Positions 1 through 64,000 are shown, counted from the first letter of the stretch. The stretch: 64,000 bases of DNA from Scenedesmus sp. PABB004 (GCA_014905635.1 JABVCE010000003.1:682001-746000), one strand, 5' to 3'. The notes: generated by a model from the sequence alone, not told the origin. Translations and numbers: made by a program.

Positions 1-90
1 CGCACCACCTCCTGGTACGCGAAGCCGCCGGCAGCGGGCGGCTGCCGCGGCGCCGACGCGCCCGCGCGCTGCTGCTGGTGCTGGTGCTGG

Positions 91-123
<33 letters not shown>

Positions 124-392
124 GGCGGCGGCGGCGGCTGCAGCCAGTCCTCCTCCTGCCCGCGATACGCGCGGCGCCAGCCGGCGCCCGCCGGCGGCGG
201 GCGCGGCTGCGCCGGCGCCGCCGGCTGCGGCGCGGGCTGCGGCGCGCCCCAGTTCAGCACCGGCAGCGCGAAAAGGCCGGCGGGCGCCACGGGGTGCGCG
301 GGATCGGCCTGAGCCGGCGCGCCGGCGCGCTGCTGCGCCTCCTGCTGCCCGCCGCCGATCGGCGGCGGCGGCGGCTCCGGCTCCGGCTCCAT
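1..392 (-). CDS. Hypothetical Pro/Gln-rich protein, 5' part; runs off the window start
   Basis: ATG at 392 opens MEPEPEPPPPPIGGGQQEAQ...GLFALPVLNWGAPQ...polyQ...GGFAYQEVV with no stop before position 1. No recognisable domain. Confidence 0.5.
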
Positions 393-1370
393 GGCGCCCA
401 GCGCGCCCTCAGCCGAGGCCGTGGCGCCTGACGGCGGGGCGGCGCGGCGCGGCGCGGGGCGGCGCGGGGCGGCGGCATGAATCTTCCGGAACGCGGCGGA
501 GTGCGCGATCCGAGCGGCCGCGACGCACGCACCACACACGCGCCTCACAGGCTGCTGTCCATCGCGGCGCGCGCCGGCTTGGGCTTGGGCTGCCGGCAGC
601 GCGCGCGCCCCAGTCGCCCGATCGACCGGCTGTGCATCGCGGAAGGCTCTCGCCGGGCGCGGGTGACCGCTGCGTGCCTCCGACCGTGAACGATCTGGTG
701 CCCAAGCGCCGCGCACCGGATTGTGCAGACGGTCGCGGCGTGCCGCCTGAACCGCCGAGCAGCCCCGACGCGCGTGCTCGCCCGCCCGGGGGGCGGTACT
801 CTGAATCGACGACGCTAATTGGAGATTCAGGCAGCTCATCGCCGGGGCAGCGCAGGCCGCGCGGGCCGCGCAGGCGTGGTGCAGGCGTGATGGCCCACGT
901 CGACGACGCGACCGTGCTGCGCGACGCCGCGCTCGACGCGGCCGCGTTTGGCGGCCCGCCGCCCGCGCTCGGCACCGCGAGCACCGCGGTGCTGCCGCGC
1001 ACGGCGGTGGCGTGACCCACGGGCGGCGGCGGCGCAGCGGGCGCGCGACGGCCGGCAGGCGGGGCAGCAGGCGGGGCAGCAGACGTGGCAGCGCGCTGGC
1101 GGCGCGTCCGACGAGGCGGCAGCAGCGCAGGGGGGGGGGGATGCGACGAGGTGTGGCAAGCCAGCGGCTGGGCGGGTGGTGGTCGCGCGGGGCAGCGAGC
1201 GAGCCAGCGGTGGGGCGGGGTCCGGTGCCGGCGTGGGGCGATTCTTTGACCGTGGCTGGTGACAGCGGGCGCGTGCCAGTTGCGGGGGCGGGGCGGACGG
1301 GGGCGTTGGTTGCTTGCGCGCCACTAGCGCGGGGACGCTAATACTAGCAGCACAGCGGGGGGACGTGAGG

Positions 1371-1895
1371 TTAACCTAAGCTGCCCGACGCCGACGCGCT
1401 GCCGCGCCGCGCCGCGCCCGCCGCGCCCGCGCCCGACGCCGACGCGCTGCCAGCCCTCGCGCGCGCCGCCGCGGCCGCCGCCGCGCCCGGCCGCCGGCGG
1501 CGCCGCGCGGCGGCGTCGGCGACCTCGCGCCGCAGCTGCTCGACCAGGCGCGCCGCGAGGCGCGCGACCTCGTCGTCGTGGTGCGCGCGCAGGCCCTTCA
1601 GCGTCCGGCCCAGCTGCGGCGTCGCGGCCAGCTGCTCCTCTCCCAGGCGGTAGCAGGCGAGCTGGCGCAGCGCGCCGCGCACGCCCGCGAGCGCGCCCGG
1701 CGCGCCCGGCGGCGCACTCAGCGCCGCGAGCAGGCGCGCGAGCTCCGCGCCGTCGGCGCTCTGCGCCGGCAGGAGCACGACGCCCGCGCAGTCGGCTATG
1801 CGCGCCTGGCGCTGCGCCGTCCGCCTGCGCGGCTGCTGCTGCTGCTGCTGCTGCTCCTGCGTCAGGGGGGCGAAGAAGGCCGTTATCTTCGCCAT
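1371..1895 (-). CDS. TFIIS N-terminal (TND/LW, Med26-like) domain protein, single exon, 174 aa
   Basis: LRQLACYRLGEEQLAATPQLGRTLKGLRAHHDDEVARLAARLVEQLRR fits the TFIIS-N helical-bundle pattern (L..T.lG..l..LR.h....V...A..Lv). ATG 1895, TAA 1371-1373. Confidence 0.7.
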   Translation of the reverse strand: MAKITAFFAPLTQEQQQQQQQPRRRTAQRQARIADCAGVVLLPAQSADGAELARLLAALSAPPGAPGALAGVRGALRQLACYRLGEEQLAATPQLGRTLKGLRAHHDDEVARLAARLVEQLRREVADAAARRRRRPGAAAAAAARARAGSASASGAGAAGAARRGSASASGSLG

Positions 1896-2740
1896 CGCGC
1901 CGCCGCCGCGACGCAGCTGCGCGCGCAGCGGCTGCAGCGCTTGAACGGCGAGCGGCCGGGTGCGGCGTGCGCGGCGCGTGCGGCGGTGCAGACAGCTGCC
2001 CGGGGCGCTCTGGCCAGCCCGGGGAGCCCGGGGGGAGGAATGGACAGCGACGACGGCGCGGCTTGAGCCCCGCCGACGCCGTCGTCGTCGCAACCGCCCG
2101 CCGCCACCGCCGCCGCCGCCATTGCCCCGCGCACCGCCACGCGCGCGTCACGCTCGTCGTCGCCGGGGCAGCAGCTCCCGACGCCCGACGCACCGCGCCG
2201 GCGCCCGCTCGGCCCCGCGCCGCGCGTGGGCCGCGCGTGGGCCGCGCGTGGGCGGGACCGGGAGCACTGGCCCGCTGCCGGTGCCGGACGCCGCGCCGGC
2301 GCACGCGGCGCACGCGCGCCGCTCCGCGCGCCCCGCCGGCCGCGGCGGCGCCGACGCGCGGGCGGCGGCCTGCTCCCCCGGCCCTGATCGCGTCAGGCAG
2401 CTCCAGAACAGTGGGGCCGACAGCTGGGCAGCGCCGCAGCGGACGCCGCGCGATGTCGCGAGCGCGGCTGCCGCGGGGCGGGGCGCGCGGCGCGGCCCCG
2501 AGGCGTCGTGGCGCGGCAGGGGCTGTGTGGCGCTGACGACGCGGGCGGCCTGAGCAGCTGCTGCTTGGCCCCAGCCCCCTCGGGCGAGCGCCGCGGGGCC
2601 GCCGGCGACGCGGCTCACACCGCCAGCGCACCCCCCGCTGGCCGCCCTCGCGCGCCGACGCCATCCTGCACCAACGCAACGCGCCGCCGCGCCCGCGCTC
2701 GCCCGCTGCCCCGCGCGCCGCCTGCGCGCCGGCCCCCGCT

Positions 2741-5700
2741 TCACGCCGCCGAGGCCTTGGCCTTTTTCCGCGCCTGCTTCCCGCTGCTGCCGCTGCCGCT
2801 GCCGCCGCCGGCCTCGCCGCCGGCCGCGCCGCCGGCCTCGCCCTCGGGCGGCACGCCGGTCTCGGGGCGCACGCGCTGGGGCTGGAAGACATAGACGTTG
2901 TAGATCACGTTGCGCCGTATCTGGGCCATGGTCTCCAGGAAGAGGTTGTAGCCCTCGAGCTTGAACTCGGTCAGCGGGTCCTTGCTCGCGTACCCGCGCA
3001 GCCCGACCGCCTGCTGCAGGAACTTGATCGCCTGCGCCGCGGCGGGCGCGTGTGCGGAGCGCGGCGGCGCGCGCGGGGGCGTGTGAGGGGGAGGGCGCGC
3101 GCCGCGCGGCGCGGCCGCGCAGGGCCGCGCGCCGCGGGCGGGGAGCGGCGCAGGCGCCGCGAGGGCCGCGCGCCTGCAGGTGCTCCTTCCAGAGGTTGTC
3201 CGTCTGGGTGAGGACGAAGAACTTCTGCGCCTCCTGCATGAGCCCCGGCTCGATGCTGTCCACCGCCGCCGCCTTCTGCTCGTACGCCGCGACCGCGAGG
3301 CTGCGCAGGTACGACCGCAGCCCCTCAAACGTGCCGCCGCCCTGGCTCGCCAGCTCCGCGCCTGCGCGCGGAGGTCGGCCGGCGGGCGCGGCCGTCGGGC
3401 GCGGCGCGGCGCCGGGCAGGGGGCGGGCCCGCCTCCGCGCGCGGGGGCCTGCGCGCCGCGCCGCGCCGCGCCGCGCCGCGCGGGCGCGGGGTGTGCCGCG
3501 CGCGCGCCTGTGAGTCCCTGCAGCAGGGGGCAGTACTGCACCATCTTGGCCGCGAGCGCGTCGAGCTTCCACTCCGACGGGTCGGCCGCGCGGTCGACGT
3601 TGGCCTGCGCGGCGGCGGGCGCGGGCGCAGGCGCGCGCGGCGGCGGGCGCGTCAGAACGGGCGGCGCGCCGTGTGCGAGGCCGATCAACAAACTCGCTTG
3701 CAACAACAACAGAGCGACGCGGCGAGGCAGCAGCAGCAGGCGCCTGCCGCGGCCGCGGGGCCGCACCGCACCTCGAGTATGTCGTCGCATGTCTTCTCCG
3801 CGTACTCCACCATGAGCGGCCCCAGGCCCTCGCTCAGCAGCGCGCGGCGGCGCTCCGCGTACACGCGGTCGCGCTGCGTGTTGACGACCTGGTCGTAGTC
3901 AAACAGGTTCCTGGGTTTAGCAGGGGGGGGGGGCAGGGTTTATAGGGGGGTGGGAGGGTGGGGAAGGCGGCTGATGCACATGCGCGCGCCGCACGCGCCG
4001 CACGCGCCGCACGCGGCCCCGCAGCCCCCTCCGCGCCGCGCGCACGCGGCCCCCCGCCGCCCGCCCCGCCCTCGGGTCCAGCGGCGCCCCCGGCGGCGGC
4101 CTCCTCCCTGCCCGGTGCCTCACTTGCGAATGTCATAGAAGTAGCTCTCCACGCGCTTCTGCGCCGTGTCGAGCGCGTCGCTGAGCATCGTGCTCTCCAT
4201 GGGCAGGTCCTCTACGCGGAAGGCGACCATCAGGTTCTTGATGCGGTCCCGCCAAACACCCTGGGAGAGGGGGGGGGGGGGGCGTGGGCGCGAGGCGAGG
4301 GAGCGCGCGCGTGTGGGCGAAGCGGTGGCGCGGGGCGCCGTCGCCCCGCGCGGCCCTGGCGCCCCGCCGCGCCGCGCTGCAAAACCGCGCCGAACCCTGG
4401 GCACCGCGCTGAGCCCTGAGCCCGCGCCCCGCGCTTAACCCCGCGCCGGCCCGCGCCTGAAGAGCGAGTCCTCGAGCGAGAGGAAGAAGCGCGTCGACCC
4501 GGGGTCGCCCTGCCGCCCGCTGCGGCCGCGCAGCTGGTTGTCAATGCGCCGCGACTCGTGGCGCTCCGTGCCGACGACGTGCAGCCCCCCGAGCGACACG
4601 ACGTCCGCCTTCTCCGCGTCCGTCACGGCCTTGAACTCGGCCAGCATCGCCTGGGGATTGGGAGGGTGTGGGTGTGGGTGTGGGGAGGGGGGTGCGTCGG
4701 GCAGGCGTGTCGTGTGGGCGCGGGCAGGCAAAGGGAGGGCATGATGGAGCGGCGGCGGCGGCAGTTGTTGCGGCAGCGGCAGCGGCGGCGGCGCCCCGCC
4801 CGCCCACCCCCAGGCCCGCACCTGGTAGACGCCGCGCAGCTGCAGCAGTACCTCGTCGCTCGTCGCGCCCTTCTCGCACGCCACGCTCAGCCGGTCCTCC
4901 GCGTCGAGCAGCGACAGCGACCGCCCGCCCCACGCCGACGACGCGGCCTTGACCGCGGCCCGCGCCGCGGCGAGCGTCGCGTCGCTGAGCGGGCACGGGA
5001 AGATGCTCGGGTCGGCGGCAAAGGAGCGCACGTTGGACCGCCCCGACCGCGTCTTGGCGTACGCGTCGTCCGCCTCCGTCTGCGCGCGCATCGCACGCGG
5101 CGGGCGGCGGCAGAGGAGCGCGGGCGCGGGCGTGGGTGCAAGGCGCCGGCGCCGGCGGCGGCGCGCGGTGCGTGCTGCGCGTGCTGCGTGCTGGGCGCGG
5201 CGCGCGGCGCGCCGCGCGCGCGCCTGCGCGACGACGTCCGGCAGCAGCAGCCCGCGCAGCGCGAGGCGTGCGAGGTAGTCAGGGTTGCCGCCGAGCAGGA
5301 TGTCTGTCCCCCGCCCCGCCATGTTGGTGCTGATCGTGACTGCGCCGCGCCGCCCGCTCTGCGCGACGATCTCGCTCTCGCGCTCCACGTTCTCGGGCTT
5401 GGCGTTCAGCACCTGCGGGCGTGCGTGTGTGTGTGTGTGGGGGGGGGGGGGGAGTGAGGAGCGAGGGGCAAGCGCGCGTGGCGCAGCGCACGGCAGCGCG
5501 GCGCCCGCCAGCGCGGCAGCGCCGGCGCCCCGCAGCCGCGCGACGGCGGCGGCGCAGCGCGTGCCCCTGCCCCCCCCCCCCCCCCCCCGCGCCCGCGCGC
5601 GCCTGCGCCGCCGCCGGCGCGCCTGGTGCTTGATGCCCGCCGCGTCGAGCATATCGCTGAGTAGCTCGCTCTTCTCGACGCTCGTCGTGCCGACCAGCAC

Positions 5701-7020
5701 GGGGCGGCCGGTCGCGTGGATGCGCTGAATCTCGGTCACCACCGCCGTCCACTTGTACTGCTCCAGCCTGGGGAGAGATGGCGGCGGCGGGGAGGGCAGG
5801 CCGCGGGCAGGGCGGCGGGGAGGGGAGAGAGAGGGGAGGGCGGGGAGAGTTGGGGCGGGGGAGGCGAGCGACGGTGCGGCGGCGAGCGCGGGCGCGTGGA
5901 GCGCGCGCGCGCGCGCGCGCGCGGCAGGCAACCAGCAGCGCCGCGCGCCTGAACACGACGTCGGGGTTGTCGGTGCGGCTGATGGCCCGGTTGGTCGGCA
6001 CGACCGCGACTGGGAGCTTGTAGATGCCGTCAAACTCGCTGACCTCGGTCGCGGCGGTGCCGGTCATGCCGGCGAGCTTGGGGAAGTTCCTGCGCGGCGC
6101 GCGCGGCGCGCGCGGGGGCGGCGGTGCCAGGGTTCAGGGTTCAGGGTTCAGGGCCCGGGGCTCAGGGGGGAGGGGGGGGGCAGCGTGGGGCGGGGCGCGC
6201 CTGCGCGCGGGGCGCCGACACAGCGCGTGCGGCCACTGCGAGCCCCGGGCGCGCGCGAGCACGACGCAAGAGCCCCCCCCCCCCACACACACACACACGC
6301 CGCGAGCCCCGGGCGCGGGTGCGGTCACTGCCGCGGGGCGCGGGGCGCGCGCCTGAAGAAGGCCTGGTATGAGACGCTGGCGAGGGTGATGGACTCGGCG
6401 TTGATGTCGAGCCCCTCCTTCGCCTCGACCGCCTGGTGCAGGCCGTCGCTCCAGCGCCGCCCCGGCATGGTGCGGCCCGTGAACTCGTCGACGATGATGA
6501 CCTGGTGGGGGTGGCCGGGCGGGCGGGGGCGCGGGCGTGTGGGCGTGCGGGTGTGGGGGTGTGTGCGTGTGCGTGTGGATGTGCGTCGCGGGCGCGGAGC
6601 GGGGGCAGAGGGAGCGACGCACTGAGAGGCGCGCGCGGCCCGCGCGGCGCGGCGGCCCCCGAAGGACGCCGCCGCGAGCGGCAGCCCGCCAGCCCGGCCG
6701 CGGCCGCGGCCGCGGCCGCGGCGGGGCGTCACACGCGCGCACCTCTCCCTTTTTGACGATGTAGTTGACGTCCTTCACAAAGAGCTCCTTGGCCTTGATG
6801 GCGTTGATGGTGTATGACGCCCACTGCGTGCGCGGGTCGTACAGGTCCGGCACCTGTGTGTGGCGCGGCGCGGGGCGCAGGGCGGTGCGGCGCGCGGGGT
6901 GGGGGGCGGGGGACAGGGAGGCAGCGGGGGGAGAGAGGGGGCGGGGCGGGGCGGGGAGAGGAGGAGGACGGGCAGGGACGGCGGGGGAGGCGGGGATCAG
7001 ACGGCGCGGCGCCGGCAGGC

Positions 7021-7051
<31 letters not shown>

Positions 7052-9092
7052 TGCCCTCGCCCAGCCCGGCGCGCTGCCGCCGCGCGCTGCCGCGCGCTGC
7101 CGCCGCCGCGCCGCGGCCGCGCCTGCAGCACGTCCTCGACCGCCTCGTAGCCGTCCTCGGTGAGCAGCACGTTGCGCTGCTTCTCGTCGACCGTGTAGTG
7201 CAGGTCGCGCGTCAGCGCGTCTGCGGCACACGCGCGGCAGGGCCAGCCGCGCGCGCGGCGGCGGCGGGGGCTCGCGCCCAACCCGCGGCGCCGCGCCGCG
7301 CCCCCGGCGCGCTGCGCCGCGCGCCCCTGGCGCCTCGCCGCGCTGCGTCGCGCCGCGGTGTCGTGCCGCCGCGCGTGTCGCGCCGCACCCGCGATCTTGG
7401 CTGCCTTGACGTACTTGTCGCTGGGCTTGTCGCTCGTGCCGCTGATGATGAGCGGCGTGCGCGCCTCATCAATGAGGATTGAGTCGACCTCGTCGATGAC
7501 GCAAAAGTTGAACGGACTCGCCGCGCGCAGCACGAGCTCGCCCGGCGACTGCCGGCCCGGGCGGGGGAGGGGGTGCGGTGGGGGCGGGAGCGGTGGCGGA
7601 GAGGTCGTGGGGAGGTGGGGAGATGAGGCGGGACGAGGGGCGCGCGGGCGGGGGCGCCGCGCGGCGGGCCCCTGCGCCGCAGCGTCGGCCCGTCCGCGGC
7701 GGCCCCCCGCCGCGGCGCGGCGCGGCGCGGCGGCTCACCCCCGCGAGGTTGTCGCGCAGGTAGTCAAAGCCCAGCTCGCTGTTGGTCACGTACGTGATGT
7801 CAGCGCCGTACGCGCCGCGCCGCGCCTCGGGCGTCATGTCGGCCTGGACCAGGCCCACCTGACCGCGCGGCACGCGCAGGCGGGCGCGGCGCACGCCAGG
7901 CGCGTCGGCGCGGGCAGCGCCGCGGTTGCTGGCACCGCCAGCTCCCGCCGCTCCTGCCGCCGCCGCTGCCAGCGGCTGTTGCTGGCGCCGCCGCCGCTGC
8001 GCGCCGCCGCCGCCGCTGCTCGCCGCACCTGCATGCCGAGGAAGCGCGGGACCTGGCCGACCCACTCGCTGTCGCGGCGGGCGAGGTAGTCGTTGACCGT
8101 CACCACGTGCACGCCCCGCCCCGACAGCGCGTTGAGGTAGCTCGGGAGCACCGCGACCAGCGTCTTGCCCTCGCCTGCGACGCGGACGCGGCGCGCGGAC
8201 CGCTCGGCGGCCGCCCGCCCGACCGGCCGCGACCCTGCCGCCGCCCTGCTGCCGCCCCGCGCGGCGCGCGGCCCGCGGCGCGCCGCCGCCGCAACGCTGC
8301 CGCCGGGCGGCTGCCTGGCTGCCTGGCCGCGGCGGCGCCGCTCGGCGGCGTGCCGCCTGGCCTCCTCGCCCCGTGGCCGCCGCACCGGTGCGCATCTCTG
8401 CGATCTGGCCCTCGTGCAGGATCATGCCGCCGATGAGCTGCACGTCAAACGGGCGCAGCCCCAGCACGCGGCGCGACGCCTCGCGCACGACCTGCGGTGC
8501 AGGCGGCGCGGCAGGCGGCGTCGGGCACGAATGCGCGGGCCGCGCGGCGCGCGCATGCATGCGGCGGCGGCGCCGGCAGCGGCGGCGCCGCTGGCCGGGG
8601 AGGGAGCGCCGCCGCCTCTCCCCCGCGAGCGCGCGGCCGCGGCGCGCGGCGCAGCGGCGGCGGCGGCGCGCGCACCGCAAACGCCTCGGGCAGCACCGCC
8701 TCCAGGCTCTCGCCCGCCGCGACGCGGGCCTTGAACTCGGCGGTCTTGCCGCGCAGCTGGTCGTCGCTGAGCGCCGCGATGGCGGGCTCCAGCGCGTTGA
8801 TGGCCTGCACGCGCGCTTCATACGTCTTGCGCGTCTTCTCCGACGGGTCCTGCTTGAAGAGCTTGTCGAAGAAGGCGCGCGGCGCCACGGGCCGCGCCCG
8901 GGAGGCGCGCGCGGGGCGCAGCGGCGCCCCCGCGGCGCCGCAGGCGCCCGCCAGGCTGCGCGATTGCTGGCCACCCGCCGCGCGCGGCCCGCAGGCGCGC
9001 GGCGGCGCGGCGTGGAGCGCCAGCACGGGGACAGCGCTGCATCGCGATTGGCCACGCGCCGCGCCGAGCGCGCGGCGCGCCGGGAGCAGCAT
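2741..9092 (-). CDS. secA: Plastid preprotein translocase SecA, 18 exons, with transit peptide; one apparent 1-nt frameshift near 4249
   Basis: Exons give [135 protein letters not shown]. Ala/Arg-rich N-terminus and the plastid/cyanobacterial-type insertion after GGNPDY. Confidence 0.97.
6128..6153 (+). repeat. (CAGGGTT)3 CAGGG telomere-like heptamer run in a SecA intron
   Basis: cagggttcagggttcagggttcaggg read directly; one base different from TTTAGGG. Confidence 0.75.
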
Positions 9093-9553
9093 GGCCCGTC
9101 ACGCTGGGCAGCGAGCGCTGGGGGCGGCGGCGCGCACGCCACGGCGAGAGCGCGAGATCTGCGCGCCGCCGCGCGCGCCGGCTGGACCACCTGCCGCGCC
9201 TGCGCCACGCGACCGCTCCGCTGCCCTTCCCCTGCTCGAGCAACAAAACGCCGGGCGATCGCCGAGGAGGGCGGCGCCCGAACCCGACGCTCCGGCCCGC
9301 CTCGCACCGGCCTGCGGCCCCCCCTGGGCCCGCAGCAGCAGCAGCACATCACCGCCAGAGCTCGCCCGGCGCCAGGTCGGCGGTGGAGCGGCCCGCCGCC
9401 CGGCAGCAGCCGCAGGATCGGCCCAGCAGTCGTTGACGTGCGCCGCGACGCCTGCGGCGCGGCAGCGGCGCCGGGGCGGCGGCGGCGGCGGGCCGGCGGC
9501 AGCGGCGGCCGGCGCGGCGCGCGCCGCGGCGCCTCGCGGCAGCCGCGGGCGCC

Positions 9554-10210
9554 ATGGACGATGACGGCGCGGGGCCCTCGGAGCGGGGGGTCAAGAAGGA
9601 GCGCGGCACGGCGCGCAAGGTGCGCGGCGGCGCGGGGCAACAACGGCGCGCGCAGGAGGGCGCGGTCGCGGCGCGTGCTGCAGCGACCGGCGCCGGCCGC
9701 GGCGGCGGCGCCTCCAGCGTCGTCAGCGCGAGCGCCGCAGCAGCGGCGGCGGCATGGGGCGCCACGGCGGGCCGCGCGGCGGCAGCGGCCTCACGGCCGC
9801 CCTCTCTGCTCTCGCCGCGCAGTTTGCGCCCACCGTGCCGAGCCGGCGGCGCAAGGACGAGGGCAGCCCCGCGCCCGCGGCAGCGGCCGACGCCGCGGCG
9901 GCAAACGAGGCGTTCCAGGCCCTGATCCGCGCGGCGCAGGCGGAGAGCAAGTGGGAGCGCGGCGGCCGCGGCCGCGGCCGCGGCGCGGGCCGCGGCGCCG
10001 GCGCGGCGCAGCAGGTCACGTTCGGCGGCGGCGACGACGCGGGCGCACCCCACGCCGGCCGCGGCGCACAGCAGCCAGCGGCGGCAGGCGGGCGCGGCGG
10101 CGCCGCCGCACCCGGGTGCGGCGCCGGCGGCGGGGGCGGGCGCCGGCGGCGGCGGCCGCATCGCGGCCCGCAGCGGCATCGGTGGCGGCTGCGGCGCCCC
10201 GGCTCGCTCA

Positions 10211-10300
<90 letters not shown>

Positions 10301-11958
10301 AGGAAGCCCGCCGTGAAGACGGAGGGCGGCGGCAAGGCCAAGGGCAAGGCGGGCAAGGGCGAGGCCAAGGCGGGCAGGGGCGCCAGGGCCCGCAAGGCCG
10401 CGCCGGAGGCGGAGCGGGGCGCCGGCGCCGGCGGCGAGAGCAGCGACGGCGACGGTGCGCGCCGGCAGCGGGAGCAGTGGGCGCAGGCCCGCGCGCCTCT
10501 CGCCGCGCCGCCGCCCACGGCACGCTGCCCGCGTGCGCCGCACCACGCGCCGCGCCGCGCCCGCCGCCGCGACTGCAGGGCCGCTGTTCAACTATGAGCA
10601 GAGCTTCCCCACCAGCCTGCCGCTCAGCCTGCACCACCCCCTCGACCCCGAGGCCGACGCGGAGGCCGACGCCGCGCTGTTCCGCTGCGGGCTGCCGCAG
10701 GACCTCATGCTGATACAGGTGGGCGGACCAGCGCGCGCGCGGAGCGGGGAGGGGGCAGGCGGGCCCGCAAGCGGCGCAGCCGGCTGCCCCGCGCGGCCCA
10801 CGCCGCCCCCGCCGCTCCCGCCGCCGCCGCGCGCGCGCGCAGGACGCGCCTGTCGACGCCGCGCGCGCGCTGGGCCTGCTGGACCCGGGCGCGTCCGGCG
10901 AGGCCCTGTGCCTCTTCCAGCTGCCCGCTGTGCTGCCGCTCGAGCCACCGCCGGCGGGCGAGGCGGCCGCGGGCAGGCAGGAGGCCAAGCCGGAGCCCGC
11001 CAAGCAGCGCGGCGGGGGCGCGGGCAGCAGCAAGGCGGCGGCGGCGGCCGGCGCCGCGGCGGCGGGCGCTGCCGCCGGCGGCGCGGCAGCGTCGGCGCCG
11101 CCGGCGCGCGGCGGCGGCGCGGCGCTGCGCGACCTGCCGTCGGGGCGGCTCGGCCGGCTGCTGGTGTTCCGCAGCGGGCGCGTGAAGCTGCAGGTCGGCG
11201 GCGTGCTGATGGATGTCGCGGCGGGCGTGCCCTGCGTGACGCGCCAGGACGTGGTTGCGGTCAACGCCGCAGCGGGGCACCTGGTGCAGCTCGGCGCCGT
11301 CGCGCGGCGCGCCGTGGTGTGCCCCGACGTGTGGCAGCTCATGCGCGACGCCGAGCCGCGCGACTTCAAGCGCGCGCCCGGCCTGGCCGAGCGCCAGGCG
11401 GAGCTGGCCGCGCGCGCGGCGGAGGCCAGCCGCGCGGCGGCGGAGCGCGCGCGCGCGCGGCGCGACGCGGCCGCGGCCGCGGCCGGGGGCGGCCGCGCGG
11501 CCGCCAGGAAGGCGGGCGCGGCGGGCGCGGCCGCTGCGGCGCCGGACGCGGGCGGCGGGGAGGCCATGGAGCTGGACGGCGCGCCTGCCGCGGACGGCAA
11601 GGCCGCCGCCAGCGACGGCGGCGGCAGCAGCAGCGAGTCCAGCAGCAGCAGCGAAGAAGGGAGCGAAGAAGGGAGCAGCGGGAGCGACAGCGACAGCAGC
11701 GACAGCAGCAGCAGCAGCAGCAGCGCGGAGAGCAGCTCCAGCAGCGACGAAGAGGACTCAACCAGGCGGCCGGCCGGCAAGCCGAAGCAGGCGCCTGCTG
11801 CGACGGGCGCCGACGCCCGGGCCGCCAAGAGCCGCCGCGGCGGCGCGCGGGGCGGCGCGGCTGCGACGCCGCGCGGGCGCGGGCGCGGGCGCGGGCGGCG
11901 AGGCGCCGGCGCCGGCGCCGGCGCCGGCGGCGGCGGCGCGATGGACGTGGACGCGTAG
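9554..11958 (+). CDS. RPC4: RNA polymerase III subunit RPC4/RPC53, multi-exon
   Basis: N-terminal [12 protein letters not shown] and C-terminal LFQLPAVLP...[28 protein letters not shown]...[14 protein letters not shown], typical of the RPC4 domain. Head-to-head with secA. Confidence 0.9.
10211..10300 (+). repeat. (CGC)30 trinucleotide microsatellite at the 3' end of an RPC4 intron
   Basis: 90-nt perfect run between a CTCAC branch-like motif and the AG acceptor at 10301-10302. Confidence 0.9.
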
Positions 11959-12204
11959 CACGCGGCGGCTCGCGTGCGCAGTTGTCACCCGCCGACGCTC
12001 GCAAAGGTGACGTCCCTTCGACCGCGCCGCCGCCGCCGCTGGTCCCCCGCCGCCCCGCCCCGCTCCCGCCACACCACCGGCGAGCCGTCCCGACCTGCGC
12101 CGGAGCTGATCACCGACGACAGCTCGCGCGCCGCCCGGCAGCAGCAGCGGCGCCGCTGCTGTCGCCCGACAGCCCGCCCGCCCGCCAACGCCCTTCCAGC
12201 AGCG

Positions 12205-12797
12205 ATGGCCGACGATGCCTACAAGCTCGCGGGCCCGGTGGCCGTGGCTTCCGCGGGTGGGTGCGGTCGAACCCCGGAGCAGCGCGCGGCGCAGCGCGGC
12301 GCCACCGAGCGCGTGTTCGCTGGCGTGGCAGCGTCTGTCTCGGCGCGCCTCTCGTCTCGCTCACGGCGCCGCGCCGCTCTGTCGCAGGCGTGTTTGCCGG
12401 CGCGGCGGTGTTCGTCTCGCTCGTCGAACACCCGGCCGGCATGGCGTCCGGCGTGGGTGCGCACTTCAAATTCTTCACAGAAATGTACCCCCGCGCAGCA
12501 AAGCTGCAGGGCGGCCTGGCCGTGGTCGGCGCGAGCGCGGCGGCGGTCGCCGCGTCGCGCGCGCCCGACGCGGGCGCGGCGCGGCTCTGGGCCGCGGCCG
12601 CGGCGCTGCTGGGCGGCGTGTGGCCCTGGACGCTGTTCGCGATGATGCCCACCAACAAGACGATCCTCAAGCAGGACGCCGCCGCGGCCGAGCAGGCGGC
12701 CCTGCTGGAGCGCTGGGGCCGCCTGCACGCGGCGCGCACCGCGCTGTCGGCCGCGTCGCTTGCGGTCGCGATCGCGGCGCTGGCGCGCAGGACGTGA
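12205..12797 (+). CDS. DUF1772 / anthrone oxygenase-like membrane protein, 2 exons
   Basis: MADDAYKLAGPVAVASA|GVFAGAAVFVSLVEHPA...WPWTLFAMMPTNKTIL...LLERWGRLHAARTALS; PxN and WxxxHxxR motifs with several hydrophobic helices. Confidence 0.8.
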
Positions 12798-12839
12798 GGC
12801 CGCGGCGTGCGCGGCGGGGGGCGGCGGTCGCGTGCGAGG

Positions 12840-12844
12840 TTACA
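12840..12844 (-). promoter_or_regulatory. TGTAA chlorophyte polyadenylation signal, probably for the minus-strand gene ending at 13398
   Basis: TTACA on + strand in an AT-richer stretch between convergent genes; TGTAA is the established chlorophyte near-upstream element. Confidence 0.5.
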
Positions 12845-13397
12845 CACACGCGCGCATGATGGAGTCGTGGCAGTGCTGCGATATGACGCAGCAGCGCGTG
12901 CGCGCGCAGAGCCTCTGCGTTTGATGATGTGAACGTTGGGTGCCACAGGGGGGTTGTGCAAGCGTTGTCGTCTTCGTGCAGTTCGTGCAAAAGGCTGGCA
13001 GTGCTCACCACGGCTGCGCTCGCTCATGCCAGCCGGCCGCCGGGCTCCCCCCCCCCCCCCCCGTCGGTGCGTCCCAGGAAGTGGGTGTCTCCCCTGCCGC
13101 AGCAGCCCCCCCCCCCCCTCTGGCAGGCGCACGCGCGCGTCGGTGCAGCACTGCTCGCCGACCCCCCAGCCGTCCAGCACGCCTCGGGTTTATGGTGCAC
13201 GTGCGGCCAGCCGCCCCGCGGTGCCCCCCCCCTCGCCTCATTGAAGTGAGCCACAGTGTCAGTGTGCCCGCGCGCACCGCGCGCCAGCGTTTTGTTCCCA
13301 GCGCCAAGCAATAGACAGCCCCTCCCCGCTCCGACAGGCGCAGTCAGACCGAGGCTCAGTCAGACCGCCCGAGGCTCAGTCAGCCCGCCGCCCCCAG

Positions 13398-14090
13398 TCA
13401 GCCCGCCCAGGGCGGCGGGCTGGTGAGCAGCCGCTTCGCGGCCGCCACCGCGGCGCCGAGCGCGGCGTCGCCCAGGACGTCGCTGATGGGCCGCTTGGCG
13501 CCGCCGGACCTCCCCGCGCCGGCCGCGGCGCCGTGCGTCTCAGCGGGCGGGGCGGCGGGGGCGTGGCCCGCGTCGCGCGCCCTCTCCGCACGCGGCCCCT
13601 CGTGCTCGCCCGCCGTGGCCGCCTGCCCCGCGGGCTGGCTGGCCGCCGCCGGCCGGCGGCCTTCGGCCTCGTCCGGCCCCGAGCCCGCGCCGGGTAAGAC
13701 GCCGGCGGGCATGTCGTTGCTCTTGCTGCTGCAGGTGCTGTCGGGGCTGGCCGTCGCCGGCGCGGGCAGCAGCACCTGCAGCGCGAGCTCCGTGCCCTCC
13801 GGCAGCTCCGCCGGCAGCAGCTCCAGCGCGCGCATGGCCGCCAGCAGCTGCTGGCCGGCCGCCGAGCGGGCGAGCTTTTGCACGTCCAACAGCGTGGACG
13901 AAAGCGCAGCTGCCGGCCGCTGCTCGGAGGCCAGCGCGACAGCTGGAGCTGGTGGAGCTGCTGCCTCACCGCTGGCGACCGCCGGGGCCCCGGATGGCTG
14001 TGGCGACGGCGGCGGCGCCAGAGCCGCAGCGGCAGGCGGAGGGGGGTCCTGCACGCCTCGGCGTGGCAGCGGCACCTCCGCACACCGCTG

Positions 14091-14150
<60 letters not shown>

Positions 14151-15694
14151 AACCTCCTGGCGCTGTGGCTCCCGCTCGCTCACACCGGCTGCCGGCACGG
14201 GCGCCAGCGAAGGCCCCGGCAGCGCGGGCACCTGCACCGCCAGGAACTGCTCCAGCAAGCGCTGCCGCTCGCGCCGCGCGGCCACGCGCTCGGCGTGCAC
14301 GCGCCCGGCAGCGGGCGCCGCGGTCAGCGCGCCCGCCGCCAGCGCCGTGATGCGCTCCTTCCGGCGCTGCTCGCTCAGCGGCGCGCCGTGCTCGCCGCAC
14401 CGCGCATCGCTGCCGGCGGCGGTGCGCTCGGCCGTGCCGGGCGAGCTGCAGCGGGGCCCGTCCGACGGCGCCACCGACTGCTGGCGCTGCCGCGCCAGCA
14501 CGTCCAGGACCATGCCTGCCAGGCTGCCGGGCGCGGTGCCGGCGCTGTCCACCGGCCCGGCGCCGGCGCCGGCGGCGGCGGTGAGCCGGTCGCTGGAGCT
14601 CGCGGTCGCAGCAGCGGCGGCGACTGCCGCTGCCGCCGCCGCAGCCGCGGCCGCGGCCGTGCCGCCCCTGGCCCTGCCGCGGCGCCGCGCGGCAGCAACC
14701 GGCAGCTGGCTGCTGCCCGCGGGGTCCATGCCGAGCCCCTCGGGGCCGCTCTGCAGCTGGTGCAGCAGCTGCTCGCCGCCCGACATGCCGCTGTGGCCGT
14801 CCGCGGCGTGCGCGCCCGTGCTCCGCGCGAGCCCCGCGGCCATCGACAGCGCAGCCGCCGCGAGGGCCGCGTTGCCCGCCGCCGCCGCGGCCGACGCGGC
14901 CGCCAGCGCCTGCTCCAGGGCCGCCGCGTTGCCGGCAGCGCCGGCCGCGTCGGCGTGCGCCGGCTCGGGCTCGGGCTTGCACGCGTGGCGCACAGTCCCG
15001 GCCGCGCCTGCGTGCAGCTCCGGCCGCGCCTGAGCCTCCTGCTGGCGCGGCTTGGGCTTGGGCGTGCGCCCTCGCACGGCCGGCTGCTTCGCCGGCGCGC
15101 CGCGCGGCTCCATGCCGGGGCGGCGGTGCTGCTGCGCCGCGGCCAGGCGCTCGCGCGCCGCCCCGTGCTGCTCCGACACGCCCGCGGGCAGCCCCGCCGG
15201 CAGCACGCGGGGCGGCAGCGCCGCGGGGTGGATCTCCTCTCCCTGCCACGCGAGGCTGCCCAGCGGCGCGCACGCGCCACCGCGCGGGGCGGGCGGGGCG
15301 GGCCCCCTTGTTGTCGCGCCGGCGCTGCGAGCAGCGCGGCCGTCAGCTCGGCGGCGGCCTCGCCACCGCCGCGCAGGGCCTGCAGCGCGGCGACCAGGGC
15401 GGCCGCCGCGCCGGGCCGCTGTGCCGCTGGCTGCGCGTGCTGCTGCGCCTGCGTGGGAGCGGCCTGCAGCTGCGGCGGCGGTTGCGGCGGCGGCTCGACA
15501 CGCCACTGCGCGTGTTGCGCGTGCTGCTGGTGCTCCATCGCCTGCATGAGCCCCTCCAGCTGCCGCCTCATGAGCGCCGCGGAGGCGTCAGCGCCCCCCG
15601 CGCCGGCCGCCGCGTGCTCGCGCGCCGCTGTCGACGGCGGGTCGCCCAGCGCCGCCGCGACCTCCGCCAGCGCGAGCAGGCCGCTGCGCCCCAT
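13398..15694 (-). CDS. Hypothetical low-complexity Ala/Gln/Pro-rich protein; frame change near 15243-15379 (intron or indel)
   Basis: MGRSGLLALAEVAAALG...EGLMQAMEHQQH in one frame, then GEEIHPAALP...polyQ...KRPISDVLGDAALGAAVAAAKRLL to the stop at 13398. No domain recognised. Confidence 0.55.
14092..14149 (-). repeat. (CAG)n polyglutamine tract
   Basis: Long ctg run on + strand inside the hypothetical CDS. Confidence 0.85.
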
Positions 15695-16225
15695 CGCGCC
15701 CGCCGGAGCGCTCACGGGTGCGGTCCCTGCGCGGGGGGGGGGGGGGCGGATCATGAGCCGGCGGGCTCCGGCGGGGCCCGCGATTCGCAACCACAAGGCC
15801 GCCCGCCCCGGCGCCTGCGCCTCACCGTCGGCCCTCCCGCGCCGCACCGTCGGCGGGGCCCGCCACGCCGTCGCCAGGGCCCAAGAGGCCGGCCCGCACG
15901 CAGCGGCTGGGCTGCTCCGCCGGCCGCTGCTGCTCGCGCGTGGTCGCCAGCCGTGCCGGTCAGACCCCCCTCCTAAGCGTCGCTCCCCCTGGGCTGTCTC
16001 CGTCCCGGCTGCGGGAGCGAGGCTGCAAGCGCGGCGGCGTCCGTCGTCGTTGCGCGGCGTGACGGGCGGTGCTTGACGGCGCGGCGCTGCACGCCCTCTG
16101 CACCGCCACGCAGCGTATGGCCGGTCCCAGTGGGTGGCCGGTGAAACGGCTGGGCACACACACCGTCACGCGCGCAGCGGGGCGCGGCGCGGGGCGCGCG
16201 AGCAGCGCGGCGCCGCGGTCCGACC

Positions 16226-17411
16226 ATGGCAGAGCCGGGCAGCGCCGGCGCGCCGGCGGTCGGTGAGGAGGCGCTTTCCTCCGCCAGGGCGGACGGGCGG
16301 GCTGCGGCGCGCAGCCGCGGCGCCGGCCGCGCGGCGCTGGCCGTGCGGCGCGCGGCGCTGGCCGCGCGGCGCCACGGGCCGCGCGGCCGCAGTCCAGCTC
16401 GGCTGACCTGCTGGGCAGCTCACACACGCACCCACCCGCCGTCTGCAGACTCTCCCGCTGCTGAGGAGGGGTCGCCGCGTGAGCCGGCCCCGGCCGCTGA
16501 CGGCTCGAGCGAGCCCGCCCCGGCCCCGGCGCCAGCACTGGCGGGCGCGGCAGGCGCGGCGGCCCCGGCAACGCAAGGAGAGCCGCTGCCTGGCGCTCCG
16601 GGCGAGCCGGTGGGCGGCCGCCTGCGCGGCCGGCGGAGCAGCGCGCGCGCGCGCGCACCTGCTGTGCGCGCCGCCGCGGCGGCCGCCAATGCCGCGCCCC
16701 GCTCGCCTGCGCAGGCGGAGCCGGCGCTCGCGCTGCTCAGCGACGCGGGCCCCTGCCCAGACCCGGGCAGCGGCTCAGGTGAGGGCGGCTCCGCGCGAGC
16801 CGACGCCAGCAGCTGCGGCCCGCCACCGGACGGCCCGGCCCCCGGCGTGGCGGGCAGCTGCGGCGAGGGCGGCGGCCCAGTGAGCCCGGCCAGTGGCGCC
16901 ACGCCGTGCGAAGCTGGCGCGGCCGGCAGCAAACAGCAGTGCGGCGCAGAGCAGCCGGCAGCGGGCGTCGAGGCAGCGGCGGCGGGCGCAGCAGCAGCAC
17001 CGGCGCCAGCCGCAGCGCCGGCGCCCGCGGCGCCAGCAGCAGCGCAGGCGGTCGAGGGCGAGCCGGCGAGCCAGCGGGCCTTCTTCGCGGACGGCGTGCG
17101 GGTGGGTGGCGGCGCGCAGCACCGGGGGCAGGGCCTGGCAGAGAGGGGGGGTGGCAGCTCTGCGGCGCCCGCCACCTGACGCGCCGCGTGCGGCCGCCGG
17201 CCGCGCGCCAGGCCATCGACGTGGAGGTGGACGCGGGCCCCGGCGCGCCGTGCAAGCTCGTGCACGTCATGCTCGACGTCAGCGCCGCCGCCGCACCAAA
17301 GCCCTTCCTCGGCGGCTTCCGCCACAAGGCTAGCGGCGCGGTCTTCCACCACGCGGCGGCACAGACGCCGCCGCCGGACGCCGGCGCGGGCGCCCGCCAG
17401 GGCAGGGCGCA

Positions 17412-17450
<39 letters not shown>

Positions 17451-18793
17451 CGCCGCGCGCGCGTGCCGCACCACGCAGACGGTGCAGGCGGCCGCGACGA
17501 GCTGCCAGACGGTGCGCGAGGCGGCCACGCAGGTGGCGCGGCCCGGGCTGGCGCTCGACGGCGGCGGCGACCGCCTGCTCACGCCGCGGCCGTACGTGAG
17601 CAGCGAGGTCGTGGGCGCGGCGCGGCGCGCCGCCGCGCTGACCATCCAGCGCTTCGGCCGCGGCTGGCTGGCGCGGCGCCGCGCGGCGGCGCTGCGGTGC
17701 ATCAAGGCCGAGCGCGACGCCTTCCTGGCGGGCGCGACGGCGGAGCGCGACGCGGCCGCGGCGGAGCAGCGCAGGTGCCTGCAGCGGCGGGGCGGCGCGG
17801 GGCGGGCGCGGGGCGGGGCGGCGCGCTCCCGGATGGCTGACGCGCGCGCGCGCGCGCGCCGCCGCGCCCTCTCTGGCCAGGCGCGAGGCCGAGCGGCGCA
17901 GCCGCCCGCTGCGCGCGTCCGACTTTGGGCTGCTGGCGGGCGAGCTGGAGGCGTGGCGGGTGCAGCAGACGGCGGCGATCCGGGCGGCCGCGGACGCGTC
18001 GGCGCGGGCGGGGCAGGCGTTTGACGTCGCGGCCGCGCTGCAGCTGCTGCTCGCCAAGGAGACGCGCCTGCTGCAGACGCTCGACCGCCTGCGGCTCAGC
18101 GCGCGCGCCGAGGGCCGCGCGCGCGCGGACGACCGCATGCTGGCCTCGCTGGCGGCGCCCAAGGCGTGGAGCCTCAGCAACGGCAGACAGGCGCGCGGCG
18201 TTGCCGTCGGCCGTGGCGCGCGGCGGCGGCGGGCGGGGCGCGCGGCGGGCTCCGCGCGCGCGCGGCGTTGCTGCCCCCCACCCCTCTCCCGACGCCGCCG
18301 CCGCGCCCGCGGCGCAGGTCATGGTGCACACGCCCGCGACGGTGCGCGCGGCGGAGCTGCAGCAGCTGCACCGCGGCCTCGGCCTGCCCGACCTGAGCCT
18401 GGACGCACGGCTGGACGTGCTGCTGCACGTCAAGTGGGCGGCCAAGGCGCACGACTGCGGGCTCAGCCGCGAGCTCGTGGGCCTCATTGACCGCGAGGCC
18501 GACCTCCTCAACAGGCGCGTGCGCGCGCGGCGTGCGCGGGGCGTGCGCTGGGCGGCGGGGCGCGGGGCGTGCGCGGCGCGGGGCCGGGGTGTGGCGGCGG
18601 CCGGCCGGCTGACGCGGCGCCCCGCGCGCGCCGCAGGGGCCGGCCGTCGAGCGCGCTCGCGGGGCTGCGGCGCCGCATCTCGGCGGCGTGGCTCGCGCTG
18701 TGCCGAGACCCCGGCTTCAACCCCGAGGCCGCCGCGCTCGCGCTCGCGCCGGGCGGCGGCGGCGAGGAATTTGAGTACGCCGACGGGCCCTGA
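16226..18793 (+). CDS. IQUB: IQ motif and ubiquitin-like domain protein (IQUB/FAP253-like, flagellar radial spoke), multi-exon
   Basis: KPFLGGFRHKASGAVFHHAAAQT, repeated TQT/QT motifs, DRLLTPRPY, IQ motif IQRFGRGWLARRR, RPLRASDFGLL, LLAKETRLLQTLDRL, VHTPATVRAAEL, RLDVLLHVKW, ELVGLIDREADLLNR, PGFNPEAA. Confidence 0.85.
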
Positions 18794-19456
18794 GCCGCCG
18801 GCCGGCGCCGCACGGAGCGCACTGCGCGCGCGGGCGGGCGCGGCGGGCGTGGCGCGGCGCGCGGCGCGCACGGGCGCGCGGCGCGCGGCGGCGGCGCGGC
18901 GGCGCAATCGGCCGAGCTCGAGGGACAGCGTGCAAACACAGCACAGCGCACACACAGCGGGGAAGGCCGAGCAGCAAACCTCCGCCTTCGCGCTGCAAGC
19001 CCCGTCGCGTGCTGGTCGCGCGCGCACGCCGGCCTCTCGCACACGCGCCATTCCCGCGCCATCTCCGCACCTCGCCAGGCAGCCCCGCGCGCTCGCGCGA
19101 GCAGCGGGCAGCGCACGGCGCCCTGCGCGCGCCGATTACGCCGGGTGCGGCCGGATCTCGCTGCATTAGGTGCGCCTGCCTCCAGCGTGACGGGCGCAGG
19201 CAGCGACGGCGGCGTGGCGAGCGGGGCCGCCCACCATCGATCCAGGCGCACGCTGTCGCCAGCGGCAGCGCCCGCGCGCTGCCAGGGCGCCGGTGTCCGC
19301 GGCGAGGCCTCTCCCGCCGGCCGCTGGGCGCCGGGCGGCGCAGGCGCAGGCGCAGCAGCGCTGCCGCTGCAGCAGCGCCAGCAGCTGCTGCTGCAGCGGG
19401 CGGCGCCCCTCCACCGCCGCCGCCGCCCCTCGCCCGCCCGCCCGCCCACAGACGCC

Positions 19457-21414
19457 ATGGTGAGGGGCTTGGCCAAGCACCTGCGCCCGCTGCTGGCGAC
19501 GGCGGCGGGCGGCAGCTTTGGCGCGGGCGGCGCGGCGGCGGCGGCGTATGCCGTGCCCGCGATCGCGGTGCCCAAGTCGGGCGGCCTGTTCGGCGGCAGC
19601 AAGCGCATCACCACGCCGCTCAGCGAGGAGCTGCCCAACGTGAACAAGCCCACCCACACGCCCGCCAAGGCGCCGGAGCTGCAGGCACGCGCCGCGCGGC
19701 GGGCGACGCGGCGGCGCAGACGCGGCGCGGCCCGCCCCGGCCAGGCGGCGGCGCGGGCGCGCCGCGGGCGGCGCGCGTGACACGCGCCCGCCGCCGCCGC
19801 CGCCACCGCCCGCGCGCCGCAGGTGGGCACGCTCGCGGGCGGCGTCAAGGCGGCGGCGCTCGACGCGGCGGGCCCAACACGTGCGTCGCGGTGTTTGTGG
19901 GCGGCGGGTCGTCGGTCGAGACGCCCGAGACCGCGGGCGCGAGCAAGCTGCTCGAGTACATGGCCTTCACCGCCACACACAACAGGTGCCGCACGCGCAC
20001 GTGCGCGGGGCGAGCAGCTCCGGCGGCGGCGCGGGCCGCCGGGCGCGCGGGCCGCCGAGCGCGCCGCGCCGCCGCCGCTGCCGCCCGCCGCCGGCCGGCA
20101 GGACGTCGTTCCGGCTCGCGCGCGAGCTTGAGAAGTACGGCGCGGCGAGCAGCTGCGTCGCGGGGCGCGAGCACATCGCGTACGTGGTGGAGGGCACGCG
20201 CCTGCAGGCGGCGGAGGTGACCGAGATCCTCATGGACGCGGTGCTCAACCAGAAGTGAGCGCGCGCCTGCTCAGCGCCGCGAGCGGGCCGCTGGCGGCGC
20301 AAGCCCGCGGGCGCGCCGCGCGCCGCGCGCCGCGCGTCTCACGCGCCCCGCGCCGCCGCGCCCAGGCTGGCCGACTGGGAGGTCGCTGACATGCTGGAGA
20401 AGGTGCAGGACGACCTCGACTCGGCGTACGCGAGCCCCGCGATCCTCGCGCACGAGCTGCTGCACAAGGCGGCGTTTGAGGGCGGCCTCTCCAACAGCCT
20501 GCTGCCCGACCCCGCCTCGCTCGGCGGCCTCGGCGGCGACGCGCTGCGCGGCTTCATCGCGGAGCACTTTGTCGCGGGCAACATCGCGATCACGGGCGCG
20601 GGCATCAGCCTCGCCCAGCTGCAGCAGTTCGCCGGCCCGCTCGTGGCCGGGCTCGGCGCGGCGCCGGGGTCGGCGGCCAAGTCGACCTACACCGGCGGCT
20701 ACCTCACCGCGCTCGCGCCCGGCGCGGAGCCGACGCTCGCGGTCGCGTACGAGGCCAAGGGCGGGCTGGGCGACATCAAGGCCACCGCGACCGCGGCGGT
20801 CGTCAAGGCGCTGCTCGCGGCGCCGAGCCGGCAGGTGCTGCCCTACGCGGCCAAGGGCGTCGCGCCGCCGCTCACGTCGGTCACGCCCGTCGTGCAGGTG
20901 CGCGCGGGGCGCGCTGGGCGTGGCGCGCGCGGGGGCCCGCCGCACGCGCCGCGCGCGCGCGCGCCGCCCACACCCCGCCCGCGCGCCCTCGCTCCCCGCG
21001 CGCGCGCGCGCCCAGATGTACAAGACCACCGGCGTCATCGGCCTGCTCGGCACCACGACCGGCGGCAGCGCGGCGGCCGCGGCCGCGGCCGAGGCGCTCG
21101 GCGCGCGGCTCAAGGCGCTCGCGTCGGGCGGCGGCGCGGGCGACGCCGCGCTGTCGGCGGCCAAGCAGACCGCGCTCGGGAACTACCAGTCGGCGATCTC
21201 CGCCAAGCCGGGCGTGGTGCAGGACATGGGCCTGCAGCTGCTCGCGCGCGGCACGTTCAGCGCGCAGGAGTATGCGGCCGCGGTGGCCGGCCTCGGCGCG
21301 GCTGACGTGACCAAGTACGTGGCCGAGCTGCTCAAGGGCCAGCCCACGGTCGTCGCGGTCGGCTCGCTGGCGGACCTGCCCAAGTACAGCACCGTCGCGG
21401 GCCGCCTCGCGTGA
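19457..21414 (+). CDS. QCR1: Cytochrome bc1 core protein / alpha-MPP-like (peptidase M16 fold), multi-exon; apparent 1-nt frameshift near 19872
   Basis: Mitochondrial presequence, VAVFVGGGSSVETPETAGASKLLEYMAF, RLARELEKYGA...GREHIAY, HELLHKAAFEGGLSNSL, PTVVAVGSLADLPKY. No HxxEH and no Gly-rich alpha-MPP loop, so a non-catalytic core subunit; symbol follows Chlamydomonas usage. Confidence 0.85.
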
Positions 21415-21958
21415 CGCGCGTGACGCGGCGAGCGGGCGGGCGGGGCGGGCGGGCGGGCGGGCGGGCGTTTTGTGTGGGACTGGGCGCGGCGCGGCGCGGC
21501 GCGGCGTGGCGGGGGCGACACCATCAGAGAGTAACACGCCGCGAGTGCGTTCGGTCCCCTGTTGTACACGTGATCCTAGCCCACACGCAGCAACCCCGGC
21601 CGGCCTAGCGGGGGCACAAAAGATACAGGTGTTATACAAGCGGCGTCGCGTGCGCCAAAAGCAGCTGGTGGTACACACGCGCAGCACGCCGCGCCCCGCC
21701 GTCATCGCACAGACCTGCTACAGCGCCCCCTGCCTCGGTCCGGCCGCCGACCGACCCGCGCGTCTGCGACGCCGCCGCGCCCCCCTGATCACCCCGCCGC
21801 ACGCACGCGCAGCCGGGCCCTGCACGTCCGGCCCGCCGCCGTCCCACACGCCGCCGTTTGCCTCACCCGCACCGCCAGCTGGGTGCATCGCCGCCGCCGC
21901 AACACGCCGCCGCAACACGCCGCCACAACACGCAGTCGCTCCCCGCTCCGCGCCGCGC

Positions 21959-23585
21959 CTACCACGGCGCGTCGTCGCGCACGCACAGCTCGACGTAGCG
22001 CTCGGCCGCCGCCGCGTCGCCGTGCCCGCCCGCGCCAGCGGCGGCGATGATGCGCCGCAGCTCGCCCGCGTCGACGCCGCGGCCGACGCCGAAGCACCAC
22101 AGCGCGACGTTCGCCTGCTCGTCCGCGAGGCGCGCGACCTGCGCCGCGCGGGCGGCGGGGCGGCGGCGTCGCGCGCGGCGCGTGCGGCACCCGAGCGCCC
22201 GCGCCGGCCGCCTGGCCGCCTGGCGCGGCCGTGCGCGCGGCGCCCCCAGCCCCAGCCCCACCATCGCGCCGGCCTCCTTGGCCTGGTACGTGTCGATGCG
22301 GCCGTCGGTCAGCAGCACGAGCACGCGGCGCGTGGCCGCGCCCACGCTCGGCGCCGTCGCGAGCAGCGCGCCGGCCTTGGACACCGCGGCCGCGATGTTG
22401 GTCCCGCCGTTCATGCGAGCCTGAGCGTGCGCGCAGCGGCGGCGGCGCGCGTGCGTGGGCGGCACGCCCGTGCCCCCGCCCGTGCTGTGCACCGCAGCAT
22501 CGCATTGCGGTGCGGCGCGGCACGCGGCGCGCGCCGCACCATGGCCGCCACGCCCTCCTCAAAGCCCGGCGCGTCCGCCGCCGCCAGGGGCACCTCTGTG
22601 CGGCTGTCGTTTGAGAACTGCAGCACCGCCGCCTGCGCAGCGGCACGCGGAGTGCAGCGGCGGCGGCGGCGGAGGCGGCGTGCGCTCGCGGCCCGGCGCG
22701 GGCGCGCGTGCCCCCGCGCCGGGCCCGTGCCCGCGCCGCCGCACCTTGCTGCGCGGCGCCGCCGCGACCGCGCCGGCCGCGGTGCGCAGGAACGCGGTCA
22801 TGCAGGCAAAGTCCTCGTCGCCGACGGAGCCGCTGCCGTCGACCAGGAAGACCACCGCCAGCTCGTCCACCTCCTCCTCGGCGGGCGCCGCGTCGCCCTC
22901 CTCGCTCGCCTCGGCCGCGGCCGCGGCCGCGTCGTTGAGCGCCGCGCTGCCCGCGCTGCCCGCGCTCGCCACGCTGCCGCCGGCGCTGCAGCCGCCCGAC
23001 GCGGCGGGCGCGGCGGGCGCGGCGGCGGCGTCGTTGCCGCCGCCGCCCGCGACGAGCTCGCGCAGGGCGGCCTGCAGCTCGGCGTCGCAGGGCTTGCGCC
23101 ACGCGCCGGCGTCGGCGGTCGCGAGCACCTTCTCCTTGGTCAGCGCGAGCCAGCCGCCCGCGAGGCGCGCGGCGGCGACCTGCAGGCGGCTCGGCTCGCC
23201 GAAGCGCGCCGCAAACTGGCGCCGCCAGAGACCGTCCGCGGTCTGCGCGCGGCGGGCGGGGCGGGCGGCGGGCGCGCGGGCGGGCGGGCGGGCGGCGGGC
23301 GGCCGGCGGCGGCGGAGCCAGCACGTCAGAGCGGGCCCTGGGCTTACGGCAGCATGTTGAGCAGCGGGCACGCGGCCCAGCGGCCGGAAATGTGCGAAAT
23401 TGTGCGGCGAGCGCCGCTGCCGCGCGCACCGCGGCCAGGTGGAAGCGCTGGGCTGTTGCCGCGAGCGCGAGCAGGTCACGATCTTCGGTCAAGTTCTCGA
23501 TCAGTGGGCCAAGAAGATCTTGGGGCAGGGACGCCAGGCAGGCCGCTGCTTGGCTCCGGGCCTGAAGGCCGCGCGTCGTGACCAT
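21959..23585 (-). CDS. F-box plus von Willebrand factor A domain protein, 5 exons
   Basis: LASLPQDLLGPLIENL...DLLALAATAQRFHLAA|TADGLWRRQF (F-box); VVFLVDGSGSV, VLQFS, GGTNIAAAV, VLVLLTDG, CFGVG (vWA with MIDAS). Confidence 0.85.
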
Positions 23586-24005
23586 GCTGCGAGCCTCAGC
23601 GTGACGGTGGAGTACCAGATGACCGGAGCGCAAGCGTGGGCGAGCGCGGACGAGCAGGCGATGGCTGGCGATGGCTGGCCGCGCGACACGCTGGCGCAAA
23701 ACCTACCGCGCGGCTGCAACGCCGCCCCGCCTGCAGCCCGCTGGCCGAGATTCGCGCGTTTCCCGGACTGTCAGAGCTGCAACCCGCGCACGGAGCTGCG
23801 CCGGCCCTGCGCCAGCCAGCCGCTGACTGCGCGGGGTCGGCGCAGCCTGGCGGCGCGGCGGCGCGCGCGGAGCTGCCGCAGCTGCGGCCGCCGCCGCCGG
23901 CACCGCCGCTGCGATCGTGGGTCACACGGCCAGCGCCGCGCGCCGGGGGCCGGGACGGGCGGTGAACTCTGTTGCCGCGCCGCCGAGGCCGCCCCGCCGC
24001 CGCCG

Positions 24006-24543
24006 CTACCGCGGCTCCGCCGGTTGCTGCGGCGACTGCTGCGGCGCCGGCTGCCGCGGCTGCCCGGCCTCGGCGGCCGCCGCGGCCGCGGCCGCCTGCG
24101 CGCGCACCGCGCCGACGCCCTGCACGAGCCCCGTGTCCTGCGGGTCCGCGATGGGGCGCGCGCGGTCGATGTCCTGCAGGCCCCGCTCGATGGCGAGGCG
24201 CTTCGCCGCCTCGCGCTGCGCCTGCGGTCGCGCGGCGCGGCGCGGCGCGGCCTCGCGAGGCGCGGCGCGAGCCCCCCGCGCGCGCGCCGCCCGCCGGCCG
24301 GCCGCCGCGGGCGCGGCCGCGCGCTGCGCCGCGCCGGGCGCGTGGGCGCGCCGCCTCGCCAGCCGGGCGCGCGCGGGCGCGCCGCACCAGGATCTCCTGC
24401 GCCTTCTGCTGCTCCGGCAGGTAGATTAAATAGTACGCCGCCGCGCCGGCGACGAGCCAGGACGTGACGTTGCGCGACCCTCGCACGCCAAACGTGTCGC
24501 CCAGGAAGCGCTGCACCCGCGTGCCGGCGCTGTCGTGCGCCAT
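24006..24543 (-). CDS. Small single-pass membrane protein of unknown function, 2 exons
   Basis: MAHDSAGTRVQRFLGDTFGVRGSRNVTSWLVAGAAAYYLIYLPEQ...RARPIADPQDTGLVQG; resembles, from memory, an uncharacterised plant family with SWxVAG..AY and PIxDPQxTGL motifs. Confidence 0.7.
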
Positions 24544-25118
24544 CGGCGCGGGCCCAGGCGCGGGACAGGCGGCGCAGGGGGGGGGCGCTGCCGGCGGCGC
24601 TGCAGCCGCTGCTGCTGCTGCGCCGGCGCTCGCTCGGGGCGGGGCGCTGCCGCCGGCGCGTGCAGTGGGTGGGTGACGAGCTGGAAGATCACGTGGGGCG
24701 CAGGGCGGCGGCCCTGGGCTGCGCGCGGGCCGCGCGGCAGCGGCAGCAGCGGCGCGCAAGCGGCGGCCACACGCGGCGCGCCGGGAGCGGCGTGATCGCG
24801 GCGCCGCACGGCCGCGTGGCGCGAGCTCGGAGGCGAGCTCTGAAGTGTGGGGCGTGGTGATGAACGGCCTGCCCGCGCGGTGCGGGCCGCCCTCGAACCG
24901 CCGCCTGGACCGCCGCAGAGGCCGTGCGGTGCCGCAGGCCTTCAACGCCGGCCGCGCAGTCGCCACGCGCCACCCAACCCCTCACGCGCGCGCAGCGCGA
25001 CCACTCGCGCCGCCAAGCGAGCGCCGCCGCCGCGGCACCGATCGACAGCGAGCGCTGCCGCTGGCACCCGCTCGCGCGGCGCGCACCGGCGCCGCCCGTC
25101 GTCACTGCCACACCACCC

Positions 25119-26784
25119 ATGCTGCTGGCGGCGCACATCGCGGGCGGCGCGGCCTGCGGGCTGCACTGGCACCGCGCGCCGCCAGGCGGCCGCGCCTCGC
25201 TGCTGTCCTGCCGCGCGGCGGCGCCGGCGCCGGCGGCCGTGACGCTGGCGCCGCCGGGCACGTCGCCGCTCTCGGTCTCGCCGCTGATTACGGGATGCTG
25301 GCAGCTCGCGGGCGGCCACGGGCGCGAGATCTACGACGGCCTGGAGGAGACGCTGAGCGCGTACGCAGACGCGGGCCTCACATCATTCGACACCGCGGAC
25401 ATTTACGGCCCCTCTGAGGCCCTCGTGGGCGCGTGGGCGGCGGAGGCGAACGAGGAGGGCCCGGCGGTGCAGCTGCTGACCAAGTACGTGCCAAACATCT
25501 TCAAGGAGCGCCCCACGCCCGCCGCGGTCGAGGCGGCGATCAGCCGCTCGCTCGCGCGGCTGCAGGTGCGTTTTCGCGCGGCAGGGCGCGCGCGGCGCGC
25601 GGCGGCGACCTGGCGACGGCCGCCGCGCTCCCCGCGCCCCGGCGACGGCCCGCCGCGCTGCCGCGCTGCCGCGCCGCCGCAGGTGCCCCAGCTCGACCTC
25701 GTCGCGATGCACTGGTGAGCGTGGGGACGCGCGGCGCGGCGCGGGGGGGGGGGGGGGCGGGGGATGGTGCGGCGGGGCTCATCGCGCCGCGAGCGCGACG
25801 GCCGACGTGGCTGCGGCGCGCGCCGCCGACGCGGCCGGCGGCGCGCCGCGCGCCGCCGCAGGTGGGACTACGGCGTGCCGGGCATGGTCGACGCTGCGCT
25901 GGTGCTGGCCGACCTGCAGGCTAAGGGCCTGATCAAGCAGGTGGGGGGCGGGGCGGGCGGCGCGCACGCTGCGCGCGCTGCGCCGCAGCCGGCGCGGCCG
26001 CTCTGCGCGTGCCTGGCCACCCGGCCTGACGCCAGCCGCCGCGCCGCGCGGCCTGCAGGTCGGCGTGACCAACATGGACGTCGCCGCGCTGACCGCCATC
26101 GTCGACGCGGGCGTGCCAGTCGCCAGCAACCAGGTGGGCCACCGCCCGCCTCGGCCGCCGCGCGCTCGGCGCCGCGCCGCCGCGCGCGTGGCGCGCGCGG
26201 GCCCGCTCCCACGCGCCCGCCGCCCCCGCCGCCGCCGCCGCCGCCGCCGCCCCGCCCCGGTGTGCACGCGCGCACAGGTCCAGTTCAGCCTGCTCGACCG
26301 CCGGCCGCTCAACGGCATGCTGCAGCTGTGCGTGGACCGCGGCATCAAGCTCATGACCTACGGCAGCCTCGCCGGCGGGCTGCTGTCGGACCGCTACGTC
26401 GAGCAGCCCAAGACGGGGCTGTTTGGCGCGCAGAAGTGGTCAAACGTCGACCTCAACACCAGCTCGCTCAAGATGTACTGGGGCGTCGCCAAGGCCGCGG
26501 GCGGGCAGGCGCTCTGGCGCGAGCTGCTCCTCGCGCTCTCGCGCGTCGCGGGCAAGCACGGCGCGCCGGTCGCCAACGTCGCGCTCGCGTGGGTGCGGCG
26601 CCAGGGCGGCGGCGGCGTGGTGATCCCCATCGTCGGCCTGCCGCGCGGCGCGCCGCGCGTCGACGACAACCTGCGCGCGCTCTCGCTCGCGCTCGACGCG
26701 GAGGACCTCGCGGCCATCGACGAGGTCCTCGCCCGCGCGCCTGGCCCGAGCGGCGACATCTACTCGTTCGAGCGCGGCGGCTGA
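25119..26784 (+). CDS. Aldo/keto reductase, probably organelle-targeted, multi-exon
   Basis: GCWQLAGG, FDTADIYG, LLTKY, LDLVAMHW|WDY, VGVTN, SNQ|VQFSLLDRRP, YGSLAGGLLS; catalytic D/Y/K/H present. Confidence 0.92.
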
Positions 26785-27137
26785 TAGAGAGAGAGAGAGA
26801 GAGCAAGCAGCGCCGCGGCGCGCGCTGCTGCTGCCAGCTGGCCCCGGCGCGCGGCGGCGCGCGCTGGCGGCGGCATGCCGCGAGCGCGGCGCGGTCGCGT
26901 GTTGTGGCTCCTTGCTCTCTCGGAGTGCGACGTGCGGCGGTGACGTGAACGGAGAGCCAACGGACGCGGCTCGCGCGTGTCATGGCAGCGACTGCCCGCG
27001 CCCACACCGCCCCGCCGACCGCTGCCGCCTCCCAGATCTGCCCTCCGCACTCCCACCTAGCTGACACACTCGCGCACGCGACACCCAGCGCGTCGCAGCA
27101 GCCCGCGCGAGGCCAAGCCGCCTGGGCGGTCGCAGCC

Positions 27138-29080
27138 ATGCGCACCGCGGTCGCACTGGCGGCCCTCTGCTGCCTGGCCCTCTTCGTCGGCCATGGTGAG
27201 TCGGGCGCCCAGCGCAGCGCCGGCGGCGCGTCGCGCGGGCCGCTGCCGCGCGCGCGCCGACGGCCGCCCCCACGGAGGCCGCGCGGCGGGCTGTGGGGGC
27301 CGGAATAAGGCTTGCCGGGAGCCGGCAGCGCTGTGACCGGCTGAAGAACGCGGCGCCGGCCCCGCACCGCGGAGCTGGCCGCGCAACGGGATGCGTGGTT
27401 GGCGGGCTGCCCGCCGGCGCGCGCCCGGGGCCGGCACCGCGCGCCCCCGTCACGCGCGCAGCTCTCTCACGCAGCTCTCTCACGCGCCGCACACGCGCAC
27501 GCCCGCGCCGCACGTCCGCCTCTCGCAGGCGCCGCGCAGACGCTGGCGGAGGCAGACGCGGTGACCAACACCTACTTCCGCCCCCAGTCCGCCATCCTCA
27601 CGACCGACGCCTCCACCGAGGAGGCCATCCCGGGCCTGGCGCCGACCGACCCCGCGCGCGTGCAGCGGTCCATCCCCAACCTGGAGAACCTGGCGCCGCT
27701 GCTGACGATGATCACGCCCTTCCTGCCGTACGTGCAGGAGATCACCAACGCGCTCGGCATCTGGATGCCCAACTCCTGGGACCTCGCCGAGACCGGCCCC
27801 ACGCGCGACTGGCTCGCCGCCGTCGTGCAGACGACCTGGGACGGCCTCTGGGGCAACGGCCCGCGCCCGATGCTCGCGCCGATGATGCTCGTCGCCGCGC
27901 CCGAGGCGCGACGCCGCGCCGCGCTGCGTGCGCGCGGCGCCGCGCGGCCGGCCGGCCCGCTCAGCGCGCCGCGCCCGCCGCCGCCGCCGCGCCCGCGCGC
28001 GCGCCCGCGCCGAGCTCACAGCTTGGTGCGCCCAGACCCGACCCGCCCCGCCCCGCGCCCCGCCCCGTGCCGCCCCGCCGCGCGCCGCGCAGGCGTACAA
28101 GAAGCTGCCGGAGCAGATCAAGACCGTCGGCGGGCTGCCCGGCATGCCGATCAACCCGCTCAAGGCCCACGTTGTCGGCGCGGCGGTCATCGACCAGCTG
28201 ACGCACAACATGATGCTCCCGCGCGCGCCGCTGCTCATGAACGCGACCAACGGCACGACGGTCAAGACGCTCGGCGGCGTGGAGCTCACGCTCGTGGTCA
28301 AGTGAGCCGCGGGGGGCCGGGGTGGGGTCGTGGTGGTGGTGTGTGTGTGTGGGGGGGGGGGGGGGGGTAGAGGGTAGGGCCGGCGGCGCGGCGCAGAGCG
28401 CTGCGGCCCGGCAGCGAGCGCGCGGCCCCCGCCGCCGCCGCCGCGCCGCGCGCCGCGCAGGGAGGACGGCCGCTACCTGGTCAGCAACACCAGCGCCGTC
28501 AAGATCCTCTCCGGCGACGTGCGCCACGGCACGGTGAGGCGCGCGCGCGCGCGCGCGCGAACCGCCGCCGCCCGCCTCCGCGCCGGCCGCCTCGGCGTCG
28601 GCGGCCGCCGACACCCCGCCGCCGCGCCGGCTGCTGGCGGCTGACGCCCCGCCGCCCGCCCGCGCGCCGCGCCGCGCCGCCCGCCCCCGCGCGCCGCCGC
28701 CGCCGCTGCCCGCCCCGCAGAACACGTTCCAGATTGTCGACAGCTTTGTTGTGCCCAAGATCAGCCTCGCGCTCAAGCCGCCGCCGCCGCTGCTGACGGC
28801 GGAGGAGCTCGCGGCGCTGCCGCGCGTGACGCAGATGCTCAAGGACAGCCTCAACGATCTCCCCGCCGCGATCGCGGGCATGCCGGCCGCGTGGACGACC
28901 ATGATCGTCCGCCAGCTGCCGGACCACATGCAGCGCAGCATCAAGGAGATCCAGGGCCTCATTGCCGCGGCCAAGCCGGTCGACTTCAGCATCAAGACCA
29001 ACCCCAACATCACGCTCCCCCGCATCACCATCCGCGCGCCGCAGCTCGTCGCGGCCAAGGCCGGCCGGCGCCGCGCGTGA
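27138..29080 (+). CDS. Secreted fasciclin (FAS1)-like domain protein, 5 exons
   Basis: Signal peptide MRTAVALAALCCLALFVGHG; AAPE|AYKKL (H1-like), VKTLGGVELT, VKILSGDVRHGT|NTFQIVDSFVVP (H2-like). Confidence 0.65.
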
Positions 29081-29987
29081 GCGCGGGCGGGCGCCGGCGG
29101 CGGGCGCCGGCGGCGCGCGCGCGCGCGCTGCCGCATCGCGCCGCGCCGCGCCGCGCCGCGCTGGAGTGCGCTGCGCGGGTCGCGCCCTGCGGCGGGCGCG
29201 CGGGATCGGTTGACTGCACTGGCCAGCGCATTCCCTTGATAGGCAGGCATGAGAGCTGTCCCTTCAAATTTGCTGCCGCCGCGAGGCGGCCGCGACTCTG
29301 CAGGCTGACGCAGCCGCCGCGCGGCGCTGCGGGAGCGCGGTGCAATCGCTGCGTTACCTCCGCCGCTGCCGTTCGTGGGCGCCCACCCCGCCAGCAGCAG
29401 GCCAGCCCCAGCCGCCACGCAAGCCCACACACACCATGTCGGCGCCCCGTGGCGCCGCCCTGAACTTCTGGCAAGCCGTTGACGCGAGCGCTCGCACAAG
29501 CAGATGGCAAGGAAGGGACTCATGCAGTTGCTCAGTGTCTCTGCGGCGGCGCCGTAGCCGCCGCCCTCCGTTTGATGCGACGATGCCGACGGTCCTCAGT
29601 CAGTCAGGCGCTGCACCGCCGCCCGCTGCGCGCGCACGGGGGCGTGGCGCGGGGGCGCCGCAGGTCCCCAAACCCAAACTCGGGCAGCCACAACCACGAC
29701 CACACTCACACAGCCACACACCGCAGCATGCTCCCCGTCGTGCACGTGTGCACCCGAGGCCGGCACGCGTGGCGTGCCGCTGACACGATCAAGTCCCCCG
29801 CCCCCTCCCCCGTCCAAGGTTCCCGCCGCGCAGCGCCCGTCGCTGCGAACCGTGACTCCGTGTCTGTTGGGTTCATGTGTCGTCGTGTGCGGCGCCGCCG
29901 GCCCTCACGGGCCCGGCGGCAGCCGCGTGCGCCCGGCCTGCCAGCCGCCGGCTCGCCAAAACTGCTGCCTCGCCGCGGCGCGCAGCC

Positions 29988-32229
29988 TCACTCGCCGCTG
30001 CGCCGGCCCGTGGCGGTCTCCCACACCACGGTGCTGCTCGCGTCCAAAAGCAGCGCGTTGCCGTCGTCCTGCACGATCAGGCGGTGCGGGCTGCGCCCGC
30101 GCCCGGCCGTGCGCGACTGCCACAGCAGCTTGCCGTCCCGGTCGAGCACTGCGGGCGGCGGGCGGGCGGGCGGCGGCTCAGCAACGCCGCCGGCGGTCAG
30201 GCGTGTGTGTGTGACCGAGGTGGGCAGACCGACGCGCCCCGGTCGCCACGCACCGGCGAGGTTGCCGCTCTCAGACAGCACGAGCTTCAGCGGCCGCGCC
30301 TCGGACGCGCCGGCCGTGCCGCTCGCCCAGATGCGCACGGGCGTGGGCCCGATCTCGCGGAGGACCAGGTTGGCGTTCAGCTGCAGGCACAGCTTCGCCT
30401 GCGCGCCAGCGCGCGCCGGTCAAAACCGCGCGTGGCGCCGCGGCGCAGGCAGCGCCGGCTGCGGCCGGCAGCTCACCGCGCCGCCCCGCACCTGGCGCTG
30501 CGGCGAGAACAGGCACTGCCCGCTGGGCATCTCGTCGCCGGTCGCGAGCATCTGCGGCGGCGCGTCGCCCGGCGCCGGCGAGGGGCTGGGCTGCGGCGCG
30601 GCGCTGCTCGGCGGCGAGCCCTGCGTCTCGTCCGACGGCGGCCCCGACGGCGGCAGGGCGGGCGGCACGACCGGCAGCGTGTCCTCTGGCAGGGGCTCAA
30701 ACACGTTGGCCCGGAACTCGCCGGGCCAGTTGCCTGCGCCGGACGCGGCGTGCCGCCGGCCGGCAGAGGTCAGGGGGGCGGCGCGGCCCGCGCGCTGCCC
30801 GCGCCTGCTGCTGCTGCTGGGCCGCTGGCACGGCGCCGCGGGCGCACCCTGGGGCGAGTACCGGCAGACCACCAGCACGCCCTGGTCCCAGGACGGCTTC
30901 AGCCCGGTGAGGCACGTCGCAAAGGCGCAGCCGATCTCGCGCGTGTCGCCCCACACCAGCTGCGCGCGGCGGCCGCGGCGGCGGCGCGGTGGGGCCCCCG
31001 AGGCGCGCGCAGCGCTGCCCGCTGGCTGCCTCCCTCTCGCTCTCAAGCGCGCACGCGCGTGCACGCGCCCCGCGCAGCGCGCGCCTGTGTGAAGTGGCCC
31101 GTCGTGGGCGTGAAGCCGGGGCGCTTGAAGTCGTACGTGTCGCCCTCGCTGTACCTGATGCGCCGCCGCGGCGGCGGCGCGGCGCGGCCGACGCGGTCGG
31201 CGGCCGCGGCCCCCGCGATCGGCGGCCGCGGCCCCACGAGCAGTGTGCGCACCAGATGTCCACCGCGGCGGCCATGTACAGTCCCAACTCGTCCGTCACG
31301 AAGTTTGCGGCCATTAGGTTTTCGCCGTATCTGACCGACCGCGGCGGCGCGGCGCGGCGCGGCCACCACGGTGGGCGGCTCCGGCGAGGCAGGGGCGCGG
31401 CGGCCGCGGCCCGGCGCGGCCCCGCGCGGCCGGCGGCGCGGCGCGGCGCTCACCGGTAGTTGTTTGGGTCGTGCTGGTACTCGCACTTGGCCGCGTACTT
31501 GGCAGACGACTCGCTCAGTGCCGTGCTCCAGCGCAGCGGCCCGACCTGGCGCGCGCGCGCGCGTCGGCGTCGGGCGTGTCGGCGCGCGTCGGCGCGCCGC
31601 GGCGGGCGGCGCGCGCGCGGCCCCGCATGCGCGCGCGCGCGGCCCTCGGGGGCAGCGGAGCGCACCTGGTGCAGCGCGCGGTAGCGGTTGTGCAGCTCCA
31701 GCACGGATGCGATGACGGGGTCAGCCAGGCCGCCCGGCAGCGCCGCGCCGCCGCCAGCGCCGGCGCCGTTGCCGCGCGCCGCCGCCGCGCGGCTGAGCTT
31801 GAGCGCGGCCTCGCTCGTGGCGCGTGCCTTGGCGCTGCCGTTTGCGGCACTCGGCGCGCCGGCCCCGAGCGCGCTGTAGCTGTCGGCGGCGTAGCTGTCG
31901 GCGCCGTAGCCAGCGCTGGCGGCCGCGCCGCGGCTGGCGTTGCCGGCCGCCGGCGGCGGCGGGGCCGGCGCCGACGTCGCGTTGGCAGCAGCGGCCGTGG
32001 CGTTGCCGCCGCGCGGCGCCCCGGGCGCCCGGGCGCGCCGCAGCAGCGTCTCCTCCTGGAGCAGCATCGAGTGGCTGTGGTGCTTCTGGTGGTCCAGCTG
32101 CTCCCTGAGCAGCGCCGTCATCTGGGTCGAGTCCGGGTCGTGCCCGCCGTCGGCGCGGCCGCCCGCCGCCGGGCCGCAAAGCGCCGCAGCGACCACCAGC
32201 GCGGCGAGCAACCAGCGATTTCGCGGCAT
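29988..32229 (-). CDS. Secreted CAP (SCP/PR-1) domain protein with Pro-rich linker and C-terminal bulb-type lectin domain
   Basis: Signal peptide; LELHNRYRALHQ|VGPLRWS, YGENL, TGHFTQ|LVW..TREIGCA, VVCRYSPQ|GN; then LCLQLNANLVL, IWASGT, LVLSESGNL, LLWQS, LIVQDDGNALL, VVWET. Confidence 0.88.
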
Positions 32230-33042
32230 CGCCCTGCGTGCAGGGAGACGGAGACGGGGGTCACGGTGCCGTCGGGCGCGCGCGGGGCCGGCATACGGCC
32301 GCGATGCGGGCCGTGGGGGCAGCAGCAGGGCGGGCAACAGTACACGCTGGCGCGGCGACTCCGGCGGCCCCTGGCCCGCTCGTGCTAGAGCATGAGCATT
32401 AAATCACGGTGCAGAGCGCGATGGAGGCTACCGTGAATGCGTTCGCGCGCCCGCCGCGCGGCGCGGGACCGGCAAGCGCGCGCGACCTGCTGTCCGGTCC
32501 GTGCAAAGCTCCGCACCCACCTGGCCGTGCTCGTGAGGTGAGGTACACGAAAGCCTGGCGTGATCGTCCGGGCCGGGAGGCGCGCCGGCTTGTATGCGCG
32601 GGCGTGGAGCTCGGAGTTGTGGTTCCGTCCTCCGCCGCTCTCCCGGAGCGCGGTGGCAGGCTCGGCGCGGTATAATCAGACACTGACGAGTACTCCTGTA
32701 TTCTGTGTGAGGGCGCGAGGGGGCGGGGGGTCGGAGCTCGCAATGGGGGCGGGTGTTTGGGCGTCGGCCGCGCTTGCCCTTCCGCGTTCTGGACCGCGTC
32801 GCGACGCGCAGGGATGCTGGTATTGCTGGTTTATGCTTGGGAACGCGCGCTGCGGGAGGTACTCGGGCCGGGGCAGCGTGGTCGCCGAACGGCAGCGCCG
32901 CCGACCAGCGCGCTGCCGCAGTGTGCATGTTTACCCCGCCGCCGCCGCACGCGCCGCGCTCCCAGGTGCCCCCAGCAGCGACGCTGCGGGCTGCTGCCGA
33001 GCGCGGGCGCGGCGCCGGCGCCGCGCGCCGCAGTCACCCCGA

Positions 33043-34108
33043 TCAGTGCCCCGTCAGCTTGAGCGCGGCCAGCGCGAGCACCGCCGCGCCGCCCGCGAGC
33101 GCCGCCAGCGCCGCGGGCTGGCTGCCAGCAAAGGCCCACCACGCGTCGCCGTCGTCGTCGCCACCGGACGCCGCGGCGCGCGGCGCGGCGGCGCCGCTGG
33201 GCTCCTCGTCCTCCACCAGCGAGGCTGCGGCGGCGGCGCGCGGCAGCGGCGGCGGCGGTGCGTGGGCCGGCGGGCGCGGCCGGCGGCGCGCCCCCCGGCG
33301 CGGCCACCCCGTGCCCGCCCCGGCGCGGCCGCCCCGCTTGCGCGGCACGCACTCAGCTGCACCGCGCGGCTGGTCTGCTTGTAGCTCGCGCCGCCCGCCG
33401 CGCCGCTGGCGCCCGTGGCGTCGTCCAGCCCGCCCTCGCCCTTGGGGCCTGGCGGGCGCCGAGAGGCGCGGCGCGGCACGGCGCGGGCGGCGGGTCGGCG
33501 GCGGCGCAGGCGCACGCGCGGGCGGCGCCCGGCGCGCGCAGCCGCGGCCGCAGCTCACCGCCCTGAATGCAGACCGCCCCGAGCTGCCCGTCCCTGTACT
33601 CATACAGCGCCATGCCGACCGGCTTCTCCAGCAGCGGCGACACCTGCGCGCCCCGCGGCCGCGCCTGGGAGGGCGCCACGGCGCGCGGCCCCCCGCCGCC
33701 CGCGCGCCGCAAGCTGCGCGCTGCCCGCCCGCGCCGCCGCGCCGCACGCGCCTCGCGCATGAACGCCTCGACCTCTGGCCGCGTGTTGTGCCGCCCCATG
33801 GCCGCGTTGCTCTCGTAGCGCTCCCAGAAGTGGAAGACGTTCTCCTCCCAGCCGTCGGCGGCGCAGGTGAACTCCTGAATGCCGCTCCCCCGCCCGGCCG
33901 CGGCGTCGCGGCTGAACTGCGTCACGCGCTCGCAGAGCGACTGCACGGCGGCGCGGTGCTCCGGCTTTGCGACCAGCGTCTTGCTGCACACCACCTGGCG
34001 CGCGCTCTTGGCCTTGATCGCGCCGGTCACGACCAGGCGCCGGCGCGGCGCCCGCGCAGCAGCGGCGGCCGCCGGCCGCTGCCGCGCCGCCGAGCACGCG
34101 TGCGCCAT
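33043..34108 (-). CDS. ABM / dimeric alpha-beta barrel protein with transit-like N-terminus and C-terminal hydrophobic anchor
   Basis: KTLVAKPEHRAAVQSL...NVFHFWERYESNAAMGRHNTRPEV fits the ABM pattern (F...E.Y.s..A...H...P); ends in PAALAALAGGAAVLALAALKL. Confidence 0.7.
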
Positions 34109-34538
34109 GGGGCCGCGAGGCGCACGCGCTGAGCGAGCTGTGGAGCAAGCGACCCGGAGCGATGCGGCGCGGGCGTCGCGGTGCGCGGGCGCGCGGAGTC
34201 GAAGGCTGTCGAGGCCGGTGTCGGCGCGCGGCGTCGGGCGCGAGATCGGGCGCTTGGGGGCAATCGGAATGGCCCTCCCGCGCGTGTCGGCGATGCTCGC
34301 GGCAGGTGGGACGCGAAGGGGCGCCTCTGCCGGTGCTGCTTGGCGCGCGAGGGCTCAAACCCCCGCTGAGCAGCGCGCATTGGTCAGGGCCGGCTGCCAG
34401 ACGGTGTGCCGCGTCGCACCGGGGCGCGGCGGGGCGATCGCGGGGCGGCGGCGTGCTGCGCGCGACGTTGCCGCTCACCGCGCCCCCGACACACCCTCAG
34501 CCTGCGACCCCGCCGCCCCCACACGCGCTGGCTCGGGC

Positions 34539-35290
34539 TCAGGCCTTGCCACCCGTCGCGGCGGCCACCTCCTCCGCCAGGTTGCTCTGCTTCTTCTCCA
34601 CGCCCTCGCCCAGCACAAAGCGGTGGAAGCGGCGCACCTGGCGCGCGCGGGGGGCAGGGCGCGCGCGGGAGCGTGAGGCGTGCGACGCGCTGGGCCCCGT
34701 TCCACGGCGGCTGCCCCGTCGGGCTCAGCGCTCGCACCTGGATGTTCTCGCCGCACGCCGCGACCGCCTCCTTGACCGCCTCACCCACCGTCTTGGCGTT
34801 GTCGAGCAGGTAGGGCTGCTCCAGCAGCACGCGCTCCTGCAAGCGCAGAAGGGCGGGCAGGCGCGGCGCGTGAGCACGGCGCGGCGCAGGGGGCGCGCAC
34901 GGGCCGCGGCGCGGCGGCGCGGCGCGCGCACCTGCACCAGCTTCTTGACGCGGCCCTCGGCGATCTTGGCGCGGATGGCCTCGGGCTTGGAGGCGAGGTC
35001 CTCGCGGCCCATCTCGATCTCCTTCTCCTGCTCCCACACCTCGGCGGGGATCTCGTCCGCGCTCACGTACTCGACGCCCGGGCTGGCAGCGATCTGGCGC
35101 GGCGGGCGCGGCGGCGGCGCACGGGGCGTCGTGCGGAGGCCGCGCTCGCACGCGCGTGTGCGGCGCCGGCCGCGCGTGGCGGCGCCCGGCCGCACGCGCG
35201 CAGCAGCGGCCGCGTGCACGCAGCAGCACCACGCGCACCTGCATCGCGACCGTGTTGGCGAGGCGGCCGAAGACCTCGCCCGCGGCGACA

Positions 35291-35325
<35 letters not shown>

Positions 35326-36451
35326 CAGGCGGCTGCCGGGGTGGATGTAGGCGAGCACCGCGCCCTCGGCCGCCAGCCGGCCCGCCTTCTTGTCCGCCTG
35401 CGCGAGGCCCTTCTTGCGCAGCCACTCGCTCGCCGCCTCGACATCGCCGCCGTTCTCGGCGAGAGCCTTTTTGCAGTCCATCATGCCCGCGCCGCTCTTG
35501 TCGCGCAGCTGCTTCACCAGCCCCGCGCTGATCGCGACCGCGGGCTTGGCCGCCTCCTGCGCGGGCGATGGCGCGCGGGACGCCGTGCGTGGGTCTCCGC
35601 CGCGCGCCGCGCCGCACGCGTGCCGCCCGGGCGCCGCCCGCCCCACGCGCGCGCCGCGCGCGCGCGCCGCACCGGCTTGGGCGCCGCCTCCTCCTTCTTG
35701 GGCGCCTCCTTCTTGGGCGCCTCGTCGGCCTTGGCCTTGGCCTGCGTCTGCTGCGCCACCTCGGCCGCAAAGTCGGCGCTGCGCTTCTCGAGGCCCTCGC
35801 CGAGGTTGAACTTGACAAAGCGGCGCACCTGCGGGGCAGAGCAGCAGCGAGGGCGGGCGGCAAGGTGGCGGAAGCGGGGCGGGCGGCGGCGCCGTCAGCA
35901 GCCGCCGCGGCAGCACGGCGCGCGGCGCGCCGCCCCCGCCGCCCCGGCGCGCGGGGCTGCAGCGCCGCGGCGGCGCGCCGCGGCGTTGCGCGCCTGGATG
36001 TTCTCGCCCGTCGCGGCGATGGTCTCCTTGATGATCTCGCCGACCGTCTTGTTGTTGTCGCGCAGCGCCGGCTGCTCCAGCAGCGCAAAGGCGCGCTTGA
36101 TCTTCTCCAGCCGCCCCTCAACAATCTGCGCGGCGCGGCGCCGCGGCGGCGCGGCGGGTCGGCCGCCGGCACGGCACGCGCAGCACGCGCGGGCGGCGCG
36201 CCGGCGCGCGCGCTGGGGCGCGGGGGCCCGCCGCGGCGCCTCGGCACACACGCGCACACGCGCGCGCGCGCACCTTGGCGCGCACTGCCTCGGGCTTGGC
36301 CTTGAGGTCCTCCTTGCCCATCTCGACCTCGCGCTCGCGCGCGAGCAGGTCGGCCGGCATGTCCTCCACGCTCACGCACACGACCTCGCTGCTCGCGACG
36401 ACCATCGCGAGCTCGCCCGCGAGGCCCGTGAACGCGTCGCCCGCGGCGACA

Positions 36452-36486
<35 letters not shown>

Positions 36487-39400
36487 CAGGCGGCTGCCGG
36501 GGTGGATGTAGCGCACGATCGCGCCCTCCGCCGCGACGCGGCCCGCCTTCTTGTCCGCGCCCGACAGGCCCTTCTGGCGCAGCCACTGCGCGGCGCGGCG
36601 CGGCGCGGCGCGCGGCGCGGCGTTTCGCGGCGCTCGGGCCCGGGCGACCAACGCAGCCGCGGCAGGCGACCGCCGCTGCCGCTGCTGCCGCTGCTGCTGC
36701 TGCAGCTGCTGCCGCTGCTGCCGCTGCTGCCGCTGCTGCTGCCGCCATCGCTGCTGCCGCCAGCTGCCACTGCTGCTGCCGCCACTTCCCCTGCCGCTGC
36801 CGCCAGGCTGCTCCACCGCCGCCAGCTGCAGCTCCAGCAGCCGCCGCTGCCGCCACCCGCTGCAGGCGAGCCCCTGGCGCCGTGGGGCTCACGCGTCGTT
36901 GTTGCGTCGCTCGCTTACACCGCTGCAGCTGCCGCTGCCCCGCAATGCTGCGGGCCGGGGGCGTGCGCAGCGCAGCGCAGCACACGAGCAGCGCGTGCGT
37001 CATACCTCCACAGCCTTGTCGGCGTCGCCGCCGTTCTCGGCGAGAGCCTTTTTGCAGTCCATCATGCCCGCGCCCGTCTTCTTGCGCAGCGCCGACACGG
37101 CCGCAGCGCTGATGCCGGCTGCGCGGCGGCAGCGGCAGGCGACAGCGGCGGGTCAGCGCTCGCGGGGGACGACGCCCCCGGGGCGCGCGCGGCGCACGGG
37201 GGCGGCGCGCGCGAGCGCGCGCGCGCCCACGCCGTGCGCCGCGACGGGATGCGGTGTGGGGAGGGAGGCACGCAGGCAAGTCACGTGGGTGTCAAAACCG
37301 GTGCCAACAGCACAGTGCAGCCCCGCCCCTAGCTCGTCAGAAACAGATGCCTCTAGAGAGAGAGGGAGCGCGCCAGCCCAGCCCAGCCCGCCCGCGCCGC
37401 CCGCCTCGCGCGCGGGAGCTCCGCGGCCCGCCGCCCCGCCCCGCCTCACGCACCCGACACGGCCGCCGCCGCGACGACGGGGTTGCGGCGCGCGAGGGCG
37501 GGCACCTCCGCCTCGTCCGCGTCCTCGGCCATGAGGCTGGCCACGATCGAGTCGACCGCGCGCGGGTCGTAGCCGCCGGTGCTGATCGCGGCCGCCTCCT
37601 CCACGAGCTCGGCGTCCAGCTCCGCCTGGGGCGCGCGCGCGGCGGCGCGGGGTGAGCGGCTGCGGCGCGCACGCGCGGGCGCGGCGGCGCGGCGACGCCC
37701 GCAGCGGCGGCGCCGCCCCACGCCGCGCAGCGCGCACCTCGTCGGCGCCCTCGCGCCGCGCCACGCTCCAGTCGCCGCCCTCCTCGGCCTGCGTGATCTT
37801 GTAGCCCATGCGCTTCAGCAGGCTGCGGGGGACGTAGCTGGTGTCGTTGGTGGCGAGGCCGATGAGCTCGTCCTCGTCGTCGTCGTCCGCCGTCTCGCTG
37901 AACCGCTCCAGCAGCGTCGCCGACAGCGCCGCCGTCGCGTCGACGCCCTGCGCGGCGCGCGGCGCGCAGCGCGGGCGTGGGCGCGGGAAGTGCGGGGGCA
38001 CGCGGGCGGCGGGCGCGGCGGCGGCCCCAGCAGCGCGCCCCAGCGGCGCGCCGCAGCGGCGCACCACGTCGCGGTCGGGCAGGCGCAGGCCGAGCATGCC
38101 GGGCGACACGAGGCGGCCGGCGCGGCCCGCGCCGCTCGCGCGCACGCTGAACACCTCCGCGCGCAGGTCCTCGGGCACGACCGACACCACCTCGGCGCCC
38201 TCGTTGTCGCCGTCGTCCACCGCGGCCACGGCGCCCTGGCGCGCGGGTGACGGCGCGGTGAGCGCGGGGCGGCGGCGCCCGCGGGCGCGCGCGCGCGGCC
38301 GCGCCGACGCCCGGCCGCCCAGCGGCCCGCGCGCGGCGCCGCCGGCGCACCTCCGCGGGGTCGAGCGCCTCCAGCAGCGCGTCGCCGTTCTCCGCCTCGT
38401 CGTCGTCGCCGGCCGCCTCCTCCGCGGCGGCCCAGATGCCCTGGATGACCTGAGGGAGGGGGGGGGGGGGCAGGAGCAGGAGCGGGAGCGGGGCGGGGCA
38501 GGAGCAGGGCGGGCGCGCGGGAGTGAGGGGCCCAACCCGTGCGCCGCGCCGCGCGCGCCAGCAGCGCGTGCGACGCCGCAGCGCAGCAGCGGCGGCGCCG
38601 CTGCTGCGCTGCGCTGCGCGGCGCCGAGCGCTGCTGCGCGCTGCTGAGCCCCAAAAACCCAACACCGCGCACCTGGGCGTCGGTGACGTCGTCGAGCTCC
38701 ATGCCCTCCAGCATCTCCGCCACAGCCGCGAGCTCGTCGTCGGCCTCGCTCGGCAGGCGCTGCGTGAGCAGCGGCGTGCCCGCCTCGACGTCAAACACAA
38801 AGCAGCTGATGGCGTCGTTGACCTGCAGCACGGCGCGCGAGACAGCGGGCGTGGCGCCGTCAGGCGTGAGGCGTGAGGCATCACGCGTCAGGGGCGGCAC
38901 TGGGGGCTGGGGCGGCGCTGCCAGCGTGGCAGCGGCGGTGGCGGCAGCAGCGGGTGGTGGTGGTGGTGGTGCTGCATGCCTTGTAGTAGGCGGTGGGGTC
39001 GATGGCCTCCACCTCGGCATACTCCTCGCCCTCGTCGGCGCCCTCCGCGTCCACGAGCGCCGCGGGCGCGAGCAGCTCGCTCACGTGGATCATGCCCTGC
39101 AACGCGCGGCGCGGCGCGGCGATGCGGGGCGGGGCGTGAGGCCGCCGGCCCGGCGCGGCGACGGCGGCGGCGGCGCGCGGGGTGCAGCGACGCAGTCGCT
39201 GCGGGCGTATGCGGGCGCGGCGGCGCGGGCGCGCACCTCGACGGCGGTGCCGTCCTCGAGCGTGTACGACACTGTCACGCCCGCCTTGTCGACGGCGGCC
39301 ACGGTGCCGCGCACGATGTCCTCGCACGCGATCGCAATCTCCCGCGCCTCCTCCGCGCCCACCTCGTCCACAAACTCGAGGTCGGCCGGGTCGATGTCGC

Positions 39401-40776
39401 CTGCACGCGCGGACCCCAAGGGCGGTGGCGGCGGTGGCGGGTGGTCGCGGGCGGCGTGGGCGGTGGGCCCAGAGGTGCGCCGCGGGCGGGCCCGCCCGCG
39501 CCCCGCGGCTGCCGGCGCCCGCGGGCGCTCGCCGCACCCGCGACGTCGTCCTCCTCGTCCTCCACCACAAAGGTGAGGCCGTCCAGCTCCGCCACGTTGG
39601 GGTCGGCCACCACCTCGTCCTCCTCCGCGTCTGCGCGAGGCGCGCGCGGGGCCGCGGCAGCGGTGGGCGGCTGCCGCGCGGCACGCGGCGCGGCGCCCCG
39701 CGCCGCCGCCGCCGCAGCCGGCGCGCACGCGTGCCGCGCCCGCCGCGGCCGCCCGCCCCCGCGCGCGGCGACGCACCCTCCTCGTCGTCGTCCTGCACGC
39801 GGCGGCCGCCGCCGCCGCCGACGCGGGGGGCGCCGAGGCCCTTGCGCGTGAGCGCGAGGCGCTTGCCCGCGGGGTCGACGCTGAGCACCTTGACCTTGAC
39901 CGTCTCGCCGACCTTGATGACGTCGGCCACGTTCTTCACAAAGCCCTCCTGCAAGCGGGGAGGCGCGGCGGGCGCGGCGGCGGGCGGGCGGCGGTGAGCG
40001 CGCGCTGCTCTGGCCGCGCGCGCCGGCGCTCGCGCCGCCGGCCCGGCCTGGCGCTAATGCTGGCCTGGCGCTGCTGCCGGCCTGGCGCTGCTGCCGTGCT
40101 GGCGCTGCCGCTGGCCCCGGGCGCTGCCGCCCCCGGACACGCGCGCGCCCGCCGCCGGCCAGCCCAGCCGCCGGCAGCAGCGGCCGGCGCGACGCGGCGC
40201 GCACCGCCAGCTGCGAGACGTGGATGAGGCCCTGCGACTCGGCACCGATGTCCACGAAGGCGCCAAAGGTCTGCACGCTCGTCTGCGGGGCGCCGCCGGC
40301 GTGGGGCGGGGGTGAGCGGCCACAATTGCAGGCGCCCCGCCCCCGGCCGCCCGGCCGCGCAGCTCACCACGCGGCCCTCCACCACGGTGCCGGGCTCGAT
40401 GGTGGACAGCTTGCGCCCCTGGGCCTTGGGCGCGCGCGCCGCAGGCGCGGGCGCGGGCGCCTCCGACTCGGCCGCTGCCACGGCCACGAGCGCGCGGCGG
40501 GCATTCGGCACCCGCCGCCTCGCGACGCGCCTGCGGCGCCGGGCCCGCATCGGTGAGCGCCCAGCGCGCCCGCGCGGCGCCGCAGGGGCGCCGGCAGACG
40601 CCCACCACCCACCTGGCAGCAGCGCTGGGCGCCGCACCGACCCCGGCGCGGGCCGCCTTGGCCTGCGGGGCGCCGCGGCGATGGTGTGAGGTCGCGGGCC
40701 GCAAATGAGGCCACCCAGCGCGCCCGCAGGGCCCGCCCCGCACCTGCGCCGAGGCCACCGGCGTGCGGCCGAGCAT
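34539..40776 (-). CDS. PETs: Plastid polyprotein PSRP-7/EF-Ts: two S1 domains plus two EF-Ts domains, multi-exon
   Basis: Transit peptide [18 protein letters not shown]...; S1 ([38 protein letters not shown]); two copies of [61 protein letters not shown]. Confidence 0.95.
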
Positions 40777-41315
40777 CCTGGGCGGCTGGGCTGGCGGCGT
40801 TCAGTCGGGACGGCCGCGGGCGGCGAGAGGGCGGAGCGGGGCGGCCACGCGCGCCCTAATTGCGCGCTCGCCGCCGCCCGGCCATCCACTGCCGCCCGCA
40901 GGACTGCCGGCCTGCAAACAACACCTCACCGCAGCGCCGCCGCAGCTCCCGGCGAGCTTCCCGGCCTGCCACACAGGGCGCGGCGAGGAGCGCCGCCCGC
41001 TGCAGCAGGCAGCGCCGGCGCTGGCTGCTCCGGCGGAGCGCTGCTGCCGCCGGCCGGCCCTGACGGCGCGTCCTGAGCTGCTGGCAGTCGCCCCCACCGC
41101 CCGCCGCCGAACGTACATCCCGGCCAGGGCGGGCGCGCTCGCTGCGGCCGGGCGGCGGCGCCAAGCGCGCTGCCGGCCCCGCGCCGCGCGGCGCGGCGCG
41201 CCGGCGGGCAATTGGGCCGCGCGGGAGGCTGCTCAGGGTCCCGGCCGAGCTCACTGCAGGCGGCCCGCACCTTGTGCGCGCGCTGCGGGACGACGGTGAA
41301 GCGCTCGCCGGCCGC
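40746..41315. repeat. Copy A of a ~570-bp local direct duplication (PETs first exon and upstream region)
   Basis: Colinear near-identity with 42768-43346, e.g. gcgccgaggccaccgg.gtgcggccgagcatcctgggcggctgggc, gcgccctaattgcgcgctcg, gggcaattgggccgcgcgggaggctgctcagggtcc, ccttgtgcgcgcgctgcgggacgacggtgaagcgct. Confidence 0.95.
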
Positions 41316-41559
41316 CGTTCACGGCGCGCACCGGCGCTGCCGGCGCGCCCTGCCGTCGCCGGCGCAGGTGGCGCCATCGGTGTTCGCTCAGTTACCGGGC
41401 GCGCAGCGCCCTGCGCGCGGCGGCCGCCGCTGCTGTACACGCCCCTGGCCCAGGCGGCTCGCTCGGCGGAGCGCCACACAGTCCCTCGCACATACCCTCC
41501 TAGCGCTCGCAATCACGGTGCTGCCTGCGACCCCATCCACGCATCGCTGCCGCTGCTGC

Positions 41560-43409
41560 TCACTGCGCCTGCGGGCCCTCGGGCACGTGCGAAGCAAAGC
41601 CCCGGAAGTGCTGCGGGTCGGGCTCCTGCTGCGTCGGCGCGTGCTCGTCCACCACGACCATGCTGCGCAGCTCGCAGTTCTCAAACCACTGCGGCCGCAC
41701 GGCCGGCCGGGTGCGCACGGCGGCGTGAGCGCGCACGCGCTCGCTGCGCACGTGCGCCGCGCCGCCCTGCGCCCGCGGGCGCCGGCCGGGCAGCGCGCCC
41801 CGCGCGCGCGCGCACCCGGTGCAGCTCGCCAGCAACCGCGGGCGCCGCAGTGTGGCCGTAGTTGGTCATAAGGTAATGCAGGAAGCTGCTGTGGCCCACG
41901 ACCTGGGCACGGCCGGCGGGGCGCGGTCGGCGCCGCCGAGGGCCGCGAGCGGCGCGCGGTGAGCAGCGCGCAGCGCCCCGCGCGGCGCCCCGCCAGCCGC
42001 CGCGCCGCCGGCCGCGCCGCCGCCCGTGCGCGTCGCCGCACCGCGATGTGCGTCTCTGGGCGGGCCATGAGCTGCGCCATGAACGCGCGGCCGCGCGCCT
42101 TGATCTCCTCCTTGGTCTCGCGGTGCTCCGGCCGCCACAGCGCGTCCTCCTCGCTCTCCAGCAGCGAAAAGTCGACGCCCGGGAACGTCGCGGCGAGCTG
42201 GCTCACGGGGCTGCGCTTGTCGCAGGGGTGCACGCCGAGGTGCTCCCTGCGCAGGGAGCACGGCGCCGGCACGCCCGCGGTCGCGAGCTCGGGCCCGGGC
42301 AGCCGCGCGCCAGCCGGCGCCGCGCGCGCCCGCCGACCCAACCGCGGCGCCAGCGCCGCCACGCCCCCCGCGCACCTGCACAGCTCGTAGCACACGAACG
42401 GCGGCGCGCCCTCCGAGGGCACCGCCGGGTGGGCGGTGCGCCGCCCCGGGTCCTCCGTGACGTCCACCATGAGCGGCGGCGTGCCGTTGCGCGGCGCGCC
42501 GAGGTTGCCGAAGCAGCCCACCGCCGTCTCCAGCGCGCGCGTGAGCGGCGAGACGACGACGACGTCAACGCGGATGCCGGCGGCCTTGATGTGCGCGTTG
42601 ACCGCGGCCGCCTGCTCCCAGCCCTGCTGCGTGAGGTGCGCGTCGAGCCAGTCCCAGGACGCGTAGTTGGCGTGGTCCTGCCGGCCTGCGACGTTGTGAA
42701 AGCCCTCGCCGTGGCGGATGAGGTGCAGCACCTGCGCGGCCGGGGGGGCGGCGTGGAGCGGCGCTGCGCGCCGAGGCCACCGGTGTGCGGCCGAGCATCC
42801 TGGGCGGCTGGGCTGGCGGCGTTCGGTCGGGACGGCCGCGGGCGGCGAGAGGGCGGAGCGGGGCGGCCACGCGCGCCCTAATTGCGCGCTCGCCGCCGCC
42901 CGGCCATCGACTGCCGCCCGCAGGACTGCCGGCCTGCAAAAAAACACCTCGCAGCGCCGCCGCAGCTCCCGGCGAGCTTCCCGGCCTGCCACGCAGGGCG
43001 AGGCGAGGAGCGCCGCCCGCTGCAGCAGGCGGCGCCGGCGCTGGCTGCTCCGGCGGCGCGCTGCTGCCGCCGGCCGGCCCTGACGGCGCGACCTGAGCTG
43101 CTGGCAGTCGCCCACACCGACTGCCGCCGTCAGCGCGCCCGGCCAGGGCGGGCGCGCTCTGCGCCCGGGCGGCGGCGCTCCCACGCGCTGCCGGCCCCCC
43201 GCCGCGCGACGCGGCTCGCCGGCGGGCAATTGGGCCGCGCGGGAGGCTGCTCAGGGTCCCGGCCGAGCTCACCGCCCGCTGCGGGCGGCCCGCACCTTGT
43301 GCGCGCGCTGCGGGACGACGGTGAAGCGCTGCTGCTCGCCGGCCGCGCCCTCGCCCAGCGCCTGCTGGCGCAGCGCCGCCTCCAGAGCTTCCACGCCGCC
43401 GGCGGTCAT
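41560..43409 (-). CDS. Histidine phosphatase / phosphoglycerate mutase-like protein, multi-exon
   Basis: VVPQRAHK|VLHLIRHGEGFHN, DAHLTQQGWEQA, VVSPLTRALETA, REHLGVHPCDKR, FPGVDFS, ETHIA|VVGHSSFL, WFENCELRS. Confidence 0.92.
42768..43346. repeat. Copy B of the ~570-bp duplication (PGM-like exon 1 tail plus nearly all of intron 1)
   Basis: Matches 40746-41315 with scattered substitutions and small indels. Confidence 0.95.
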
Positions 43410-43681
43410 GGCACGCGCTGGTGGTGGTGCGACGCGGCGCGGGCGCTGCGGGCAGGCGCGAGCGTTGCTGGGGCCGAGGGAGGGAGCCGCGCGCGGGCGT
43501 GCCAGCGACATCGGGCCGGCGGCCGTGGGCTGCGCGCGGGCGACTGGGCGGGTGCGCGGCGCCGGGCGCGCGTGTGGGCCGGCCGGCGGCGGCAGAGGCG
43601 TCACTTTTCCCGCGCCGCCGCCTCTCGCCGGCACCCCATCGGCGGGCCTCTCTGCGTCTGGGGGAGCTCACCTCTGCCCCA

Positions 43682-45517
43682 TCATGCCGCGTCGTCGTCG
43701 CTCTCGCTGCCGCCGTCGGCGCCGCGCGGCACGTGCGCTGTGAACAGGTCCATGGCGAGCAGGATGGGCCCGTCGAAGAAGCGCTCCGCCTCGCGCTGCA
43801 GCCCCTTGACCGCGCGCTCGTCCGCCGCCGCGGCCGCGGCCGCCGCCGCGGCCGCCTCCCACACGCGCACGCGCCGCTCGCCCTCGCGGCCGCCGCCGCG
43901 GCCGTCGCCGGCGCCCGCGGAGCCCTCGTAGCGCGCCGAAAAGTGTGTGAGCACGAGGGCCTTGGCCTCGATCGCCGCCGCAAACTGGCCCGCCATCCAC
44001 GCCGTGCTGTGCTGCGCGACCGCGGCCTTGGCCTCCATGCCCGCCGCAAACGTCGCCTCGTGCGACACGAGGTCCGCGCCCGCCGCAAACGGCGCGATCG
44101 CGCGCGAGTCGACCGTGTCGCCCAGGATCAGCACGCGCCGCCCGCGCGCCGCGGCCGCGGCCGCCGCCGCTGGAGCAGCAGCCGGCGGCGCGGGCTCGTC
44201 AAAGACGTAGCCCCAGCACGGCACGCGGTGCTGCAGCTGCGCCGCGGTCACGCTCGCGGCGCCGCACGGCAGGCGCCACGCGAGCCCCGGCCGCGCCTCA
44301 AAGCCGCCGCCGGACTGCGCGGGCGCGCGGCGGGCGCGGCGGGCGCGGGGCCGTGAGGCGCGCGGGCGCGGGGCACGCCCAGGCGGCCCCCCCGCCAGGC
44401 GGCGGCGAGCGCCCCCCGCCCGACGCGGCGCGCTGCTCACCCTCCGCGAGCCAAACTCCTGCCAGCGCAGGCCCGTCTGCGAGAGCCGCGCCTGCAGGCC
44501 CGCCGGCCAGTCTGCCGGCGCGAGGCGCTCGGTCGGCGCCATGCGCCGCACAAACGCCTGCCCCGGCGGGCAGCCGGGCAGCGGCTCCCAGTCGCAGGCG
44601 TCGCTGGCGGCCCCGGCGCAGCGGCGGCGGCGGCGGCGGCGGGCGTGACGGGGCGGTGGCGGCGGCGGCGGCGGCGTCTGTCAGCAGGGCGCGGCGGGGC
44701 GGCGGCCCGCGCAGCCCCCGTCGCGCGCGGCGGCGGCCCGCGCGGCCGCTCACCGGTCGTGCTCGCAAAACTCGGTGACAAATACTGGCATGTCCAGCCG
44801 CCGCCCGACACCCGCGCCCGCCAGCAGCGCGCCCACGAGCTCGCCCAGCCGCGGCGGGCCGAAGAGCCGCAGCGCGTCGGGGCCCTCGCCGGGCGCGTGC
44901 GGCCGCGCCGGCGGCGGCGGCGCGCCCTGCTGCTGCTCGCGCGCGCGGCGCGCGTGGCAGAGGCTGACCAGCATGCTGCCGATGCCGAAGCAGTGGTCGC
45001 CGTGCAGGTGGGTGATGAACAGCCCCTCCACCTGCGGCGGCGCGGCACGGCGCGGCGGCGCGGCGCAGGGTCAGCCGCCCCACGCGGCAGCGCGGCAGCA
45101 CGGCAGCACGGCAGCGCGGCGGCGCAACCCCCGGCCCCGCCCCCGCCGCCAGCCAGCCAGCCAGGCACAGCGCTGTCGCGCACCTCCGACAGGTCGACGC
45201 CCGTCTTGCGCGCCTGGCGGTGGCTGCCCTCGCCGCAATCGACCATGAGCACCGCGCCCGGCAGGCGCACGAGCGTGCAGCTGATGTTGCGGTCCTTGGT
45301 CGGCGCGCCGGACGACGTGCCCAGCCACGTCACCGCCAGGCCCGTCGGCAGCGACCAGTCCTGCTCGCCGCCCAGTGAGTACTGCAGGCGCCGCCGGCGG
45401 GCCGGCGCCGCGGGCTGCGCCGGCGCCGCCGCGGGCGCGCCCGCAGCGCGCTGCCGGGGCGCCGCCGCCTGCGAGCCCGGCGCGCGCCGCGCCTGCTGCT
45501 GCGTCTGCTGCTGCTGC

Positions 45518-45559
<42 letters not shown>

Positions 45560-46095
45560 GCCTGCTGCTGCTGCCGCTGCTGCTGCCGGGGCCCGGCAGC
45601 AGCCGCCGCCGCGCCGGCGCCCGCCTCCGACGGCGGGGCGCGCCGGAAGCGCGCGGGCTGGCCCTGCGCCTGCGACGGCGCCTCGGCCAGCCGCCGTGCC
45701 GACGCCGACGCCTGCTGGCGCGCGCGCGCGGCTGCGGCCGCGGCCGCGGCGGCCAGCGCGTCGCCCGCGGGCAGCGGCGGCGCGACGTCGGCCGCCGCCG
45801 CCCGCGCCGCGCGGCGCCGCTGCTGCTGCTGCTGTGCCGCTGCGGGTCGCGGCACGTGGGGGCCGCCGCCGTGCTGGTGGTGCCCGGCGCCTGCGGGCGT
45901 GGGGAGGGCAGGCGGTGCGGGTGAGAGGCCGCGCCAGCAGCGGCGGCCAGCAGCGGCTGCGGCGGCGGCTCGCGGCGAGCGCCACGCCCAGCGCGCGAGC
46001 GCCAGTGCATGCCGACACAGAGCGCAGCCTGGACGCGTCCAATTGGCCGCGGGCGGCGCACCCGCGAGGCCGGGCGGCGCGAGGCCGCGCAGCAT
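43682..46095 (-). CDS. tRNase Z-like (ELAC, short form) metallo-beta-lactamase with long N-terminal extension
   Basis: WLGTSSGAPTKDRNISC (PxKxRN loop), VDCGEG, ITHLHGDH, HRVPCWGY, ILGDT, HEATF, HST, LTHFSARY. Confidence 0.9.
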
Positions 46096-46596
46096 CCTGC
46101 GGCGCTCTGTGCGCTGGGGCGCCGAAACCGGTCGCGCAGGTGCCGCGCCGACGGTCACGGAGATGCGGGGGCGTGCTGCGGCGGTGAGACGCTGAGTCCG
46201 CGCTCGGCCTCGCCTGCTTCTGCTTCTGCTGCTGGGACGAAGCGTGCGTGTGCTTGTGCGTGTGGGGCCGACAGTCGACGGCGCGGCGGGGCTGCCGTGT
46301 GTGCGGCTGTGCCGCTCGCGCGCTTCAGCGGCGGCGCAAGCAACGGCGGCGCGAGCGTCGTCTCCTCTCCCGCAGCCGCCACTCCCGAAGTTCCATTGAC
46401 TGACTGACCAGGCGTCCACGCCGCCAGGTGGGAGCGCGGCGCCGCCGAGCGCGCGGCGGCGGCGCTCACGCGGCGCAGCTGCTGCCAGCGCCGCCTGCGG
46501 CCGGGGCCCCCTGGCCTGCGCCCCAGCCCCCAGCCCCAGCCCCCAGCCCCACCTGCCGCCGCGCCCGTCGCCCAGGCGCCAACCGCCGCTGCCTCG

Positions 46597-48221
46597 ATGG
46601 CCTACCAACCCCCGCCGGCCGCGGGCGCGGGCTGGCTGGGGCCGCCGCCCGCCGGCGCGCCGCCGTACGCGCAGCAGCAGCAGTGGCAGCAGCAGCAGTG
46701 GCAGGCACCACCGCAGCAGCAGTGGCAGGCGCCGCCGCAGCAGCAGTGGCAGGCACCACCGCAGCAGTGGCAGGCGCCGCCGCAGCAGCAGTGGCAGGCG
46801 CCGCCGCAGCCGTACGCGCCGGCGCAGCAACCGTATGCACAGCCGTGCGCGGCGCCGCCGCAGCAGCCGCCCGCTCCGCGCGGCGGGCGCAAGCGCGCGC
46901 TGCTGGTGGGCTGCGCGTACCCGGGCACGTCGCAAGCGCTGAACGGCTGCCTCAACGACGTGCAGTGCATCGAGTACTGCCTCAAGCACAGGCACGAGCC
47001 TGAACCGCACCGACGCGCGGCGCCCCCGCGGCGGCGGGCCGAGCGCGCCCCGCGCGCCGCGCCGCGCCGCGCCGGTCGCGCGCGCAGGTTTGGCTTCCCG
47101 CCCGAGTGCATCGTGGTGCTGCGCGACGACAGCGCCAGCCCCGACCACACGTCGACGCGCGCCAATATCCTGCGCGGCATCGCCTGGCTCGTGGCCGACC
47201 AGCGGCCCGGCGACTCGCTCTTCTTCCACTTCAGCGGCCACGGCGCCCAGCAGGCGGACACAGACGGCGACGAGCTCGACGGGTGAACCGCCCGCGCGGC
47301 GCCGCGCCCGCGCGCCGTGACCACCCGCGCCGCGCGCCGCGCGCCGCGCGCCGCGCGCCGCGCGCCGCGCGCCGCGCCCGCGTGGCGCGCGCGGCCGCGC
47401 GCTCACGCGCGCCGCCCGCGCCGCGCAGGGCGGACGAGACGATCCTGCCCACCGACTTCAGGCGGGCCGGGGCGATCGTGGACGACGAGCTCAACGCCCT
47501 GCTGGTGCGCCCGCTGGCCCCGGGCGTCACGCTGCACGCGCTCGTCGACGCCTGCCACTCCGGCACGGCTCTCGACTTGCCGTACCGCGCCAAGCTGGTG
47601 CCGGGGCAGCCGGGGCAGCTGCAGTGGAAGCTGAAGTCGCGGCACGTCAAGGGGACGTCTGGCGGGACGGCGTTCCAGATCGGGGCGTGCCGCGACGCGC
47701 AGGTGCGCGCGCCGCGCCGGCGTTGCGGCGCGCCGCGCGCCCGGGCTGCAGCGCCTGCAGCAAGGGGCGGGTCGCGCGGCGGGCGCGCAGGTCGCCGCCG
47801 ACACCAACGCCCTGAGCGGGGACGCCCACACCGGCGCGGCCACGTTTGCCTTCATCGATGCGGTGGAGAGGTTCGGGACGGCGCAGAGCTACGCCAGGTG
47901 CGCGCGCCCCGGCGCCGCCCGCTGACGACGCCCGCGCCCGCTCACCTGGCTGCTGTCCCTCGCCGCCCCAGCCTGCTCGCGCACATGATGGAGGTGCTGG
48001 CGTCGCGTGCCGGCGGCGGCGGCGGTCCGCCGGCGGGGCTGCCGGCGGGGCTCGGCAGCGTCGCAGGCAAGCTCGCGTCGCTCGGCGGCGGCCTCGGCGG
48101 CCTCGCCGGCGCCGCAGCGGGGCTGGTGGGGAGCTTCCTGGGCCCGCTGGGCGGCGCCCAGATGCCCGTCATCGCCTGCGACAAGCCGGTCGACCTGGCG
48201 GCGACGCGGCTCGCGATATGA
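46597..48221 (+). CDS. Type I metacaspase with Pro/Gln-rich prodomain, 5 exons
   Basis: [29 protein letters not shown] (catalytic His), [29 protein letters not shown] (catalytic Cys), [19 protein letters not shown]. Confidence 0.95.
46672..46809 (+). repeat. Coding tandem repeat of 21-24 nt units (QQQWQAPP)
   Basis: cagcag(cag)tggcaggc(a/g)cc(a/g)ccg occurs four times after a QQQQWQ partial unit. Confidence 0.85.
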
Positions 48222-48470
48222 GCGCGCAGGGCGCCCAGGCCCTGACGCGCGGCGGCGCAGGGCGCGGGCGCCGGAACCGCTGCGCCTGCTCGCCCGCTCG
48301 CTCCGCCCGCGCCCGCCGTCGCCACACCGCGTGTCCGCGCACCACCGCGACAGCTCACACGCCGGCGGCAGCAGCGGGGCCTCGCACCCTCGCACCCACG
48401 CGCACCGACCGCCCTCTGACGCGGCGCGCGAGTACACGCCTCGACGCGGTCACGCCCGGTGCGCGCCAGG

Positions 48471-49606
<1,136 letters not shown>

Positions 49607-50095
49607 CGCGCCGCGCGGGCGGCGCGCGCGCGAGCGGGCGGCGGCGCCTGGGGCGGCGGGCCGCGACGCTGGCCGCCGCCCGCCCCGCCGCCGCTGTACA
49701 TGAGTGTAGCGAGCGTGTGTATCATTAGGTTGCATTGCGCGGCGCGGCAGTCTGGGGGCTGCGACGCGCGCAGCCGGCTCGGGGCGGGGCGGCAACGGGG
49801 CGGGGCGGGGCCTGGGGGGCGCCGGCAGGGCGTGTGGTTTTGCGCTGCAACCGACCAGAGGCAGTGGCCGTCGCTCCATCGGCAGCACACTGCAGCGCAG
49901 GCACGTCCTCGCGCTCTCGACGCCGCCAGTGCGAGCCCGCCGCGCCGCTGCTCTCGCTGCTGCTTGCTGCCGCTGCTGGCCCCGCTCCTCGCCCACGCCC
50001 CCCCCCCCGCTCGGAGAGGACGATCGCTTGGGCGGTGTCTGTGAGGGTCTCGCCAGCCCCGCAGCCGCGCCGGACGCGCCGCCGCGGCCGCGGTG

Positions 50096-50790
50096 ATGGA
50101 GCAGCAGCCCGGCGGCGCGGCCGGCGCGCAGCAGCAGCCGGGCTTTTCGGCTCACTACCGGCGGCTGCAGGACATCGAGCAGGTGCGCCGCGCGCGCCCG
50201 TCCCGGCCGGCGGTCGCTGCCCCGCCCGCCGCGGCGGCCGCTCAGCCCCCGCCCGCCGGCGCCGGCGCCGCGCAGAAAGTCGTGCGCGCCATCGAGGCCG
50301 CCAGCTTCGTGATGGGCGAGCTGGCCAAGCCGCGGGAGGAGGTGGACAAGCAGCTGCTGCACGCCGCGGCGGTGGGCTTTGTGTCGCAGGTGGCGGAGGC
50401 GCAGCAGCTCGTGCTGTCCGCGATCCGCACCGCCGCGCCGGAGCGCGGCTTTGAGGCCAACAACTACTTCCTCATGCTGCAGGCGCGGGGGCAGCAGGCG
50501 CGCGGGGCAGCGCGCCGCAGGCACACGCGGCGCGCCGCAGGCACACGCGGCGCCGGCCCGACCCGCGACGACCCGCGCGCCGCGTCGCGCCCGCGCAGGC
50601 CATGGTCGCTGCGGAGCGGCTGGACGCGGTGTCGGTGCACGTCAGCGGCATCAGCAAGCTGCTGCGCCAGCACCGGCAGCAGGAGCCGCAGCCGCCGCAG
50701 CTCGAGGGCGGCGGCGGCGGCGATGCCGGCGGCGGCGAGGGCATGCAGGTCGACGGCGCCGCGCAGCCGCCGTCGCCGGGCGGGTTGTAG
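50096..50790 (+). CDS. MED11: Mediator subunit 11-like, 3 exons
   Basis: RRLQDIEQ|KVVRAIEAASFVMGELAKP...F...V...Q..V...I......RGFEANNY matches the plant MED11 pattern as I recall it (RLQ.VE.RIV..LE.A..VM.EL..P ... RPFEK.DY). Confidence 0.75.
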
Positions 50791-50824
50791 CAGCAGCTGC
50801 GGCGCGCAGTTGGGAGGAGCGTTG

Positions 50825-50829
50825 TTACA
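50825..50829 (-). promoter_or_regulatory. TGTAA polyadenylation signal, probably for the HMA gene
   Basis: TTACA on + strand about 240 nt past the HMA stop codon. Confidence 0.5.
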
Positions 50830-51065
50830 AGCGATCCGTGCCCCCTGGCGGCGGCCGCCGCCGCCCCCGGGCGATGTGCAGACTGTGCAGCCGACCCACG
50901 CTATCGCAGCGTCCGGTTCAAACCGGACGCTCCACACACCTAAGACCAAAAAGCTCTGCTGCAGGCCGGAGGCAAGGGCCACGTCTCCGCGCTCCGCGCG
51001 CTGGGCCGCCGTGCCGGCGCGCCGGCAGCCAGAGGGGCCGCGCCGCCGCGGCGCTCAGGCGGCGC

Positions 51066-52018
51066 TCAGGCCTCGTAGTCAATGTGCGGCTCGGCCTCAA
51101 AGCCGAGCTCCTGCGGCGGCGCCGGCGCGCGCGGGCTCGCAGGCCGCCGCGGCGCGCGCCCCGCCGCGCCGCATGCCCTGCCGCGCCGCGCGTCACACCT
51201 TGACGGTCTCCACAAACGAGGGCAGCATGTTCATCGCGTCCAGCAGGCTCTCCGCCTCGACCTCAACCGTCGCGAGCTTGCTCTCGAGGTCGACCTGCAC
51301 CGCCTTGACGTGCGCCATCGCCTGCGCGCCGCGCAGCACGGCGGGCGGGCGGGCGGTGCGCGGTGGGCGGTGGACGGCGGGCGGGCGGGCGGTGCGCGGG
51401 GGGCGGTGGGCGGGCGGGCAGCGCGGCGGCGGCGGCGGCGCGGGTGGGGGGGCGGGCAGCGCGGCGGCGGCGCGTCGCGCTCGCCTTGAGCGCGTCCTCG
51501 ACGCGCGAGCTGCAGCCGCCGCACTTCATGCCCTTGATCTTGATGTCCAGCTCCACCAGGTTGCCTGCGGCGGCGCGGCGGCGGCGGCGGCGGCGCAGCA
51601 GTCGGCGCCTCGATCGCGCCAGCCCTCTGTGGTGGTCGTGAGAGTCGGCGCGCGGCCGCGCACGCGCAGCAGCGGCGCCGGGCGCGCGGCGCCGTTGCGT
51701 TGCCGCCGGTGCGGCCCTTTCGGAGCGGCACTGGCGCGGCCCACGCGCTCACTCACTCTCCGCCATGCTGCTGTCGACGGCGCTGCGGGCTGCGACGGCG
51801 CGCTCGGGGAGGCTGCTGCTCCGGGCCGCTGCTGCGCGCCCGGCGGCCGCCAGCGCGCGCACGCACGCGCCCGGGGAGGCCACACCGCCTGGGCACGAGG
51901 GCGCGGGGCGCCGCGGCCGCAGCGCCGCCAGGCCACCGCGCGGGGCGGCGCGCAGCTGCTGCAGCGCGCGCCCGGCGGCGCGCGCGGGGCCGACGGCGGC
52001 CATCGCTGCCTGCTGCAT
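51066..52018 (-). CDS. Organelle-targeted heavy-metal-associated (HMA/CopZ-like) copper chaperone, 4 exons
   Basis: Ala/Arg-rich transit peptide, then ELDIKIKGMKCGGCSSRVEDALK|AMAHVKAVQVDLESKLATV...|ELGFEA with the MxCxxC motif. Confidence 0.88.
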
Positions 52019-52303
52019 CGCGGTGATGCCTTTGCTGCCGGTTGCGGTGGGGAGCGGCAGCAGCAGGGGATGAACCAAACAGGGTGCGTCGCGCCGGCGC
52101 GCGTTTGCGCTCGGCGCCGGTCGCAAGCAGGCTCGCTCGCTTGCCGTTCACGATCTACGCACGCCAGACGACCCGGCCACGCACCTCCGCCGCCCCGCCG
52201 ACGACGCACCCCCGCGCCGCGCCGCGCCGCGCCGCCGCTGCTCTCGACGCCCGGCCGCCGGTTCGCTCCGCCGCTGGGCTTTCGCACATTCACGAACACC
52301 AAC

Positions 52304-53154
52304 ATGTCCGACCCGGCGCTCCCGGAAGCGGTCGCGGCCTTCAAGGCGCTGCAGCAGGGTGGGCAGATGGCGGGAGGCACCCCGCCCCGCGCCTGGGCGC
52401 GTCGGCAGGCGCTGATCCGCCGCGCCCGCCGCAGAGCTGAGCGCGCAGGCGCAGACGCGGCAGCAGCTGATGCAGCAGATCAACGAGACCGAGATGGTGA
52501 AGGAGGTGCGGCCGCGCTGCTGCGCCGCCCCGCTGCACGGCCCGCGCTCGGCCCCAGGGGCCCGCGACCGCGCGCCCGGGGCGGCCGTGCCGGGAGACAG
52601 CGTCACGCCCGGCGTGCGGCGGCGGCGGCGGCACGGGGCGCACGCGCATGCCGCGGCGCGGTGCCGGCGGCGCCGCTGACGCGAGTGTGCCGCCGACGCC
52701 GCGCGGCCGCGCTGCAGGAGCTGGACCGGTTGGACGAGGACGCCACGGTGTTCAAGCAGATCGGGCCCGCGCTCATCAAGCAGGACCTGGTCGAAGCCAA
52801 GGTCCGGCCGCGAGGGGCACGGCCCGCGCCGCGCGCCCCCCGCGCCGCGCCGCGCTGCACTGCTGAGCCGCGCCGCGCTTGCCGCCTCCGCGACGTGCAG
52901 GCCAACGTCTGCAAGCGTCTGGAGTTCATCCAGGGCGAGCTGAAGCGCGTGAACGACAAGCAGGCCAGCATCGAGAGCAGGGCGCGGGAGCAGCAGGCGA
53001 AGGTGCGCATGCGCGCGGGGCGGGCGCGGAGCGGCGCCGCGGCCGTGGCGCCGTGCGCGCGCTGCTCACGGCGCCGGGCCGCGCGCCGCAGGTGATGGAG
53101 CTGCAGCAAAAGCAGGCGGCAGCCGCCGCGGCCGCGGGCGTGCCCGCCGCGTGA
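52304..53154 (+). CDS. PFDN6: Prefoldin subunit 6 (beta type), 5 exons
   Basis: RQQLMQQINETEMVKE|ELDRLDEDATVFKQIGPALIKQDLVEAK|ANVCKRLEFIQGELKR. Confidence 0.93.
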
Positions 53155-53635
53155 GTGGGTCGCCGTGCGGGGGCGGGCGGCAGCAGGCGCTGCCGCGGCG
53201 GGGCCGGGACTTTCAGCAGCGTGTTGCCATTGGGTGGACGGGTGAGGTGCCGCGGCGGTGACGGTGTTGTCGGGCGCCGGCGCCGGCGGAGGTGCAGCGG
53301 CGGCGGCTTTGCGTGCGCCGCGAGTGAGCCGGCACCTGGTCGACGCGGGTCCGTAATCCTTGCCGCTCACGCTGTCACTAGCGCGCGTCCCGGGAGCAGC
53401 AGCAGCGGGCGGCCGACCTCGCGCGCCCCCGCGCCTCTCTCCCGGCCCCTTGCACCGCGCGCGCCGGCCGTGGCCCTCCAGCTCCAGCCCCGGACGCACC
53501 CGGCGCAGCGAGGCGGCGCGGCGGGCAGCCCGCGGCGCGGCGGCGGCTGCGGCGGCCGGCGCCGGCGGCGACAGCGGGCGGCGCGGCCGCAGCGGGCGGC
53601 GGCCGCGGGCGCGTTGGGCCCAGCAGCTGGGCAGC

Positions 53636-55719
53636 ATGGCCGACGACGGCGCGCCGGGGCTGCTGACGCTGCAGGCGTCCAGCAAGTGCGCGCCGCGCTG
53701 CTGCGCCGCGCCGCCGGCCGCGCCGCCGGCGCCGCCGCCGGCCGGGCCGCGCCGACGCGCGCCCCCGCGCGCCGTGCCCCGCGCGCCGCCCGCGCGCTGC
53801 AGGCCCAAGAAGAAGAAGGCGCGGCCGGACGACTACCTGAAGCAGGTCTCCGACAAGAAGCTCAAGGGCAAGCTCAAGCACACGGAGCGGCTCTACAAGG
53901 AGGCCAACAAGGCCGCCGCGCGGCTCAACACCTGGCTCGCGCCCGCCGAGGCGGGTTTGCTCGAGGCGGAGGGTGCGCCGCGCGCGCGCGCGCGCGGCGC
54001 GGGCGGGCGGCCTGCGGCGGCGGCGGCCGCGCGCGCCGCGCGCGCCCGCGCGGCGCCGGCGGGGTCGCACGCCCGCGCGCCGCCGCGGCCGGCGCAGGCG
54101 TGGAGGAGACGTGGCAGATTCAGCAGGCGCAGATCGCGTCGGCCGTGCAGAGCGGCGCGGCGCGCAAGGCGTTTGACCTGGCGCTGCCCGACCTGGGGCC
54201 CTACTCGCTCGCGTACAGCCGCGCGGGGCGGCACATGGTGCTCGGCGGCGCAAAGGGCCACCTCGCGGTGCTCGAGTGGGGCCGCGGCCACCTCACCTGC
54301 GAGCTGCAGGCGCGGCGCGGCGCGCGCGCACGCACGGCCCGCGCGCGCGGCCCGCCGCCGCTGCCGCACCCGCACCCGCGCTGCGCGCGCCGCGCCGAGC
54401 GTGCCCGCCGCCGTCGCCCGCGCCGCCGCACGCGCAGGTCAAGGAGACGACGCGCGCGGTGACGTTCCTGCACAACGAGCTCTTCTTTGCCGCGGCACAG
54501 GCCAAGTACGTCTACATCTACGACAAGCGCGGCCTCGAGGTCCACGCGCTGCGCGGCCACGTCGCGCCGGCGGCGCTCGACTTCCTGCCCCACCACTTCC
54601 TGCTCACAAGCATCGGCGAGCAGGGTGAGCCGGCGACGCACACGGCCGTGGCGCCGCCGCGGCGCCCCGCTTGCCCAGCGCCCGCTGGCCTGCCTCGCCC
54701 CGCCGGCCTGCCTCGCCCAGCGGGCTGCCGACCCGCGCCGCGCCGCCGCCAACCCGTCGTGTCCCGCCCCGCGCCGCCCCGCGCCGCCCCGCCCCGTCCC
54801 GCGCGCCGCCCGCCAGGCGTGCTGCACTACCAGGACACGTCGACGGGGCAGATCGTGGCGGAGCACCGCACGCGGCTGGGGCCGTGCGACGTGATGCGGC
54901 ACAACCCGCACAACGCGGTGATCGCGTGCGGCCACGCGGCGGGCAGCGTGACGATGTGGACGCCCAACATCACCACGCCCGTCGTCAAGATGCTCTGCCA
55001 CCGCGGCGCGGTGCGCGCGCTCGCGGTCGACCCGACCGGCCACCAGCTCGTCACCGCGGGTGCGCTGTGCGCCGCGCGCCGCGCCACGGCGTGCACGCCT
55101 GGGGGACGCCCCTCGCCTGCTCCCTCCGCGCCACCCCACCCCGCTCCACCCCCTCCCCCTCCCCCTCCCCCCGCACCCCGCCTCCGTGCCCAGGCGTTGA
55201 CTGCCAGGTCAAGGTGTGGGACGTGCGCACGTACAAGCCGCTGCACGCCTACTTTGCCAACGCGCCGCCGACGTCGCTCGACGTCAGCCAGCGCGGCCTG
55301 CTCGCGGTCGCGCAGGGCGCGCGCGTGCAGGTCTGGCGCGACGCGCTCGGCGCCAAGGCGGCCGCGCCGTACCTCAACCACCTGGCGCCGCTCGGCGCGG
55401 TGCGGGCCGCGCGCTTCTGCCCCTACGAGGACGTGCTCGGCCTCGGCTGCGCCGGCGGCGTGAGCAGCGCGCTCGTGCCGGGCGCGGGCGAGCCCAACTT
55501 TGACTCGTACGTGGCAAACCCCTACGCGAGCGCGCGCGAGCGCCGCGAGGCCGAGGTCGCCGCGCTGCTGGACAAGCTGCAGCCCGACACGATCATGCTC
55601 GAGCCAGAGGCGGTCGGCAAGGTGCGGCGCAGCGGCACGGCGCGGCGCTGCGCGGCGCTGCGCTGCGCTGCGCTGCGGGCGCGCGCCGGCGCCGGGGCCG
55701 GCGCTCGGCCGGACGGCGA

Positions 55720-55787
<68 letters not shown>

Positions 55788-56236
55788 GCGGCGCGCCCAG
55801 GTGCTCAAGGAGCCCGCCGACGTCGCGGCGTCGCGGCGCGCGGCCGAGGCGGCGGCCAACGCGGCGCGCGTCGCGGCGGCGCGGCGCGCGGCGGACAACA
55901 AGGCGCGCATGAAGGGCCGCAACAAGCCCACGCGGCGGCAGAAGAAGAAGCAGCTCAACATCATCGAGGACCGCAAGCCCGCGCTGCGCGCCAAGCTGCA
56001 GGAGGAGGTGCGCGAGGAGCCCGCCGCGCGCGCGCCGGCAGGCGGCGGGCGCCCGCCGCGCTGCAGCGGCCCCGCCCGGCGCGGCCGGGGGCGACCCGCG
56101 CCGCCGCCGCCGCCGCCGCCGCGCCCGCGCGCGACCCGCACCGCGCCAGGAGCGGGAGCGCAAGGAGGTCGCGCAGGACGAGAAGCGGCGCAAGCTGGAG
56201 ACCGTGCCGCGCGCGCTGCACCGCCTCTACCACTGA
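53636..56236 (+). CDS. WDR46: WD40 U3 snoRNP/SSU processome protein WDR46/UTP7 with BING4 C-terminal domain
   Basis: FDLALPDLGPY, GRHMVLGGAKGHLA, FLHNELFFAAAQAKYVYIYD..GLEVH, LDFLPHHFLL, FCPYEDVLGLG, LVPGAGEPNFD, ERREAEVAALLDKLQPDTI. Confidence 0.95.
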
Positions 56237-56524
56237 CGGCGGCGCGGGGCGGTGCCTGCAGGCACCCGCAGCTGCGGGCGCGGCGCTGCCGGTCGGGGGG
56301 AGTTGCGGGTCCGGCGTAACGTCACGCCGGCGTCAACAACGCCGTTCAACTCGCACTCGGACGCGGATCACGGCAGCCGCCAGTCCCTGCGCTCAGCCCA
56401 GCCTGGTCCCAGCCTCGCCCCAGCCCGCCATCCTGCTGCTGCTGTTGATACAACAACATAACGCGTCAATCCGCTGCCCTTGAACCCAACGCAGCGCGTT
56501 CGCAGCGCCGTGCGCCGGGCGCGC

Positions 56525-58861
56525 TCACAAGCTGGCGTCGCTGTCGTCGCCGCCGTGCGCGTCCAGCGCGCCGCTGTCCGCAAACGGCGCCTCGCCCAGC
56601 ACGTTGCTGACGGCGGCGAGCGGCCGCTGCAGCGTGTAGCCGCCGACGCGGGCGCCGCCACCCGCGGTGCCGCCTGCGGCGGCGAGCCGGTCCGCGACCT
56701 CCTCCAGCGCGGCCGCGGCGGCCTGCGCCTGGCGCACGTTGGCCGCGATCTTGGCGCAGTACAGCTGCGCGGCGGCGGCGGGAGCCAGGCGCGTGGGCAG
56801 CGCGGCGGCGCAACTGGCCTCTGTGAGCGCTCGAGCGCGCGGGGCGCGGGGCAGCGCGGCAGCGCGGCAGCGCGGCAGCGCGGCAGCGCGGCGCAGCGCA
56901 CCTCGAGCGGCAGGATGGACGCGGGCTCCTCCACCTGCACGCCAATCTCCTCAATGCCGCACCTGCCGAGCGAGCCGCGCGGGCGCGGGCAGGCGGGCGC
57001 AGGCGGGCGGGCGGCGGGCGGGCCCGGCCCAGCGCGCGCGGCGGCGCTCGCTGTCGGCGGGCGCTGCCGGCCAGCCAGCGCCGGCGCTGGCACGCGCGCG
57101 CGCCGGGCCGCGCACAGGAAAAAGGCGAGGCCGACGGTCAGCGGCACCGTGAAATAGCCCATGTTGTCTGCCACGCACAGCGGCAGCACGGTGAGCCAGC
57201 ACACGAGGAAGCGCGACGTGTGCCTGCGGCGCGGCCGCGCCGGCGCGCGGCGTCCGGGCGGCGGCGCCGCCGCGGCGCGGCCGCCGGCGCGGCCCCCCTC
57301 CCACCGCGCCGCGCCGCAGCACCCCGCCGGGGCAGCACCTCGTGTATGACAGTGGAATCGGCGTCGACAGCAGCCGCTCGCAGCCGCCCATCATGTCCTG
57401 CGCCGTGCATGCGCGGGCGGGCGCAGGGGCGCCCCGGTGGCGGCCGGTCATCCGCGCCGCGCCGCGCCGCGCCGCGCCGCGCGCCCGCCCGCCGCGCGGC
57501 GCGCGCGCCTGCAGCACCGACACACTCTCGTCCATGCGCAGCTTCTCCACGTCCTTGGCGCCCGACGCGCGCACGTGCATGCCCAGGCCCTGCGGGGCGC
57601 GCGGCCGCTCGGCCGCTCCGCCGCGCCGCGCCGCGCCGCGCCGGCCCCGGCCGCCGCCGCGCCCGCCGCGCCCGCTCCCGCCGCCGCGCCTGCAGGACCG
57701 CGGTGCCCGGGTGCGGCTGCGCCAGCACGAGCGCCGCCTCGTCCGGCTCGAGCGCGTGCGCGCGCTCGAGCGCGCGCGCCAGCTCCACGTCCTCGCGCAG
57801 GCTCGCCATCAGCGCGATGGGAAAGGCGGCCGTCCAGCGGCACACCGCGGCGGCGTGCGGCGGCTCGCACCACAGCGTCGCCTGGCGCGCGAGGTCGCGG
57901 CAGCGGTTTGTGACCGTGCCCCACTGCTTGCGGCACTCGACGTGGCGCTGGTAGCTGGAGTTTGTGCGGAACACGAGCAGCAGGGAGAGCGCAAACGTCG
58001 AGAGCGAGAACGGGCCAGCCAGGTCGAGCGCGATGCGCGGCCAGGCGAAGCCCCACTCCGGCAGCGCGCCCTGCTGCAGCGCCGTCTCGTACACGCACAC
58101 TGCGGCGGCGGCGGCGGCGGCGGCGCGGGCGTCGTGCGTTGCGCGTGGGCCCGGCGCCGAGGCGCGCCGGGGCCCCCCGGCGGCGCGCTGCCAGCCCGCC
58201 GTCAGGGCGCGGCGCGGCCCCGGTCCGGACGCACCGGCAGTGCTGACGCAGGCGACATATGCGAGCACCGGCCACAGCCCCCGCACGATGCGGCTGCCGA
58301 GCATGCCGCGGGCGTGCCGCCAGTATCGCCAAGTGCTTCTATGCGCCGCCCACTGCTCATGGTCAAAGGTCTGCGGGTGCGGCGCGCGCGGCGTTGGCCG
58401 CGGCGGCGCGCGCGGCGTTGCCCGCGGCGGCAAGCGCCGGGGCGGCGCGCGCGGCGCTGGCCGCGGCGGCAAGCCCCGGGTTGCTCGGACAGCGGGGGTC
58501 GCAGCCAGCGGCCAGGAGCCAGCAGCCAGCGGCCAGCGGCGCGCGGCTAGGTCAGCGGCGGCGCCGTTGAACTACTGCCGCCGCTCACCGTGCGCCGGTA
58601 GCGGCGCGCCTTCTCCTTCTCCACGTCCCGGTCGTGGCGCCGGCCCGGCTTGACGTCCACGGCGCCCACGGGCTCGGTGGGGGAGAGAGACCTCGCGGGC
58701 GCCGCGGGCGCCGATGCCGGTTGCTGCTGCTGCCGCCCGGCCGCCGCCGCGAGCGGGGCCCGGCGTGGCGCTGGACGCGCGGTCAGGACACTGCGAAAGG
58801 GGCGCGCGGGGCGCGCGGGCCGCGCGGCAGCGCGCGGCAGGCATGGAGAGTGCAGCAGCAT
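56525..58861 (-). CDS. Plastid bestrophin-like anion channel (UPF0187/VCCN/BST family), multi-exon
   Basis: Transit peptide; RRYRRT|TFDHEQWAAHRS..RY, ALSLLLVFRTNSSYQR...RKQWG, GGCERLLSTPIPLSYTR|HTSRFL..WL..LP, GIEEIGVQVEEP. Confidence 0.93.
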
Positions 58862-60257
58862 GTTTGTCGGTGGCGCGCAGCTGCCCGCCGGAGGGCCCTA
58901 GGTTGGGAAACACGTCACGGCGGACCTGCCCCGACGGCCGGGGCGGTCGCGGCGCGCGCCCCTCGAGCGGGAGGGGTTTTTGCAGGACGCGTCAGCTGGC
59001 CGCGCGTGCAGGCAGGAGCGTTTTGTGTGGCAGCGGCAGCGGGCGGAAAGGAAGCGAGCGCGCGCTGCCGCGGCGAGCCGGCCAGGCCGCCCGGCAGCAG
59101 GCGGGGGCGGCCGCGCACGCAGCGGCGGCGGCGCGGCGGCGCGCGCGCCGCGCGGCCCGCCGGCAGCGCCGGGCGACACGCCCCGTCGCTATCCCCGCGG
59201 TGGCACCGGCGCCGCCGGCGTCGCGCTGCAGCAGCGCCGTCGCCGCGGCCGCCCGCGCGCGGGTCAAGCGGTCAGCATTCGGTCCTCGCCGCGAGCGCCG
59301 CCCCTCGCGCGCCGCAGCGGGTCCCGCGGCGCGCCCGGTCGACGGCAGAGATTGGTTTCACACCGTGCAGTGACCGCGATCGCACGCCCGAGGCCGCCGG
59401 GCGCGGGCGCGGGCAGCGACGGGCGCTGCAGTTCCAGCGCGCCCCCGGCGCCCGCCGCCGCGCCCGCGCGGCCGCCCCGCGGCGCTGGGCTGCTCCCGGC
59501 CTCGGCCGCCGCACGCACGCCGCGGCGCCGACCGTGCGGCCGTCGCGTCGCGCAGCGGGCGGGCGCGTCGGCAAGCGGAGCCCCACGGGTTCCGCACCCC
59601 CCAGGGTCCCCCGCGCTCGGGGCGGGCCGCTGCCCCGCCCGCCCCGCCCGGCCCGCGTCAAACGCGCCCCGCCAGCCATCCGCCCGCATCGCCCTGCGGC
59701 AGCGGAGCTCTCGGTCGCGGCGGAGTGGCGGAGCAGCAGACGCAGGCGCCGCAGCACGGTTCCTGCTGATGGCAGCGACGACGGACAACGCCCCCCGGCC
59801 GTCCGTGGGCCACGCGGCCCTGCACAGGTGCGGGGGGCGGCGATCCTGCCGGCCCGCAGGCGCCCGGGCGGGGCTGTGGGCGCGTGCTCGGTCCGCAGCG
59901 CAGCCCGGGGGCCGGGGCACCGTCTGTGGGGCCCAGGGCCGCGGCGCCAGGGGCCTGCCGCCGCTGCTGGGCGCGCGCGGGGCGCCCAGCTGGGCCTCCG
60001 CTCCGAGCAGCTGCCCCGGCGCCCTGGCGCGGCGCGGCGCGCTGCGGGCGCTCCCGGAGGCGTGGCGGGCTTTACGGGGGCCCCTCGAACGCGGCAGGGG
60101 CGCTGCGGCCCGGCAACGCAGCTGTTGGGGCCTCGCGCGAGCCCGGCAGCAGCGGGCGCCCGCTCGCGCCCCTGGCGCGCCGCCCGGCCGCGGCCCCCCG
60201 CTCACGCCCGCCCGCCCCGCCCCCGGCCCCTCCCCGCGCCCCCGCCAGGCGCCGTGC

Positions 60258-63200
60258 ATGAGCGCCGCGGCCGCCCAGCCCGCCGGCGGCGCGGCGCGCG
60301 GCGGTCCGTCGCCGCTGGCGGGCAAGATGGCCAAGGCCGCGGCCGCGGCCGCGCCGCGGCGCGACCCCGGCGGCGGCGGCAGCTCCAGCGGCAGCAGCAG
60401 CGCCGCCAGCAGCGGCGCGGACGCGCCGCCGGCCAGCAGCAGCGCGGGCGGCGGCAGCAGCGTCGCCGCGGCCGCGCCGCACTGGCCGGGCGAGGACGAC
60501 GACGCGTCGGCGGACCAGGGCGACGGCTGGCAGCTCGTGGGCGGCAAGGGCGGCGCGCGCGGCCCGCACGGGCCGCCCGCGCACGCGCCGGCGCCGGCCG
60601 GCGCCGCGCCGGCGCCCGCCGCCGGCGGCGGGCGCGGCCTGGTGTGCGGGCGCTGCGGCATGCGCGGCCACGCGCGCGAGCGCTGCCGGCAGCCGCACTG
60701 CGGGCGCTGCAACCGCTGGTGGCACGCCGAGGACGAGTGCGCGCAGGCGTGCCACACGTGCGGCTCGCTCGACCACCGCGTCGTCGGCGGCGCGCTGTGC
60801 AAGAGCTACAAGTGCCGCGAGTGCGGGCTGTACGGCCACGTCTACGCCGAGTGCCCCAACATCCGCTGCAACCTCTGCGGCGAGGTGGGGCACAAGGCGC
60901 TCGACTGCCCCAGCATCGTGTGCAACGCGTGCCGCCAGAAGGGCCACAAGGCCGTCAACTGCCCCAACCCGCACCGCGGCCCGGCGGCGCCGGCGCCGCC
61001 GCCGGAGCTGCCGCCGCTGCACGTCGCGGCGCCGCCGCCCGCGGCGCTGCAGCACGCCGGCAGCAGCTGCAGCAGCGTGACCAGCCCGCTGTCGGCGCGC
61101 TCGCCGGCGGCGGCGGCGCCGCCGGCCGCGCCGCTCGGCCTGGAGGGCGCGGCTGAGGTGCCGCTGCTGCCGGCGCCGCTGCGGCCCGCCAACCTCGCGG
61201 AGCAGCAGCAGCTGCAGCACGCGCACAGCCGCCTGCTCGGCGCGCTGCTCAGGGCCGCGCCCGACGCGGCGGCGGCGTTCCTGCAGGACGGCAGCAAGCT
61301 GGCGGCGCTCTACATGGTCGACCGCGGCGCCTTTGCGCGCCTCGTGGCGGCGCTCGCGGAGGAGGGGCGCGGGCCCGACGCGCAGCGCGCGCTGCTCGAG
61401 GCGACCGCCGCGAGCGCGCAGCGCCAGATCGCGCAGCGCGCGGACGCGGCGGCGGCCGCCGCCGCGGGGCAGCTGACGCCGACGCATCAGCAGCTGGCCG
61501 CGCCGCACGCCGCGCCCGGCTCCGCGCCGCTGCAGCAGCAGCACCCGCGGCAGCGCCTGGCGCTGCTGGCGGCGGCCGCCGCGGCGGGCCAGCGCGGCGC
61601 GGGCGCCGCCGTCGGGCGCAGCGCGCCCGCGTCGCCCGCCGCGCCCATGTCGCCGGGCGGGGACGACCCGGCCGACGCGACGCAGGGCATCAAGCCCGGC
61701 GACCTGGCGCAGCAGCACGCGAAGCAGCTGGTGGCCGAGGTGCGCGCGCGCGCGCGCGCCTCGGCGCTGCGGCGGCCGTGCTGCTGCTGCGGCAGCAGCC
61801 GCGCGGCGCGCACGCCGCCGTCCGACGAGCCGCGCGCCCGCGCCCGCCGCGCCCGCCGCCGTGCACAGTTTGGCGACATGCTGCCCAGCCGCTGGCAGCA
61901 GCTGCCGAGCTGGCGCCAGCTCGAGGCGCGGCTGTCCTTCCCCGACGGCAACTACGTGCAGCGGCGCCTGCAGTTCCGGGAGAAGCGGCGCCAGCTGCAG
62001 CTGCTCACGCTGCAGCTGCGCGGCGGCGGCGCGCCCGCCGCGCCCGCCGCCGCAGGCAAGCCCGGCGTCGCGCGTGCGCTGCTCGGCGCGGCGCCCGGGG
62101 CGGCGCCCGTCGCGGCGGCCGCCAACGGCGCCGCGGCGCCGGCGGCGGACGCGGCGCCGGCGGCGGACGCGGCGCCGCAGCAGGCGGCGCCGGCCCCCGC
62201 GCGGCCCGCCGCGGCGACGCCCTGCAGCTACGCGGCCGCGCTCCTGCACAGGGCGCCGCCCGCCGCGGCGCCGCCCGCGGCCGGCGGCGGCGCGGCGCCG
62301 CCCGGCGACAGCCCCTTTGCCACCGAGGCGGGCGGGGGCGCGCCCGCGGCGCCGCCGCCGCAGCCGGCGGCGGCGGTGTGCAGCCGCTGCGGCATGCTGG
62401 GCCACGCGAGCACGGCGTGCGTGCAGCCGCGGTGCAGCCGCTGCCACCTGTGGTGGCACGCCGAGGCGCAGTGCGCGGCGGCGTGCGCGTTTTGCGGCTC
62501 GCTCGACCACGCCGGCGACGCGGAGCAGCCGTCCTCGTGCAAGAGCTTCCGGTGCAAGGCGTGCAAGATGTTTGGCCACACCGCGACGACCTGCCCGCAC
62601 GTCGCGCTGCACGCGCAGCAGCTGCAGCGCCAGGGCTCGGGCCTCGGCAGCGGCGGCGCCGCGGCGGCCGGCAGCGGCGGCGCCGCCGCGGGCGGCGGCG
62701 GCGCCGGCGCGCCGCCGGCGTCGCCGATGGGCTCGCTCCTGACGAGCGGCGGCGGCTCCGGCTCTGAGAGCAGCCTGTGCCCGCCCGACAGCCCCGCGGG
62801 GCTGGGCCAGGCGGGCGTGAAGCCGCGCGACCTGCTGCCGGAGCACGCGCGCGCGCTGCAGGAGGAGTTTCCCAACGCGCTGCCCGCGGGCTGGCAGCAG
62901 ATGGGCAGCTGGCGCATGGTCGAGGAGCGCCTGCGCGTCGTCGCGGTCGAGGGTGCGGTGTTCAGCAAGCGCCGCCAGATGTGGCGCGACCGGCGGAAGC
63001 ACTACCAGGGACTCACCGCCGCCGCGCTCGCCGCCGCCGCGCGCTCGGCGGCCGCGGCGGACGCGGTCGAGGGCGGCAGCGGCGGCGGCGGCGGCGGCGC
63101 GCCCAGCGCCGCCGCGGGCGCCGCGGCGATGCTGCTCGACTGCACCGGCAGCAGCGCCGGCGCACGCCTCGACGCGAGCGCCGCGAGCTCGCCGGGCAGC

Positions 63201-64000
63201 GAGGCGGCGAGCGCGCCGGAGCCGCACGCCGCGCCGGCCGCGGAGCAGCCGGCCCGCGAGGCTGCGGCGGCTGCGGCGGCAGCGGCGGCAGCTCAGCAGC
63301 AGCAGCAGCAGCAGGAGCTGCTGCTGCAGCAGAGCGCCCCGCCTGGGGCCGGCCAGGCGCTGCAGGATGCGACGCAGCAGGCGCCGCCGCTGCAGCTGCA
63401 GGCGAGCCGCATGGACGCGGTGCTGGTGCCGGAATGGCAGCAGCAGCAGGGCAGCCTGTTCAGCCTCGCCGACCCCGCCGTGCACGGCGGGCTGGACTCT
63501 GGCGGCGCCACGGGCAGCAGCTTCAGCTGCGACACGCACTTTTCGTCGCCCGCACCGGCCGACAGCCGCAGCCTGGGCTTCTCGGGCGGCTCCACGCCGC
63601 TGCCCGCGAGCGCCGGCAGCTCCTGCGGCGCCACGCCCGGCGGCGGCGCGCCCCACCTGCTGGGGGGCGGCGGCGGCCACGGCTCGCTGGGCGGGCTGCC
63701 GCCGCACAGCGGCGGCCTCGGCGGGCTGTCGTCGCCGCTGCCGGGCGCGGGCGGCGGCACGCCGCTGCCCACGCCGCGCGCGGCGGGCGGCTACGGCCCC
63801 AGCCCCACGCTCCTGATGGCGGGCGAGGGCGGGCGCTTCTCGCCCATGCCGCACCCCGGGCAGGCCCTGCACGCGGGCCAGGGCCTGCTGCGCTCGCCGC
63901 TGGGCTTTGCCGGCGCGCCGCCACCCCTGTCGTCGCCGATGGACCACGGAGCCGCGGCGGCGGCCGCGGCGCAGGCCGCGGCCATGGCGGCCGCGGCGGG
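60258..64000 (+). CDS. Large multi-CCHC zinc-knuckle protein with an internal duplication; runs off the window end
   Basis: Open frame from ATG 60258 to the window end (absent from the ORF track because it has no stop), with a likely in-frame 129-nt intron at 61740-61868. Ten CX2CX4H knuckles in two clusters, 60645-60962 and 62379-62594. Confidence 0.85.
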   Translation, partial: MSAAAAQPAGGAARGGPSPLAGKMAKAAAAAAPRRDPGGGGSSSGSSSAASSGADAPPASSSAGGGSSVAAAAPHWPGEDDDASADQGDGWQLVGGKGGARGPHGPPAHAPAPAGAAPAPAAGGGRGLVCGRCGMRGHARERCRQPHCGRCNRWWHAEDECAQACHTCGSLDHRVVGGALCKSYKCRECGLYGHVYAECPNIRCNLCGEVGHKALDCPSIVCNACRQKGHKAVNCPNPHRGPAAPAPPPELPPLHVAAPPPAALQHAGSSCSSVTSPLSARSPAAAAPPAAPLGLEGAAEVPLLPAPLRPANLAEQQQLQHAHSRLLGALLRAAPDAAAAFLQDGSKLAALYMVDRGAFARLVAALAEEGRGPDAQRALLEATAASAQRQIAQRADAAAAAAAGQLTPTHQQLAAPHAAPGSAPLQQQHPRQRLALLAAAAAAGQRGAGAAVGRSAPASPAAPMSPGGDDPADATQGIKPGDLAQQHAKQLVAEVRARARASALRRPCCCCGSSRAARTPPSDEPRARARRARRRAQFGDMLPSRWQQLPSWRQLEARLSFPDGNYVQRRLQFREKRRQLQLLTLQLRGGGAPAAPAAAGKPGVARALLGAAPGAAPVAAAANGAAAPAADAAPAADAAPQQAAPAPARPAAATPCSYAAALLHRAPPAAAPPAAGGGAAPPGDSPFATEAGGGAPAAPPPQPAAAVCSRCGMLGHASTACVQPRCSRCHLWWHAEAQCAAACAFCGSLDHAGDAEQPSSCKSFRCKACKMFGHTATTCPHVALHAQQLQRQGSGLGSGGAAAAGSGGAAAGGGGAGAPPASPMGSLLTSGGGSGSESSLCPPDSPAGLGQAGVKPRDLLPEHARALQEEFPNALPAGWQQMGSWRMVEERLRVVAVEGAVFSKRRQMWRDRRKHYQGLTAAALAAAARSAAAADAVEGGSGGGGGGAPSAAAGAAAMLLDCTGSSAGARLDASAASSPGSEAASAPEPHAAPAAEQPAREAAAAAAAAAAAQQQQQQQELLLQQSAPPGAGQALQDATQQAPPLQLQASRMDAVLVPEWQQQQGSLFSLADPAVHGGLDSGGATGSSFSCDTHFSSPAPADSRSLGFSGGSTPLPASAGSSCGATPGGGAPHLLGGGGGHGSLGGLPPHSGGLGGLSSPLPGAGGGTPLPTPRAAGGYGPSPTLLMAGEGGRFSPMPHPGQALHAGQGLLRSPLGFAGAPPPLSSPMDHGAAAAAAAQAAAMAAAA

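Follow-up and report, generated by a model that had tools for sequence, protein, structure and literature searches.

The 64 kb stretch of DNA analysed here (the window) is nuclear DNA from a chlorophycean alga close to Scenedesmaceae. It carries a chloroplast-type secA gene, a PETs gene (S1 domains and two EF-Ts units), and genes for an M16-peptidase-like protein, a Rab5-like GTPase and UTP7/BING4 (Table 1). Its base composition is extreme. GC content runs from 75 to 83% and is put at 79% for the alga. GC3 reaches 0.97 and introns have about 0.87 GC; in their interiors GCG accounts for 0.91 of GCG plus GTG. A first-pass annotation had inferred intense GC pressure on this DNA, which these figures bear out. 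It had also claimed that introns with GC in place of GT at the donor site are very frequent here and always follow an exonic AG.

Splice junctions of the secA gene

The sequence and coordinates at secA are as first described. The SecA matches carry the domains PF07517, PF07516, PF21090 and PF01043, and this domain set, with full-length collinearity to plant and algal SECA1, identifies the gene as chloroplast-type. Exons were placed by tblastn with 11 SecA proteins of green algae and then by junction enumeration. For every junction we listed all in-frame, stop-free combinations of GT-AG, GC-AG and AT-AC sites close to the exon ends that tblastn gave, and scored each by its mean local BLOSUM62 score against the 11 proteins. 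Residues 1-970 of the spliced model align with the closest homologue, P0022, at 829 of 970 identical positions (85%), and the alignment is gapless at 16 of the 17 junctions. This was the highest identity obtained, and no protein derived from transcripts of the same species turned up.

At seven introns (6, 8, 9, 10, 11, 16 and 17) the top-scoring donor is unambiguously GC. The GT alternatives at GC sites score 14 to 87 units lower and delete or insert conserved residues. The narrowest lead of GC over GT among the GC introns is that of intron 11. At nine junctions the top-scoring donor is GT, leading the best GC by 6 to 72 units. The remaining case, intron 13, depends on the assembly. Joining donor 4456 to acceptor 4261 gives the product LFR/VFGG, exactly as in P0022 and in L001, a contig from a lower-GC relative, and is followed by a one-base frame slip at a GGG run at about 4248-4250. 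With the letters as assembled, the best in-frame donor is also GC, at 4446, but conserved residues are then replaced. For the donor at 4456 to fit, one G must be missing from the G run in the assembly.

The first-pass annotation placed GC donors at 8 of the 17 secA introns, every one reading CAG/GCGCG. That count stands, seven introns without ambiguity and the eighth if the slip is an assembly error. Its exon-end rule for the gene stands as well: eight of the ten exons ending in CAG have a GC donor, and all five that do not end in AG have GT. The two remaining exons, which end in GAG, likewise have GT. The sequence CAGGCGCG occurs 12 times on the secA sense strand, eight times exactly at a homology-defined exon end; at about 4e-4 per position, such placement is impossible by chance.

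Table 1. Positions in the window of the genes, GC-AG introns and apparent deletions described in the text. In donor sequences a slash marks the exon end; scores are given for the GC donor against its GT alternative.
Feature	Position	Strand	Details
Chloroplast-type secA gene, nuclear	2741..9092	minus	18 exons, 17 introns (9 GT-AG, 8 GC-AG)
secA start and stop codons	ATG 9092-9090; stop 2743-2741	minus	
secA intron 6	6854..7122	minus	GC-AG, CAG/GCGCGG; 223.8 vs best GT 198.7
secA intron 8	6090..6352	minus	GC-AG, CAG/GCGCGC; 180.9 vs best GT 165.5
secA intron 9	5768..5948	minus	GC-AG, CAG/GCGCGC; 193.9 vs best GT 175.7
secA intron 10	5413..5622	minus	GC-AG, CAG/GCGCGC; 193.5 vs best GT 157.6
secA intron 11	5080..5223	minus	GC-AG, CAG/GCGCGC; 149.6 vs best GT 135.9
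secA intron 13	4261..4456	minus	GC-AG, CAG/GCGCGG; valid only if exon 14 slip is an assembly error
secA intron 16	3362..3507	minus	GC-AG, CAG/GCGCGC; 150.3 vs best GT 89.7
secA intron 17	3032..3173	minus	GC-AG, CAG/GCGCGC; 228.5 vs best GT 142.0
Apparent one-base deletion, G run, secA exon 14	4243..4250	minus	frame slip between VFGG and DRIKNLM
IQUB-domain gene, probable GC-AG intron	18515..18631	plus	CAG/GCGCGT; acceptor approximate
M16-peptidase-like gene	19457-21408	plus	4 introns: 1 GC-AG, 3 GT-AG
M16-like gene, GC-AG intron	19685..19822	plus	CAG/GCACGC; 145 vs 79, single reference P0191
Second apparent one-base deletion, M16-like exon	19868..19876	plus	GGG/CCC runs
CAP-domain gene, probable GC-AG intron	30960..31084	minus	CAG/GCGCGC; coding-potential drop
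PETs gene	34566..40282	minus	17 introns scored, 2 GC-AG
PETs GC-AG intron	35829..35993	minus	CAG/GCGCGC; 194.7 vs best GT 108.1
PETs GC-AG intron	38823..38979	minus	AAG/GCATGC; 70.4 vs best GT 45.1
Metacaspase gene, probable GC-AG intron	46992..47087	plus	CAG/GCACGA; weak support
Rab5-like GTPase gene	48471-49606	plus	4 introns: 1 GC-AG, 3 GT-AG
Rab5-like GC-AG intron	48934..49078	plus	CAG/GCGCGC; splits YY/R/GA codon
UTP7/BING4 GC-AG intron	54310..54437	plus	CAG/GCGCGG; 174.2 vs best GT 121.2, 8 references

Frequency and context of GC donors

How common are such donors outside secA? The PETs gene was said to share the pattern, and it does, with two GC donors rather than many. Several of its N-terminal junctions have margins below 5. 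At one poorly conserved junction a GC donor without a preceding AG (CGA/GC, 39528) scores 70.1 against 68.8 for GT at 39537; we counted this junction as GT on motif grounds. A similar one in UTP7 (GCG/GC at 55655, 101.5 against 91.9 for GT at 55622, again poorly conserved) was left out of the tally. The M16-like gene is modelled on a single reference, since the homologue search gave one protein, and a Viterbi parse also puts a frameshift in it at 19876. The assembly contains one-base indels, at least two of them, so its base accuracy is imperfect. The Rab5-like junctions were read by hand, without scoring; at the intron beginning at 48934, matches to the Pfam Ras profile join at profile position 70.

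The other sites listed in the first-pass annotation fared unevenly. Those at 19685, 48934 and 54310 hold by homology or Pfam coordinates. The site at 18515 holds by Pfam coordinates: the upstream piece ends at position 93 of the IQUB profile, and the next ORF piece begins at 93. Recurrence in the CAP gene is probable, with the piece downstream of the intron beginning at CAP profile position 90 (E=0.019). The metacaspase site at 46992 is weakly supported, and a drop in coding potential together with the ab initio parse suggests those at 18191, 27906 and 50483. Pfam had no match for 50-residue pieces taken beside 27906, 50483 and 57689.

Our tally covers the 46 introns of the five homology-checked genes: secA, PETs, M16-like, Rab5-like and UTP7/BING4. 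Thirteen are GC-AG (28%, CI 16-44%): 8 of 17 in secA, 2 of 17 in PETs and one of four in each of the three others. At all 13 junctions both donor and acceptor lie where the conserved protein requires them, at 4456 on condition of the assembly error. If PETs 39528 and UTP7 55655 were both real, the tally would be 15 of 47, and the AG rule would hold for 13 of 15. The claim of a very high frequency is overstated for the set, in which secA represents the high end. Even so, 13 of 46 is far above the level of about 1.2% reported for plants across 121 genomes (Pucker and Brockington 2018, PMC6310983).

Use of GC donors is uneven, with 8 of 17 introns in secA against 5 of 29 elsewhere (p=0.044). Uniform mutation pressure does not explain this difference between genes.

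The context rule is clear in the homology-checked set. Exonic AG precedes 13 of 13 GC donors (12 CAG, 1 AAG) and 16 of 33 GT donors (Fisher p=0.0007), as the first-pass annotation had it. After CAG, GC and GT donors split 12 to 9; after GAG the split is 0 to 6 (p=0.02). The frequency of C at +2 is thus 0.28 overall, 0.57 after CAG, and 0 both after GAG and after exons not ending in AG. Set against the 0.91 background of intron interiors, the overall value indicates that T is still selected at +2, far less strongly after CAG. The proposal that T has turned to C wherever positions -2 and -1 compensate goes too far: 16 of 29 exons ending in AG keep GT, among them 9 of 21 CAG exons, and none of the six GAG exons has GC.

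In other respects the two classes share one grammar. Donors of both have G or A at +3, C at +4, G at +5 and C or G at +6; the acceptor is CAG in 46 of 46 introns; and median lengths are similar (157 for GC, 146 for GT). No donor among the 46 matches the U12-like motif /[AG]TATCCTT. Scored against the nine positions of the canonical U1-complementary consensus, 12 GC donors match at 6 and one at 5, while GT donors match at 5-7; GC donors thus do as well as the weaker of the GT donors. The stronger consensus at GC donors is the exonic AG; on the intron side, +3 to +6 are no stronger than in GT introns. GC-AG introns in general depend on the other donor positions being close to consensus. In plants and animals the usual compensating consensus is AAG/GCAAGT, whereas here +3 to +6 read GCGC, so that compensation lies on the exon side alone.

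Across the window CAGGCGCG is not enriched (51 copies, with 55.7 expected from shuffles), so donor numbers cannot be estimated by motif counting. A scan for drops in coding potential recovers 45 of 46 known donors, but it also flags 23 further sites within known genes and 25 on their antisense strands and is too noisy for a GC fraction. The Viterbi parse, which combines codon usage with splice sites and was trained on the same 46 introns, recovers 45 of them. Beyond the five genes it predicts 40 GT introns and 13 GC introns preceded by AG, or about 25% GC. It also predicts 18 GC introns there without a preceding AG. Of these 18, 14 have a length divisible by 3, and many are on the wrong strand or within long ORFs of low complexity; we treat them as artefacts, although a few may be real. 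As far as predicted junctions can confirm it, GC donors at about a quarter of introns, placed after AG exon ends, are real.

Origin of the GC donors

The likely explanation is that GC pressure has turned the +2 T into C in ordinary U2-type introns of a sphaeroplealean green alga, wherever it did so at sites at which pairing of an exonic (C)AG compensates. Strong GC-biased mutation or gene conversion would drive weakly constrained T to C. A C at donor +2 would persist only after exons ending in (C)AG, where three base pairs between the exon and the 5' end of U1 snRNA would offset the lost pair at +2. Donor positions, context rule and composition are direct results; the role of U1 pairing and the T to C direction are inferred, and splicing at the GC donors themselves is presumed from protein homology. 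Because GT introns share the rest of the site (G at +1, GCG at +3 to +5, a CAG acceptor), one spliceosome could read both, and on the best reading neither a special U1 nor a relaxed spliceosome, both suggested in the first-pass annotation, is needed.

Might the machinery instead be altered, reading GC directly as a second canonical donor through a variant U1 that pairs with C at +2 (and at +4) or through changed U1C, Prp8 or U6 contacts? C at +4 in both classes mismatches canonical U1, and GC reaches 57% after CAG. A GTGCG-type donor is also atypical in Ostreococcus, where divergent snRNAs were raised as a possibility (PMC2483917). Yet a U1 pairing with C at +2 would not need CAG, and AG precedes every GC donor, CAG all but one; moreover, T is strongly kept at +2 against the C-rich background. 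An Rfam scan of the window gave no matches of any kind, and hence no snRNA that could speak for a variant U1. We think this account quite unlikely. That the GC donors are artefacts, with a nearby GT used and the protein divergent or with T-to-C consensus errors in the assembly, is very unlikely. Two one-base homopolymer deletions do occur in about 4.4 kb of checked coding sequence, and GC dinucleotides are so common that one nearly always sits near an exon end. These indels are homopolymer length errors, however, not substitutions; the same motif with T (CAG/GTGCG) is read correctly at nine other donors; and GC donors have been confirmed by RT-PCR in Emiliania huxleyi (PMC4028052). The cost of the GT alternatives in score and conserved residues, and the full 8-mer CAG/GCGCG exactly at eight homology-defined exon ends, point the same way.

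Two further accounts concern the introns as a class. Introner copies that bring their own GCGCG end and duplicate a CAG target would explain both donor and exonic CAG, and intron ends do look palindromic (GCGCGC ... GCGCGCAG) with CAG on both sides. When the 46 introns are compared all against all by blastn, however, the matches are confined to low-complexity GC repeats; they fall on both strands and join GT and GC introns alike. End complementarity is the same within introns (6.65 of 14) as between them (6.54, sd 1.98), GC introns scoring 6.69, and lengths vary from 128 to 269. Neither near-identical copies nor terminal inverted repeats were found in this one 64-kb window, and we reject the idea as most improbable. 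Assignment to the minor spliceosome as U12-type introns would suit donors that are not GT. It is scarcely credible here: none of the 46 donors matches [AG]TATCC, donors are otherwise the same as those of GT introns, and neither U11/U12 snRNA genes in the window nor branch-site TCCTTAAC motifs in the introns were seen.

Other GC-rich algae and the meaning of the finding

Frequent GC-AG introns are already known from other GC-rich algae, and the green-algal case adds to them. In the haptophyte E. huxleyi (65% GC), GC donors make up 56% of 241 curated junctions and 61% of Cufflinks junctions (Feldmesser et al. 2014, BMC Genomics 15:148, PMC4028052). Nine were confirmed by RT-PCR, acceptors are AG, and the authors attribute the donors to genome GC content. 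Like our alga, E. huxleyi is GC-rich, with GC donors as a major class and AG acceptors; unlike it, it belongs to an unrelated lineage and has the higher share of GC donors (about 28% here, at 79% GC), so the level must depend on more than GC content. We saw no mention in that paper of a need for exonic AG. The pelagophytes Aureococcus anophagefferens and Pelagomonas calceolata have 14-17% GC donors, against 0.32% in a lower-GC relative (bioRxiv 10.1101/2024.10.30.620910); these are stramenopiles, the figures come from gene predictions, and the frequency is lower than in the window. GC-AG introns of plants and animals, U2-type with AG acceptors as here, are some 20-fold rarer.

Among green algae, GC-rich Ostreococcus lucimarinus has the atypical donor consensus GTGCGTG (Irimia and Roy 2008, PLoS Genet 4:e1000148, PMC2483917). 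The window's G[T/C]GCG[C/G] resembles it, with C at +4. Ostreococcus lucimarinus differs in being intron-poor, with a rigid branch site, and we saw no GC donors reported for it in that paper. Our literature searches brought up no green alga with frequent GC-AG introns, and the word 'splice' is absent from the main text of a 38-genome Scenedesmaceae paper (PMC13315243). The lower-GC relative's contig L001 (2160 bp, 64% GC, chlorophycean secA, from a metagenome scan) has five GT-AG introns out of five; only intron 12, with GT in both, occupies a position common to L001 and the window, so the contig is uninformative on the GC sites.

At a GC-donor share of about 28%, only some 1 in 5 five-intron genes (0.72^5) would have none. 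Most of this alga's multi-exon genes would therefore come out wrong from gene finders and aligners limited to GT, and one-base assembly indels add to the problem. There is a precedent in the first E. huxleyi gene models, where default models under-called GC donors at 15% (PMC4028052).

A stronger claim would be that GC is a second regular donor in this green-algal lineage, serving more than half of CAG exons through a changed U1 5' end, U1C, Prp8 or U6 and not through mere tolerance. We regard this as unlikely. If true, Viridiplantae would have their first example of the kind, and the alga would serve as a natural system in which to study the reading of +2; selection on splicing efficiency or regulation might then lie behind the contrast between secA (47%) and PETs (12%), an abundant translation factor. 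On the preferred reading, that of ordinary U2-type introns under GC pressure, the link of extreme GC content with GC-AG introns extends to green algae. Donors identical except at +2 then offer a contrast within one genome, and the share of GC after CAG (57%), GAG (0%) and non-AG ends (0%) would gauge the value of exonic U1 pairing.

Splice junctions of secA

We located the secA exons by tblastn with algal SecA queries, which gave 18 collinear blocks separated by 17 gaps. All in-frame, stop-free GT-AG, GC-AG and AT-AC pairs lying no more than about 90 nt from a block end were enumerated, with the peptide from each pair scored on 11 reference proteins. At introns 1-5, 7, 12, 14 and 15 a GT donor outscored every GC donor, the margin being 6 to 72; at introns 6, 8, 9, 10, 11, 16 and 17 a GC donor outscored every GT donor, the margin being 14 to 87. 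Each of these seven GC donors reads CAG/GCGCG (the slash marks the splice junction) and lies exactly where the first-pass annotation had placed it. The spliced model shares 829/970 identities with the closest SecA homologue, and gaps occur in two places only, junction 13 (three positions) and the C-terminal tail (ten).

At junction 13, donor 4456 (CAG/GCGCGG) and acceptor 4261 yield LFR/VFGG, identical in that homologue and in L001, a related secA on a 64% GC metagenome contig. A one-base frame slip follows in exon 14, in a GGG run (4243-4250, minus strand) within well-conserved sequence; we take it to mean that the assembly lacks one base of the homopolymer. The earlier count of 8 GC introns among 17 stands, seven by scoring and the eighth (4456) on condition that this reading is right. 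So does the proposed context rule: 8 of the 10 exons ending in CAG precede GC, and all five without a final AG precede GT, as do the two ending in GAG.

Could these matches be accidental? The 8-mer CAGGCGCG occurs 51 times in the window and 55.7 times in dinucleotide shuffles, so the motif by itself is uninformative. Eight copies, however, fall exactly on the base where protein homology closes a secA exon, and no GT-AG intron can be obtained by sliding any of these eight junctions. This coincidence is not chance.

All five introns of L001, which is chlorophycean, are GT-AG, and only one shares its position with an intron of the window's secA. L001 lacks an intron at the position of intron 13 and has additional ones inside what are exons 12 and 13 in the window; in secA, intron positions thus turn over quickly among Chlorophyceae. 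Intron 8 of the window's secA contains a perfect 7-nt tandem repeat (6128-6153; 3.7 copies of CAGGGTT on the plus strand, AACCCTG on the gene strand), the plant-type telomere unit with one letter changed. Intron 10 holds a 19-base C homopolymer (5570-5588; G19 on the gene strand), and further long G/C runs lie in introns.

Donor context in five genes

Four more genes were checked by homology. For PETs, 17 junctions were scored against 9 references; two had a clear GC donor, and GT ranked first at 14, several of them in the acidic N-terminal half by less than 5 points. One near tie (GC at 39528 after CGA, 70.1; GT at 39537, CGG/GTGCGG, 68.8) was tallied as GT because of the complete GTGCGG motif at 39537. 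The M16-like gene, with one reference, has one GC and three GT introns. UTP7, with 8 references, gave the same tally, and so did the Rab5-like gene, which was read by hand with a check on the Pfam Ras coordinates; its GC donor falls within the codon for R in YYRGA. A fifth UTP7 junction, in an unconserved tail, was left out (GCG/GC at 55655, nominally best at 101.5; AAG/GT at 55622, 91.9).

Genes of the window and homology-checked GC donors outside secA
Feature	Position	Strand	Donor	Basis or score
secA	9092-2741	minus
PETs, S1 + EF-Ts polyprotein	about 40.3-34.5 kb	minus
PETs GC donor	38979		AAG/GCATGC	70.4 vs 45.1 best GT
PETs GC donor	35993		CAG/GCGCGC	194.7 vs 108.1 best GT
M16-like GC donor	19685		CAG/GCACGC	145 vs 79
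Rab5-like GC donor	48934			hand reading
UTP7 GC donor	54310			174.2 vs 121.2
RPC4	window			Pfam/protein searches
Anthrone-oxygenase-like	window			Pfam/protein searches
IQUB-domain	window			Pfam/protein searches
M16-peptidase-like	window			Pfam/protein searches
Aldo/keto reductase	window			Pfam/protein searches
CAP-domain	window			Pfam/protein searches
Histidine phosphatase	window			Pfam/protein searches
Metallo-beta-lactamase-fold	window			Pfam/protein searches
Metacaspase	window			Pfam/protein searches
Rab5-like GTPase	window			Pfam/protein searches
HMA-domain	window			Pfam/protein searches
Prefoldin subunit	window			Pfam/protein searches
UTP7/BING4	window			Pfam/protein searches
Bestrophin	window			Pfam/protein searches

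These homology-based models confirm, on comparative and statistical evidence, that predicted GC-AG introns are frequent in the window and, in the verified set, always follow an exonic AG. They number 13 of 46 (28%, exact 95% interval 16-44%), or 15 of 47 if both doubtful junctions, in PETs and UTP7, are non-AG GC donors. The share is 8/17 in secA versus 5/29 in the other four genes (p=0.044, uncorrected).

Composition of verified donors (consensus CAG/GTRAGT)
Position	GC donors	GT donors
Exon -3 to -1	CAG 12, AAG 1	CAG 9, GAG 6, AAG 1, no AG end 17
+3	G 11, A 2	G 32/33
+4	C 12, T 1	C 28/33
+5	G 13	G 32/33
+6	C 10, G 3	C or G 29/33
Consensus matches	6/9 (12 cases), 5/9 (1 case)	5 to 7 of 9

Because the consensus matches are similar, a CAG/GC donor is on paper no weaker than the GCG/GT or CCG/GT donors, which are evidently functional in these genes. 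Position +4 is C in 40 of the 46 introns; the GTGCG-type donor described for Ostreococcus (PMC2483917) shares this atypical C. All 46 acceptors are CAG, with an exonic G next in 37, and over the final 30 bases of the intron both classes have about 60% C. No U12-type donor occurs among the 46.

Predictions and gene content across the window

A codon log-odds model was trained on the verified exons (GC1 0.71, GC2 0.46, GC3 0.97). A simple coding-drop scan found 45 of the 46 known donors but was noisy. A Viterbi parse that combined codon scoring with matrices for donors and acceptors and allowed for frameshifts as a separate state found 45 of the 46 known introns, which were also its training set. 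Outside the five genes, where both flanking exons had to score at least 8, it predicted 40 GT introns, 13 GC introns after AG and 18 GC introns not after AG. Of these 18, 14 have lengths divisible by three and resemble low-complexity coding that was skipped, or calls on the wrong strand. With the 18 excluded, GC accounts for 13 of 53 (25%), agreeing with the homology figure. Among further GC donors in the first-pass annotation, 18515 and, weakly, 46992 are backed by the parse and by the coordinates of Pfam pieces, as is site 31084 in the CAP gene; 18191, 27906 and 50483 have coding potential as their one basis. The predicted donors at 27906 and 33751 follow GAG between strongly coding flanks; if they are real, C at -3 would be favoured but not needed.

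A Pfam scan of the full set of 380 stop-to-stop ORFs that reach 100 residues, with protein searches, shows the window to be gene-dense and eukaryotic; its G+C is 75-83% in every 2-kb bin. The nearest proteins to SecA (83-85% identity), PETs and the M16-like product belong to Scenedesmaceae (Tetradesmus obliquus, Enallax costatus, Hariotina reticulata, Flechtneria rotunda). This places the DNA in a chlorophycean green alga close to the family but distinct from these four species. The three genes lie within 38 kb (2741-40282), and their nearest T. obliquus counterparts (locus tags 000425, 000252 and 000278) all sit on a single contig of 8.85 Mb, a hint of conserved linkage. The M16-like gene also has a one-base slip in a G/C homopolymer run (19868-19876, plus strand, about 19873) within an otherwise well-conserved exon. 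Both slips are most likely consensus errors of long-read assembly, and genes here may appear broken though intact. Near the window's end, very long stop-free frames (58902-63995, plus, 1698 residues; 60075-63998, minus, 1308 residues) have no Pfam match; the parse places a plus-strand gene in the former, with several in-frame 'introns' resembling skipped low-complexity coding.

Origin and significance of the GC donors

What would produce GC donors only after AG? Intron-interior positions in a G_G context are 91% C, whereas at donor +2 C is found in 28% of all introns, in 57% of those that follow CAG and in 0% of those that follow a non-AG exon. Since these values fall far below the interior background, T at +2 appears to be kept by selection everywhere, though less strongly after CAG, where the odds differ by a factor of very roughly e^4. 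GC-directed mutation or gene-conversion pressure would turn +2 T into C, and U1 pairing would filter the changes, with exonic CAG compensating. Such filtered pressure predicts the +2 pattern without any new machinery. Reading of GC donors through a variant U1 or through changed protein contacts would be an improbable alternative; the strict exonic AG requirement speaks against U1 reading +2 C directly. No component of the splicing machinery lies in the window. The idea of a mobile introner that ends in GCGCG and duplicates a CAG target was also tested, and the 46 introns gave it no support. GC pressure with exonic compensation, as first proposed, survives; its claim that conversion occurs wherever exon positions -2/-1 compensate does not.

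That GC-AG introns can be frequent in GC-rich algae is already published. GC donors make up 56% of 241 curated and 61% of Cufflinks junctions in E. huxleyi, where RT-PCR confirmed such donors and default gene models under-called them (PMC4028052); GC-AG introns reach 14-17% in Aureococcus and Pelagomonas, ascribed to GC content (bioRxiv 10.1101/2024.10.30.620910), and average 1.2% in plants (PMC6310983). Our literature search turned up no account of a green alga in which GC-AG introns are frequent, and the word 'splice' is absent from the main text of a recent 38-genome Scenedesmaceae paper. The abundance of GC-AG introns carries practical weight for annotation and is of moderate biological interest.
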